From NCBI RefSeq assembly GCF_021028975.2, contig NC_059428.1, positions 992,001-1,056,000 on the forward strand: 64,000 nucleotides of DNA. Direction: 5' to 3'. Below the pieces are notes generated by a model, which was given only the letters and a program-made list of their open reading frames with translations, was not told where the DNA came from and did not search any database. Shown here piece by piece: positions 1 through 64,000 of this stretch; the stretch's first letter is position 1, and every line of letters starts with the position of its first letter. The DNA comes from Sphaerodactylus townsendi. Taxonomy: Eukaryota. The position numbers and the translations under genes were made by a program.

Positions 1-1737
1 CATTAAACCCCCCCCCCCCCTCCTGAAGCATTTAAAATAAGCCACTTTAGTATTTCTATCCAGCCCCTGACAATCAACACTTTGGACCTAAGAACTGAGA
101 CAATCATGTCAGCTCTTTCCAAAATAGACATTTCAGGAATTATCTTCCTTCTTCAAAGAAGAACTACCAGCCCCAGATACTCTTGCCACTGTTAATCTTG
201 AAGAGAGCCACTGGTAAGCCTGCATGTGACAGAAACCCAGGGATTCCCTCCTGCTAGACTAGGCAAGGGACTGTTTCTCTGAGGTGTGGGGAAAAGGAAG
301 AAAAATGTAGGATCAAGTAATAGGTTAACTACATTGCACCTTCACAGAGTCCTTAACACCCCTCCCCTCCACACACAGCTTGAACATTGGAAGTCCGCAG
401 TTGCTCACCAGAGAGGTGTTCTAATCACTGGGCATCACTGACTTCCTACCAAAGGGAGCTCCAGACAGACACCAGAGTCTTCTCACCAATCCCCCTTGAC
501 TTTAAAGAAAAACGGTTCCCAGCCATTTTACTGCAAGTTGTTTTCCTGTGACTTGGGACAAACATTTTGCCTATCTGCTGTGATCTAAGGAAAATACCCT
601 CAGTGGCACTGCAGGTAAGAAACAGGCTGCTGAATAAGAAGTAGTGAAGATGCAGGGAGAGACTATCTGAGTTATTCACAATTCTTCCACCTGGCAAGGA
701 TACAATAATTACTCCTTTCTAAGGAGGACCAAATGCAGTCATGCAATTTACTATCACAATTTGTTCTGAAAAACATCTCAAGTCAAAAAGAACATCTCTT
801 ATTCCTGTAAACAACCGAGAGAGGTTGAAAACCTTAACGTCTGTGAGCAAGAGAAGGGAAGAGAAAGGGCTGAGTCCCAGAAGAGTGGGATCTTGCCTCT
901 GCCACCCACTCTCCTCTGACAGCCCTGGCTCTTGACCAACATCTCCACTGGGAGACAAACAGAAACAACAAACCTTTACAAACCTGTTTAATATAAAATT
1001 CCTGGAAAGATTTCACCACTAAAGGCAGAGGAGATTTATTAGGCTGCCACTTGACAGTTAAAATGGAAAGATCAAGGCGATCTAAAATTTGGACCACTGA
1101 TAGCAAAAAAGTCGGTGGAAGAGGGTGCAACAAGTGATTAACCAGCAAATCTGAGTAAAATTATTATTACTGAATGTTACGGGGCTCTGTCAACTTCATG
1201 GTACAACTCGCCCTGTGCGTTCACTTGAGCTAGAGAGCAAAGCAGCATAGTTGCCATGTGGCTATGGGGCTTTCAGAGTAATGCTGAAGCTGGGGGAAAT
1301 GGCACAGCTGGCCCACCACAGCTCTCAAGAGATTATCCTAAGAAGGCAGCCTCTCTGCCACCTCTGTGGAATGCTGGGATGCAAGCAAAATATTGCCTCA
1401 TTGTCATCCTATGTGACTTCACTACTAGAACTTCTGTTGCAGCAGATGGTAACTTCCTGGTACAAAGCAGAAAGGCACATGAAAGTGAAAGCAGGAGGCC
1501 AGCAACCTAGAGAGCACAAGGAGGAGGCAGAGTTTCGAGCACAAGAAGAAGAACACAAGTCTCTAGGGCAGAAGCTTAAAGAGCAGAGAAGAGGAAGTCT
1601 CTGCTGACCCTGAAGGGGCTGGAAGAAAATGTCGAGAAAACACAGAAATGTGAACTATTTGTGACTGGAAGTGCATTGAGCCACTGTGGCACAGAGCAAA
1701 TGCTTCACTCTTGCAGTCTTTGTGCGTCCCGCCAAGG

Positions 1738-2107
1738 TGTCAGACTCTCGAACGTGGAAATAACAGAGACCGTAGGAAAGTCCTAAAGCAGTTTATTTCT
1801 TACAACGCGTAGAGCAACAATAGAGAGCAGGATCTGAGCTAGAGAGCTCAGATCCAGGAACTATATTCTTCAACACCCCACCCCCCCGTGCCCCGTTTCG
1901 CCCCACACCAAATGTCCCTTACAGTTTCTACAACATTTGCACTACAGAGCTTCAAAGAACCTGGGAACCGTTCACATCTTCTTGCAGATGAGCTGGCGCC
2001 AGGAGGTTGCCCGGAAGGGAAGAGGGAAACAGGAAAGCATTTACAGGAAAACTTTTGCAATTCCCACATAGCAAGACATCTAGGCACTGACAGGCATGGT
2101 CCTGACA
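1738..2107 (-). mobile_element. Solo LTR (Gypsy-like) in ZC3H4 intron
   Basis: TGTCAG...CTGACA termini; 5-bp target-site duplication CAAGG on both sides (1733-1737, 2108-2112); minus-strand AATAAA near 1793. Confidence 0.7.
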
Positions 2108-5100
2108 CAAGGAACAGATCCCCATCGGCAGCATCAACACACATATTGGTAGAGACTGCAGCCCACAAAACAGGGATGACTTAGGAAGCCCTAAGATCTC
2201 ATGCCCAGGTCCCACAACACTCTGGTGCAGAGAATTGCTGTGACCTAATGAACTAAGAAAAACCACCAGTAGACGAGGAACTGGCCGCTTGATTTGTATT
2301 GAACTAAGAAACCAACAAAACCCTCGCATCCACTTACGTGATAATTCTACATGACTGAAACTCATTGCTAATGATGCTTTACAAAAGCCTATGCAAACAT
2401 GTCTTTATATAACTAACAAAAGCACTCTCTGGAAATATGTAGTCATGAATGCTACTGGGTGAGTAAAACGACTAACTGACGAAGCGGTCAACAAACAACC
2501 GAGACACTTAAACACAGGACAGGCTACTCCTGAAGACAGTCCTTCCAACACGCAAGTCAGCCCTTCCACAGGCACCAGTGCAATCCTAGGAACAGGGAAT
2601 ACAATGCCACCTACTTCTGAAGCAAACGTGCATCGGGGCTGGGCCAGAATCTCCCATTCATTCAAAGCTCTGAATCTCACATTCCTTTGTTGAGCATGTG
2701 TGAGAAGATGAACACTTTTTATGGAGCTTTCTGAGTACAGGGTCACATCACAGATGTCTTCATGTTTGCCTTCCTTTCCTTAAAATCCAGATGCTCCTGG
2801 ATTTTAAACCAATCATGGAACTCCCCAAGCGGCCTACCCTACGGGTATTATTTGGGAAGACCTGCAATTATTTATAGAATGCCTTAGAAGGTTTGGTCCT
2901 GAACAAATCCAAAATTTAACACAGCAAGAAAACTGGGGTAAAAACAGAAGAAAGCAGAGTCTACAGGATACCCAACCTTCTTGTTCACCACGTGTAATTC
3001 AGTTACATTCTGCTGCTTCAAACATGTCAGAAGAGGCTTGATAGATCCTACCACTGATGGCCCATCTAGTCCAGCAACTTACCGCACACTGTAGGCAAAA
3101 TGTCACCCTGGAGGGCCAACCAAGAGCCAAGGTCTTCTCCGAATGTTGCCTCCCTCCTACCAGGGAGATTCACGGATTTAATGCCTCTAGCCAGGAAGTT
3201 TCCTGGTCCGCATGGATCCATCCATCCTCCCTTCGCTTTCTTTGTAAGTCACCCAAGAAGGGAGTACCAGAGGACATCACACAGCAACCAGTCACTCTCC
3301 AAACTAGAGTCTAGCAGCACTCTCTCCATTCCTAGTCACGTTCAAACATTATGCATCTACTGCCTCACTGACTGGAGTATAAATATCTTAAACAAACCAG
3401 TGTTTCAAATGGATACACCTAAGAATGTGGACTACCTTTCACAACATATTTAGTTCATTATCAAAGTTCTAAGAGTTTTCCTTAAACCGTCAGTGAATGA
3501 AGTAACAAGACCTCAAGTCATTGTGCGGGCTATGGTGACAACTCATGATACTCTAAGCAGACGTCACATACCTGGAATGCAGGCACCAAATTCAGCAGGG
3601 GACAGGATTCCAAGAAGCCCCCCCTCCCCCCGGGGTGTGTGTGTGAAGAATTTGTGAGGTGCCACTGCCACAATCTTGCACCTGGGGCGGTGGGGGGAGC
3701 TTGCATGCCCCCCACCTTCGCCCTTCCTACAAAACTAATCCAGGCACAAGAGGATATTCAGCTAATCAATCCACGCCCAACCTGATAAGGCTCTCTGGGG
3801 ACCCTTCTCAGCTAGCACCCAACAGAACTACTTGGACTATGACCTGCTGTCTGTGATATGAAGGGATCTGCACTTCTCAAGTGGTTCACTCTCTACTGTG
3901 AAATATCAAACAAGTTCTATGCATTACCATGCCTTTCCCACTGCAACTTCCCAGCTTCATTTTGACATTAAGCACTGGAAACAAAAGGCTTCCTGAAAGG
4001 CCTGGATCATAATTTCAGCAGATCTTACCCGGCACTAGCCTGATTTACAGACTGCTGAGGGAATGATCAAAAAAATACCTGTCAAGTGCTTTGAGCAAAG
4101 AGAAATGACTGATTATTTGAAGGAATTTGGAAGGATCAAACCACAGCAGCAAGAGTTCTATGGCCAAAGGTCAAGTGTATTTCTGCTCAAAATGGCAGCA
4201 TAAACCATCCAAAACTCTTGGCCCAAGTCAGGACAGTGCTGACCTGGCACCCTCTTTTCGACAGGGACTGGAGCTGCATGGCCAGTTAGCAGAAGTAGTA
4301 GGTCTAGATTTTTAACCAGTGAAATCAAGCATTATCATAAACTGGCTGGCAGAACTGATGCTTTAAGATCAATCATCTTGGCCAGAAGACTGGGCCAATT
4401 CTGGCCCACAGAGTTGCAGACTTCCAGCAGGAAACAGCAGCAGTGGGATCTTCCACACTGCAGTGAAACCACACAGTGAGGGGCTTGACAATTAAGAAAA
4501 CACTTTCTGCTGTAAACAACACACAGGAGTAACAATGTATGAAAGTCTTGGAAAGTTAATTCTTCCTGAGTCTGATAAGTATACTTTCGTCACCCCAATA
4601 CAGAAATTTCCACTTTCAACAGTCAAATTGTTCCCGCATTGGGTAAACCAGGCCTTTCTAGTCTACGTATACAACATTTGTATTTGGGTAATGAAGGGAT
4701 GCCTAAGAGAGAAATCACCAAGCCAGCATTATTTCACATCAGTGAATACGTGGCCTTCATAAACCTTTTTTTTTAAATCCCAGACTGAAAATTCTGCCCC
4801 GTGGGATAAACTGTATGTCTTTCTTGTGCATGAAGGAGAGTGAAAGGACTCAGCAATTGCCACATCAGGAGCTGCTGGGAACAACAGAGAGAGAGAGAGA
4901 GAGAGATATCTCTGCTTGTTGGTGTCTCTGAGAAACAACAGGAACCTTTCGCAGCACGTGTGGTTAGGCAGAGGGCAGTGGGAAGAGGGGGGAGCAGGCC
5001 ACAACTCAGGTGCTTACACTTTGCCAGACGGCTGCTGACCGAGGACTGGCAGGAGAGCGTGTGGAGAGAGCTTTGAGGACTCTGTGATTTGTCACACTTT

Positions 5101-5731
5101 GGAACTGCTTAATGTCTTTCTGGAAGCAACCATTTCGGTTTATCTGACCAAACCTGCATCCACTTTGCATGTAATGGGATGAAGATGGATTTTGCAGACA
5201 ACGCAAATGAACCCACAACCTACGGATACTCTAGCTGGAGCTGCAGCAGGGGCGGGCTGCTTCTTGGGGGGTGGGGTGGATTCTTGCTTTGCTTTGTTTT
5301 TTTTAAATAAAACTTAAAAGGGGGACGTGGAGGTGGGTGCGTGCTTTGGTGTGTACTTTTCTAAGTGAATGGCAGGTGTGGTCGGTGGGAGGTGGTCTGT
5401 GGGTTCTCCTGCTTTCTTTCACGAAAGGCACAAGGTACAAACCGAACGATGCATCAATAAAAGAGGTTACTTACCAACCCAACCCCCGCATCACATGAGA
5501 GAGGGGGGGACCCTCCCGGGGGAGTGGGGGGGGGCTGGTGGCAGCGCTGGCCTGGTGGCCCTCCCCCCAGCCTAGGACCGCCCGCCCGCCCGCCCGCCCG
5601 GGTGGGGAGGGGGCTCTGGTGCCCGCTGCCCCCCGCCCGCTCCCCACTTACCTGCCCGCCCCCCCGCCCGCCCGCCCGCCCCTCCCCCCTCCCCCCTCAG
5701 GCCTGGCCGGGAGAGCGCGACGGAGGCGAGA

Positions 5732-5762
<31 letters not shown>

Positions 5763-5771
5763 GTACTGGAC

Positions 5772-5935
5772 CTTTCGTCCGGGCCGGGCCCGTGCTGCCG
5801 GGGCGGGCGGGCGCCGGCGAGGCCCGGGTGCTGGGAGGCGGCCGGAGCGGGCGCGGGGCAGGGCGAGGGGGGGCTGGAGTGCGGGCTGCTGCTGCTGCGG
5901 GGCGGGGGCACGCTCGGGGGGCTCTCCACGGCCAT
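5772..5935 (-). CDS. ZC3H4: ZC3H4 first coding exon (remaining exons lie left of the window)
   Basis: Good Kozak ATG at 5935; Pro/Ser-rich MAVESPPSVPPP...PGPDER resembles the ZC3H4 N-terminus (ending ...PDDR); phase-2 donor AG|GT at 5771, alternative in-frame donor CAG|GTAAGT at 5651; head-to-head with SAE1 as in human. Confidence 0.7.
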
Positions 5936-6319
5936 GGGCGCGGCAGCCGGGCCGGGGGCACACTCAGTCAGTCAGTCAGTCGGTCGGCCGGCCGGCCGGC
6001 CAGTCACTCTGCGGGCGGGCGGCGGCCCTCGGGCCCGCACTCGCTCCGCTGGCCGGGCCTGGCCGCGCTGGGGCAAAGCGAGGCCGGGCTCGGCTGGCGC
6101 TCCGAGGCTGCACCACACAAAATGGCGCCCGCCCGCCCGCCCGCCCGCGCAGGCACGGCCCAGCGCCCCCACGGAAACGCCCGAGCGCCGCGCGGAAAAG
6201 GCCGAGCGCGCCCGAGGGCCGGGAGGGAGGAGCGAAGGCGGCGGCGGCGCGTGACGTCAGCGCGACGCGAGGGGCGTGGCTTGCGGCGGAGTGGCTCAGT
6301 CGCCGCCGCCGCCGCCGCC
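5936..6319. promoter_or_regulatory. Bidirectional CpG-island promoter ZC3H4/SAE1
   Basis: CpG-rich; YY1-like CAAAATGGCG 6118-6127; palindromic CRE TGACGTCA 6252-6259; ETS-like CGGAAA motifs; divergent ATGs at 5935 and 6320. Confidence 0.75.
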
Positions 6320-6429
6320 ATGGTGGAGCGGGAGCCCGCGGACGGGGGGGGCCGCGGCGGGATCAGCGAGGAGGAGGCCGCGCAGTACGACCGCCAGATC
6401 CGCCTGTGGGGGCTGGAGGCGCAGAAGCG
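6320..6429 (+). CDS. SAE1: SUMO-activating enzyme subunit 1, exon 1
   Basis: gccgccATGG; MVERE...ISEEEAAQYDRQIRLWGLEAQKR; donor GTGAG at 6430. The nine exons join in frame to 1053 nt (350 aa). Confidence 0.96.
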
Positions 6430-6908
6430 GTGAGGGCCGTTTCTCCCGCGACGCCTCCCGGCTCCTTCGAGCTCCCGGCGCGGCCGCAGACACGCGTCTG
6501 CGTCTCGTGCGAATGCGGCGCCTCCTGCTCCGCCTCCCGTGGTTCGGGCTCGCGGCAGGGCCTCCATGTGCCGAGGGGGGCGCCGCCAGGGCGGCAGGAT
6601 GGCCGGACGCACACACGCCGCCTCCCCCCCCCCCTTGCCTCGGGCCGCCGCCGCCGCCGCATGGCCTCGCCATGGCGAAGCTGAGCCATGAGGGGAGCCC
6701 CCGCTCCCCAGGAGCGCGGCGGCGGCGGGGGGCTGATTTGCCGGCGGCCTCGTCGTCAGCGCGCGCCCGGGTTCTTGGGTTCAAATCCAGGCCTCCCCTG
6801 CCGCCGCCCTGAGCGACGCGTCCCTTGGCCCCGTCGCTGCCTTCCCTCGCCCAGGGCCCGAGAGGCCGCAGTGCTAGCCGGGGAGCGCGGGGGGGGGGGT
6901 CCCCTTGG

Positions 6909-6909
<1 letters not shown>

Positions 6910-6968
<59 letters not shown>
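6910..6968 (+). repeat. (GAT)n microsatellite, about 19 units
   Basis: Perfect GAT tandem run in SAE1 intron 1. Confidence 0.95.
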
Positions 6969-6970
<2 letters not shown>

Positions 6971-7029
6971 CTGGCCTATGGCTCCGGCTGAGCATCGCCT
7001 GCCCGCCTCCCTCCTTGTGTCTCCCGCAG

Positions 7030-7141
7030 GCTGCGAGCATCCCGGGTGCTGCTGGTGGGCATGAAGGGCCTGGGAGCGGAAGTGGCCAAGAACCTCATCC
7101 TGGCAGGGGTCAAGGCCCTGACCATGCTGGATCATCAGCAG
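7030..7141 (+). CDS. SAE1: SAE1 exon 2
   Basis: AG/GT flanks; [37 protein letters not shown] (ThiF-family nucleotide-binding segment). Confidence 0.96.
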
Positions 7142-7814
7142 GTGGGTCTTTTGCCTGGCCAGCACCTGCAGGGCCAGTCTCCAATGGAAATGGCTTCTGC
7201 GGGGTCCCTGAGCATCCCTCATCCTGGCTCAGCCCACGTGTGGCTTGTTGCAGAGGATCCTTAGGTCCCAGCTGCATACCCTCTCCCCCTCGCACTGAAT
7301 GCATGCGCCGGCCACTTTGCCACCCGTTCTCTTCTTGGTCTTAGCTGGGACTACTAGGGACCACTCAGAAAGGAGGCAAAGGTTCCAGGGGTCAGGGGTC
7401 AGGTATGCACGGCTTTCTTGGAGCTCCCTGTTGTCGTGCCGTGCATTTGGCGGGCTGCTTCCAAACGAGGCACAAGGTGGGGCTTTTAGCAAACTGCTGG
7501 GGGGAGGACGATGGAAACTCTGACCCTCCGCTGGCTGGTGTTCAGTTGCAGTGGTGTAGCACCACGGGGGGGGGGGGGCAGGAGTGTGCAACGCACCGGG
7601 CCCGCGCTCCTGCGAGGGCATGACACAGTGTTCTGGGGGCTTGGAGGGGCGCAGGGTGCGCACACCGAGCACAGTTCCCCCTTCCTTTGTCCCTGCTCAG
7701 TTGCTGAGCCTTGTTCCTGCAGCAGTGCCTTCCATGGGCTCTTCTTTCCTCGGCTTTTCTGCCCTTGCAGTAGGTGCCATTCTGTGGGCCTGCCTTGCCG
7801 GGGGGGGGGGGGCG

Positions 7815-8261
7815 TAGAACAGAGTACAAGACTAGCCTGCTGGATCAGACCAGAGTCCATCCTGGTCCAGCATTCTACTGCTACTTGGTGGCCCACAGGT
7901 GCCTATGGGAGCTCCCACATGCAGGATGTAAGCAATGAGCCTTCTGCTGCTGCTGCTCCTGGGCTTCCCCTGGTCTGCTAAGGCATTGCAATCTGAGATC
8001 AAGGAGGATCAAGATTGGTAGCCATAGATTGACTTCTCCTCCATAAATCTGTCCAAGCCCTTTTTAAAGCTATCCAGGTTAGTGGCCATCACCACCTCCT
8101 GTGGCAGCATATTCCAAACACCAATCACACGTTGCGTGAAGAAGTGTTTCCTTTTATTAGTCCTAATTCTTCCCCCCAGCATTTTCAATGAATGCCCCCT
8201 GGTTCTAGTATTGTGAGAAAGAGAGAAAAATTTCTCTCTGTCAACATTTTCTACCCCATGC
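7815..8261 (-). mobile_element. CR1 LINE 3' fragment
   Basis: ORF2 C-terminus ...TRGHSLK...HFFTQRVIGVWNMLPQEVV...SFKKGLD; nearly identical to the copy at 43116-44750. Confidence 0.9.
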
Positions 8262-9484
8262 CTCAGGAGAGGCGCAGGCGAGCATTCTGTTTCCCAAACC
8301 ACCACTTGTGGTTCAGGAAGATAATCCTTTTGAAGGAAGGATGTGGGGCACAAGGTAGTGCAGGCTGTAGGTGAGGGTGGACCGGGGAGTCCCAGCTGGG
8401 CTGTAAGTCCTCTCGAAGGCCACTCAGAAGGAAGTGCTGGTGGCAGAGGTGTAGCTGAGGAAAGCTACGCCCGGGACGGCCTCTGGTTTTCTGCCCTCCT
8501 CCGCACCCCCACTTACCTTATCCTGGTGGTGCGTGGGGGTGGCCACAGCGTGGGGACCCATGGGGGGCAGAGAAAATGCAGAGCCCTCCATCCCCCCTCT
8601 GCTCCACGGAGCGGGGCAGAGGGGTTTTCCTGCTGCCGGCTCCTGCAGCGCAAGAGCCAGCAGCAGGAAGCAGACCGCCGCCGCCATCCCCCCTCTGTCC
8701 CATGGAGCAGGTAGCCGCCTGCTCCGTCAGGCAGAGGGGTTTTCCCGTTGCCCGCTGCCAGATCCCGCAGCGCGAGAGCCAGCGGCAGGGAGCAGGCTGC
8801 GGCCACCATTTCCCCACCGCCCGACGTCCCCGTTGGCGCTACACCTTTGGCTGGGGTCCTGTTTCTGGAGCAATGCAAAGTTGCAAATGACTCCTCTTCT
8901 GGCCTGACTCTGATTCTTTGTGTTGTTTCAGGAGGCACAAGATGCAGTTTCTCTGAAAAACTTGCTAAATTTTGCATGTCAGGAAACTAGTAGAGGCACA
9001 GGAACGTCAATGTTTCTGTAAGGGTTCAGCTAACTCCAGTGCGTTATAGTCAAAATAAATAAGTGAACACATTATGCAAAAACAGAGGTGAATAATTAAA
9101 AGCAAGGGGGATTGAAACTTGGTCATAACATATATTGCACATAAATAACTCAATATACAACTCGGGCGTAGTTATACAGTTAATGAAAATACCAAATGAC
9201 TAGCCAAACATAAAATGTTTCGGCTCTTGTGGACTTTCTCAGTGGTCAGTAGCAACATTTTGAAAAACACAGTTCAACTTTTGGTGTATAAATCCAAACC
9301 AGGAAGTGCTTTATAAAGGTTTCGTTAAAAAGGAGGAAAGAACATACTTGTACGTTTTTACATAGTTTCTATTAAATTATTTTCAATAAAATAATGGTAT
9401 TGCTACCTCGGCTGTTCTGCAGTGGAGAATCCCCACTTTTTTTCTACCCCCAGAGGCACCAGAGAACAGATGGTCTCCCTAGAG

Positions 9485-9632
9485 CAGGGGTAGGAAACCT
9501 GCGGCTCTCCAGATGTTCAGGAACTACAATTCCCATCAGCCTCTGTCAGCATGGCCAATTGGCCATGCTGGTAGGGGCTGATGGGAATTGTAGTTCCTGA
9601 ACATCTGGAGAGCCGCAGGTTCTCTACCCCTG
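9485..9632. mobile_element. Palindromic hAT (Charlie-type) MITE
   Basis: CAGGGG...CCCCTG termini, full hairpin, 8-bp TSD CCCTAGAG/CCATAGAG; near-identical copy at 35595-35742. Confidence 0.85.
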
Positions 9633-10334
9633 CCATAGAGCTTTCTTTGCTTTTTACCAGTAACATCAGTGTGTGTGAAAATCACTGAACGTGGTATTGT
9701 GTTGTGGTATTGGGATGATCCCTCGAATAGGTTCAGATAGGATCTGTGTTGGTCTGCAGGAGAACAGCTGGGTATTGCACCTTGGAAAACAAAATGATTA
9801 TTGGGGTGTGACCTTTAAAGAGTCAATGGTCTCTTTGTCTGATACCTCTTGGGAAGGGAGCTTTAACTCTTGAAATACCCTGGAGCTCTTTTGGGGCTTG
9901 CATCCAGCCCTTGAATAGTGTCTGTGTGTTTTGAAGGAAGGAGTGCTTGCCTCGGGGTTGTGGCAAAGCAGAGCCTGGTTGTTCAGAGCTACAGGCTTGT
10001 TCATCTGAACCACTTCAGTGTAAGCAGCAGGAGGAAAAATACCTTTTCTTGACTTTTGTAACAGCGTGTCGGCTGATGGACAGAAAATTGTTGCTTCTCT
10101 TTCTCTGACCATTTTTCTCTGCTTGCTTTTTTTCTTTAACAAAAATGAAGTGCTGCATCAGTGCAGCATATTTTGGAGATAGCTCTGAGGCCCAGCTGTC
10201 CTGGAACTGTTGTTCGGAAGCTGGTTAAACTGATGCCTGGGATTTTTCCTAGCTCCTACTGCTAAGATGTTTGCTGAAGCTTTGCTGCTTCCAAGAACTG
10301 GTCTTTGCTTGCTGATTTCTGTTCTCTTACTCAG

Positions 10335-10508
10335 GTGTCTCCAGAAGATACCCAGACACAGTTCCTGATCCCTCTGGATTTTGTAGGCAAGAACAGGGCT
10401 GAAGCCTCTCTGGAGCGGGCTCGGGACCTTAACCCCATGGTTGACGTGAAAGCAGACCAGGAGAATGTGAACCAGAAACCTGAGGAATTCTTCACCCACT
10501 TTGATGTG
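10335..10508 (+). CDS. SAE1: SAE1 exon 3
   Basis: VSPEDTQTQFLIP...GKNRAEASLERARDLNPMVDV...FFTHFDV; canonical splice sites, phase 0. Confidence 0.95.
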
Positions 10509-11246
10509 GTGGGTTAAGGCAGGGGGGTTGATTACATGTAAGCTTCCATAGGTTTCACCACTATGTGTTTTTGGCATTATAATCCTATCTTTCTTTGCTA
10601 TCACAGTGACTCATATCATGTGTAAATGGACGTTAATGAAAATCCAACAATTTAGGACCAAACAGCAAACTGAACACTTTTAAATAGATTTAAAGGTCAC
10701 TAACATTTATTTGTTTATTAAAACATTTTCATTCCACCTTTTCTCATGGTTCAAGGTGGTCTTGCAATCTTTTAGAAAATTAAATAGGAAAGGTTCTGGT
10801 TTCTAGAGAACTGATTCCAGTAGGCTAGTGGCAACCCCAGAGAGCCGCCTTGTTCTCATAGTTATAGGCTTCACTTGATCTGGAGGTAAGGGTGGGCTCT
10901 TTTGGAGAGAAGCCCCCAGCCCTAATTGTCTCCCATTGTTGATAGCAGCACTTAGACTGAGTGGTTGGTTCTGTCACTTTCATGAGATACTGGAGGACCC
11001 TGGTGCCTGCTCTGGATGTAAGGGGCTAGGGAGGGCGGGGAGAGAGTGAGTGGTCCAGAAGGTGTTCTCCAGCACTGCCAATATGGCCTTCTTTACCACC
11101 AGATACATGAGCAGTGTCAAGTGAGTGCCAGGTTAGACGGGGCAATTGACAACCTTCAGTGTTTGGTCTGGAACAAAAGTTGTCCATCAAGCGGGGGATG
11201 AGATGGTTAGGTGCCAGCCTGGAGACGTTTGTCTTTCTCTTTCCAG

Positions 11247-11389
11247 GTCTGTCTGACGTGCTGCTCCCAGGAGGTCTTGATGAAGATTGACCAAATATGC
11301 CACAAAAACCGCATCAAGTTCTTCGCGGGTGACGTCTTTGGCTACCATGGCTATATGTTTGCCAACTTGGGCGAGCATGATTTTGTAGA
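11247..11389 (+). CDS. SAE1: SAE1 exon 4
   Basis: VCLTCCS...KFFAGDVFGYHGYMFANLGEHDFVE; ttccag acceptor, GTGAGT donor. Confidence 0.95.
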
Positions 11390-11663
11390 GTGAGTCTGGG
11401 TTTGGGGAGTAATTGTGGGTGGTTAGGCGTTTGCTGAGAAGGTCCCTTGAAGTGGTTTAGAAGCTTCTGTCCACGGGGCTGGTAGGTCCCTGGGTGGTCT
11501 TTACTGAATCCATCTTTTCTCTGTTGGGTTTGGCTGCTGGAGGGGACCATCTTGCCTGCATATGAATGCATGACAGTTGCAACCTTCTGAAAGACATTTC
11601 ACTGCTCAGTTGAGTGAGATTGCAGGTGGGAGCTGTGTGTTCTTCTGTGTCTGTACCTCACAG

Positions 11664-11763
11664 AGAGAAAGCCAAACCTACCAAAGCCAGCCATGCTATG
11701 GAGGATGGGCCTGATGCCAAGAAGGCCAAGCTGGACTTCATGGAAACCACCATGGTGAAGAAA
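11664..11763 (+). CDS. SAE1: SAE1 exon 5
   Basis: EKAKPTKASHAMEDGPDAKKAKLDFMETTMVKK (NLS-like); phase-compatible splice sites. Confidence 0.93.
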
Positions 11764-13102
11764 GTAGGTGGATAGTCCCTCTAGGGACCTGTGCCTACAC
11801 TTAGGTGGACGTTGCTTTTTCACTGCTTATGCCGGAGAGGTTGCTGGGGAGCTATTTTGGAAGTCCCTTTCCTCCGTGATGCATTAGTCACACAGCTGCA
11901 TGTCATTCTCTGGGCTTCATCCAAAGAATGTCATGGAGCTGAGCCCTCCCTTAGCTTCCAGGCAAGCCTGCCCTTGTCCCAGTGTGTTCCTGGGATTCCT
12001 CTCATTCTTTGCAAGGTCTACAGACCCCCTGTCATCCTGGGCCTCCCTTCCCCTGCAAGAGTTGGGTTGTTGCCAACAAATGCTGCATGGCTCGTAGGGG
12101 ACCAAGCAGACAGAGATCAGTGGAGATAGTTTGGCTTGTTCAAAGTGTGTGCATGGACAGAGACCAGAGTGGAAACACCCACAATAGCAGCGGCCTCGCC
12201 ATGGGCAATCGCAGCCCCTGTTTACCGTCTGAGGCTGTCAGAGCCCTGTGATTTCAGTGGCCTGCTTCAGGAGGCCAGAGGAGATGAGCCCTTTTCACGG
12301 CTGACTCGAGAAGACAGGTGAGAAGCTGGGCTAAGCAAATTGGTGCTGCTGAGCAAATTCCTTCAGAATTGGATCTGAAGACAGAATAGAGTTGACCCAA
12401 GAGGGCTTATAAGGTAACGTCAACAAATCCCTTTTAGACAAACATCACACACAAGAAAAATTCAGGCACACCTGGACCCCTGCATGGTCGTCTGAGTGCT
12501 TCCTGCTTTCCCCAGTCAGTGCCCCTGAATTCCTGAGCTTGTTGTATCTGCCAGTGAGAACTGATGAGTTTCTCAGATGAAATCTGAATGTTCTGGCTAA
12601 GCTGCCAACAGGCAGCCAGATCCCCAGCCTGCTTGCAGAGACAATAACCACAGAGGGCAGCTGTAAATAATCTCTTGGAGTGTTGTGCCCCTGAAGCTGC
12701 TAGCGTCCTTCTAGGTGTAGAGTATTCACCATCTTCTCCAAACTCTTAACCTGTGCCTGCTATTGGCTGTCACATAGCCACTTCTGGCTGCGTGCCAGGC
12801 TTCTCCTTGGCAACCTCCCAGCTTCCCCAGCATTAAGAGCGGAGGTGGGGGGGTTGTCCCCTGGCACAGAGCCTCTGCATGTGGCTGCTGCTGTCATTTG
12901 ATCGGTGGGGGTGGGGTGGGGTGAGGGAGACCCACTGTACAGTCAGGCACCTCCACAAGTCGCACATGACATTTTCCTCACACTGGGATTTGAGAGAGCC
13001 TCTTACGCAATTATTGGTCCTGTGTTGTCATACTCCCCAGGTGCAGAAGAGAGCAGGCTGAAAAGATGAGATGAGGCATTGATCTTTTGCTTCCCTCTGC
13101 AT

Positions 13103-13403
13103 GAGATCCAGTGCAGTGTAGTGGCTAAGAACAGGTGGACTCCAATCTGGAGAACCAAGTTTGATTCCCCACTTCTCCACACGAGCAGCGGACTCTTATC
13201 TGGTGAACTGGATTTGTTTCACTGCTCCTCCACATGAAGCCTGCTGGATGACCTTGACCTAGTCACAGTTCTCTCCAAACTCTGTCAGCCCCACCTGCCT
13301 TACAAGGTGTCTGTTGTGGGGAGAGGAAGGGAAAGGAGCTTGTCAGTCATCTTGGGTCTCCTTACAGGAGAGAAAGGTGGGATATAAATCCAAACTCTTC
13401 TTC
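13103..13403 (+). mobile_element. tRNA-derived CORE-type SINE (squamate)
   Basis: A/B-box-like head, GACCTTGRCYTAGTCACAG core, GATATAAAT tail; related copies near 27250, 33600 and 41380. Confidence 0.75.
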
Positions 13404-14067
13404 TGCTTGAACAGAACGTTATGCAACAAGAGAAAAGTGTTCAATTAATTGCAGGAAGCCCTGCCTCTGGGAATGCTGTAGTGGAGGGGCCCCTGCTTGC
13501 TCTTGGGACAGAGCCGGTGCCTGTGTTTGCATCGTCCCTTGGAGTTTATTGGCCTGTGATGGTGTGTTATCTTGCATTGAAGTTAACTCCCAAGCTCCCA
13601 GGGAGAGGTCCCCCCTAAATCCTCTGCAGGGTGTTAACCAGTTCCCTGGTCTTTTTGTTGGTTTGTTTTTTATTTGCTATGTTTATTTTTTAAAGATTTA
13701 TTTTCATTATAAATATAATCAGAACACAAAGAAAGTGTGACTCAAAGCAAATATTGCAATTATATTAGAAGGCTAAGGAAAAGAAATTGTGCATATTGAT
13801 ATTATACAAGACAATCTGATAAATAATGGATGCTAGATTGTAATAGTAGTTACTGCTAATAGTTAATGACTGAGGGAAGTGCCGAGGCTTTTCCTGTCCC
13901 TTATTGGCCAGGAGTCTGTCCCCGAGTGCCTTTCTGCCTCTGCAGCAGTCCTGTGGGAAGGGAGCTCTGGGTTGGAGCTGTTCTTTACGCCTAGCTGCCT
14001 TGACTGAGCCAAGATGCCAGCAGTTACATTCTCTCCTCTCGTCCCCCTTCTCCCTGATGAACCGCAG

Positions 14068-14173
14068 CGTGTGGCTTTCTGCCTTTTGAAGGAAGCTTTT
14101 GGTATCAACTGGAACACTGAGAAGGGCCAGGTGATTCTGAAGCGCACCACACCGGACTACTTCCTGCTGCAAG
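14068..14173 (+). CDS. SAE1: SAE1 exon 6
   Basis: RVAFCLLKEAFGINWNTEKGQVILKRTTPDYFLLQ; cgcag acceptor, GTAAG donor. Confidence 0.93.
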
Positions 14174-14234
14174 GTAAGGTGCCCCCTTGAAGTTGGCATG
14201 GGTGGGTGCAAGGAACTGGCCTCATTGTATAGAA

Positions 14235-14590
14235 CAGGGGTCTGCAACCTGCACCTCCGGAGGCTCCGCGTAGCCTTGAGGCCAGAGCAGTTGCTATCCC
14301 CCCTCTGCCATCCTCACAGCCACCATCCCCTCTCTGCCCCACGGAGCAGGCAGCTGCCTTCTCCGTCGGGCAGAGGGAGTTTCCCTGCCCAGCGCCTCCA
14401 CCTCCCAGTGCTGGAAGGAAAGGTGAGTGGAGGGGCTGAACCAGATGGACTCTGGTCTGATCCAGCTGGCTTGCTCTTATGTTCTTAGAGGCGGCTCCAT
14501 GCGCAGCCACCTCTCAGGCTTGGTAGATCTTCAGGGCCGTGGAAAACAGGTCCAAATGGCTCTTTGAGTGGTAAAGGTTGCTGAACCCTG
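14235..14590. mobile_element. Non-autonomous hAT element with an internal CR1 3'-tail fragment
   Basis: CAGGG...CCCTG termini; perfect 8-bp TSD GTATAGAA; CR1 tail-like sequence about 14440-14487. Confidence 0.75.
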
Positions 14591-15414
14591 GTATAGAAGA
14601 TGTGGACAGCATTGTGGACAGTCATATTGTCCTGGAGGCCATGTGACTTGTGGCCAGCCATGGAGCTGTGTCCAGCTAGCGGGCACGTGGGTCTTGCAGG
14701 TCCAAGGAGCAGAGGAGGTACAGAAAGGGCTGATAGGGGAATAAAGAGTGAGCTGTGTGTTGTTGTGGGCCAGTTTTCCTAAGCCAGGGCTTTGCTCTCC
14801 CCACTTGGCATCATGCTGAGCACAGAGGGTGTTGGTCCAAATGGGACAGGCACAGCTCTTCCCTCTCCCTCCTCGTGGGTTGGGGGCTGCTGTTCCCTTT
14901 GATGTCACTTCCATCAGAGCAATGATTTCTCAATTCCGAAATGATTGTTTCCTCCATCCTCAGAGTAGATGGGGAGATCAGTCCCAGAGAGGTTTGCCAC
15001 CTGCTTTGGTCTAAAGGCGGAAGCGCTTGGACCTTGCTTAGAGGGGGCTGCCGCAGATCCCCTGGAGGTCAGTTCAGTGGGAATGTAACCCTGAGACGAG
15101 GGTGGGGGACTCTTGCCCAGCCCCTTGTGAAAGTGGAGTCTGCAGGGCTGGGAGGGAGAGGTGTGCCACTTCCTTTTTTGCCAGGACAAAGAGCAGCCAA
15201 GTGGGCGCTGCTACCCATTCCCCTGTGCTAGTAGGTCGTGAATGAAGGAATGGTCGTTATGGGTGGTGCCTGTGACTAGAAGTTAGTGGGACATGGTAGC
15301 CATGGCAATCAAAAAATTACTTCTGGAGCAGCCCCCTTCTATTCTCTTCTGCCAGGGCCAGGCAGAGAGTCATCTCCCCTGCTCAGTGTCACCCCAGTGA
15401 CAGACATCCTAGGG

Positions 15415-15562
15415 CACTGGTGGCGAACCTATGGCACTCCAGATGTTCATGGATTACAGTTCCCATCAGCCCCTGCTAGCATAGCCAATTGGCCATTATG
15501 GCAGGGGCTGATGGGAACTGTAGTCCATGAACATCTGGAGTGCCATAGGTTCGCCACCTCTG
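15415..15562. mobile_element. Palindromic hAT MITE
   Basis: Hairpin related to the 9485 element; perfect 8-bp TSD TCCTAGGG. Confidence 0.85.
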
Positions 15563-15574
15563 TCCTAGGGTTTT

Positions 15575-16228
15575 TTCAAAGGCTTTCATGGCCGGGTCCA
15601 ACTGATTGTGGTGGGTTTTCCAGGCTGTGTGGCCGTGGTCTGGTGGATCTTGTTCCTAACGTTTCGCCTGCATCTGTGGCCAACATCTTCAGAGGTGTAT
15701 CATAGAGGGAAGTCTGGTACACACTGTGTCTAGTGAGAAGGGAATGTTTAGTGGGGTATATATTGTCCATGTCCCAGGGTGGGGAACCGATCAGTAAGCG
15801 TTTGGATGGAACTTGTTATGCAAAGGTGTGGTTAAGTGCATTGTATTGCGGGTGGGGTTATCTGTCCCATTTTTAAAGTACTGGTAGCCAAGCTTTGTTA
15901 ATTCTCAGAATCTCTTCTTTCTTGTTGAAGTTGTCTTGGGGTTTCTGAATTTCTATGGCCTCCCTGTGCACTGACATAGTAACCATCCAAATTGTCCAGA
16001 ATTTCAGTGTTTTCAAATAAAATGTTATGTCAAAACCCCACTAAACTTTCCCTTCTCATTAGACACAGTGTGTAACAGACTTCTCTCTGTGATACACCTC
16101 TGAAGATGCCAGCCACAGATGCAGGCAAAACGTTAGGAATAAAGGCGGGCACGTTAGGAATAAAGGCGGGAATAAAGATCCACCAGACCACGGCCACACA
16201 CACAGGCCGGAAAGCCCACCACAACCAT
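15575..16228 (-). mobile_element. Penelope-like element 3' end with an inverted pseudo-LTR copy
   Basis: About 15605-15755 and 16030-16228 are inverted copies; the interior encodes on minus a degenerate GIY-YIG C-terminus (HNILFENTEILDN...REAIEIQK); hammerhead-core motif present. Confidence 0.8.
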
Positions 16229-16751
16229 CCTAGGGCTTGCTTCCTAGGTTTCCACAGCTGAATGCCAGTTCAGGGTTGCCTGTGGGGGGAGGGCTTCTTC
16301 CAGCCGTAGTAGAGCAGTGCTCTGCAAAGATGCAAGCTGGGCGGCTGCTACCTCTCAGGGTCTCTTTACCAGATACTTCCTGGTTTCTGGATGAAGCAGA
16401 AGGAAGGGACCAGTGATGGGTTTCCCCAGCCCCTCCTTGCAGCCCTCGTCACAGAAGGCTCAGCAGTGAGTGTTGGCTTCTGGGAGTGGAAAGGGTTGTC
16501 GGCCTGGGAGTGAGTCTGCGCTTCCATTCCACACTCCTGCTCCTAAAACCACAGAATATTCTCATCTTGAGGTGATGTTAAGGACACAAAGAGAGCCAAA
16601 TACAGTGAAGAGTGGATGTTGCTGTTCACAAGGTCAATTAAGACAGTGGCGATTTCAACCCTCACTTGTTAATGAGGGCTTCTCGGGGGTTGTTTTGGAG
16701 ACTGTCTGCTTAAAGGCCTCTGATGCCTTCTTTCACTCCTTTTACTTGTAG

Positions 16752-16896
16752 TGCTCCTGGAATTCCGGACAAAAAAAGGTCGTGATCCTTCACCTCTGGG
16801 CTACACTGAAGATGCAGAGATGCTTCTGCAGACGCGCACAGATGTGCTAGATTCCCTAGGTGTTGGAGCTGACTTGCTTCCTGACGACTTTGCCAG
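16752..16896 (+). CDS. SAE1: SAE1 exon 7
   Basis: VLLEFRTKKGRDP...LLPDDFA; canonical splice sites. Confidence 0.94.
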
Positions 16897-17507
16897 GTGC
16901 GTAGGAGTTTGCGGTGGATCCTGCAGTGCAGGGGACAGAGGGCCCCTCTCAGTCTGGGGCGGGATTCTGTGCTACTGCCTTGTCAAGTGTAGAGTAGTGG
17001 TGCCGCTGTGGGTCTCTCTGGCTTTTGGGGGCTTGGTGCCACTCTGGACACTGGACCTGCCACAGGGAGTCCAGTCAGGATGGCATCCCTCTCCCAAAGG
17101 GGCCCGTTACTTTCACGAGCCCAGGGCTGTCTGCAGAGCGAGTGCTGAGTGCTGCTTGCCTGGCCCAAAGACCCGCAGCAGCCTCCCCACGACTTCTCCG
17201 CTGGCAAGAACTGGGGAAGCTGCTCGCTCAAACATTGTGCCGCAGAGGAGTGGGGAGGCTGGATGTCAGCAGATGGTCTGGAAAGCCCGTTTGGGAGTTG
17301 ACTGGCCTTTCCTGAGCAGGCTCTTGCAGCCCCGGAGGTGAGTGCCTGCGCAGTCAGTGCTCGGGGGCTTTATGTAGCAGGGCTGGCTGGAGGCTGATTG
17401 TGTGGGACTGGGCTGGCGGGGTGCCCTTGGTCTTCTCCAGCAATGCCCAGGGGCATTTCCTTCATCACCAGTCTGCATTCCTCCTTATTTGAGTCTCTCT
17501 CTTTTAG

Positions 17508-17577
17508 CTGCTGCTTTTCAGAAATGGCTTCTGTCTGTGCTGTAGTTGGCGGAGTGCTGGGGCAGGAGATCGTCAAG
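17508..17577 (+). CDS. SAE1: SAE1 exon 8
   Basis: CCFSEMASVCAVVGGVLGQEIVK; GTAAG donor. Confidence 0.95.
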
Positions 17578-17709
17578 GTAAGGAGTTCTTGTGTCTGGAT
17601 GCTGGAGTGTTTTGTCTTCCCTGCCTCTGGACCCTCCTTGGGGAGGGTGGTGGAATCTGCCCATCACCATCTGGCTGTTTCATTTGGTTGATCTCCCCTC
17701 TCCTTCTAG

Positions 17710-17802
17710 GCATTGTCACAGCGGGACACACCCCTCAACAACTTCTTTTTCTTCGATGGCATGAAGGGCAATGGGATTGTGGAGTGCCTGGCCCCAAGCT
17801 GA
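17710..17802 (+). CDS. SAE1: SAE1 exon 9 (stop)
   Basis: ALSQRDTPLNNFFFFDGMKGNGIVECLAPS*. Confidence 0.95.
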   Translation, partial: ALSQRDTPLNNFFFFDGMKGNGIVECLAPS

Positions 17803-17948
17803 CACCCCCATACCCGTCTGGTATTCTTGCAAGTGACCCCTTGGCCTACCTGGGTGATTGGAGCAGAGGGCCAGGCAGGCATCCCAAGGCTGAACCCCCC
17901 CCCCCCCCCCCGCTTTTACACAGCTTGTCTCTGATATCGTAGTTCTCC

Positions 17949-17954
17949 AATAAA
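17949..17954 (+). terminator. SAE1 polyadenylation signal
   Basis: AATAAA about 150 nt after the stop, followed by GT-rich sequence. Confidence 0.7.
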
Positions 17955-19024
17955 CTCTAGTCTTTGCATAACCAGTCTCTTGTGTAGTGGATCAGTTGGT
18001 ACAATGTGGTTTGTCTGTGTAAAATACTGTGTGTCCATCCAGTGCATCCTTCCTCCCCCTCCAGGTGCAGCTGACCTTAGGCTGGTTAAAGAAGCCCAGA
18101 CCTGAAAGAGCACGCAGAGTATTGAAGCCAACCCCACTCCCATGAATTATAATGCTGGGTTGCTGTCCCATCTCTAGCTGAAGGCAGCCTCCTGCCCCAT
18201 TAATCAGTCCTTGAGCTTTTCTGGCACCTGAAAGGCTACTTTAGGGGTTCAGCAGGCTGGCTGAGCCCCCCCCCCCTTCCCAGCTCCTCACTGTATTCCT
18301 CTGAAACTCTTATGTGGTGCCTGGAGTAGGAAGCTGTCCCCCCAGGTTGGCGTGGAGCTCTTTTGCCCCCACCTCCCATTCCACTTGCCAGTGACTGTTT
18401 TTGTAAGACTTTCTGCCCCACTTGATATCCCTGATGCTAGAACCACACCTGAGGCGTCCCTCTCTTCTCCACTACAGCCCGTCCACCTGCTTGCATGGAA
18501 CTGGCAAACTGGGGCAGCTTAGTAACTTGTGTTAGCCAGCTAGCACTGCATTCACTGCAAGTGGGGCAGGGTGGGGGGTATCTTGCTCTGATAACCACCC
18601 AATGAGGCTGGCCTGGGCTCATGGGAGCAATCGGGGCTACCTGAGCTTCTCTCTTGGCCTTGGAGTGGCACCAGTGCCATTAAGGCCCTCTAGGGCTCCT
18701 GGTGTCAGAGTCGTCCGTTCTTTTCCCCCTCTGGCAACATTGCATGGTAGCTTGGGGGGAAAATATGTGCTTCTCCTCGGTCTCAGTGGCTGCAGCTTCT
18801 TTAAAAAGCCACGCGGGGTCTAACCATTTGTTAAGAACCTCATTTTCCTTGGAGAAGTCTGCCCTCTTTCAGTCCTGAACTGCCCCATTCTCCCCCGGGG
18901 GGGGAGGGGTGTTAACTGGGCGTAGCAAAGCACAAGACTGACTCCCACCAAAGCAAGAAGCACCACAAGCGGGGGGCCCTCCCACCCCAGGAGGGGCTTT
19001 AGTGCTACTGATTAACTCTCCAGT

Positions 19025-19030
19025 TTTATT
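19025..19030 (-). terminator. BBC3 polyadenylation signal
   Basis: Minus-strand AATAAA about 500 nt after the BBC3 stop. Confidence 0.65.
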
Positions 19031-19531
19031 GAAAAGGAAACATACAAAATTCTCCCCCCACAAGGTACAGACAAAATCCCCTCAAGTATGTACAAGTAGC
19101 ACCAAGGTATCCTCAGACCAGGTCTCCCAGACCCCCTTGCTTGCCATACGCACGTATATACATCTGCAGTCCCTGCTTCGCACAGGGCACAGGCCGCCTT
19201 TCTTGGCAGAGAAAGGCCCCGGGGACTGCCCGCGTAGCTCTCCCCACCCCCCATCTGTACAGGCTCAATGAGCAATATTCACATAGTGCTAACTTCATGC
19301 GCCTTGGCGAATAGATCTCCTAAGGCACTGCTGGGCAGGGGCACAAGGGAGCAGCGGCTGCCCCTCTCTCTGAGCGCGGGGTGGCCTTTGATGCGCTGTG
19401 TTGCATTCTAGTCCAGGGTTGGGGGAGAGAGAAGCAGGTAGCAGCATTGGTGCTTGCGTGCCCAAGGTGTGTCCATCCAAGTCCATGTCAGGCTGATCTT
19501 CCTCCTGGCCAGCAGGAGGAGAATTCTGGGG

Positions 19532-19651
19532 CTAGTTGGGTCCAAGGCCCACCCCCTGTTCCACTGGCAAGTTGTAGAAGATGCCCAGCAGCTGGAAGAT
19601 GAAGTGGTACAGGGGCTCCCAGGCAGGATGCCTCTGCTGCCGTCGCTGCTG
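19532..19651 (-). CDS. BBC3: BBC3/PUMA last coding exon
   Basis: Polypyrimidine + TAG acceptor; QQRRQQRHPAWEPLYHFIFQLLGIFYNLPVEQGVGLGPN*, resembling the PUMA C-terminal membrane-targeting tail (ends in PN). Confidence 0.85.
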   Translation of the reverse strand, partial: QQRRQQRHPAWEPLYHFIFQLLGIFYNLPVEQGVGLGPN

Positions 19652-19951
19652 CTAGAAGAGAGGGAGGGAGATGAAAAAAGGATCCCAACAAGCTGCCCCC
19701 TCCCCTGAGAGCAGACAGCAGCAGGTCCCACACACCGCCGCCGCGGCTCTGCTGGTTGAGCCCAGCCTTGCATCCCCAGGCTATTTATAGGCCGTGAGTC
19801 ACCAGTGGAGCCCTGCCCATCTCTCGGAGCAAACAAGCCAGGGCAGGAGGCCGGCCGGCTTGGGGGCTCAGGGGGCTCCAACCCAGAGAGGAGGGCAGCT
19901 GGCAGCCCTGTGGCCAAGGAGATACCCTCCGGTGGGTGGCCTGCAACTCAC

Positions 19952-20136
19952 CTGACGTCCTCGTTGATGCTCTCGATGGAACTGGTCTCCCATGTGGCGA
20001 AGGCGGGCCCCCAGCGCCTGCTCCAGGCTGGGCACTGTGCTCCTGGGGAGGTACCCGTTGGGCTGTGTTGCCAGCTGCGGGGGCTGTTCTGTGGGGAGCT
20101 CCTGCCTCGGGCTGCTTCCTAGGTCCACCAGGCTGC
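19952..20136 (-). CDS. BBC3: BBC3/PUMA BH3-containing exon
   Basis: LEQALGARLRHMGDQFHREH BH3 motif; tttgtag acceptor, CAG|GTGAGT donor; phase 1 to 0. Confidence 0.9.
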
Positions 20137-20992
20137 CTACAAAGGAAGCAGGAAACATCCTCAGGACAGGAAGGCCAGGGGGAGGCAGGGGAAGAGGAAT
20201 CCCCCACACACACTGCAGGTTGAGGGGGGAGGGGAACGCATCTCCAGTTGCCCTGGTAACCACTGCCTGGTGCATCCCAGCAGGAGCATTTCAGGACACA
20301 GCCTCCAGCTTGGCTGACGTCCCCCCCCCCACCCCCCAGCACTTTGTCCTGGGATATGTCAGAGACCAGCAGGCACCCTTCTGTGCAATGCAGTGGTGCG
20401 CGCGCACACACACACACACAGTGTCCAGGGGTGCATCCTTCGATTTTGGGGTGGGGGGCTTGGCTGCTCTTCTCACTTCCCAATCCCAGTTAAGTTTGAT
20501 GAGTCAGCATATCCCGGTTGGGATAAGGGGGGTGGGGCAGGTTCACCTAAGGGGGGGGGGGAAGAACAGAGCTGCTCTAGTCATGGAATCCCTGGCTCAA
20601 GGGTGCAAAACAAAGGTGGGGGGGTGCTCTAAGGATGCTCAGCTGGCTCTCTGCCCCCCCCTCGGCAGGATGAATGCCAGACTGGGATGTCCCGCAGGCA
20701 GGAGCCGCCCGCGGCACCTGCCTTGGACAGAGAATTCCTCGCGACGGGGTGGGCTGCCAGGCGCTGCCACGCCGTTTTGTTTGGCGATCCGTGGCAGCTA
20801 AGGGGGAGCAGAGCGACGACCCTCCCCCGGCAGAACGTAGGCGGGGAAAATGATTTCTGCTGCCGGGGCTCAAGCACACCTCCTTCTGTCGCCAAAGTTT
20901 CCCCCCACACTCTAAACATAGGCAGAGGTCCCGCCCACATCCCGGAGGCCCGCGGGAAAGGAGCGTTCCCCGCGCCGCGCCGCGCCACTCAC

Positions 20993-21227
20993 CGTGTGCC
21001 TCGCCGGTGCGGCTCCGGGGCGGCTGCTGGCCCCGCATGCAGAGGTGGAGCGCGTGAGGGTGCGGTGCGCCGGGGCACAGGGAGCAGTTTAGCCTGGGCG
21101 GCCGGCCGAGCGGGCTCCGGCAGACGGGGGGCGGCACGGCCACCGTCCCCCCCAGAGGGAAGCCTGGGCTCCCGGGCACAGCAGCGGTCGGCTCGGTGCG
21201 GCTCCCGTCCTGCAGCGGTCTGGCCAT
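20993..21227 (-). CDS. BBC3: BBC3/PUMA first coding exon
   Basis: MARPLQDGSRTEP...FPLG...CSLCPG resembles PUMA MARARQEGSSPEP...FPLG...CGLCEP; acceptor 15 nt before ATG; GTGAGT donor; position between SAE1 and CCDC9. Confidence 0.88.
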
Positions 21228-21347
21228 GGCACTCGGGCAGATCTGCGGAAGGACGCGGTCGGTCGGTCGGTCAGCTCCCATCTCCCGTCGGTGCTCGCTA
21301 GGGGACGGCCCAGCGGAATCGCGCCCGCCCCCCCTCCCGCCGGGTTT

Positions 21348-21355
21348 GTAAACAA
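21348..21355. promoter_or_regulatory. FOXO-binding element in BBC3 intron 1
   Basis: GTAAACAA (TTGTTTAC) perfect match; intron lies between the non-coding exon donor (GTAAGT at 21451) and the acceptor at 21243. Confidence 0.65.
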
Positions 21356-21693
21356 ACCCAGCCGCGGCGCGCCAGAGCGCGGACGACGCCCTGCTCCGCT
21401 GCAGCCACGTGCGCCCGCGGAGTACCGCCAAGCCCCCGACGGCGCACTTACTGCAGCTGCATGAACCCTCCGGGGGCGGCTGGGGGGGATCGGGCGGGCA
21501 GCGGGGAGGCAAAAGAGCCAGCGAGCGCGGCGGCGGCGGCGGACGGCGCGGGCCAGGAAGGACCGGACAGCCGCGCCACCCAGCTGGAGCTGCGGCTGCA
21601 AGAAACTCGCGGCGAGGCAGCCGGGCGCGCGCTCCCCCAGCTGCAGAGCCCCCGGCCCCGCCCCCCGCGTCACCAAGCCCCGCCCCCTCTCCC

Positions 21694-21713
21694 AGGCAAG
21701 TTCGGGCTTGTGC
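21694..21713. promoter_or_regulatory. p53 response element of BBC3
   Basis: AGGCAAGTTC GGGCTTGTGC: two adjacent RRRCWWGYYY half-sites, no spacer, 1 mismatch, just upstream of BBC3 non-coding exon 1. Confidence 0.85.
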
Positions 21714-24659
21714 CAGGGCCGGGGATCCCCGCCGGACGCGGAGGCGGTCGTTCCCCTGCCGCTCTCCCGCTGCCTGCCTGCCGTCCTGATGCTGGGGGAC
21801 GCTGGCCCTCTGGCAGTATGCTCTACTGGGGCCGGGAGTCCCTGGCGTCCGCTTTCCTTCGGCTGGCCCACCTCACAGGGTTGTTGTGAGGACGCACACA
21901 TTCCTCCGCACAGCCCTGACCGGTGCGGCAGGAGGCCAGTGCTGTGGCACAGGCCGCAGAGCGGATCGAGAGCTGGCAAGGACCGCGCCAGCACTGGGGC
22001 AGGCCGCAGAGCCCCTGTATCTGGACAGGGCGTGGGGCTGAAGCTGGATTGACAGGCCGCCTCCCTGCCTTCCTGGGCTGAGGCGGGAGGCGGGCGGAGG
22101 AGGTCTAAGGGATTCCCAGGGGCCGCCTTCTCCCCCGCCGCCAGGCCTCCGGGCCAGCAGGTCATCCTCGCTGCTGGGAGGAGAAGACGGCGTGGGGTTG
22201 TGTAGCTGGTCGGACCGGACCCAGGGAGATGGGGGCGCCCTGCGCTCCTGGGCCTACTTTCAGCAGTTGCTGCCTGTCGCCCCTGAAGGCGGCCTTGCTC
22301 CTCCGTCGAAGATTCGAAGCCCCCCCCCCCAAAGGGAGGGCGGGTACCCCAGGGACTTTCCACCCCACAGGGCAGGACCAGTGGCCGCGACACTTGGCTG
22401 AGCTGCGGACCCTACCCCCCCTCCCAACACCAACCCCAGAGCAGGGCTCTGCCCTCCTCCTCGGCAGTCCCCACGTGATCCACCCCCACCCCCCCAATTC
22501 ATGGGGTGAGACTAGCCAGCGCTTTGCGGAGGCTCCCATCTGGGTGACCGCACCCACCCGGGGGGGGGGGGAGGAGGGCGTTTGGATGCAACTGTCCGGC
22601 GGGCCCGTGTCTGGAGCGCGCTCCGCAGCACGGCCACAGCGTCAGGCCCGCGCCGGCAACCCCGTGCCCTTGGCCGCCGCAGCCGTTGCAGGAGAGCCGC
22701 TGCCGCACCCTCCGCCCCGCCCCGCCCCGCCCCGTGCCCTCCAGTCGACGCCGCTTGGCTGGTTGAGCAGAAACGCCGCCGAGCCAACGAGAGCCCCGTT
22801 GCAAGGCCGGGCAGGCGGCGCCCAGCCAATGGCAGCGCGCGGCGCCTGTCTCCAGCGCCGCCCGCCCGCCCCGCAGCCGGCTCTGTTGACATCATTGGCT
22901 CTTCTCCGCGGCACGAGGGGGGGCGGGCCTGCCACACACGCCTCCCCGGGCACGAGGAACGCCGCGCTGGCGGCTGCAGCACGAGGTGAGTTTGCCCAGT
23001 GACAGCGCCGCGGCCACTCAGCGAAGGCCCGCCCGGCGATGATGTCATCCCTGGGGGCTGCGGGCGGGGGGGACGGAAGAAATATCCAGGGGCGCGCAAG
23101 GTGGCCGCACGCAGGGGGCCCGGCTGGCCTGACACTGCTGATGCGGGGGCTCCTCCGGGGTCCGCGCTGGACAGACCCTCCCCGGCGAGTGCAAGGCCAA
23201 GAAGCACCAGGCACACGACGAGAGCCGCCAGCCCGATGCAGCGGGTTCGGTCCCCCTCTTGGATCTGGAGTGGAAGCTGGCTGTGCGGCCTCAGGCTAGT
23301 CTCAGACACGCTTAGCCTAGCCTATCTGGCAGGGTTGTTGTTGTGAGTAGGAAACAGAGGCAAAGAGATTCATATAAGCCATCTTGGATCCCCACTGGGC
23401 AGAAAGGTGACAGAGGTCCCCCAAGTGAATCCATAAAATAAATCGTGGGCTGCCCCAGTGGGATCAGGCCCCACGTTTGCCAGCAGCCACGGAGGGTCAG
23501 GCAGCTGCACTCCAGAAACCCCTCGATCAGAGCCAGGCCTCAAGTGAAGCATCCTCTTCCCTGCCATGGCCTGCCGGAAGCTTTTGGATAGCAAGCGTGG
23601 CCTGCTTCTATTCTTCCCAGAAGGCGGGGTGGGGGCACAGGTTGCAACTTCCGGGGAATACCACTTTTCTTCTCCTCAGACAGGTTGCCACGGCCCTCCT
23701 AGGCAGGCCACTTTCATTCTACAGAAATGAGGGCAAAGAAAAAGTGCTTGTCTAAAGATTTGCCCAGGCTGGGGGAGGGCTTAGAGGAGCTTTTGAACTG
23801 CGGTGCATTGTGCAGAGGCGCGGATTTCCTCGGACTCTCCTGCCCAGTGTGGCCCTTGTTGTGGGTTCAAATCCCTGGCCAGCCGCCATTCAGGGCTGTT
23901 GATATCCTTGGGGATAGGCGGCCCTTAAACTTGGAGGAGAGTTGGGGCTCCGTAGCCACAGAAGACAGTCAGGCACGGTTCAGCATCGCTCCTCCATTTC
24001 TGTCAGCAACGGGCGGGTGGGGGTCCTCTCTGGACCCAACTGCACCAGGTGAAGGGGGCTGAAGTCAGAAGCTGCCTTCTCCCAAGCCCCAGACAGAGCA
24101 AGGTGTGTGCTTGTGTGTATGAGAGGGGGACATTCCACCCCCCTCTGGAGGAGACACTGCTGACTGGCCGACTGGCGAGGGAGTTGGGCTGAGCGCCTGC
24201 CGGTTCCACTAGGCTGCCTGGCATCTCCCCCCCCTCCCATTTTCATTGGCTATGCAGGGCTGCGCGCAGCCATTCAGCTCGGAGTACGCGCTTGTTTCCA
24301 GAGTAATGCGCTGCTGAGGCAACACGGCTGGCTGCTGCAGGAGAGCAACCCTCAACCCCCCCCCCCCACAAAAAGTCCGCGCAGCTACTGCGGGGAGGGA
24401 GGATGCAGCAGGTGGGCGAGGCTATGGCCAGTGTGTGTGTGTGGGGGGTGGGGGGAGCGGATCTCCTCCAGCCTACAGAGGCAGCTCATCACTGGGGCTG
24501 CAAGCAGTGTGCGTGCTCCCCCCGCCCCAGAGCCAGGCCGGCTCAGCCGGGACACTACGGCACTCCGCACTCCCTGCTGCTTGGCGCACGAGGTCCACAG
24601 CATCCCCCTGCTCGCGGGGGCTTGTGGGAAACTCCCTAAACTCGGCATGGGGATTCCCC

Positions 24660-25773
24660 TCATCACTTCCCGCCTCTCTGGGAGACAGTGACAGGCTTCG
24701 ACCAATCAGGGGGCGCGAGCTTAGGCGAGAGCGTCCAGCCTCGACCAACCAGCGGTCTCCAACCTGCGGCCGCGGCCAATCAGACCCCACCATCCCAGCA
24801 GGAAAAGCAACTGCCATGGAAACAGCCGGCAGCCCCGGCTGGGTCCCGCCGCCACGCCCACCAAGCGGGCCGAGGCGTGGATCCGTCCGCGGCCGCCGTT
24901 CGGCTCCAAGGGCAGGAGCACGCGTGGGTGGCCCCGCGGCTTCTGGGACCGGAGGGGGGGCGAGGGTTAGTTGGGGGGCGAACTCGCCTCCAGCCCAGAA
25001 AGGCTTCCGGGTTCCCCCACCCCGTCCAGCTGCGCGGCCGACGGCACCGGGGCGAGGGAGGGGCCGTGGTGCCGCGTTGGGGAAAGACCCCGCGTGGGGA
25101 GGGGCTGGCTGGCTGGCTGGCTGGGCGGCCAGTGGCCGCTCCTCGCCCAGGTGGTCGCTTGAGAGACGAGGCCGCAGCACCGTGGCTCGGGCCGGGAGGT
25201 TCTGCTGAGCGCGCCGCTGGGCCCGCGGGAAGCTCCAACAGCCGCCCGCCCGCCCCGTCGGGCCTCGCATCATGTTTGCACTTGAGCCCCCGACAAAAGG
25301 CGCCTGCTGGAGAGGCCGGCCGGCCGGCAGGCAACCGCCCGGTAGCGACCCCGGCGCGACCCGTTCGCCAGGCGGCAGCGGAAAGGCCGCCCCGGACCCC
25401 GCCAGTCAGGGAGCGGCCCTCGGGCCCAGAGCCGCGGGACGGCGATGGCGCCGCCTCTGCTGACGGGAGGCAGCCGTGCCCCGCGGTGCAGCAGGCTTCG
25501 GGCGCGCTGTCGGAGCTCCCCGCGGGCCCAGCGGCGCAGGCTACGGCCGCTCAGGGGCGGGGCCTGCGAAGGAAGCGGAAGCGAAGCCCACGTGGGCGGC
25601 GGGGCGGGGCGGTCTCTGATTCTCCTGCGTGCTCGGTGGGGGGGCCCGGGCGAAGGAGCGCGCGCGGGCGCCTGGCTTCGGGTGCGAGGCCGCGGGCAGC
25701 CCCTGCTGCGCGGACGCCTGGCCTCGGGCGGCCCGAGGGGTGGGGTGGGGGCCGGGCGGGGTCCCCGGGAGCG
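24660..25773 (+). promoter_or_regulatory. CCDC9 CpG-island promoter region
   Basis: CCAAT boxes 24702 and 24776, E2F-like TTCCCGCC 24667, tandem ETS GGAAGCGGAAG 25571-25581, GC boxes. Confidence 0.55.
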
Positions 25774-25776
25774 ATG
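25774..25776 (+). CDS. CCDC9: CCDC9 ATG-only coding exon
   Basis: gcgATG|GTGAGC donor; phase 0 to the next exon. Confidence 0.7.
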
Positions 25777-25889
25777 GTGAGCGGCGGGGGGCGCCGGGGG
25801 GGCGGGGGGCGGCGGCGGCGGCGCGCCCCCCTGCCGGCCTCGGCTCAGCGCCGCTCGCTCCGCGCGGGCTTCTCCCTCTTCCGCTGCAG

Positions 25890-25988
25890 TCGGCGGACCT
25901 GAAGTCCAAGGGCGAGAAGGACGCCGAGCTGGACAAGCGGATCGAGGCCCTGCGGCGCAAGAACCGGGCCCTCATCCAGCGCTACCAG
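25890..25988 (+). CDS. CCDC9: CCDC9 exon
   Basis: SADLKSKGEKDAELDKRIEALRRKNRALIQRYQ. Confidence 0.93.
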
Positions 25989-26186
25989 GTGCGGGGCCGG
26001 ATCCCCTCCCCGCCCCCGACTCCGCGCCCGGGCTGATGGGGTGGCGTGGCCGGCTCCCCCCCACCCCCCCCCCCGTGGGGCACACAGAGAGGAGCCAGCC
26101 AGGAGCCTTCGGTTGGGGGGGAGGCTGTGCTGCCTGGGGGGCTCCGCGGGACTGCCTGTCACGCCTCATTAACCCCCCCCCCCCAG

Positions 26187-26345
26187 GAGATTGAGGAGGA
26201 CCGGAGAAAGGCCGAGCAGGAAGGCATAGCTGTGACAGGCTCCCGGCGGGGCCTGCCTGCCAATGGCCCCCATGGGGCGGACAGGAGACGAGGGGAGATG
26301 GCTGCCGCCCCCACCCTGACTGTTCAGGTCTTGCTGTCACCTGAG
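26187..26345 (+). CDS. CCDC9: CCDC9 exon
   Basis: EIEEDRRKAEQEGIAVT...LLSPE; canonical sites. Confidence 0.9.
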
Positions 26346-26453
26346 GTGAGACGGGGAGGGGTGCTGGGGAGGGAGGGAGGGAAGGGGGACCCTGTGGGCA
26401 GAGAGGTTCTGGTTTCAAGCAATCTGGTGGTCTTCCTCCTTCTCCCCCTACAG

Positions 26454-26714
26454 GAAAAACGTGTGGTGAGCAATGAGCGAAAGCCCCATGTCCCTCTCAG
26501 GGCCTCCCGCAGCAGCCCAAATGCTGGGGGCTCTGTCCAAGGGGGGCCTGCTTCCAGCAGGATCTCCTTGCGAGCCGAGTGCCGCCCAGAACAGCCCGGC
26601 TGGAAGGCGACCGATGAAGACAGCACAGGTATCAGCAAGCGGGGCCAAGGAGGCCAGAGGACACGGGGGCGTGGGGGCCCTGCAGGAGATGCTGGCCCAG
26701 ACAGGAGATCCAAG
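26454..26714 (+). CDS. CCDC9: CCDC9 exon
   Basis: EKRVVS...RGRGG...PDRRSK; phase 0/0. Confidence 0.88.
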
Positions 26715-26796
26715 GTGAGGTATCAGCCCTGAGTAAATGCCGGTGGATTGGGGCCAGGCTCCAGGACCCCACCCTAAGTGATCCTCCTTTCTCCAG

Positions 26797-26880
26797 GAGT
26801 GGGAAGAGCGCCGCCGGCAGAACATTGAGAAGATGAACGAGGAGATGGAGAAGATTGCGGAGTACGAGCGAAGCCAGCGG
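26797..26880 (+). CDS. CCDC9: CCDC9 exon
   Basis: EWEERRRQNIEKMNEEMEKIAEYERSQR. Confidence 0.94.
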
Positions 26881-27044
26881 GTGAGTCTGAGCCCTGGGGT
26901 GGGGGGGCGGGGGGGCAGACGAGACCCACTCGGCCTCTTCTCTCTTGTGCCACTCAACTTAACTGGCCAGCCCTGGTTTTATCCCCTTGGATTGGGCTGG
27001 AGACTCCGGAGGGCCTCTTCACCACACTTCTCTTCCTCTGACAG

Positions 27045-27206
27045 GATGGACTACAAGAGAAGAATCCTGTGCGCAACTTTCTAGATGACCCCCGGCGCAG
27101 CGGCCCCTTTGCAGAGTCCAGCCGGCGAGAAGGCAGCCGGCGACACATCCGCAACTGGGGGGGAGCAGACTTTGACAAGGTCAAGACTGGGATGGAGCAG
27201 GGCAAA
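27045..27206 (+). CDS. CCDC9: CCDC9 exon
   Basis: DGLQEKNPVRNFLDDPRR...RNWGGADFDKVKTGMEQGK. Confidence 0.92.
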
Positions 27207-27249
27207 GTGCGGCCTCCTTCGGTAGGTGCTGGGGAGGGGGTCTGGCAAA

Positions 27250-27500
27250 CGAGGGTGTGAGAGGGTGAGGCGAACTCGAATCTGGAAAACCGGGTTTGAT
27301 TTCCTACTCCTCCATGTCATCGGTGGAGTCTTCTGGTGGACCAGATTTGTTTCCCCACTCCTACATTCCTGCTGGGTGACCTTGGGCTAATCACAGTTCT
27401 TGGAAACTCTCTCAGCCCCACCTACCTCACAAGGTGTCTGTGATGGGGAGAGGAAGGGAAAGGGGTTTATAAGCCCCTTTTGAGGTTTCTTGCAGGATTC
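27250..27500 (+). mobile_element. CORE-type SINE copy
   Basis: Similarity to the SINE at 13103. Confidence 0.65.
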
Positions 27501-28699
27501 TTTGTCTTAAAGTCCTATTAGAGAAATAGACAGCAAAGTACTTCTTTTAGGCCTACTTCCAGACAGCCTTCCTGGGAAAGAATCATTTTGGCCACTCAAA
27601 GAAATAGGATCTGCCCTTTCCAGCAATTCAAGCAGATAATTTAATTTTATAAACTGTAATTCTGTATGTTAGGGAAGAATTTGTCAAATAAAGACAGTGG
27701 CAGATTATGCAAAAGCCTCCAGAGAGTATGCAACATTCTAAACTTCACCTGAATACATAGCGGTTATAGTTTCTTTAAGAGGTAGGCAAATCATATTTTA
27801 AACAGGTAGGCAAAGTGATGGGGAGTGTGCAAGCTGCCAGCAGAAACCTGATCCAGTCTGTTAGAGGCCCACTTGCACAGAGGAGGTGGGAATTAGGAAT
27901 AAACGTGGAACAGTTTGGAACTTTGGCAGCAGCTTGTCCCGGAAATACAACTGATTATTTTTCATGAATAATATAATGATCCCCTAGGCTGCATCTCGAT
28001 AGCAACTTTTTATCAAATGCTCCAAATATAGGATCTGCCCTATAGGCGAAGGCGAAGACAACTGTGTTTAAGGAGGTCTGTTATCTCTGTATCCAGTTTA
28101 ATGAATTGCTTTGTTCACAAATGGCTTGACTTCTCATTTATTTCGCATAGCAGATGAACATACCTTGGCTGTGCAGCTCTGTGGAAATATAGAGACCATG
28201 CATGCCAGCTGGGGCAGAGCCAAGGCCCAGCACCCTGTTTCCAGGCCAGATAGGTAGGCAAAGGCTGTTCTCTTCTGGCCTCAGCAACAGCATTGTGGGC
28301 ATTCTGGTCGACACCATTTGAAATTGAAAACCAGGAGTACCTCTGACAGAGCTGCTGTTGCAGAAAGTTTTTGTGAGCTTGAGCTCCATGTGTTAGATGC
28401 GGACATGAAACCTTTATGGTGTTGCAAAATTCTTACTCAACCTCATCTGAGACGCATGCAATGACTTTTAGTCCCTCTGAATCTTCTTCCCACCAGTTTC
28501 TTTGGGTGCTTCTGCATCATGATATTCTGCAGGTGAAAAATGTATTTCTGCCTATGCAGAATTTTCTAAACTTTGACCTTTAACTCTGCCTTTCTTAACT
28601 GGAAAAGTCTGGGACCCCTTGGAGCCAATGGGGGATGGACTTAGGAGATTCCAACCAGCTACCCTGTAGATCTGGTGAATGCTAGACAGTGCTATTGTT

Positions 28700-29650
28700 A
28701 GAAGGATTGATTGGCCAAACCCAAAAGGGTGCTCACCAATGGCTCATCATCCTGGAGAGAAGTGACTAGTGGGGTGCCACAGGGTTCTGTTTTGGGCACA
28801 ATGCTATTCAATATTTTTATCAACAGTTTGGATGATGGAATAGAGAGCATGCTGATCAAATTTGCAGATGACACCAAATTAGGAGGGGTAGCTAATACCC
28901 CAGAGGACAGGGTCACAATTCAGAATGACCTGGACAGAGTAGAGAGCAGGGCCAAAACAGACAAAATTAATTTCAACAGAGATTAATGTAAGATACTGCG
29001 CTTAGGCAGAAAAAATGAAATGCACAGATAAAGGATGGGTGACACCTGGCCTGACAACGGAACATGTGATAAGGACTTGGGAGTCTTGGTACACCACAAA
29101 CTGAACCTGAGTCAGCAGTGTGATGTGGCAGCTAAGAAACCCAATGCAATTCTGGGCTGCAACAATAGGAGTATAGTATTTATTCTGCATTCATCAGATC
29201 TCACCTGGAATAACGTGTCCAGTTCTGGGCACCTCAATTCAAGAAAGATATTGACAATCTGGAACAGGTCCAGAGGAAGGCAACCAAAATGGTCAAAGGT
29301 CTGGAATCCATGACCTATGAGGAGAGGCTTAGGATACTGGGTATGTTTAGTCTGAAGAAGAGGTGATGTGATGGCCCTGTTTAAATATTTGAAGGGATGT
29401 CATGTTGAAGGAGCAAGGAGTAATGGATTCAAGGTATAGGAAAAGAGATTCCACCTAAACATTAGGAAGAACTTACTGACATTAAGGGCTGTTCGACCGT
29501 GGAATGCACAGCCTCAGAATGTGGTGGAGTCTCCTTCTTTGGAGGTTTTTAAAAAGAAGCCGGATGATCGTCTGTTGGAGTTCTTTGTTTGTGTATTCCT
29601 GCCAGGCAGCGGGCTTGACTTGTGGTCTCCGCCAGCTCCGTGATTCTATA
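28700..29650 (+). mobile_element. CR1 LINE 3' fragment (degenerate)
   Basis: RT motifs SGVPQGSVLG and KFADDTKLGG; CR1-type 3' end; stops and frameshifts. Confidence 0.9.
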
Positions 29651-29953
29651 ATGACGCATGCTTCCCTCTCATGGCTTCTTTAACTGTTCATTAGTCATGC
29701 TGGCATCCTTCCTAATCTGTATCATCTGTCCTGTCTAAGTCTCCTTCGCCCTGGTTTTCAGGAGCTGCCAGTCCTCCCAGAAAGTCTTGCTCTCCCTCCG
29801 TCCTCCTATGAAATCCCTTCATCAGAGGTGGGGCAATTCCTTGCTGGCCTGGACTCGTCCTCTCTGCAGCTGAGCTGGGTGTGGTCAGCTCCCTTTTCTC
29901 ATTTGTCCCATTGAGGAGGTTCTCATCTGTGTCTGCCTACCTTCTCCTGCCAG

Positions 29954-30141
29954 GCTCGGGGTGGTGCCCGCCACCGGGAGGAGAGGCTGGACATGACGCT
30001 GTGCATGACAGGACGGGAGCGGGCCGAATATGTCCGTTGGAAGCAGGAGCGGGAGCAGATTGACCGTGAGCGCCTGGCCCGGCACCGGCAGGCCACGGGC
30101 GAGTGGCGCCGAGAGTGGGATGCCGAGAAGATGGACACCAC
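29954..30141 (+). CDS. CCDC9: CCDC9 exon
   Basis: ...DMTLCMTGRERAEYVRWKQEREQIDRERLARHRQATGEWRREWDAEKMDT. Confidence 0.93.
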
Positions 30142-30466
30142 GTAGGGCCCGGGCAAGGAGTGGCAGCGTCCAGTGGGCTCTGCTAGACTGGGAATGTTGA
30201 GGTGGGGGGAGGTAGTTCAGATGGAGGACTGGCTGAACTGGTTTCTGCTGGGCAAGTTCCCTGAAGCGAGGGAGACAGGGCTGCTGAGAGCTCCCCAGCT
30301 GAGATTCCATCAGGGTCACTGTGCAACTCCCTGCAAGACCCTAGGAAACCCCACTCGTGGCCTGGCTTCTGGCCCCTGCAGTTGGTGGCCTGGTGGAAAC
30401 CAGGCTTGCAGGAATTTCCTGGGGACCTTTTTCCACTTAACTTTTTCTACCTTCTCTCATTTGTAG

Positions 30467-30513
30467 GTTTAAGGAGGGAGCCAAGCCTGGAGGGTCTCAG
30501 GGCAGCAAGCATG
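30467..30513 (+). CDS. CCDC9: CCDC9 exon
   Basis: FKEGAKPGGSQGSKH; strong acceptor, GTAAG donor; phase 2 to 1. Confidence 0.82.
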
Positions 30514-30857
30514 GTAAGGACAGCACTGCGGCATCAGCAGGGCACTCTAGGGCAGGGGGCTTGGGGGGGGGGGTTCCCTTACTGGAGAAAGGGTTACAGT
30601 TTCTGGAGAGAGGCAAGGTGTAGACATCATGGGGACGAATGTGTGGCAGTTATTCCACACCGAGCAGATGGGTGCTGCGGAGTGGGAGGTCGGGGAGGCT
30701 GCAGCAGCATCCTTCCCCCAACGAGCTGCGTCTTGATGCTGAATTGGCCTCAGCTGGAGCAGGGTGATCCTTGGCCACTGGCTGGGCAACAGATTAGGAC
30801 TGGAGCACGTCTGCTTCCTCCCTCCCCTCCCCTCCCTCCTCCCCCTATCTCTCCCAG

Positions 30858-30981
30858 ATGAGTCTAAGCGCCCCCCCAAGATGCCCACCTTCGGGTCACT
30901 CCTGCCTGAACACCCACCCCAGCGGCACAGGAAGGGCAGAGGCCGTGGGCACACACGGGGCTCATCCTCCAAGTCTTACAG
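30858..30981 (+). CDS. CCDC9: CCDC9 exon
   Basis: KRPPKMPTFGSLL...KSYS. Confidence 0.88.
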
Positions 30982-31112
30982 GTGAGCCCGGTTTGGCATG
31001 ATCCTGTGGGAGAGAGGGGCCTTTCTGGAGCGGAGCCCAGGGGAGTGGGGCATTTCCTTCCCTGCCCTTCCAGGCTGAGGGAAGTCTGATGTTGTCCTGT
31101 GCTCCCCTCTAG

Positions 31113-31197
31113 CATGCACGATAATCGCTGGGAAAAGGAGGAGGGGCCAGAAGCAGTGCTGGCTGAGATCAAGTCCGGCTCAGCCCCAGTGCGCCAG
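31113..31197 (+). CDS. CCDC9: CCDC9 exon
   Basis: MHDNRWEKEEG...VRQ. Confidence 0.88.
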
Positions 31198-31391
31198 GTG
31201 AGACAGATCCGTGCTCTTCCATCGCATACTCTGTTTGGATCCCAAGGGCACAGGGGCTCTGGGGCCCTCCAGGATTTTCCCCAGGTCTTGTCTAAGTGGC
31301 AGCTTGGCCAGCCCCTGGATTGTTGATCTGCGCCCCCCCCCCCCCCGGACATCTGCTCAAACTTGACTCTGCCTCATTTCTCCTCCTCCAG

Positions 31392-31836
31392 GTGGAGCTG
31401 GCCGCCTCACCCCACACAGCGCCTGATGAGGACGAAGATCAGTGGGAGGATGTTAGCGAAGAGGAGGAGGAGGAGGAGGAGGAGGAAGGCAGTATCAGCC
31501 ACAGAGTTTTCTCAGTGGCAGAGGCTCCCCCCACCCGCTCATCCCAGGACAACGTGGCCGAGCTGCCCAGCCAAGATGGGCCGCTCTCGCTTGTCATCCC
31601 CCCCTCTGAGCAGGAGACCTCAAATGAAGACAGCAAACCCTTGACCCCTTTCTCACCAGCAGAGGGATACCACCCAGTTTCTGACTGGGGGGAAGAGATG
31701 GAGCTGAGCTCCCCCCGGGCCAACTGCACTAAGAGTCCCTTGACACCTTTGGAAGATGTGGCCGTAGCCCCCCCATCTGGAGCCCTGGCAGAAGAGCCTG
31801 CAGAAGGGCTATGCACATCTAAGCCTGGAGGACAAG
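31392..31836 (+). CDS. CCDC9: CCDC9 acidic exon (3' boundary uncertain; read-through stops at 31865)
   Basis: EDEDQWEDVSEEEE...PFSPAEGYHPVSDWGEEMELSSPR matches the CCDC9 C-terminal motifs. Confidence 0.85.
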
Positions 31837-32631
31837 GTGGTTTGCAGGGGTGGGGGAGGCAGTGAGGCTTGGGAACTGCGGGGAAGGGGGAGTTGCTTTC
31901 TTGGCACCAAATTGCCTCCATTCTAAAACTCTCCCTCTTTCTGCAGGAACTGCTGTGGAACCCGCCCAGTGTCTGGCACCCAGAAGCAGCGGCAGCCCGG
32001 CAGAGATCCCAGACAGCCAGCAGGCATGTTTCTGTATTATTCATTTATTTATTCCATTTATACTCCACCCAACACTGAAGTCCCATGGCAGTTTAAAAGC
32101 CCCATTAAAACATACTATCCTAAAAACACAAAACATTAACATTAAAAACCACCATAAAAATCCTTTAAAAACTGTCAATAAAAACATCATTAAAAATCCC
32201 CACCTCATGCTCTCCCCACCCTGCAGCTGGCTCTCATTACCCTGCTGTGCTCCAGCTGCCAATTCAGGGTTCTCTCCCTGCCTCTCCAGGGCCTTCTGTG
32301 TGCTGGCCTCTCCCCTCTCTTTGGGCTTCACAGTAGAGGGCCTTTCCCCATCCCCCTTCTTTCACACAGCCAGGACGAAGAGCCTGTTGTGTTCCCAGAA
32401 GGGCTCTTTGGAAGGACAATCTTCTCACCCCCACCCCCCACCCCACCATCACCCAGGAGGAGCATATTTAGAATTCTCAGTGGAGGGAGATGTAATGAAT
32501 TCAGCCCTTGAGGAGTTACAAGCATCATTAGCTGAGCCCAATTAAGGTCTTACCGAGCCTTCTGTCTGGCAGTGCAGATCTTCAGCCAGCAGAACAAACA
32601 GACAAGGTCTTTGAGTTAATGATTTTATGTA

Positions 32632-33295
32632 CCTTATAAACTCGCGTATAAGCCGAATTTTTCAGCCTTTTTTAGGCTGAAAAATGCCCCCCTCGGCTTA
32701 TACGCGGGTCATCCCCCCCCTGCCCCCGCAGAGCCACAGTGCTTACCTATGAGTGGCGAAGTCTCGGCCCCCCTCGGCCCCCCACTTTCTTTCTTGCAGG
32801 CTCAAAGTTTCAGGCGTTTCAGGGAAGCTGCCAGGAAGCTTCCCCTCGAGGCAGCCTGTCTATGGTTTTCTGCATTGCCCTTTTAAGAAAACCATAGACA
32901 GGCTACCTCTAGAGGCAGCTTCCCTGTAGACTTAGAGCTTAGAAAGCCGGCAGCTTCCCTGAAACAACGCCTTAAACTTTGAGCCTGCAAGAAAGGAAGT
33001 GTGAGTTAGTGAGGGGCAGGAGGCATTCTCTGCTTCGCTTTCTCCAGCTTTCAGCCACTTTCCCTCTCCCCAGACCCGTGTGCGCCACCTTGCCCCTCCT
33101 TAAAAAGCCTCCCAAAGGCTTCTGGGGCACTCCTTTCCTACAGCTGTGGCTCCTTTGCCGGCTCAGCACCCTGCCTCCTGATGGATCTTTCCCACCCTTG
33201 GCTTATTTGCGAGCCAATAAAATTTCCCAGTTTTTTGAGGTAGAATTGGGTGCCTCGGCTTATATGTGGGTCAGCTTATACGCGAGTATATACGG
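32632..33295. mobile_element. Non-autonomous Tc1/mariner (Tc2/pogo-like) DNA transposon
   Basis: TIRs related to CCGTATATACTCGCGTATAAGC at both ends; TA duplication; internal inverted repeat about 32800-32990. Confidence 0.8.
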
Positions 33296-33599
33296 TAGCC
33301 TTTTTTATTAGGCAAGAATTTGACAAATAAAAACAAGTCTAAATTAATCCTACAAGTCTTGAAAAAAATGCATAGGTTTCCTAACATTTCCCAGAGTTCA
33401 CTAAATACATGAGCATTACGATTCTCTATGATGAAGGCGAGGTAGGTATCAGCTGTTTGGCAGCATGCCGTGTCGAAGGGGAAACCCTGCCAAGCAGGAA
33501 CATCCCCCCCTCTCTGATGGGAAGCAGGCAGCAGATTGCCCTCCGAATGCTTTTCCCAGAGAAGCTGCTGGGAACAGAAGTAGATTTTCCACACTTAAG

Positions 33600-33800
33600 C
33601 ATGTGGTTAGTGGTGCAGTGATTAAGAGCTGGGGAGTCAGTCTGGTTTGTTTCTCTGCTCCTCCACATGGAATCTGCTGGGTGACCTCTTGATCGGTCAC
33701 AGTTTCTCTGAACTCTCTCAGCTCCGCCTACCTCGCAAAGGTGCCTGTTGTGACTCCTTAAAGGTTGAGAAAAGCAGGGTATAAAAATGAGTTCTTTTTC
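33600..33800 (+). mobile_element. CORE-type SINE copy
   Basis: Similarity to the SINE at 13103. Confidence 0.6.
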
Positions 33801-33967
33801 AGCTCCTCCTTCGGCTGATGCCCCCACCACTGCCGGGAGGAAGGGCCGATGCTGAGCAGGGGGCACCACCTCTCTACTCTGGGCAATGAAGCAGTTTTGG
33901 GACCTCCAAGCTTCCCCCCCCCCTTCCCATAGAGGAGCGTTTCTCTCTTCTCCTGCTCTCTGTCCAG

Positions 33968-34002
33968 GCAGCTCTCCCCTGCCATTTGCCGGGAGCACGT
34001 AG
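33968..34002 (+). CDS. CCDC9: Candidate CCDC9 terminal coding exon
   Basis: Long polypyrimidine + CAG acceptor; phase-1 join gives GSSPLPFAGST*; AATAAA at 35321-35326 would end the 3' UTR. Confidence 0.45.
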
Positions 34003-35320
34003 CCTGCCTCGCAGTCTGGCATGGGGAGTGTGTGCGTGTGCGGGGCAGGGGAGATGGAGGTCTTGTGAGAGGTGGGGATTGTTGGCTAGGCTGACTGGCC
34101 TTTGTCGGTGTGAACTGAATCCTGTCCAAGGGGTGTTCCTCTTTGGGTGTGTGTGGGAGGGTGCTTGAGCAGAGACAAAGGGGAGAAAACGTTTGAGTGG
34201 TCAGGGAAATCCCCTCTAGCAGGAGGGCCTGAATGGGGTTCTTATCCACCAGCACCCTACCTGTGCAGATGAAAGGGGGCACTTTGCAGCTGGAACTAGC
34301 TCCAGGGCATTCTACCTGTTCTTCTGTGCCTTTATTTTGGAGGTTGTGGGGAATGGGGCTACCTCTGCTTTCCACTTGGGATACCCCCCCCAACTAACAG
34401 TGCTTCCACCTGGCAGAGCTTCCTACTCTTTAAACCCCACCTGCTTTAAACCCCACCTGTAGGAGCAGCCACCTGGTTTGGGTCAGGCCATTCCTTCTGG
34501 AGCATCATGGTCAGTGGATGCCTGGAGGGCTGGCCAAGATTAACACTGTCCTCTTGCCAGGGGCATATCTGGGGCAGGGGCGAGCAGGGGAGTTATTTGA
34601 CCTAGATGCCATCTGCCTAGGTCACTTGTGTGTGTGTGTGGGGAGGGGTGCCAGGGTCACGTGGGGCGCTCTGCTTCCATAGGAAGCCTAATATGGCCAC
34701 TACCAGTTGGGGGCTAGATTCCTGTTTTGTGATTTTTAACTCTCTTCCCCCCCCCCCTCGCCCCACCAGGAGACAGCCACGGTCTGAACCCCAGCGGTTA
34801 ATGCTGCACCCATCCTTCCAACTAGGAATACCTCCCCAGGAAGGAGGAGGCTGGCTGACCCTCTGCGTGCATCAGGACATGGCCCCTCTGCGGGCCTTCT
34901 GCAAGTCTTCCATGCTTCTGGCTACAGATGAGGGTGGCTGCTTTGTGCCCACAGGGAGGGGACTGTGGCTGGCCCCCTTTACTGGAAGGCCGGAGTCAGG
35001 TGGTCTGCATGGCTAAACTGAAGGGACACAAGTAGTCTCCAAGGTCTCTCCCCTTCTTGTGCGGTGGGACATCTGGGGATGGGGAGTGTCACTGGGTCCT
35101 TTTCAGCCTTCCAAGGTGTATTCTCCTTTCCTGCTCCTCTTAGAAGGGGCAGGTGCAAACGCAGGATTCCACATTTGTATGGGTGCAGGAAAGGGACTTG
35201 GGGCGGGGGGGGGGGGGCGAGGCTGTGACCTTCCTGGGTGTTGTCCTCCTCCCACATTTCCTTGGGCAGTGTCTGTATTGACAGCCCCTCTGTATGATGC
35301 ACAACTGAATAATTTCTTAT

Positions 35321-35326
35321 AATAAA
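35321..35326 (+). terminator. Probable CCDC9 polyadenylation signal
   Basis: AATAAA followed by GT-rich sequence. Confidence 0.55.
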
Positions 35327-35449
35327 GCCTCTAAAGAGTTTGCGTACCTCTCCCTCGTGTTCTGTGAATGGGGTGGGGAGAAGAGCATGGAACAGAAAGC
35401 TTGCTCCCTGCCTGCTTCTGGTGTGTGTGTGTGTGTGGGAGGGGAATCA

Positions 35450-35742
35450 TTAAGAACATAAGAACAAGCCAGCTGGATCAGACCAGAGTCCAGCTCTCTG
35501 CTACTCGCAGTGGCCCACCAGGTGCCTTTGGGAGCTCACGTGCAGGATGTGAAAGCAATGGCCTTCTGCGGCTGTTGCTCCCGAGCACCTGGACCAGGGG
35601 TAGGGAACCTGCGGCTCTCCAGATGTTCAGGAACTACAATTCCCATCAGCCTCTGTCAGCATGGCCAATTGGCCATGCTGGTAGGGGCTGATGGGAATTG
35701 TAGTTCCTGAACATCTGGAGAGCCGCAGGTTCCCTACCCCTG
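35450..35742. mobile_element. CR1 3' tail (minus) adjoining a palindromic hAT MITE (35595-35742)
   Basis: TAAGAACA tail repeats matching the 43116 CR1 end; MITE nearly identical to 9485-9632. Confidence 0.8.
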
Positions 35743-36537
35743 AACTAGATGCTGATCACACATTTGAGTTAGGAGAGGCTTACAACTGTTGCTTTTTTAT
35801 GATGCACCTGATGTCATCAGTAAATCAGATTTCTCTGGATTGAACTCTCAGAAGAGATTAGGTGAGATTTCTCTGGATGGGTGTATGTGTAAGAGAGAGG
35901 GGGGTTTGGAAGAATTCCTAAAAGTAATTTAAGGAATTCACAGTTAACACTATGAAATCATTTGCAAGCAACTTTCAATCTGATAGATTGTCTCTGAAGC
36001 TAAATGCTTTAAAAAACCACAATTCTTAGGAAGCTACCTTGTCCAGATTCTCTACCTAGATGCAAGAGTAAAACATCTGGCTATGCTGGCACGGACCTGG
36101 AGCACTGCTTGTGCTGCCAGTGGGGACAGAGCTTGGAAGGACTGCTCCTGCCCGCTGGGGCCTGGTCTCGGGTGAAGTGTCCTCCTTGGAACAGGAGGGC
36201 GGCTGGCTGTGAAGTCCCCCAATTCCAAAGCAGGGATGCAGTGAACCTCAGAGATGCCCCTGGGGCCAGACTCACAAAACTTGGGGGGACACAATAATCC
36301 ACCCCCTCCACACACAAGAAGGGATTGTTTCTCAGCAGGGTGATCTCACCAGCCCTGCCAAATTAAGAGGAACCAGCCATTAGAGTCTGTCATCACCAGG
36401 AGGGGGTGCCCCTTGCATTTCCAGAAAGGTTGCTGGTGGCTCAGGTAAAATTTGGGCGTCAGAGTTTGCTGCGCAGCGTATCAGTGATTTCTTAGAACTG
36501 GAAGGGTCCAATGCTCAGCAATGCATTGACTGCAGGT

Positions 36538-36620
36538 CCACTTGCGCGTTTGAGGATGTTTGTGTGGTATGACAGAGTGTGACTGCCACACCACACACAC
36601 ATCCTCAAACGCACAAGTGG
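36538..36620 (-). ncRNA. Candidate pre-miRNA-like hairpin (unrecognised)
   Basis: 38-bp stem, 7-nt loop; on the minus strand 34 Watson-Crick pairs, 3 G-U and 1 mismatch. Confidence 0.35.
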
Positions 36621-36649
36621 AACTGGCACGTGCAAAAGGGCCATGAACG

Positions 36650-38330
36650 GAGAAGTGGACAGCCTCGGGTTGCCCAACCTTCGAATTCCTCCCCCCCCCT
36701 TCCTCTTTTGAAGACTTCTCCCTCCGCAGCCTCTCCGCTGCTGAACGCAGCCAGCGCCCCTCTGTCCGCCTCTCTCTTTCCCTCCCTCCCTCCCCCCCAC
36801 CCCGCCCCAAAGGGGGCACTCCAGGTGCTCCAGAAACACGAGCCAGGCAGCAGTGACCAGGTGCCAGCAGCAGCAGCAGCGGCGGGCTCGGCGTGCGGGG
36901 CAGCGAGAGCATGGGCTTCTGCAGGCGAAAGCCTCGGACGGCCAGCCACTCGGCCACCCTCCCCCCCCTTCTCCAGGGTCAAGGATTTCTGGACCAGGAC
37001 AGACCTCTCTGGAGCGGCGGCCCGTCGGGGGCACTATTGGGGGCTAACCGGGACGGCTCTGCGGCGCCTCTCTCCACCGGGCCAGGGCAGGGATTTGAGA
37101 GTCCTTCTCCAGCCCCCCCCCCGGCAACCCCCCCCCCCCCGACCCGCGACTCTGAGCAGCGAAGCGGCGCCGGCTCCCTGCAAGGCCGCCCGTCGCAGTC
37201 GTGGCAGCAGCAGCCTCCGGGCACCGCCCGCGCACTCACCCCTGCCTGGCCCAAGACACCGGCCGCCGCCCCCTCTGTCTGCGGCAGCCCCGGTCTGGCG
37301 CTCCGTTTTTATACCGCCAGGAAGAGGAAACGCTCTCCCGGGACCTGCACGGCCGCGTTGTGGGTCAGCTGTGCCCCCGCCCCCGAGAGGCCAGAGGCGG
37401 CCCGCTGGGTGGGAGCCCTGGCCGCCGGGCCCTCGGCTTGGGCGCCGCAGAGTTGCCAGCAGCAGCAGCAGCAGCAGCAGCAGGAGGCCTCCCGGCCGTC
37501 CCGGTCCCAAACAGACGGCGAGGCCTCGACAGGACCGTCGGGGTCGCTCGCGTGGGCCGCGCCGGCAGGTTTGCTGGCGAGAAGCCCCGGGCCCCGTGTT
37601 GTGCTCTGAAGCACAGGCGGCGCTCCCGCCTCCCCTTCTGCTGGCCTGGGACCGCCGGGCAGGCGGGCGAGCCCCGTCCCTCTTTGGCCGCCAGTGGCTG
37701 ACCCAGGCCCGGGGAGCGCTTCCCTCCCGCGGCCTCCTCTCCCTCCTCGTCCGAGTTGCCAGCACGAACCTACCGCCCCACAAGCTGCTGCTGCTGCTGC
37801 GGGAGGGAAGTCAGCCGCGGACTCCGTAGCCCGACCCCCACCCCACCCCACCCCACCCCCGCCAAGCCTGCGGGAGGACCTCTCCCTCCGTCCCTCCCTC
37901 CCTCCCTCCCTCCCGTAGTTTCCCACCTTCGCAGGAGAGGCGGAGACCCCGTGAGACGCCCAGCCGGGCTTAGCCTCGCCCCCCCCCCCCCGTCCCCAGA
38001 ACAGCCGTCGGAGGAAGGACTCGCTGTCCACACCGGCCGGGGCGCCCTCGCTCGGCTCCCCCCACGTTTACAGCCCATGAAGCGACTCGGGACTACTTGC
38101 CGCAAGCAGGCTCGCTCGGGTCCCTCCCCGCCCTCCAGCTCCTGCGGCCTTTGGGCTCTCGAGGAGGGGGCTTTGCAGCCCCTGACTTTCGCCCTGGCAG
38201 GGTTGGCCAACAACAACAGTCCTGCAGCCGGGGCAAGAGCACTGTCCGCTGCGAAGAAAGGGGCTCCAGCCGGTTCCTCCTTGCCCTCCCCCCGGAGTTC
38301 CACGTGTACTTTAAAAGTTCCATCCTCCCC
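36650..38330. promoter_or_regulatory. Orphan CpG island with minus-strand TATA box
   Basis: CpG-rich; TATAAAAA at 37313-37306; GTGAGT donor at 37239; several (CAG/CTG)n runs. Confidence 0.55.
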
Positions 38331-38542
38331 TTGACAAGTTTCATCTATATCATCCCCCTCCCTCATACTCTCTCTCTCCCAGGAGCCCCCACCCTGCCAG
38401 GGGACCCACTAGGTTCCCTCTGGTCCCAGCTCTGTTGGCAAGTGAGGGACTGAACCGCCAAACACACTTTGGGGAAAAAAAAAACCCAAAAGAGAGGAGG
38501 CTGCCCCCCTCCCCAGCCAGGTCACCATGAAGCGGCATAGGG

Positions 38543-39076
38543 CAGAGGCGTAGCTAGGGCAAATGGAGACCGGTGCAAAATCGGACTTTTGCTGCCCCCC
38601 CCCCAATTCCAATTCGTTTGTTTTTTGTTTTTTTGTTTTTCAGTTTTCGGCCCGCAGGGGGCGTATTTTTTAGGCTAGCAGCATCAAAAATTCAGGGTAT
38701 CTTTAGGAGGCTCTCCTGATGATACCTCCCAGGTTTGGTGAAGTTTGGTTAAGGGGGTCCAAAGTTATGGACTCTCAAAAGGGTAGCCCCATCTACTATT
38801 AGCTCCCATTGGAAACAATGGGAGATGTGGGCACACCGTTTGGGGGTCCATAACTTTGGACCCCCAAAACCAAACTTCACCAAACCTGGCTGGTATCAGC
38901 AGGAGTGTCACCAAACAATATCCTGAAATTCTGGTGCCGCTATCCTAAAAACTGCGCCCCCTGCTCGCTGACAAAGTAAAAACACTAAAAATATCAAAAA
39001 TACATTTTTGCTACGCCCCCAGGAGCGTGCCTGGTTCTAAGCGCACCCCCCCTTCCCTGTGGTAGCTACACCACTG
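38543..39076. mobile_element. Non-autonomous hAT element with a ~310-bp internal foldback
   Basis: TIRs CAGAGGCGTAGCTA / TAGCTACACCACTG; TSD GCATAGGG/GCACAGGG; inverted repeat about 38655-38965. Confidence 0.8.
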
Positions 39077-39338
39077 GCACAGGGCTTCGCAGAGGAGTCC
39101 ACAGCATGGCTTCATGGAGGGGCAAGGGCCAGGCTGGCCGGCCCAACAGACGGCTTGGACCCCTCCCCCCCTTGCCATCAGGCACAGAAAGCAAAGGTCA
39201 TAGCAGTCAACAGACTTCCTGGGCCATCTGGGAGGTGGCAGCAGCAGCTTCATAAAGTTACCAAAACAGAGAGCAAGGTAAACAATCAAGTACCAACCAT
39301 GCAATGCCCTCTTAAGCCAAAAGAATTAAATGCTGTAA

Positions 39339-41330
39339 TCTATCTATATATATAAAAAGCAAACAGTGACTTTGTTAGTCACTCCCTAACGCCGGAACGG
39401 CTGGACAGATTGCCCCCAAATTTTTCACATGATGTTTCTCCCTGTTGCGGGCAGGTAATGGGACCTTCAAATCACCGAAAGTCCATACCTGAGCCAGGTA
39501 AAACGTCTTTTTCCTGGCGCACCAGGCCATGAAGCTGTTTGTGTTTAACTGTCACCCTTAGAATGTTCGTGCAGCCTGTCTGTCTGTGGCCTGAGAGCTT
39601 AGAACGTCCGTGCAGATGGGCAGAGATGAGCAGTGAAAACAGTAAATAGGTAATACTGGTAGGTAATACGAGTGGAAGTGAAACACATACACACTTTGCC
39701 GGGTGAGACATCAGGTGGAGTCCCCCCCTCACATGCAGGTAACTTTCACTCCCTGTGCCTCACCCACTGCTACCACACAATCACATCCAGCTCATCATCA
39801 CACACCTCACTCTACCCTCCCTCACGTCCAACCACCACTTACCCACTTCCTCACCCATATTCGCCACAGCTCTCTTTTACTACAAGTGAGCTGGAGTTTG
39901 CAATTTTCTTCTAAGAACATCCGCGGGGTGGGGGCGAACCAACACTACTGGCTCTGCTTCTTTTGCACGTGGCCCTTTACGAACCCAGGGAGCTGGCCTC
40001 GATCTGAGCGCCTCACCCCCCTGCCTCTGCTGCCTGACTGGGATAGCCTGCTTGCCCCAGTTCTGCCTCACCCAAGCCAGGACTGTGCGTGTCAACCAGC
40101 CTCATGGACAGCGGGATTCACACTCTGGACAGTTCCGTTGTGGAATGGAAAGGGTTATCTTATACTAAAAAAAAAAAAGACACCACCATATAACAATGTG
40201 AACTGAAAAGGGAAAGAGGGATTCCATTTGACTACCCCAAAAGGCTATGCTGGGGATCATTGGACCTGCATGGACATCTGCGTGGGTTGCAGACTGTGAT
40301 TAGAAGGACAATTGCCACAGCAACGCGTGGCTGGGCCCTGCTAGTATATATATAAAAAGCTAACAGTGACTTTGTTAGTCATGCCCTAATGCCGGAATGG
40401 CTGGACGGATCACCCCCAAATTTTCACATGACGTTCCTCTCTCTTGCGGGCAGGTAATCGGACCTTCAAATTGCCGAATGTCCATACCTGAGCCAGGTAA
40501 AACGTCTTTTTCCTGGCACACCAGGCGATGAAGCTGGCTGTGTTTAACTGTCAACCTCAGAATGTTCATGCAGCCTGTCTGTCTGTGGCCTGAGGGGTCG
40601 GTATGCCCTTAGCATGTTTGTGCAGATGGCCAGAGATGAGCAGTTAAAGCAGTAATATGAGTGGAAATGAAACACATACACACTTTGCCGGGTGAGATAT
40701 CAGGTGGGGTTTCCCCCCTCACACGAAGGTAACTTTCACTCTCTGTGCCTCACCCACTGCTACCACACAACACACATACTCTCATACACATCCAGCTCAT
40801 CCTCACACACCTCACTCTGCCCTCCCTCACATCCAACCACCACTTACCCACTTCCTCACCCATATTCGCCACAGCTCTCTTTTACTACAAGTGAGCTGGA
40901 GTTTGCCTTTTTCTTCTAAGAAAATCCGCAGGGTGGAGGCGAACCAACACTACTGGCTCCGCTTCTTTTGCACATGGCCCTTTAAGCTGGCCTCGATCTG
41001 AGCGCCTCACCACCCTGCCTCTTCTGCCTGACTGGGATAGCCTGCTTGCCCCAGTTCTGCCTTCCCCAAGCCACGACTGTGCGTGTCAACCAGCCTCATG
41101 GACAGCGGAATTCGAACTCTGAATAGTTCCATTGTGGAATGGAAAGGGTTACCTTATACTAAAAAAACAAGACACCACCATATAACAATGTGAATTGAAA
41201 AGGGAAAGAGGGATTTCATGTGACCACCGCAAAAGGCTATGCTGCGGATCATTGGACCTGCATGGACATCTGTGTGGGTTGCGGACTGTGATAAGAAGGA
41301 CAATTGCCACAGCAATGTGTGGCAGACCCT
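39339..41330 (+). mobile_element. Two head-to-tail non-autonomous Helitrons
   Basis: 5' TC start (A|TCTATCTATATATATAAAAAG); 3' hairpin GCCACAGCAACGCGTGGC then CTAG (40341-40344); a second ~1-kb diverged copy follows directly. Confidence 0.8.
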
Positions 41331-41379
41331 TAAATATATTCTAAAGTGCCTGTATGACACTTTAGATGTATTTTACACT

Positions 41380-41682
41380 GTGAGCGGCGGTGAATTGTAG
41401 TGGACAAAAGCAGGTGCATTCTAATCCCGGAGACGCTGGGTTCCGTTTACAAACCATGAAGCTTGAGATGTGGAGGCTTATCTGGGGAATTCAGAATAGC
41501 CTGTGCATTCCCACACACACCAGCTGGGTGACCTTGGGCTAGTCACAGCTTTTCGGAGCTCTCTCAGCCCCACCCACCTCACAGGGTGTTTGTTGTGAGG
41601 GGGAAGGGCAGGGAGATTGTAAGCCCCTTTGAGATACAGGAGAGAAAGGAGGGATATAAATCCAAACTCCTCCTCCTCCTCC
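41380..41682 (+). mobile_element. CORE-type SINE copy
   Basis: CTGGGTGACCTTGGGCTAGTCACAG core; GATATAAATCCAAACTC tail. Confidence 0.75.
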
Positions 41683-42449
41683 TATTGCTTTATATATGGC
41701 ACCAAGGTCTTAACTGGTTTTAACCCCATGTGCCGCAATAATCTCATTGTTATTCATGCCGTGATTTACATAATGTTAATCGGTGCTGATTAAACCAAAC
41801 AAACCCAAATATAAACAATTCCCTTGCCGGGATTCAGTGAACGTAAATAATCCCATGCAGCGGGAGTAAGTACAGTTCATGTGCTCAGGAACACACACAA
41901 TTGATTAGTGACAGACCAGTCCTGGATTTCTCTGTCTGCATGTGTAAATCTTCAATACGGAAGCTCTGTTTGTGCACTCACAGCATCCATATCGGGCACT
42001 AGACCAATGAGACTTCGGTCTGCTGGTCCGTCAATGTTTAGAATGCTCCGTGCGTTAGAGGCGTTTTCATTTTCACTTCTTCAGTATTTGCTTAATCATG
42101 TAAGACTATCCAACATACATGGGATTCTAGTGTAATAAAATAAATATAAAATAATATCTTCAATTTTATAACCTTTATACTTATATTATAAATTTCTATC
42201 TCTACCCTTATAAATTGCACTCAAACTCCAATCTTTCTAATAATGAAAGCTGTGTTTCACATTACTTATCATTTCAATCATTATATTTCTCATATATTTC
42301 AGTTCATTCAATATCTATTATAACTTACATGACTCTCTGTGGAGCTGTATTTTCCCAAATTGGCTCATTGTCTGTTTATTGTCAGTCCTACTGGTTTTTT
42401 GTGACCTGTTAATCAGTCGCACCTGTGATGGTAATCTGCTGGTGCATGC

Positions 42450-43115
42450 TGTGATGGATTTGCCCACCCTGAAGGGTTGGTGTGTGTATTTTATGGCCTT
42501 GTGAGACAGGCCTTGGCAGAAGCCAGAGAGAGTCAGTAAACAGCACACTCCATATAAGGAGGCCCTACCTGATTGGCTGGCAGAAAACACAGTTCGCCTG
42601 GTGCCACAGGTAGGAGCCAAAAGGGCTGAGTATATATAAGCAGGGAAGAGCCTGTGACATGGTTCCTGAATTCAGAGAGACTCTGAGACGCACAGAGAGA
42701 TCTGACTTAGCAGTGTGCTGACAGGAGTCAGAGAGCTCTATTCAAACTGAGGAGCCTTGTTAGAGTGTGGAGGCCCTGAGTTTTGGTGGAAAGTGACCCG
42801 CCAGTCAGTGGCTAGACAGCTTGTCTGTCCAGACCTAGTGTCTGTCCAACCCCTGTTCCAAATCCTGTCTGGGAAGTCCAAAGGGGCAGTGTGGCCTATC
42901 AGGGGACTAAAGGAGGGAAGGGGGCTTGGGTATGCCAGGATCCTTCTAGACTTAGACGTGGGATTGTGGGGGAACAAGAAGGGTGTGTGGATCAGTCGTT
43001 GAGGCTAGAGTCTGTGTATAAAAGCTAGAAGCTGTGTGCTTAACAACTAAGAAGCTGAAACTTGCGTATGTAAAAGCAAAAGTAACTGAAACCTCTTTAA
43101 GAGAAAGAGTGAAGT
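42450..43115 (+). mobile_element. Possible LTR truncated by CR1
   Basis: TG start, GATTGG and TATATAA promoter motifs; no 3' end visible. Confidence 0.35.
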
Positions 43116-44750
43116 GAACATAAGAACATTAGAATAAGCCAGCTGGATCAGACCAAAGTCCATCTAGTCCAGCTCTCTGCTACTCGCAGTGGCCCACCAG
43201 GTGCCTTTGGGAGCTCACATGTAGGATGTGAACGCAATGGCCTTCTGCGGCTGTTGCTCCCGATCACCGGGTCTGTTAAGGCATTTGCAATCTCAGATCA
43301 AAGAGGATCAAGATTGGTAGCCATAAATCGACTTCTCCTCCATAAATCTGTCCAAGCCCCTTTTAAAGCTATCCAGGTTAGTGGCCATCACCACCTCCTG
43401 TGGCAGCATATTCCAAACACCAATCACACGTTGCGTGAAGAAGTGTTTCCTTTTATTAGTCCTAATTCTTCCCCCCAGCATTTTCAATGAATGCCCCCTG
43501 GTTCTAGTATTGTGAGAAAGAGAGAAAAATTTCTCTCTGTCAACATTTTCTACCCCATGCATAATTTTGTAGACTTCAATCATATCCCCCCTCAGCCGCC
43601 TCCTCTCCAAACTAAAGAGTCCCAAACGCTGCAGCCTCTCCTCATAGGGAAGGTGCTCCAGTCCCTCAATCATCCTCGTTGCCCTTCTCTGCACTTTTTC
43701 TATCTCCTCAATATCCTTTTTGAGATGCGGCGACCAGAACTGGATACAGTACTCCAAGTGCGGTCGCACCACTGCTTTTTATAAGGGCATGACAATCTTT
43801 GCAGTTTTATTATCAATTCCTTTTCTAATGATCCCCAGCATAGAGTTTGCCTTTTTCACAGCTGCCATGCATTGAGTTGACATTCCCATGGGACTATCAA
43901 CTGAGACGCCCAAATCCCTTTCCTGGTCTGTGACTGTTAGCACTGACCCCTGTAGCGTGTATGTGAAGTTTGGATTTTTTGCCCCTATGTGCATCACTTT
44001 ACATTTTGCTACATTGAACTGCATTTGCCATTTCTGAGCCCACTCACCTAATTTATCAAGGTCCACTTGGAGCTCTTCGCAATCCTTTGTGGTTCTCACC
44101 ACCCTACATAATTTGGTATCATCTGCAAACTTGGCCACCACGCTACCCACCCCTACTTCCAGGTCCTTTATGAATAGGTTAAAGAGCACTGGTCCCAAAA
44201 CGGATCCTTGGGGGACACCACTCCCTACATCTCTCCATTGTGAGAACTTCCCATTTACACCCACTCTGTTTCCTGTTTCTCAACCAGTTTTTAATCCATA
44301 GGAGGACTTCTCCTCTTATTCCTTCATTGCTGAGTTTTCTCAACAGTCTCTGGTGAGGAACTTTGTCAAAAGCCTTTTGGAAATCCAAGTAGACAATGTC
44401 CACCGGTTCACCCCTGTCCACATGCCTGTTTACACCCTCAAAGAACTCTAGTAAGTTTGTAAGACAGGATTTGCCTCTGCAAAAGCCATGCTGACTCTTT
44501 CTCAGCAGGTCTTGCTTTTCTACATGTTTTATAATTTTATCTTTAATGATAGATTCTACTAATTTACCAGGAACAGATGTCAAACTGACTGGCCTGTAAT
44601 TTCCCGGGTCCCCCCTAGATCCTTTCTTAAAGATTGGTGTGACATTGGCCATCTTCCAGTCTTCAGGGATGGAGCCTGATTTCAGGGATAAGTTGCATAT
44701 TAAAGTGAGAAGATCAGCAATTTCATGCTTGAGCTCTTTAAGAACTCTTG
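43116..44750 (-). mobile_element. CR1 LINE, 5'-truncated RT region
   Basis: ANVTPIFKKG, NYRPVSLTS, YLDFQKAFD, SGVPQGS and KFADD motifs; few disruptions; CR1 tail repeats. Confidence 0.95.
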
Positions 44751-47591
44751 GGCTCTAAGCTCCCCAAGGGCAGGATCTATCCCATGAGCCCTGTTGAGGA
44801 TGCTGCTTTGCGGTCCTTTTTAGATAAGAATATTGCCCGCGGATTTATTCAGAAAGCTAGTAGTGCTTATGCTGCCCCAGTGCTATTTGTGAAAAAGAAA
44901 GATGGCTCTCTTCGGCTCTGCACCGATTATAGAGGTCTTAATGCCGTTTCCGCATCAAACAAATATCCGCTCCCCCTTATCAAGGACTTGTTGGCCAACC
45001 TGGGCTCCGGTCGGATCTTTACTAAACTGGACTTGAGAGAAGCATATTACCGCGTTCGAATGGCACCTGGCTACGAGCACCTGACAGCTTTTAACACTCG
45101 CTATGGGCAGTTTGAATACTGTGTTATGCCATTCGGCCTGAAGGGGGCGCCAGCAGTCTTTCAAAGTCTTATTAACGGCGTTCTGAATGACTTCTTGTTC
45201 AAAGGGGTGGTTGTGTATTTAGATGATGTGTTAATATATTCTCAGGATGAGCAGTCTCACATTGCTTTGGTTAGAGAGGTGTTATCCCGTCTGCTTGCCA
45301 ACTCCTTGTTTGTGAAACTTTCCAAGTGTGAATTTCATAAATCTCAGCTGGATTTTTTGGGTTACTGCATCTCAGCTGCTGGATTACAAGTGGACCCGGC
45401 CAAAGTAGCTGACGTGCTGGCTTGGAAGGCCCCCAGCTCTCGTAAACAGCTCCAGTCCTTTTTGGGTTTTGCTAATTTTTACCGTGACTTCATCCCCAAT
45501 TTTTCCTCTCTGGCCCTGCCTCTCACTGACCTTTTGCGCACCAAGGAGCGGGGGTCCGCGGCTGCCCGCCCTGGTGCCAGTTTGCCCTGGAACTCTGCTT
45601 GCCAGGCTGCTTTTGATGCGCTTAAAGCTGCTTTCACCTCTGAGCCTGTTCTGGCCCATCCTGACCCCTCCCGTCCCTTTGTGTTGCACGTTGATGCCTC
45701 TGATAAGGCTCTCGGTGCCGCCCTGCTCCAGCGGGACTCTGATGGTCGCCTTCACCCTTGTGCCTACCTTTCCCGCAAGTTTTCGGGCGCTGAACTGAAC
45801 TGGACTGTTGGTGATAAAGAGACCTGTGCTATTAAGGTTGCTCTGTCTGTTTGGAGGCATTTTTTGGAGGGAGCTGAACAGCCCTTTGAGGTCTGGACTG
45901 ACCATAAGAACCTAGCTGCTTTGTGTACCCCGGGCCGTCTGTCGGCTAAGCAGCTGCGTTGGGCGGATTTCTTTGCTCGGTTTCGGTTTACTGTTCATTT
46001 TTTCCCCGGCAAGACCAACCGTCTGGCTGATGCTCTCTCCAGGTTGCCGGAGGAGGGGGAGCCTCGGCTGCAGACTGTTCCTCCCCGTACGGTTCTCTCC
46101 CCCCGGCATCTGGGCTTAGTGGTCACCCGCTCTCACAAGCAGGCTCCTAGCCCTCCTGGGCTCACCCCACTGGATCATCTCCTCTCTGGCTTTTTGGAGG
46201 CTGGCAAGTCCCCAGTCTCGAAGGAAGAGGGGGGTGACGGGCTGACACTACTGAATGGTCTTTGGTATCAGGGATCCCTGCTGTTTGTCCCACCCTCATT
46301 GCGTGCCCAAATCCTCCACCAGGGCCATGATGTTAAGTCTGCTGGCCATTTCGGCTTTGTAAAAACCCTGCACTTGTTGAGAAGGCAGTTTTGGTGGAGG
46401 ACCATGCGTACAGACATTGAGAACTACATCAAGGGTTGCCCTGTGTGTGCCATGGCCAAGACCATCCCTGCAAAGGCCCAGGGCCTGTTACAGGACATTG
46501 CTTTACCTAGTGCTCCCTGGCAAGTGATTTCTATGGATTTCATTACAGATCTGCCCCTGAGTCATGGCAAAATGGTGATATGGACTGTTGTGGATTTATT
46601 CTCTAAACAAGCCCATTTTATCCCTTGTACTTCTATTCCCAGTGCTCAGAAACTGGCTGAACTGTTCATGTTGCATATCTACCGTTTGCACAGCCTCCCA
46701 AAGAAGTTAATTTCCGACCGCGCCCCCATGTTTGTGTCCCGCTTTTGGAGGTCCTTGGTCAAGTTTTTGGGGGTGGAGCAGGGGGTCTCCTCTGCATTTC
46801 ATCCTCAGACCGACGGCGAGACCGAGAGGTCCCAACAGACACTGGAACAATACCTCAGGTGTTATGCCAATTATCAGCAGGATAATTGGGTTGACCTGTT
46901 GCCCTATGCGGAGTACGCCTATAATAACTCAGTCCATAGTAGTACAGGCAAGACTCCATTTGAGGTGGTCCATGGCCAGTCAGCACCTCCCCTGCCTCAT
47001 TTACAGTTGTCAGATGAGGCGCCAGCGCCGGAACTCCATGATTGGGTGCAGTCTGTGGCGAAACAATGGCCTGAAATCCTTCGTGCTCTTACTAAGGCCC
47101 GGGAGGCCTACAAGCGTCAAGCCAACAAGCACAGGCGTGATTTCCCATTGGTGGTGGGAGACATGGTTTATTTGTCCACTAAAAATCTGCATAGTTTGCA
47201 TCGCCCCTCCAAGCTGAGTGCTAAATATGTGGGCCCTTTTAGGATTATCAGGGTCATCAACAAGGTTACTGCTGAACTGGACTTGCCTAAAGCATTGAGT
47301 AAAATTCATCCTGTTTTCCATTGCAGCTTACTGAAGAAAACAAGTTCCCCGGATGTCTGGCATCCAGAGATGAAAGTGCCTCTACCGATTCTGATTGACG
47401 GCTCTAAGCATTATGAACTGTCTGACATTCTTGACTCTCGCATCTTTTGTAACCGCTTGCAATACCTGGTCTCCTGGAAAGGTTGTTTACCTGGGCAGAA
47501 CCAATGGATATTTTCTGAGCATGTAAAAGCCCCTCGCCTTGTCAAACTGTTCCATCAACGCTGCCCAAGCAAGCCAGGAGGGAGGCCTTAA
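44748..47591 (+). CDS. Ty3/Gypsy chromovirus pol (RT-RNase H-integrase-chromodomain), 5'-truncated
   Basis: Uninterrupted 947 codons: YLDD, DAS RNase H, HHCC, DDE integrase, GPF motif, YLVSWKG chromodomain; first ATG at 44784. Confidence 0.92.
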   Translation: MGSKLPKGRIYPMSPVEDAALRSFLDKNIARGFIQKASSAYAAPVLFVKKKDGSLRLCTDYRGLNAVSASNKYPLPLIKDLLANLGSGRIFTKLDLREAYYRVRMAPGYEHLTAFNTRYGQFEYCVMPFGLKGAPAVFQSLINGVLNDFLFKGVVVYLDDVLIYSQDEQSHIALVREVLSRLLANSLFVKLSKCEFHKSQLDFLGYCISAAGLQVDPAKVADVLAWKAPSSRKQLQSFLGFANFYRDFIPNFSSLALPLTDLLRTKERGSAAARPGASLPWNSACQAAFDALKAAFTSEPVLAHPDPSRPFVLHVDASDKALGAALLQRDSDGRLHPCAYLSRKFSGAELNWTVGDKETCAIKVALSVWRHFLEGAEQPFEVWTDHKNLAALCTPGRLSAKQLRWADFFARFRFTVHFFPGKTNRLADALSRLPEEGEPRLQTVPPRTVLSPRHLGLVVTRSHKQAPSPPGLTPLDHLLSGFLEAGKSPVSKEEGGDGLTLLNGLWYQGSLLFVPPSLRAQILHQGHDVKSAGHFGFVKTLHLLRRQFWWRTMRTDIENYIKGCPVCAMAKTIPAKAQGLLQDIALPSAPWQVISMDFITDLPLSHGKMVIWTVVDLFSKQAHFIPCTSIPSAQKLAELFMLHIYRLHSLPKKLISDRAPMFVSRFWRSLVKFLGVEQGVSSAFHPQTDGETERSQQTLEQYLRCYANYQQDNWVDLLPYAEYAYNNSVHSSTGKTPFEVVHGQSAPPLPHLQLSDEAPAPELHDWVQSVAKQWPEILRALTKAREAYKRQANKHRRDFPLVVGDMVYLSTKNLHSLHRPSKLSAKYVGPFRIIRVINKVTAELDLPKALSKIHPVFHCSLLKKTSSPDVWHPEMKVPLPILIDGSKHYELSDILDSRIFCNRLQYLVSWKGCLPGQNQWIFSEHVKAPRLVKLFHQRCPSKPGGRP

Positions 47592-47951
47592 AGGAGGCCC
47601 TAGAGGAGGCTGTATGTCAGGAGGCCTATATCTAGGGGTGCTTGTGCTGCTTTACTGTTCACTGGAGGGTGGGTGGTAAGGGTTAACACTGTTTCTAACT
47701 GTCTTTTCTAGCTGCTGTGGAATGTCTGCAAGTCGCAGGTGTCTTCAAGGTCACGGACTGGTTCTCTCACCGTTATCTGCATGCATTCTATGTGGGGCGC
47801 TCTTTCCCAGGAGGGGGGGTAGTTGCCTGTTTGCCTATAATTGCTGTGTGAATCCTGAGTCCGTCATTCTTGGCTTTGCCACTGCAGACCCATCATTTCA
47901 ATAAACTGCTGTTCTACAACACGAGTTTGTCGTTTACTGGGGGTTCTGACA
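44751..47951 (+). mobile_element. Gypsy element A (pol + 3' LTR 47615-47951)
   Basis: Purine tract, then TGTCAG...CTGACA LTR with TATA and AATAAA. Confidence 0.9.
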
Positions 47952-48350
47952 CTCCTCCTGTGCTGATTGATGGGGAGGAGCATCGTGAAATCTCTGCTAT
48001 CCATGACTCTCGCGTCTATCGTAACCGCTTGCAATACTTGGTATCCTGGAAAGGGTGGTTACCTGGACATGATCAATGGGTCAATGTTGAAGACATCAAA
48101 GCTCCCAGGCTCATTTGAAAATTCCACTGTGGCTGTCCAAGCAAACCGGGGGGAGGGCCCTAGAGGGAGCGGAAAATGTCAGGATGCTTTGAGGGTGCTG
48201 GGGGTGCTTGGCTACTTGGGCTTATGGGGTGTGTGGAAATTGTATCTTGTGTGTCATTTCTTGCAGCTCCTACCAGCAGGTGTTGGCCAAGGTCAGCTCC
48301 AACAGACTTTTCCTTTCATCAAATTGACTGCATATTTCATAGTCTGTTCT
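47952..48350 (+). mobile_element. Gypsy element B remnant (chromodomain + LTR start at 48177; 3' end approximate)
   Basis: PPVLIDGEEHREISAIHDSR...LQYLVSWKGW with a premature stop; PPT and TGTCAG. Confidence 0.8.
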
Positions 48351-49597
48351 CATGGGGGGGGGGGTATCAAAGAATGCTAATAGCAACCCTGTACTCTGAG
48401 CGACAGCCATGCCGCAGTGGGGAAGTGGGGTCAGGTGGCTCAGAGAGCAGGACAGGGTGTCCAAGATCCTGCCCATCCGAGCCTGCAGTCTCACCATGCC
48501 AGGCACGAGGCTCTTGAGATGGTAGCAGACAGACCCTCCCTCCAGCAATCCACTCGAGAGATGGACTCCAAGCACTCATGGTGCCCCTACAGGTACTCCC
48601 ACAACTCAATGGCTGCCCACGTGGCTGGCTGGCCTGGCCTGGAAACAGGGCCGGCTTCACTGTCAGTGGGATGAACACACACAGAGTGACTGGGGGAGGG
48701 GGAACATGAGGGGCTGATCACACCACTGGGGGGGGGGCACCACATCCTTTCCACTTGGGTGCATCTCTGTCAGTGGCAGGAGGGGACTGGGCAGAGGCGA
48801 CGAAGAGTGTTGGGGAGTGCTGATGGTCCCCTGGCCCCAAGCTGCTATCAGTGATGGTCAGCAAGTGTGGAACCATGGAGACAGCCACATGCTCTGCACA
48901 GGAGGGGCAAGAGCAAGTCCTGGATGGCTGTAGGGTCCAGAGATGCCCAAGCACCCTGGTGCCCTGCATCTGCTGCTGGCCCGCCCCTCACAGCCAGGCC
49001 TTTTTCGGTTCTGGCCTCACCTGGTGGAAGTCTCTGTCTACTCTAGTGAGACCCAGGCCCTGAGAGACCTGGCCAGTCACGTAGATACGGGGGAGGGGGG
49101 GTCCCAGGCCATTGGGATCACCGGTGGGGTGTGTGTGTGGAAAATCGCCCCCACACCCTTCCCTGCTAGAGGCTGCTGCTGGGTGCCCCTGCCTGGCCCC
49201 ATCCCACCAGCCAGGCCCTGTGGCCTGGAGCAGCCTCAGCGGCCTGGGCCGTGGGGTTGGGCGATGCCCCAGCCAGGCTGCTTTTACAGCCAACTGCTCT
49301 TTGCACGAAGGTAAGTGGAGGGGGGGGGTCGGTGGGGCCGTGGCGTCATTTTGCCCCAGGCACTATTTTTGATAGCGTTGTCAGAAATAAATCCATTTCT
49401 GATCTATGTTTCTAAATAAAATGAAACTTTATTTTGTTTTTCTGTAGTTTAGACAGAAATACCTTCTGTATTAGATAGAAGATAGGATTTGTTCTGTGTT
49501 TGTATAAACTCTCCTCTCCTCAAGGCAGAAATGCTGGTGACAGCCCAGCCTTGCCCCACCTTGGTATGTCCTTTTCATTCACAAAACAGAGACCAGG

Positions 49598-52500
49598 TGT
49601 AAAGGATTCAATGGTGTTGATGAGCGGGTCAGCCGCCTGGCCTTGACTACATTCCACAACCCGGGCGATGGGCCAGCTTCTGCCGCGGAGACCTTATCTC
49701 TGCGAGGGAGATGAGACCTCCGTTCCCATGGGAATCCGGGAGGGGGGATGGGATGGACACAGAGGATTATAACCTGTGCATTTCTGAAGGGAGACCTTAT
49801 TCCTACCACGTAGTGTATGCATTGAGCTTTCTAAGATGTCTGAATAAAAGCGGTCTTTTACACCCAAAAAAGCCTTTTGGCTACTGCAGCTATGGAATTC
49901 CGCCCATTGTGGCAGGAATCCTAGTTCATCTATGCTTCCTAGTGCAGTGGACCTCTGGTGTCTCGACATGGAGAGGTTGAATATTTCCTGGCGGAAAGTC
50001 TGTTAGCCCCCAAAGAGGGCTCTGAGCACCGCTTCTGGATTTAGAGGAACCTTACGTGGGAAGCGGGTCTCGCTGGTAACTCTTTCCCGTCCTGCGTATC
50101 ACGACACGAGTCTTCCCTTACTCGGCGTTGGGACGAGGGACGAGGAGACGGTCATGTGGACGTGCATGAGGCGTTTGGGGCGCTGTCTATGGATCGAGCG
50201 CCTGTGGATTAGGATATCTGCCCATTTCGATTATTGGATTACCAAACCTCAGACAGATGCAGCCTGTCGAGGAGGAGGCGGCTCTGACCACCTTCCATCG
50301 CGGCAACACAGGAGTCCATGGAGCGATTCCTGGACTCGTATTTTGCTGATGCTCCCAAGAATCCACCGTGGCCCCCAGATCCCGGATCAGCAGAAACACC
50401 TAGGGTGCCCAGTGGAATACCGGTGGGCAGCGCGATGTCATACGTTCTGGTGAAGGGGAATCCGAAGAAAGCCTGCATTCCCACCCGGATCTATACCCCC
50501 TCCCATCAAAGAGAGAGGCTGGGATGAGGAAGTGGGCCGACTGCGGGATGCCCAAGAAGCATGGACCGATGAGCTTCCAGCTATGGGAAGAGGAACGAGA
50601 GCAGCTGCAGCAGGAGGGCGTGAAAACCTGCAAAGAGACCGGGAACAGCAGGCGCCGAAATCCAACTTCCGGGTTGGACCGTGCCAAAGGCCAGCTGCAG
50701 CGGCAATATGTGCAGAACCTATCAGTCCATGATAAAGTCCTGGAACACTCCAAACTGGACTTACAAGCGTCAACGAGCAAGCGTTCAGACCTCGTCATAC
50801 GCAAAGTGAATTAACTGCAGCTGTTCAGCGAAGCGAACTGGCCAAACTGGAGCGAGAGAAAGCAGCTTTGCATGCGCACCAGGATGCGATGACTGGCAAG
50901 GAGAGAGAGCTAGCCGCCTTGGAAAGGGAACTGAAGAAACCGGCAGAACAAGTTTTAAGAAGTTTAAGGTCCTCGCTGTCACTGGGTACAGCTAACGCCA
51001 GAGGGGCGACGCTTGTTGGGTCCTGCTACTTTCAGCTGCGATCTCAAGCCACTCTTTCCAAGGACCGGCTCCCACCAGAACACCAAAGCGGCACCGACGT
51101 TGGTACCTCCACTCTCTCCACCGATTCCGGCCCCCCCTGCGCCGCTGCTCTCAACCTGCGCTAGAACCGCGCCCTTAGCGGAGCGCCAAGGGCCCGCGTG
51201 GAGAGAGGGATATTACAGACCTCCAATACCTGCCTCGTTTGCGATAGGGGACCGCTTCCAAACTTCCCTACTTCATCCTACAACTTCGATGCCCACATGG
51301 AGGGACTATGACGATTTATACCCGTGGGTCTGAACGCTGTGCAATCACGGGACATCGGGTTCCGTCTTTGGATGGGGCGGCAGCCCGACTGGTTTTAATG
51401 ACTCTTTTGAATCTGCAAGATGAGGATACTCGCATACCGGTGCCGGCGTTCCTCAAAGCCTTTAAGGGGCTGCGGCCTTCCAAGATCCGGGTGCTGAAAT
51501 GAAGCCATCCGGGCACCTATCAAATCTTATTCAGCAAGGCTAAACCGCTCGTTTGCAGAATTTGCCCGTGGAATTTCGTGCGCGGCTGCTCGAGCTCCCT
51601 CCTGAAGTGGCCTGAGCGCATGAAATGTGAATACTTCTCGGATGCTGCTTCGACCCGGCAAACTTCTGGCGTGGAAACGGTGTTCCCTAATTCGGATCCC
51701 CCCCCGCACTATTGCTGATTGGATCGACTTGGGATCCCAGGTGGCGTCTCGTTTGGAGTACGCTCGTGCCGGGGGCCACCCTTGCGCCCAAAACCCACCG
51801 CTGCGACCCCTAAGTCAAGCTTCCAGCAACTTCTACCGAGGACTCACTCTCCGAGCTGCCGTCGCCGTCTGGGATTGTGTCTTTACTGGGCGGAGGACCG
51901 GGTCATCCCTAGCCGCTTCAACTGCCCGAAGAAACAGAAGCCAACCGCTCCGGCTCGACGCGCACTCCCATCTGCCAAGCCACCACGCCAAATCCGGGCC
52001 GCCCCCAACGGGCTCGTCTAAAGGGAGTTACAGAAGGCGCACCCGGAGGAGGGGGAAGCAGCTGTTTGCCCTCTCTTCAGCCCCCATGGATATGGGTTCG
52101 ACTCCAGATCGCGGTGAGTGAAGGCAGCGCTCCCATTACGATTCAAAGACCGCTTCTGGCCAACCCCGGCTTAAGCATACTCGTATTATAATAGCCTGCG
52201 GCCCTTGTAGATTCTGGGTGCTCCCATTTGTTTTTAATGCGGCCCCAGGTGGCGGAGGAATTAGGTCTCAGACCGGTAGTCCCCTGGCTAAGCCTATACC
52301 CGCTTCACCCAAATGGACGGCAGCCCTCTCTCTCGGATCGGAAAGGACCGGCCCAGTTCAAAACGCATGACCGGTTCTCCTCCGCTAAGTGCTGACCATT
52401 TAGGGAGAAAATTAGTTTATTATTTTGAAAGGCGCCAGTGGCCAAACACTCCATAGTTCTGGGCATGAGACATGGATTTGTTGTTGCATGAACCAAAATT

Positions 52501-55500
52501 CATTTGGAAAGAAAGGATCTTAGAATTCACTGACCCTCCCTCGCGGAGAACACATGAATTGGGGGGGGAAAACTTCGGCTTCTCCCTGACATACCCCGGC
52601 TTCATCAGCAATGCAGCTCCTAATTGCTTCGATTCTACCGGCATTCCAATCCCGGCTTACCAGGATTGTAGCCAGAGTATTTCCAGGAGCAAAGAAGTCG
52701 ATCAAATTTGCCTTACCCCATACAGAGACACTGACTGCAAAATCGTGAATACAGCCAGAGGCTTAACTGCCCAAAGGTAGAGATCTACGCGTATGATCCC
52801 AATGAGGAGAAGGAACTTCGTGCCTTCCTAGACAAGAACCTCGCATTTCACATCGGGGTTCATACGGCGGGCTACCAAACACACACATGCTGCTCCTGTA
52901 TTGTTTGTTAAAAAAAAGGATGGATCTTTATGGCTCTGCACAGACTACCGAGGACTCAATGCGGTCTCCCTGTCCAATAAATACCCTTTGCCATTAATCA
53001 AGGACCTTTTAGATGCATTGGGCAAGGGACGCATTTTTACTTCAAGTTGGACTTGGAGAGAAGCTTACTACAGGGTCAGAAAATTGCGGAAGGCTATGAA
53101 CATTTGACTGCATTTTAACCACCGCGCAAATTTGGGACAGTTTGAGTGCCAATAATGCCATTCCGGGTTAAGTTATAGGGCCCCCGGAGCTTTTATGGCC
53201 CTTATCAACGAAGTTCCTCCATGATTTATTATACACAAGGGAGTAGTGGTGTACTTAGATGACGTTTTAATTTATTCACAAACCATGGAGGAGCATGAAG
53301 CATTGGTTAGGGAAGTATTGAAGCGCTTGCTCAACAACTCCTCTTTGCCAAACTTTCTAAATGCTGTTTCCACCAAACCTCTATCGACTATTTGGGTTAC
53401 GGATCTCTCGAGGGCTAAAAATGGATCCTGCTAAGGTTGATGCAGTCCTCAATGGCCTGCCCCCACCAATCGAAAGGAACTCCAATCTTTCCTAGGGTTT
53501 GCTAATTTCTATCGTGACTTTATACCCCAATTCGCTGAACTGACTCTCCCACTCACAGACCTCTTACGCACTAAGGGTAAAGATCCACAGGCTGCCAAGC
53601 CCGGGACCCCTTTCCTGGTCTAAAGAATGTCAGACAGCCTTTCAGCTTTTAAAATCAGCTTTACTACCGAACCTATCCTGAAACACCCTGACCCAGATCT
53701 CCCGTTTGTGGTTCACGTGGATGCCTCGGACAAAGCGCTTGGGGCAGCCCTGTTGCAGAGAAATAAAGATGATTGGCTGGTTCCGTGTGCTTATTTATCA
53801 AAGAAATTCTCCGGTGCTGAGCTCAACTGGACTGTAGGGGATAAAGAGACTGCGGCCATCAAAGTAGCACTTTCCACTTGGCGCCACTGGTTGGAGGGCT
53901 AAACACCCCTTTCAAGTTTGAGTCGGATCACAAGAACTTGGCCGCCCTCTCCACCCCTCAAGATGTCCGCGAAGCAACTCCGTTGGGCGATTTCTTTTCG
54001 TTTCTCTTTCACTGTCCATTTTTTCCCCGGAAAAACCAATAAACTGGCTGATCGCGGCTTTGGCGCCTACCCGGGGAGGGGTGGAGCTGCCTTACGGGAT
54101 ATTCAGCGCACTGTTCTCTCCCCCTCCCAATTGGGGCTAGCTGTCACCCGATCTCAGACGTCCACTCCTCCTTCTCTACCCATTCCCAGCCTGGTCTCTC
54201 CTTTCCTACGGGAACTCGAGGAGGCGGGGCTGCGCGAACCACCAGCGGAGGAAGGTGACTCCCAATTGCGCCTGGAGAATGGTGTTTGGCGGCGGGGGAA
54301 TTGTTGGTGCGATGCCTCCCCTCCGTAAGCAGGTTCTCGAGGCCTGTCATGATGCCCGCTCGGCTGGACATTTTGGCTTCCTAAAACTCTGCATTTGGCC
54401 CGCCGGCAATTTTGGTGGCGCGCAATGCGCCAGGACATTGAGACATATATTAAAGGTTGCTCTGTTTGTCGCGGAAGCCAAGAGCGTTCCGGGAAAACCC
54501 CATGGTCTGTTGAAACCTCTCCCGGGCGCCTCCCGCCCTGGAGAAGTCATCTCCATGGATTTTATTACGGATTTGCCAGAAAGCCAGGGCAACACGGTCT
54601 TGTGGGTGGTAGTGGACTTATTTTCTAAACAAGCCCATTTCATCCCATGTGCTTCCATCCCCTCCGCTCCTAAGTTAGCGCGTCTGTTCATTCAGCATAT
54701 TTATCGTCTACACTCCGCCCGCGTTAAGGTGGTCTCGACCACGCGGGCCACAATTCATTTCAAAGTTCTGGAAAGCTTTTCTGGGTTTGTTGGGGGCCGC
54801 CCGGTTGCCGCCCTACGTTCAAAGTGGCCGGTGAGACAGAGAGAACGCACAGAATCCTGGGGCAGTATTTACGATGTTACACCAACTACCACCAAGACAA
54901 TTGGTGCGAGCTAATTCCGTTTGCAGAATACGCCTATAATAATGCGGTTCATAGCAGTACAAAAAGACCCCGCCGAAATTGTGTCGGTCGCTCCTTCCCG
55001 CCGTTGCCGCAACTACCTGCGGAAGCATTGGATCCTCGGGAGTTTGAGCAGTGGATTTCATCTCTGGCGGAGGGGTGGAAAACGGTCCAGTCCGCCTTAC
55101 ACCAGGCTAAAGACTCCCAAAAACTTCAAGCGGATAAGCACCGCTTTCGGATTTCCCTTTGCGTGTGGGAGCCTGGGTGTATTTGTCTACCAAAAATCTC
55201 AGAGACGTGCATAAATTTTCAAAACTAGGCAAAGATTTGTGGGACCTTTTCAGATTACTAAAGTGATTAATGATGTCACTGCCCGATTGGACTTGCCTAA
55301 TTCTCTAAGTAATATCCATCCTGTCTTCCATTCCAGTTTACTCAAGGAGGCTCCCGTTTCCGATGCCTGGCACGACCCGCCGGAGAGACCCCCACCGACT
55401 ATAATTGATGGCCACAAGCATTACGAAATTGACGCCATCCTGGACTCTCGTTTTAATCGCAAACGCTTGCAATATTTAGTCTCTTGGGTGGGGTATTCCT

Positions 55501-55915
55501 CTGGGTATAATCAATGGGTTTATTCCGAAAATATTGACGCCCCCACCCTCATTTCTGCTTTCCATCACACCTTTCCGCACAAACCTGGGGGGGAGAAGTC
55601 TTTTTTAAGGGAGGCAGAGTGTAAAGGATTCAATGGTGTTGATGAGCGGGTCAGCCGCCTGGCCTTGACTGCATTCCACAACCCGGGCGATGGGCCAGCT
55701 TCTGCCGCGGAGACCTTATCTCTGCGAGGGAGATGAGACCTCCGTTCCCATGGGAATCCGGGAGGGGGGATGGGATGGACAGAGTTATAACCTGTGCCTC
55801 TGGCGGGAGACCTTATTCCTGCCACGGCGTGTACGTGAGCTTTCTAAGATGTCTGAATAAACGGTCTTTTACACCCAAAAAGCCTTTTATTTCTGCTTCT
55901 ATGGAATTCCTTACA
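49598..55915 (+). mobile_element. Full-length Gypsy chromovirus (Tf1/sushi-like), element C
   Basis: LTRs 49598-49906 and 55620-55915; TSD CCAGG; gag Zn-knuckle remnant near 51875; protease ALVDSG near 52200; RT YLDD, RNase H, integrase and chromodomain, all broken by many indels. Confidence 0.93.
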
Positions 55916-56699
55916 CCAGGCTTGTAACAAAGGAAACCCCAGAAGACGGACATCAGCTTCCCTTAATCTCATCACCCAGCAGATAAGGGGTGCCGCACCC
56001 TTAGGTTTCGTTTCCTGATCTCATCAGTAAATCCTTTGTGTTTTTCCCGCCTTGGATTTGACCGCGCCTATGTCAGCGCCTCGCTCTGAATCCACTGCGA
56101 AATTCAAGAAAGGACTGCCCTCTGGAATGTGATTGGTTCTTCTTTTGTTAATGAATGGTGGTGGGTTGTACCGAGGTCTCCCGGTTTTCCCGGCAGGAGA
56201 AAGCGTTTACATAGCCTTGTGAAGCTGCTAGGCAGCGCGGTTGCTGTGGAACGAGGGTGCTGACACTTAGGTCAGCATCGCAATAAAGAATCTTTATTTG
56301 TTTACTATACTCGCTGTGTTGGGTCCCGGTTTCTGTTCCTTCACGCTACCGAGAGCTGAAATCACATTGAAAGCAATAAAGTTACCCGGGTGGCGTGGTA
56401 ACATTTTCTCCCCCTACATCACTGGACCCGGCTCAGTTCTGCAGGGCGGGCACATTCTGTCAGGCCTACTATAGTCGAAGACTTACAAAAGCTGCTGGCC
56501 TCTCTCTCTCCCCTCTTTTTGCTGGATGCCACCAATGCACATTGTCCCAAACAGCCGTTCTGGGGTCTCCTAATTTTATTTGCCCCTAAAATGTACATCT
56601 AAGCACAACATGAGGGGCCCCATATTATACAGAGACCGACAGAACACTGGCAATGATTTCATGGATGTCATGTAGTAGCCTCTTGTGACACGTGATGAA

Positions 56700-56960
56700 A
56701 CTCTTCCTCGGGCGCAACGGCTGCCCTGGCGCTGGCCTGGCAGCCTCCCTGAGACCGCAGGAGGGCGGCTGTGCGCGGCGTCCGACCAGGGGACCTGCCC
56801 AAGGGTTCGCTCGCGCGCGCGCGGGCTGCTGCCGAGAGCGCCGCCGCCGCCACCGGGCTGCCCCCCGCCCGCATCCCCGGCCTGAGCTCCCGCTTCCAGG
56901 CGCTTCTGAATCCCGGGCGGGCGGGCGGGCTGGCATGAATGAGCCCCCCCCCCCCCCCCC

Positions 56961-56993
<33 letters not shown>

Positions 56994-57768
56994 CTGGCCG
57001 ACCGCAGGCAACCATCTGCGCCCGCCGGGGAGCCAGCGGGGGCGCTCTTTCTCGGGGCCACTCCACGTGCAACTCCACGACACCCGCGCAGGACGCCGCC
57101 GCCGCCGCCGCCGCCGCCGCTCAAAGCCTCTTCCTGCCCGACGGAGGCCGGTGCGGCTGCCCCGGGCGGCTCCCCTGCGAGGGCGCCCTCCTTCCTCCGC
57201 GCAGGCGCAGGCCTGGCCACTGGCGCGGAGACCCCTGGCAGGGCAGCTTCGGCGAGCCGTACTGGGCATGCGCCGCTGCCAACCGCGCACGCGCAGGAGC
57301 AGTGGGGTGGGGTGGCCGGCGGGGGTGCCGGGCCGCCCAGGATTTCCGCCGCTGTCTTCCCAGCAGCTCTGCCAGGTAGGCCGGACGGGGCTCAGGGCCA
57401 GCGCCCCCCGTTGGCTCCTTGGCCGCGGCTTCTGCTGCTGCGCCCCCCCCCCCCCGGCTGGGCGCCGCGGGCTTGTTGCAGCTTTGCTGAACCCGACGAC
57501 CGGCCCCAAACCGGCTGCGCTCCTGCCGCGGAACTGCTGCTTTTCCGGCGGCCGAGGATTCGGTCCTCCGGAAGCCAAAGAGCACAGCCCCCAAACCCCG
57601 CCCCCGCCCCACTGAAGGCGTTCCGGCCGCGCGAGGTGCCCTCCGGGAGGCTCTGGCCGCTTTGAGCCGGAATGATGGGTCTGGCCGCGGCAGGAACCCT
57701 CCGCCCCCGCCCCGCCCCGGCTCCTGATGCCCGGCTGCCCCCCGCCCCCCCTCTGCTTTCCCTTCCAG
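56700..57768 (+). promoter_or_regulatory. DHX34 CpG-island promoter, non-coding first exon and intron 1
   Basis: NRF1-like GCGCAGGCGCA 57199-57209 and GCATGCGC 57266-57273; donor CAG|GTAGG at 57376; acceptor at 57768; (CAG)n and (GCC)n runs. Confidence 0.6.
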
Positions 57769-57839
57769 CTCTGCCCCCGCCGCCTGGCAAGGAGCCAGTG
57801 GGCAGCCCGGGAGGGCCCTGAGGACTCGCCCGGCCAGAG

Positions 57840-58430
57840 ATGGAGCGGCCCAGGGAGGAGCGGGACTGGGCCTGCCCTGCCAGGCGGGCCCTCCTGGAGG
57901 AGACCCACTTGCCAGCGAGCATGGCGGCCGGAGAGAGGAGCGAGTTCTGGGCCTTCTGGGAGAGGCTGCGGGGCTTCTGTGGCCCCAGGACTGGGAGGGG
58001 TCCGCCAGGCGCTTGCTGCCCACCCTTGCGGCCCGGGCCAGAGTATGATTCCTGCTTGCGCATAAACCTGCGGCGGCCAGGGCGGGAAGTGCCGGGCGTG
58101 CCGGGCGACCGGGTGCGGGAATTCCATTGGGCCCTGCTCCGCTTCTTGGACTTCCGGCAGAAGCGCAGTTTCTCCCGCCTGGCACAGCTGCAGAGGGAGC
58201 GGGCTGCCTTGCCCATTGCACGCTTCCGGGAGCCACTGCTTGCGGCTGTGGCCAGGAACCAGGTGGTGGTGGTGGCTGGAGACACAGGCTGCGGCAAGTC
58301 CACCCAGGTACCACAGTTCCTCCTGGATGCCGGATACACCCACGTGGCCTGCACACAGCCCCGGCGCATCGCCTGCATCGCCTTGGCCAAGCGGGTGGCC
58401 TACGAAAGCCTGCAGCAGTACGGTAGTCAG
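57840..58430 (+). CDS. DHX34: DEAH-box RNA helicase DHX34, first coding exon
   Basis: DWACP...EFWAFWERL...LQRERAALPI...GDTGCGKSTQVPQ...TQPRRIA. Confidence 0.95.
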
Positions 58431-58671
58431 GTGGGGCAATCGGGAAGGGCCTTGGAGGGTGGGAGTGAGCCTCGGGCCAAGAATGAGGTCACATGAGGAT
58501 GGGGAAATTAACCCGTGTTGAGGACTTTCCAATCAGCCAGCCCACAAAGCCTCCAGGATGGCATCTCTTTCACCCCCTGTAATTTTCTGCCCACCCTGTT
58601 TTCTTTCACTTGCTCTTAGGGCTGCCTCTGGCTGAAGCCTGAAATGTCTCTCTCTCCTGCCCTTGGCACAG

Positions 58672-58983
58672 GTTGGCTACCAGATCCGCTTCGAGAGCAC
58701 CCGCTCCTCGGCCACGCGGATCGTCTTCCTGACGGAAGGGCTGCTGCTGCGCCAGGCCCAGCGGGATCCCACACTGTCTGGCTACCATGTGCTGCTTGCA
58801 GACGAGGTTCACGAACGGCGCTTGCATGGGGACTTTCTCCTGGGGCTGCTGCAGAGGCTTCTGCCAGCCCGGCCCGACCTGAAGCTGGTGCTCATGTCCG
58901 CCACCATCAATATCCAGCTGTTTGCTGATTATTTTGGGGGGGCCCCCGTGATTCAAGTCCCTGGCCGGCTCTTCCCCATCACG
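58672..58983 (+). CDS. DHX34: DHX34 exon
   Basis: VGYQIRFE...DEVHER...MSAT...VPGRLFPIT. Confidence 0.96.
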
Positions 58984-59266
58984 GTGAGGGGCTCTTCTGG
59001 GGCAGGGCAGAGTAGTTGTCTTCAGGTGAAAGATTCTTTTTGGGGGGTGGGGGAAGAGGTGTGGGTGGAATTGTTTTCCTACGTCGAAATCTGCACTCTC
59101 TTTCTTCCCGGTTTCAGCATATACAGTTTCAGCAGGAGCAGTCTGTATATTTGCCAGCTTTGTTCCAATGACGATGAGGAAAGTTGGTTTGAAGATGAAG
59201 GCTCAGGCAGCCCTCTAAGTCTGTGCAGAAGTTCATGGCTTGCCTTCTGTCTGCCCCTCCCCCCAG

Positions 59267-59524
59267 GTCCTGTATGAACCCATCTCCCCTGAGGAGGGGG
59301 CCAGTGGGCATAAGGACCGACTGGATCCCCGGCCTTACCTGCGTGTCCTACAGGCTATTGATCACAAGTACTCTCCGGATGAAAGAGGCGATCTGCTCAT
59401 CTTCCTCAGTGGCGTAGCTGAGATTGCGGCCGTGGTAGAGGCTGCCCAGACCTATGCTGCTCACACCCAGCGCTGGGTGGTTCTTCCTCTGCACAGCACC
59501 CTCTCTGTAGCTGAGCAAGACAAG
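59267..59524 (+). CDS. DHX34: DHX34 exon
   Basis: ...[11 protein letters not shown]...GDLLIFLSG...[14 protein letters not shown]. Confidence 0.96.
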
Positions 59525-59949
59525 GTGAGGAGGGGCTGGGCTGGGCTGGGCAGCCTCTCTTGAGCAGGATGGATGGGGGTGGGGCAGACGGGGCCAGCAC
59601 ACACGTTTGCCATGGAAAGAAATTGGTGGTGGTGGGGAGTCCATTGATGAGTGGTGGTGGTCTTCATCCTGGACTGGGTGGAATTAAAGAAGAAATCCAG
59701 ACCTAACTTTGGAGACCCAAGCGGCTTCCCTGATGCCAACCACTTTCCCAGGTTAGGGTGGGGTGCCCCTCCTGTGCCGAGAGCACTTTGTCCCTAAACT
59801 GGACACGCTAAACTGCCAGGTCCTGGTAACACCTGAGTGAGCTTCCTGCAGCACGTTGCTTGTGGGTCTGTCCTTGAAGATGATCAGGAAATGTTGGTTT
59901 GGAGCCACAGGGCCAGTCCCTCACTAGAAGTAACAACTAGCCAGTATTT

Positions 59950-61760
59950 TAAATATTTATTATTATTTTTAATATAAAAACAATATGAAAGCATAGGTCT
60001 GGGCAGCCTCTATCCAAAAAGATACAACAAACCAATTAGAAAACATATGTTAACTAATATTCAAAAAACGTAAGCCTATATAAACAAATAACAAATAGAA
60101 TGAATCTTATTTTTTTAACAATATAGACCTGATACAAATTTGAGGGAGAGAGTTCCTTTTGTCTCACTTATTTCACCTATTATTACTAATAACACCAATA
60201 ATGTTTTCGTTCAACTTTTCTAATTATGTTGTTAATCCCAAAGACACATATTTAAAACAAGTCAACAACATACAAAAAATATAATTCCTGCTTTTCATCA
60301 AACTCATGTTTTGACTGTCTGTTTACAAGATTTGTTAATTTAGCCATTACTTTCCAAGGTTTCTGTATTCGAACATCTTTCGGCTTTCCACCTAGATAGA
60401 TGCCAGTGTTACTTTGGCTGCCGTTAAAAAATACAGACATAATTCTGTATGTTCCTTTGAGAAATTCTCCGGAAGGACACCTAATAACATTGTCTTTGTA
60501 TTGATTGGAAAATTAATCTTCAGTATTTTTTGCATTTGTATTTGTATCCAAACATTTGTATCCAAACATTTTACTTTTTTTGCAGGTGTACCACATATGA
60601 GCCCCTAGAGGGAGAGTGGTATATAAATTGAAATTGAACAAATAAAATGGCCCAACTACTTGGCATTTCCAGCAAAGACCCGTAAAGTTTTTACTCATCT
60701 TCATAATATCTTTTGGGGTCACATACCAATTTATACAATTTTAAACATTTTATGCTAATTCTTGCCCTGTGTTTGGTAGATTGTAAATTGAATGTTTTTG
60801 GACCATAACAACTTCCGTTATTGGGAAGATATATCTTTAAAATTTTGCATCCATTTTGCCATACAGTCTTTTACTTGTTCCAGTTCAGTATCATACTTAA
60901 GCAGAATGTCATATATTCTTCTCAACAGGTATTTCTTCTGTGAAGTAATCTTTTTCAAACACTGTCATGTCTCTTAATGTTGTTCCCAGTGTTTTCAGTT
61001 CTCTTCTGAGTCTTGACACTAGTTGAAGGTATATCAGCCATTGTATTCTCTTTTTTTGTCTTTTATCTTTTGCCACAACTTGATTACCCCCTGCAGACTA
61101 ATCATTTCTTTATAAATTATATTATCATTATTCTTTCTTGTCTCTGTCATAATATGCTTCCATAGGGGATTTTAAAGGAGAAACTGGAGTATATATATTT
61201 AGTCCAAAGTCGTCTCCTTATTACATGAGTGTCTTTTCTGATCAAGTCTTCATTCCAGTTTTTCCCTCCATAGCTAACTATGTATTCCTGCTTTCTAGTC
61301 TGCTGTTTCTAATGGTATAATTCTGTGATCTGGGTTTTTAATCCGATCTGAAATCCATTCAGGACCCGCAGCTTGATAGTATAATTTAATATTAGGCACA
61401 GCTAATCCTTCTCTTTTGTCATAGAATTCTAGAGTTGTAAGAGACCCCAAGGGCCACCCAATCCAACCCCCTGCCATGCAGGAACGCACAATCAAAACAC
61501 TCCTCACCAATGGCTATCCAGCCGCCTTGTAGCATCTTGTAATACCTTAAATCTTATTCAGATAAATGTATTGACCTGACTTTGTCATTCCTTCAAGATT
61601 TTTCCCCTGTATATATATTGGCAACATTTGAAATAAAAAGTTCAGCTTTGGCAGAACATTCATTTTGACACCGGCATTGTTTCCTAGCTATGATCCCTTC
61701 AATTTGGACCATCTTTGTAAAAATCTTGTATTTTTTCCATGTTACTGCATAAAGGTATTA
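59950..61760 (-). mobile_element. Degenerate L1/Tx1-type LINE 3' region with a small CR1 tail (about 61420-61525)
   Basis: GLAVPNIKLYYQA and CWKC...HMWYTC zinc-knuckle remnants; AT-rich. Confidence 0.65.
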
Positions 61761-62579
61761 TTTTGTCCATTCAGATTAATCTCCAGAGATGACTGGCCAG
61801 TACTGAACTCTCCCTTGGGGTATCCAGGAGGCCTCCAGCATAGTGTGGGGACCAGTCTGTCAAAGGACCCCCAGCAAGCCTGCTTCTGCTTTCAGGCCTA
61901 CAGCAGAGGTCTGGCTCTGGGGCTTCTGCCTTCAGTGGCTGTAGGTGGAGGCCTTCTTGGTGGCGGCTTCCTGGCTGCAGATGCAGCTCTTGGGGCCTAC
62001 AGAGAGCAATTTTAGAAGTGGGCTGAAGGTGGCTCCCGGGGATGTAATCAGTGATGTGTTTGGCACTCTCTGCCATGACACTTTCATCAGTGCTGCTTTT
62101 ATTGTGTTGTGGTTCAATTCTTTTTAGGTTTAAATTGACAGTTCTTAACTGTCTGTGCATAGCTGTTTTGAGAGCTTTGTTTGCAAGGGGAGCGTGGAAA
62201 TCCTCCAACAGAGACAGTGCCTGTCTGGGGTGTGCGTGTGTGTAAATTATGATGCAACCTTTATTTGTAATTCCTGCAGGAGCCCCTGATGATCTTTGTA
62301 GGTATAGTTCCTTTCCTAAGAAAGGGAAGGCCTCAAGTGGTGCTTTGAAAGGAGTGAATTGCCAGTGTTGTCCTGAGAGGACAGCTCAATGCAGATGTTG
62401 GGGATAAAGGCCAGTGGAGAGGGCCCATCAGAACAGCCCAGGATCTCTCAGACCTGGCAGGATCTCAAGGCATGTGGCACGTGATAGATGAGTCCTTTTC
62501 ACCTTGGCTATGGAGGAAGAGTTGCCAACTGGGAGACGGGCTTCTGACTCCATTGGGGCCATTCTGACTCCTCTGGCAG

Positions 62580-62682
62580 GTATTTGATGTGCCTCCCCAA
62601 GGAGTTCGGAAATGCATCGTCTCCACCAACATCGCTGAGACATCAGTTACCATTGACGGTGTCCGCTTTGTGGTTGATTCAG
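62580..62682 (+). CDS. DHX34: DHX34 exon
   Basis: [34 protein letters not shown]. Confidence 0.95.
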
Positions 62683-63055
62683 GTAAGAGACAGCCTCTCT
62701 GGGCCCTCTGGTGCTGCCGGGAGTCTGAAGCTTGAGGCAAAGCACTTTTTCTCTTTGGCCCCGCAACAAGTGAGTTGTTGGCTTCCCCCTTGGTTTCCAC
62801 AGGTGCTGGGGGCAGGGGTCTGCTCCAGGGACCATTGGCTTTATTATTCTCTAAAGAGAATGTCTAGTTGTTTAGCAGGTGGTTGCAAATGGACAGATGT
62901 TCAAGAGGTGCTGAGCGGTAGGCCCAGGAGAGCTGTGATGAAGTCTGTGAATTTGCTTCCTCCCTAAGAACCAGAATCAGCCTCTAGTTCTGGGCCCGGT
63001 GCTTTCTGAGCAGCTCCTGGCTTCGCCCTGTTCTGACCCACCGTCTGCCTTGCAG

Positions 63056-63273
63056 GGAAAGTGAAGGAGCTCAGCTATGACCCCAAGGCCAAGCTGCAGC
63101 GGCTGCAGGAGTTCTGGGTCAGTCAAGCCAGTGCCGAGCAACGCAAGGGGCGTGCTGGCCGGACGGGGCCTGGAGTCTGCTACCGGCTGTATGCTGAGAC
63201 GGACTACAATGCCTTTCCTGCCTACTCAGTGCCAGAGATCCAGCGTGTGGCGCTTGATGCCCTGGTGCTTCAG
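63056..63273 (+). CDS. DHX34: DHX34 exon (gene continues beyond the window)
   Basis: KVKELSYDP...[12 protein letters not shown]...[15 protein letters not shown]. Confidence 0.95.
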
Positions 63274-63809
63274 GTGAGGGGCCAGGTCTGGGAGCGTGAG
63301 AGCTGTCTGACTCCCGCACTGTGGGAGAGGCCAAGTTCTAGCCATAGCTGTAGCCAGAGTAGCGTCCTCTCGTGGCTGCCAGATTTTCTCTTAGCTGAAA
63401 CTAGGGAGGCTTGTGGCAGCACAGCCCAGTCTGGAGTGCAGCTCAAGCCAAAATCAGCTTCTGCACTTCAGTCTGAGCCCAGAGGGCCTGCAACAGGACT
63501 TTACCCCAGGAAACCCGTAGCCCCGGCATCTCTGGGCCAAATAGCATTCCTCACGGCGGGTCTAATAGAAACCTCTGTGTGTCCAAGGAAACCCAAGGGT
63601 TGGCTTAGTTAGTAGATAACCCCTGAAGTCAAGACGGGATGAAATCTTGAAGGGGGAAGGAAAGGGAAAGGAAGTTTCTCTCATGTTTGGACACAAGTCA
63701 TTCACACGTATGTTGCTTCTCTTTCCCAGCTGCTTCTGGGACATCCTGTTTCTGTTTCAGTGACAGGATCCTCGTTTGGGGGCAAAAGAGGGCGGAGTGA
63801 CTTGCAAAG

Positions 63810-63812
63810 TAT

Positions 63813-63855
<43 letters not shown>

Positions 63856-63856
63856 T
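63810..63856 (+). repeat. (TTTA)n microsatellite
   Basis: Tandem TATT run. Confidence 0.9.
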
Positions 63857-64000
63857 ATTTTAGATTTCTAGGCCGCCTCTTCCCCGGAGGCGGCCTAGAA
63901 ATCTAAAATACACCCCTGCTGTCATCCGTTCACCAGGGTGACAGCAGCAGAGTGGAGAGACTCAATTCCTCTGCCACGAACACAGTCCCGGGTCCTGCCT

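What the first reader, a model, noticed from the sequence alone, without database searches (positions are those of the whole stretch)
36481..37313. Unannotated minus-strand spliced transcript candidate in the orphan CpG island, possibly a miRNA host
Seen: all on the minus strand, a TATAAAAA box (37313-37306), a short exon ending at a GTGAGT donor (37239), an acceptor ctttcgcctgcag (exon start 36918) and an ATG 6 nt later. The ATG opens 143 codons (36912-36481) starting MLSLPRTPSPPLLLLLAPG, matching no protein I recognise. Inference: a lineage-specific pri-miRNA/lncRNA or small-protein gene located where human has INAFM1. No minus-strand AATAAA was seen nearby.
Basis: partly seen in the sequence, partly recalled or inferred. 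Interest (0 to 1): 0.7.

Follow-up and report, generated by a model that had tools for sequence, protein, structure and literature searches.

The report
Candidate lizard microRNA host gene
A TATA-box promoter motif inside a GC-rich island lies 700 bases upstream of a single-copy, nearly perfect hairpin, so this is likely a young non-coding gene that would make a lizard-lineage microRNA rather than the small protein first proposed, though no RNA data were available to test it.

Summary
The TATA box is real signal (1 of 2000 island shuffles), and the donor is the best on that strand nearby. The 36918 acceptor is weak; a better one at 36354 is an alternative. The 143-codon ORF is probably not a gene: no homologue, 7.5% chance rate, and non-triplet indels in both related organisms that cover it. 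It is single-copy in the genome, present in two related organisms, folds better on the minus strand, and all 5 transition-type non-Watson-Crick pairs are G-U on that strand. It abuts a MITE-like terminal repeat and likely arose by template switching. Best reading: a Pol II non-coding transcript laid out like pri-miR-122, yielding a lineage-specific miRNA (about 0.4). Against: the stem changes as fast as its flanks, it is longer than the 35-bp optimum, UG and CNNC motifs are off-register, and no RNA run was listed. A transcribed but neutral hairpin is nearly as likely. It is at most a new member of a known kind.

The parts
36700..38250 (.). CpG island with no annotated-type gene in it (GC 0.72, CpG observed/expected 0.6-0.77)
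   Evidence: no Pfam family in six frames of 33000-43100 at E<=0.1
37324..37382 (-). Proximal promoter-like motifs: GC box (37382), E-box (37371), two ETS-type GGAA cores (37330, 37324); function inferred
   Evidence: motif patterns recalled
37306..37313 (-). TATA box TATAAAAA
   Evidence: 1 of 2000 shuffles; 37145-37460 single-copy
37240..37283 (-). Predicted short first exon (start inferred about 30-33 nt after the TATA box)
   Evidence: inference from spacing; no RNA data
37234..37239 (-). 5' splice site GTGAGT
   Evidence: best minus-strand donor in 35300-37400
36918..36931 (-). Weak candidate 3' splice site (exon start 36918)
   Evidence: 2.1 bits, rank 8 of 155; no change listed at 36916-36945 in organisms B, C, D
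36481..36912 (-). 143-codon ORF, probably not translated for function
36627..36643 (-). 17-nt match to the terminal repeat of an abundant Harbinger-like MITE family (family label recalled); no second end or body found
36533..36625 (-). Single-copy hairpin: 39-bp stem (36621-36583 with 36537-36575; 35 Watson-Crick, 3 G-U, 1 G-A), 7-nt loop, 3 more pairs below a mismatch
36548..36608 (-). Predicted 61-nt pre-miRNA if Drosha cuts 13 bp above the basal junction (5p 36608-36587, 3p 36569-36548)
   Evidence: register inferred from the rule in PMC7174388
36354..36383 (-). Alternative, stronger 3' splice site with a CTAAT branch-point match 26 nt upstream; would make the hairpin intronic
   Evidence: 4.5 bits, 30 AG-free bases
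34331..34336 (-). Nearest canonical minus-strand AATAAA, downstream of the last CCDC9-like exon read here; use would give a convergent overlap (inferred)

Best explanation
A TATA box in an orphan CpG island likely drives a short minus-strand non-coding transcript whose payload is the single-copy hairpin at 36533-36625, predicted to be cut by Drosha and Dicer into a lizard-lineage microRNA. Shown: the TATA box, donor, candidate acceptors and hairpin exist; the hairpin is single-copy, is shared with two related organisms and pairs better on the minus strand; the ORF is broken by indels in relatives. Inferred: Pol II starts near 37280; a 40-nt first exon is spliced to 36918 (hairpin in exon 2) or 36354 (hairpin in the intron); Microprocessor cuts about 13 bp above the stem base to give a pre-miRNA of about 61 nt; that cut may end transcription without a poly(A) signal, as in pri-miR-122. 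The hairpin likely arose in one template-switch event next to a MITE end, inside a unit that was already transcribed.
For: Hairpin: -74.1 kcal/mol on minus against -61.3 on plus, z=-12, 0 of 200 shuffles as stable. Single-copy by DNA search and by a 21-nt pattern with 2 mismatches, which gave the two arms plus 1 unrelated, non-hairpin hit; single-contig depth in organisms B and D at 82% likeness. The same search finds many copies for control hairpins. Of 18 long hairpins in 464 kb, 14 have local copies, 2 more are dispersed families, 1 has a single local duplicate, and only this one is single. It lies 690 nt downstream of one of only 2 TATA boxes in GC-rich context in the same 464 kb; chance of such a pairing is roughly 0.2-0.4% per promoter, post hoc. 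Across organisms A, B and D, 5 of 5 transition-type non-Watson-Crick pairs are G-U on the minus strand and none is A-C (P=0.03 one-sided). No listed change in the predicted 3p arm positions 36567-36543 in B or D (about 0.2 by chance). A 13-bp register gives a 61-nt precursor. The layout matches pri-miR-122 (PMC11347158, passages); template switching has made miRNA stems and a promoter is the limiting factor (PMC10710096, passages).
Against: No sign of slower evolution: 4 changes in 86 arm positions against 13 in 203 flank positions in organism D (P=0.79; 15 of 17 differences were located and the other 2 assumed to be in the flanks). Two of D's four changes break pairs, one at the first or second base of the predicted 5p strand, and D folds 9 kcal/mol worse. 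The stem is 39-43 bp with a 7-nt loop, against a preference for 35 bp and a loop of 10 nt or more (PMC7174388, PMC10710096, passages). No basal UG or CNNC at the canonical offsets for precursors of 57-69 nt; UGU fits only shifted registers. The G-U bias could also come from transcription-linked mutation bias, which supports the strand but not processing. This genome makes unique palindromes with no promoter nearby (L058). The 36918 acceptor is weak. No Rfam family reaches its cut-off.
Confidence: 0.4

Rival explanations
1. The promoter is real and makes a short spliced lncRNA, but the hairpin is a neutral template-switch or MITE-edge accident that is not processed to a working miRNA and is decaying.
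For: Stem changes at the flank rate and D has two pair-breaking changes; non-optimal stem and loop; a MITE-like terminal repeat abuts the hairpin (83 genome hits to the 16-mer against 9 for the control); another non-dispersed palindrome lies 200 kb away; earlier unreviewed notes report similar single-copy hairpins in this genome.
Against: 5 of 5 wobble pairs on the promoter's strand; rare co-location with a TATA promoter; no listed change in most of the 3p arm.
Confidence: 0.33
2. There is no discrete minus-strand gene: the island is an enhancer-like or relic CpG island, and TATA, splice motifs and hairpin are unrelated chance features.
For: Acceptor weak and ORF at chance level; hairpins are common in this genome (18 in 464 kb).
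Against: TATA in 1 of 2000 shuffles, followed 74 nt later by the best local donor; strand-concordant G-U bias.
Confidence: 0.15
3. The TATA box and 40-nt exon are a distal first exon of some other gene, spliced to an exon further down the minus strand (36354, 36055, or as far as the BBC3-like gene at about 20-25 kb), and the hairpin is intronic baggage.
For: Better acceptors lie downstream of the hairpin; a minus-strand BH3-type gene lies at 19.9-22.4 kb (weak BMF hit, name recalled).
Against: It would have to run antisense through the whole CCDC9-family gene; no Pfam domain in any frame of 33000-43100.
Confidence: 0.08
4. The unit encodes a 143-aa lineage-specific protein with a leucine-rich leader.
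For: ATG 6 nt into the candidate exon, kept in B, C and D; a short poly-Leu run.
Against: No homologue among 1005 candidates or 1.84 billion representatives; no Pfam match; poor start context (C at -3 and +4); poly-Leu is a CTG microsatellite that varies in length; a 17-nt insertion and a 13-nt net deletion in D, and +1 with an inferred +2 in B; 13 of 20 changes non-synonymous.
Confidence: 0.04

Closest known systems
lncRNA-hosted pri-miRNAs, e.g. human pri-miR-122 (PMC11347158, passages read)
   Same: Own Pol II promoter, one intron, hairpin downstream of the splice, no nearby canonical poly(A) signal.
   Different: miR-122 is conserved and its expression, splicing and Microprocessor termination are shown; here nothing is shown at RNA level, the hairpin has no Rfam family and is not detectably constrained.
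De novo miRNA stems made by template switching, e.g. hsa-mir-4713 (PMC10710096, passages read)
   Same: Single-copy near-perfect stem within the 30-55 bp range, short loop, lineage-restricted, close to a promoter.
   Different: The pre-switch state was not seen: both relatives that cover the site already have the hairpin. Most published cases are intronic in existing genes; this one would have a dedicated TATA promoter in an orphan island.
MITE-derived miRNAs, hsa-mir-548 from Made1 (PMC1784062, search listing and start of abstract only)
   Same: Hairpin beside a MITE-type terminal repeat in a genome rich in palindromic MITEs.
   Different: mir-548 stems are the repeat itself and are multi-copy; here the stem is single-copy and only a 17-nt end matches the family (nhmmer E=0.023, not a blind test).
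INAFM1/INAFM2 (Pfam PF15018 InaF-motif)
   Same: Position between CCDC9 and DHX34 as recalled for human INAFM1; CpG-island setting.
   Different: No InaF motif in the window; all 7 genome hits lie elsewhere and read as one INAFM2-like family (subfamily name recalled). The GRWLR word in the ORF is not followed by a membrane helix.

Membership tests
bona fide animal microRNA gene (MirGeneDB-type criteria) | Stable single stem-loop with well-paired arms | tested here: met
   38 of 39 stem positions pair on minus; z=-12
bona fide animal microRNA gene (MirGeneDB-type criteria) | Reads from both arms with 2-nt offsets | not testable with these tools
   criterion from PMC9074900 passages; no RNA holder listed
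bona fide animal microRNA gene (MirGeneDB-type criteria) | [quoted passage not shown] | not testable with these tools
   needs small-RNA reads
bona fide animal microRNA gene (MirGeneDB-type criteria) | Microprocessor geometry: stem about 35 bp, loop 10 nt or more | tested here: inconclusive
   39-43 bp stem and 7-nt loop as folded; a 13-bp register gives a 61-nt precursor with 17 nt between the strands
bona fide animal microRNA gene (MirGeneDB-type criteria) | Helper motifs basal UG, apical UGU, CNNC (common, not required) | tested here: not met
   no register of 12 tested carries two motifs; UG and CNNC fit only precursors of 55 nt or less
bona fide animal microRNA gene (MirGeneDB-type criteria) | Conservation of mature arm and structure above background | tested here: inconclusive
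   stem rate equals flank rate (P=0.79); 5 of 5 wobble bias (P=0.03); only two close relatives
known Rfam miRNA family | Score at or above the family cut-off | tested here: not met
   0 hits at gathering score in the window; best 49.8 bits against 90
dispersed palindromic MITE | Many similar copies in the genome | tested here: not met
dispersed palindromic MITE | Two terminal inverted repeats and a target-site duplication | tested here: not met
   one 17-nt end only; no second end or body
template-switch inverted repeat | Outgroup without the repeat, explained by one switch | not testable with these tools
   B and D both carry the hairpin; C does not cover it
protein-coding small ORF gene | Frame kept and synonymous excess in relatives | tested here: not met
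   non-triplet indels in B and D; 7 of 20 synonymous, P=0.22
INAFM (PF15018) | InaF motif with membrane helix | tested here: not met

The most novel reading that the evidence does not exclude
This is a microRNA gene caught soon after birth from spare parts: the CpG island left where INAFM1 and the C5a receptors sit in mammals supplies a TATA promoter and splice sites, a template switch at a MITE end supplied a perfect stem in one step, and the resulting lizard-only miRNA is released by a Drosha cut that also stops the transcript from running antisense into CCDC9.
Probability: 0.15. Interest if true: 0.55.

Novelty: new member of a known kind. Interest (0 to 1): 0.3.

Why it matters
If true it is an unlisted lizard-lineage miRNA with its own promoter, and a tidy, testable case of how a new miRNA gene is assembled from an orphan CpG island and a one-step hairpin. 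It would not change what is known about miRNA biogenesis. The firm result is practical: the 143-codon ORF should not be annotated as a protein, and the hairpin and the alternative acceptor are where RNA data should be checked.

Tried and rejected
No RNA holder listed; this is no evidence on expression. Organism C (X5) covered only 36885-36945, so it says nothing on the hairpin. Conservation of the TATA box and donor could not be read base by base: D's contig spans 36819-37356 with 27 other letters and 19 gap letters, but the table was cut. The 1-kb tandem pair at 39345-41323 is not a miRNA cluster but a dispersed repeat. A MITE profile built from 8 of 47 motif hits matched only the 17-nt end. 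Short hairpin words were not found in paper main texts, in 10 supplements of an Anolis miRNA paper that do hold miRNA sequences, or in 7 supplements of a Pogona paper whose sequence content I did not check; these are exact-word searches and MirGeneDB and miRBase themselves were not searched. No paper held three of CCDC9, INAFM1, C5AR1, DHX34. Two papers on miRNA criteria and reptile miRNAs were not held. Earlier notes: nothing near, in relatives, by gene words or by sequence. No structure prediction was run on the ORF.

Full report
Setting. The window holds a SUMO-activating enzyme subunit 1 gene at about 6.3 kb, a minus-strand BH3-type gene at about 20-22 kb (weak BMF hit; BBC3 by recall), a CCDC9-family gene at 25.9-32 kb (DUF4594) and a DEAH helicase from 57.8 kb (DHX34 by recall). 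The host is likely a gecko; that label comes from earlier unreviewed notes and squamate-type repeats and was not checked. The finding lies in a CpG island at about 36700-38250. No Pfam family was found in six frames of 33000-43100 or 55750-57800. All 7 InaF-motif hits of the genome lie on other contigs and read as one INAFM2-like family.

Observation. The TATA box is unusual: 1 of 2000 dinucleotide shuffles of the island contains one, and only 2 occur in a GC-rich context in 464 kb (window plus 400 kb of flanks). The donor at 37239 is the best on the minus strand in 35300-37400. The acceptor at 36918 scores 2.1 bits, rank 8 of 155; a site at 36354 scores 4.5 with a branch-point match. These scores use recalled, approximate frequencies. 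The promoter and first exon are single-copy, as is 36600-37105 apart from one 39-nt simple match.

The ORF. An ATG ORF of 143 codons or more appears in 75 of 1000 block shuffles. It has no Pfam match and no homologue in two protein libraries. Genomic contigs of related organisms break the frame. D has a 17-nt insertion 11 codons before the stop in both samples laid. One D sample also has 16 nt replaced by 3 at 36736-36751, read by eye from the loose end. B has +1 at 36690 and, from the length balance, +2 in the skipped GGGA tract, which shifts about 30 codons and then restores the frame. Of 20 substitutions scored in the window's frame, 13 are non-synonymous and 7 synonymous, not different from the 25% expected by chance (P=0.22). 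I treat the ORF as non-functional.

The hairpin. Inside the ORF, 36533-36625 is an inverted repeat: a 39-bp stem with one G-A mismatch and three G-U pairs, and a 7-nt loop. It folds at -74.1 kcal/mol on the minus strand and -61.3 on the plus strand. It is single-copy by DNA search and by pattern search, and shows single-contig depth in B and D. The tool warns that a blank does not prove rarity, but the same search returned many copies for three control hairpins. Of 18 long hairpins in 464 kb, 14 have local copies, 2 are dispersed families, 1 has one local duplicate and is part of a longer palindrome, and this one is single. No Rfam family reaches its cut-off.

Evolution of the hairpin. B has 2 stem changes, both leaving G-U pairs on the minus strand. 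D has 4: one leaves G-U, one turns G-U into A-U, and two break pairs. Counting the three wobbles in the window, 5 of 5 transition-type non-Watson-Crick pairs are G-U on the minus strand (P=0.03, one-sided, strand fixed beforehand by the TATA box). This could reflect selection on RNA pairing or mutation bias from transcription; both point to minus-strand transcription. The stem is not more conserved than its flanks (4 of 86 against 13 of 203, P=0.79; 15 of D's 17 differences were located). With relatives only about 1% and 6% apart, the test has little power.

Origin. A 17-nt stretch just before the hairpin matches the end of an abundant palindromic MITE family: 83 genome hits against 9 for a reversed control, though the control is biased low by an extra CpG; most inspected hits continue into the family body. 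Here neither the body nor a second end is found. A near-perfect single-copy stem fits a template-switch origin, which has produced miRNA stems in primates where a promoter was the limiting factor (PMC10710096, passages). I could not see the pre-switch state.

Mechanism. Inferred: Pol II starts about 30 nt after the TATA box, splices a 40-nt exon to 36918 or 36354, and Microprocessor cuts the stem. With the 13-nt rule (PMC7174388, passages) the precursor would be 36608-36548, 61 nt. The missing poly(A) signal fits Microprocessor-dependent termination as in pri-miR-122 (PMC11347158, passages), but an AATAAA at 34336 and variant signals exist. The stem is longer and the loop shorter than optimal, and the UG and CNNC motifs are off-register. 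The read-based criteria that define a miRNA (PMC9074900, passages) could not be tested, because no RNA holder was listed and the runs laid were genomic.

Verdict. A likely non-coding TATA-driven unit with a candidate lineage-specific miRNA (0.4), a transcribed but neutral hairpin (0.33), no gene (0.15), a distal first exon (0.08), a small protein (0.04). It works like a lncRNA-hosted pri-miRNA if expressed; membership is not established. Short hairpin words were not found in the paper searches run, which do not cover MirGeneDB or miRBase. PMC8728216 (passages) shows that a gecko is in MirGeneDB, so that comparison is the quickest next check.

Noticed in passing
window 39345-41323: Two head-to-tail 1-kb copies, 87% alike, of a dispersed repeat with thousands of candidate copies in the genome; each starts with a TATATA run.
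   Followed up: partly
window 44742-55910: Gypsy-like LTR retrotransposon material: a 949-codon open pol-type frame at 44742-47591, a second decayed copy at about 52.9-55.7 kb, and a 300-nt direct repeat at 49597-49901 and 55619-55910. Observed only.
   Followed up: no
window 35800-57800: No INAFM1 or C5a-receptor-like sequence was seen between the CCDC9-family gene and the DEAH helicase in the parts scanned (33000-43100 and 55750-57800); in mammals these genes lie here by recall.
   Followed up: partly
L058:560-880 (G000:C4 about 1226.6 kb, identical copy at 1258.9 kb): A palindrome of at least 300 nt with nested internal repeats, present only twice, 32 kb apart.
   Followed up: partly
L003-L006, L112-L114: Seven InaF-motif loci, all of one INAFM2-like type, several with substitutions, a premature stop or a frameshift; likely retrocopies.
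   Followed up: partly
window 35584-35753, 9508-9609, 15438-15539, 32834-32923, 38628-38990: Palindromic repeat elements; the one at 35.6 kb gives a sub-threshold match to Rfam mir-5408.
   Followed up: partly
window 34447-34458: A 12-nt cluster of differences between the assembly and runs X1, X2 and X4, in two different forms, inside a short direct repeat; possibly a small inversion or template-switch variant.
   Followed up: no
L034, minus strand near 1340: The only other TATA box in GC-rich context in 464 kb, followed by long G runs and a donor 171 nt on; gene not identified.
   Followed up: no
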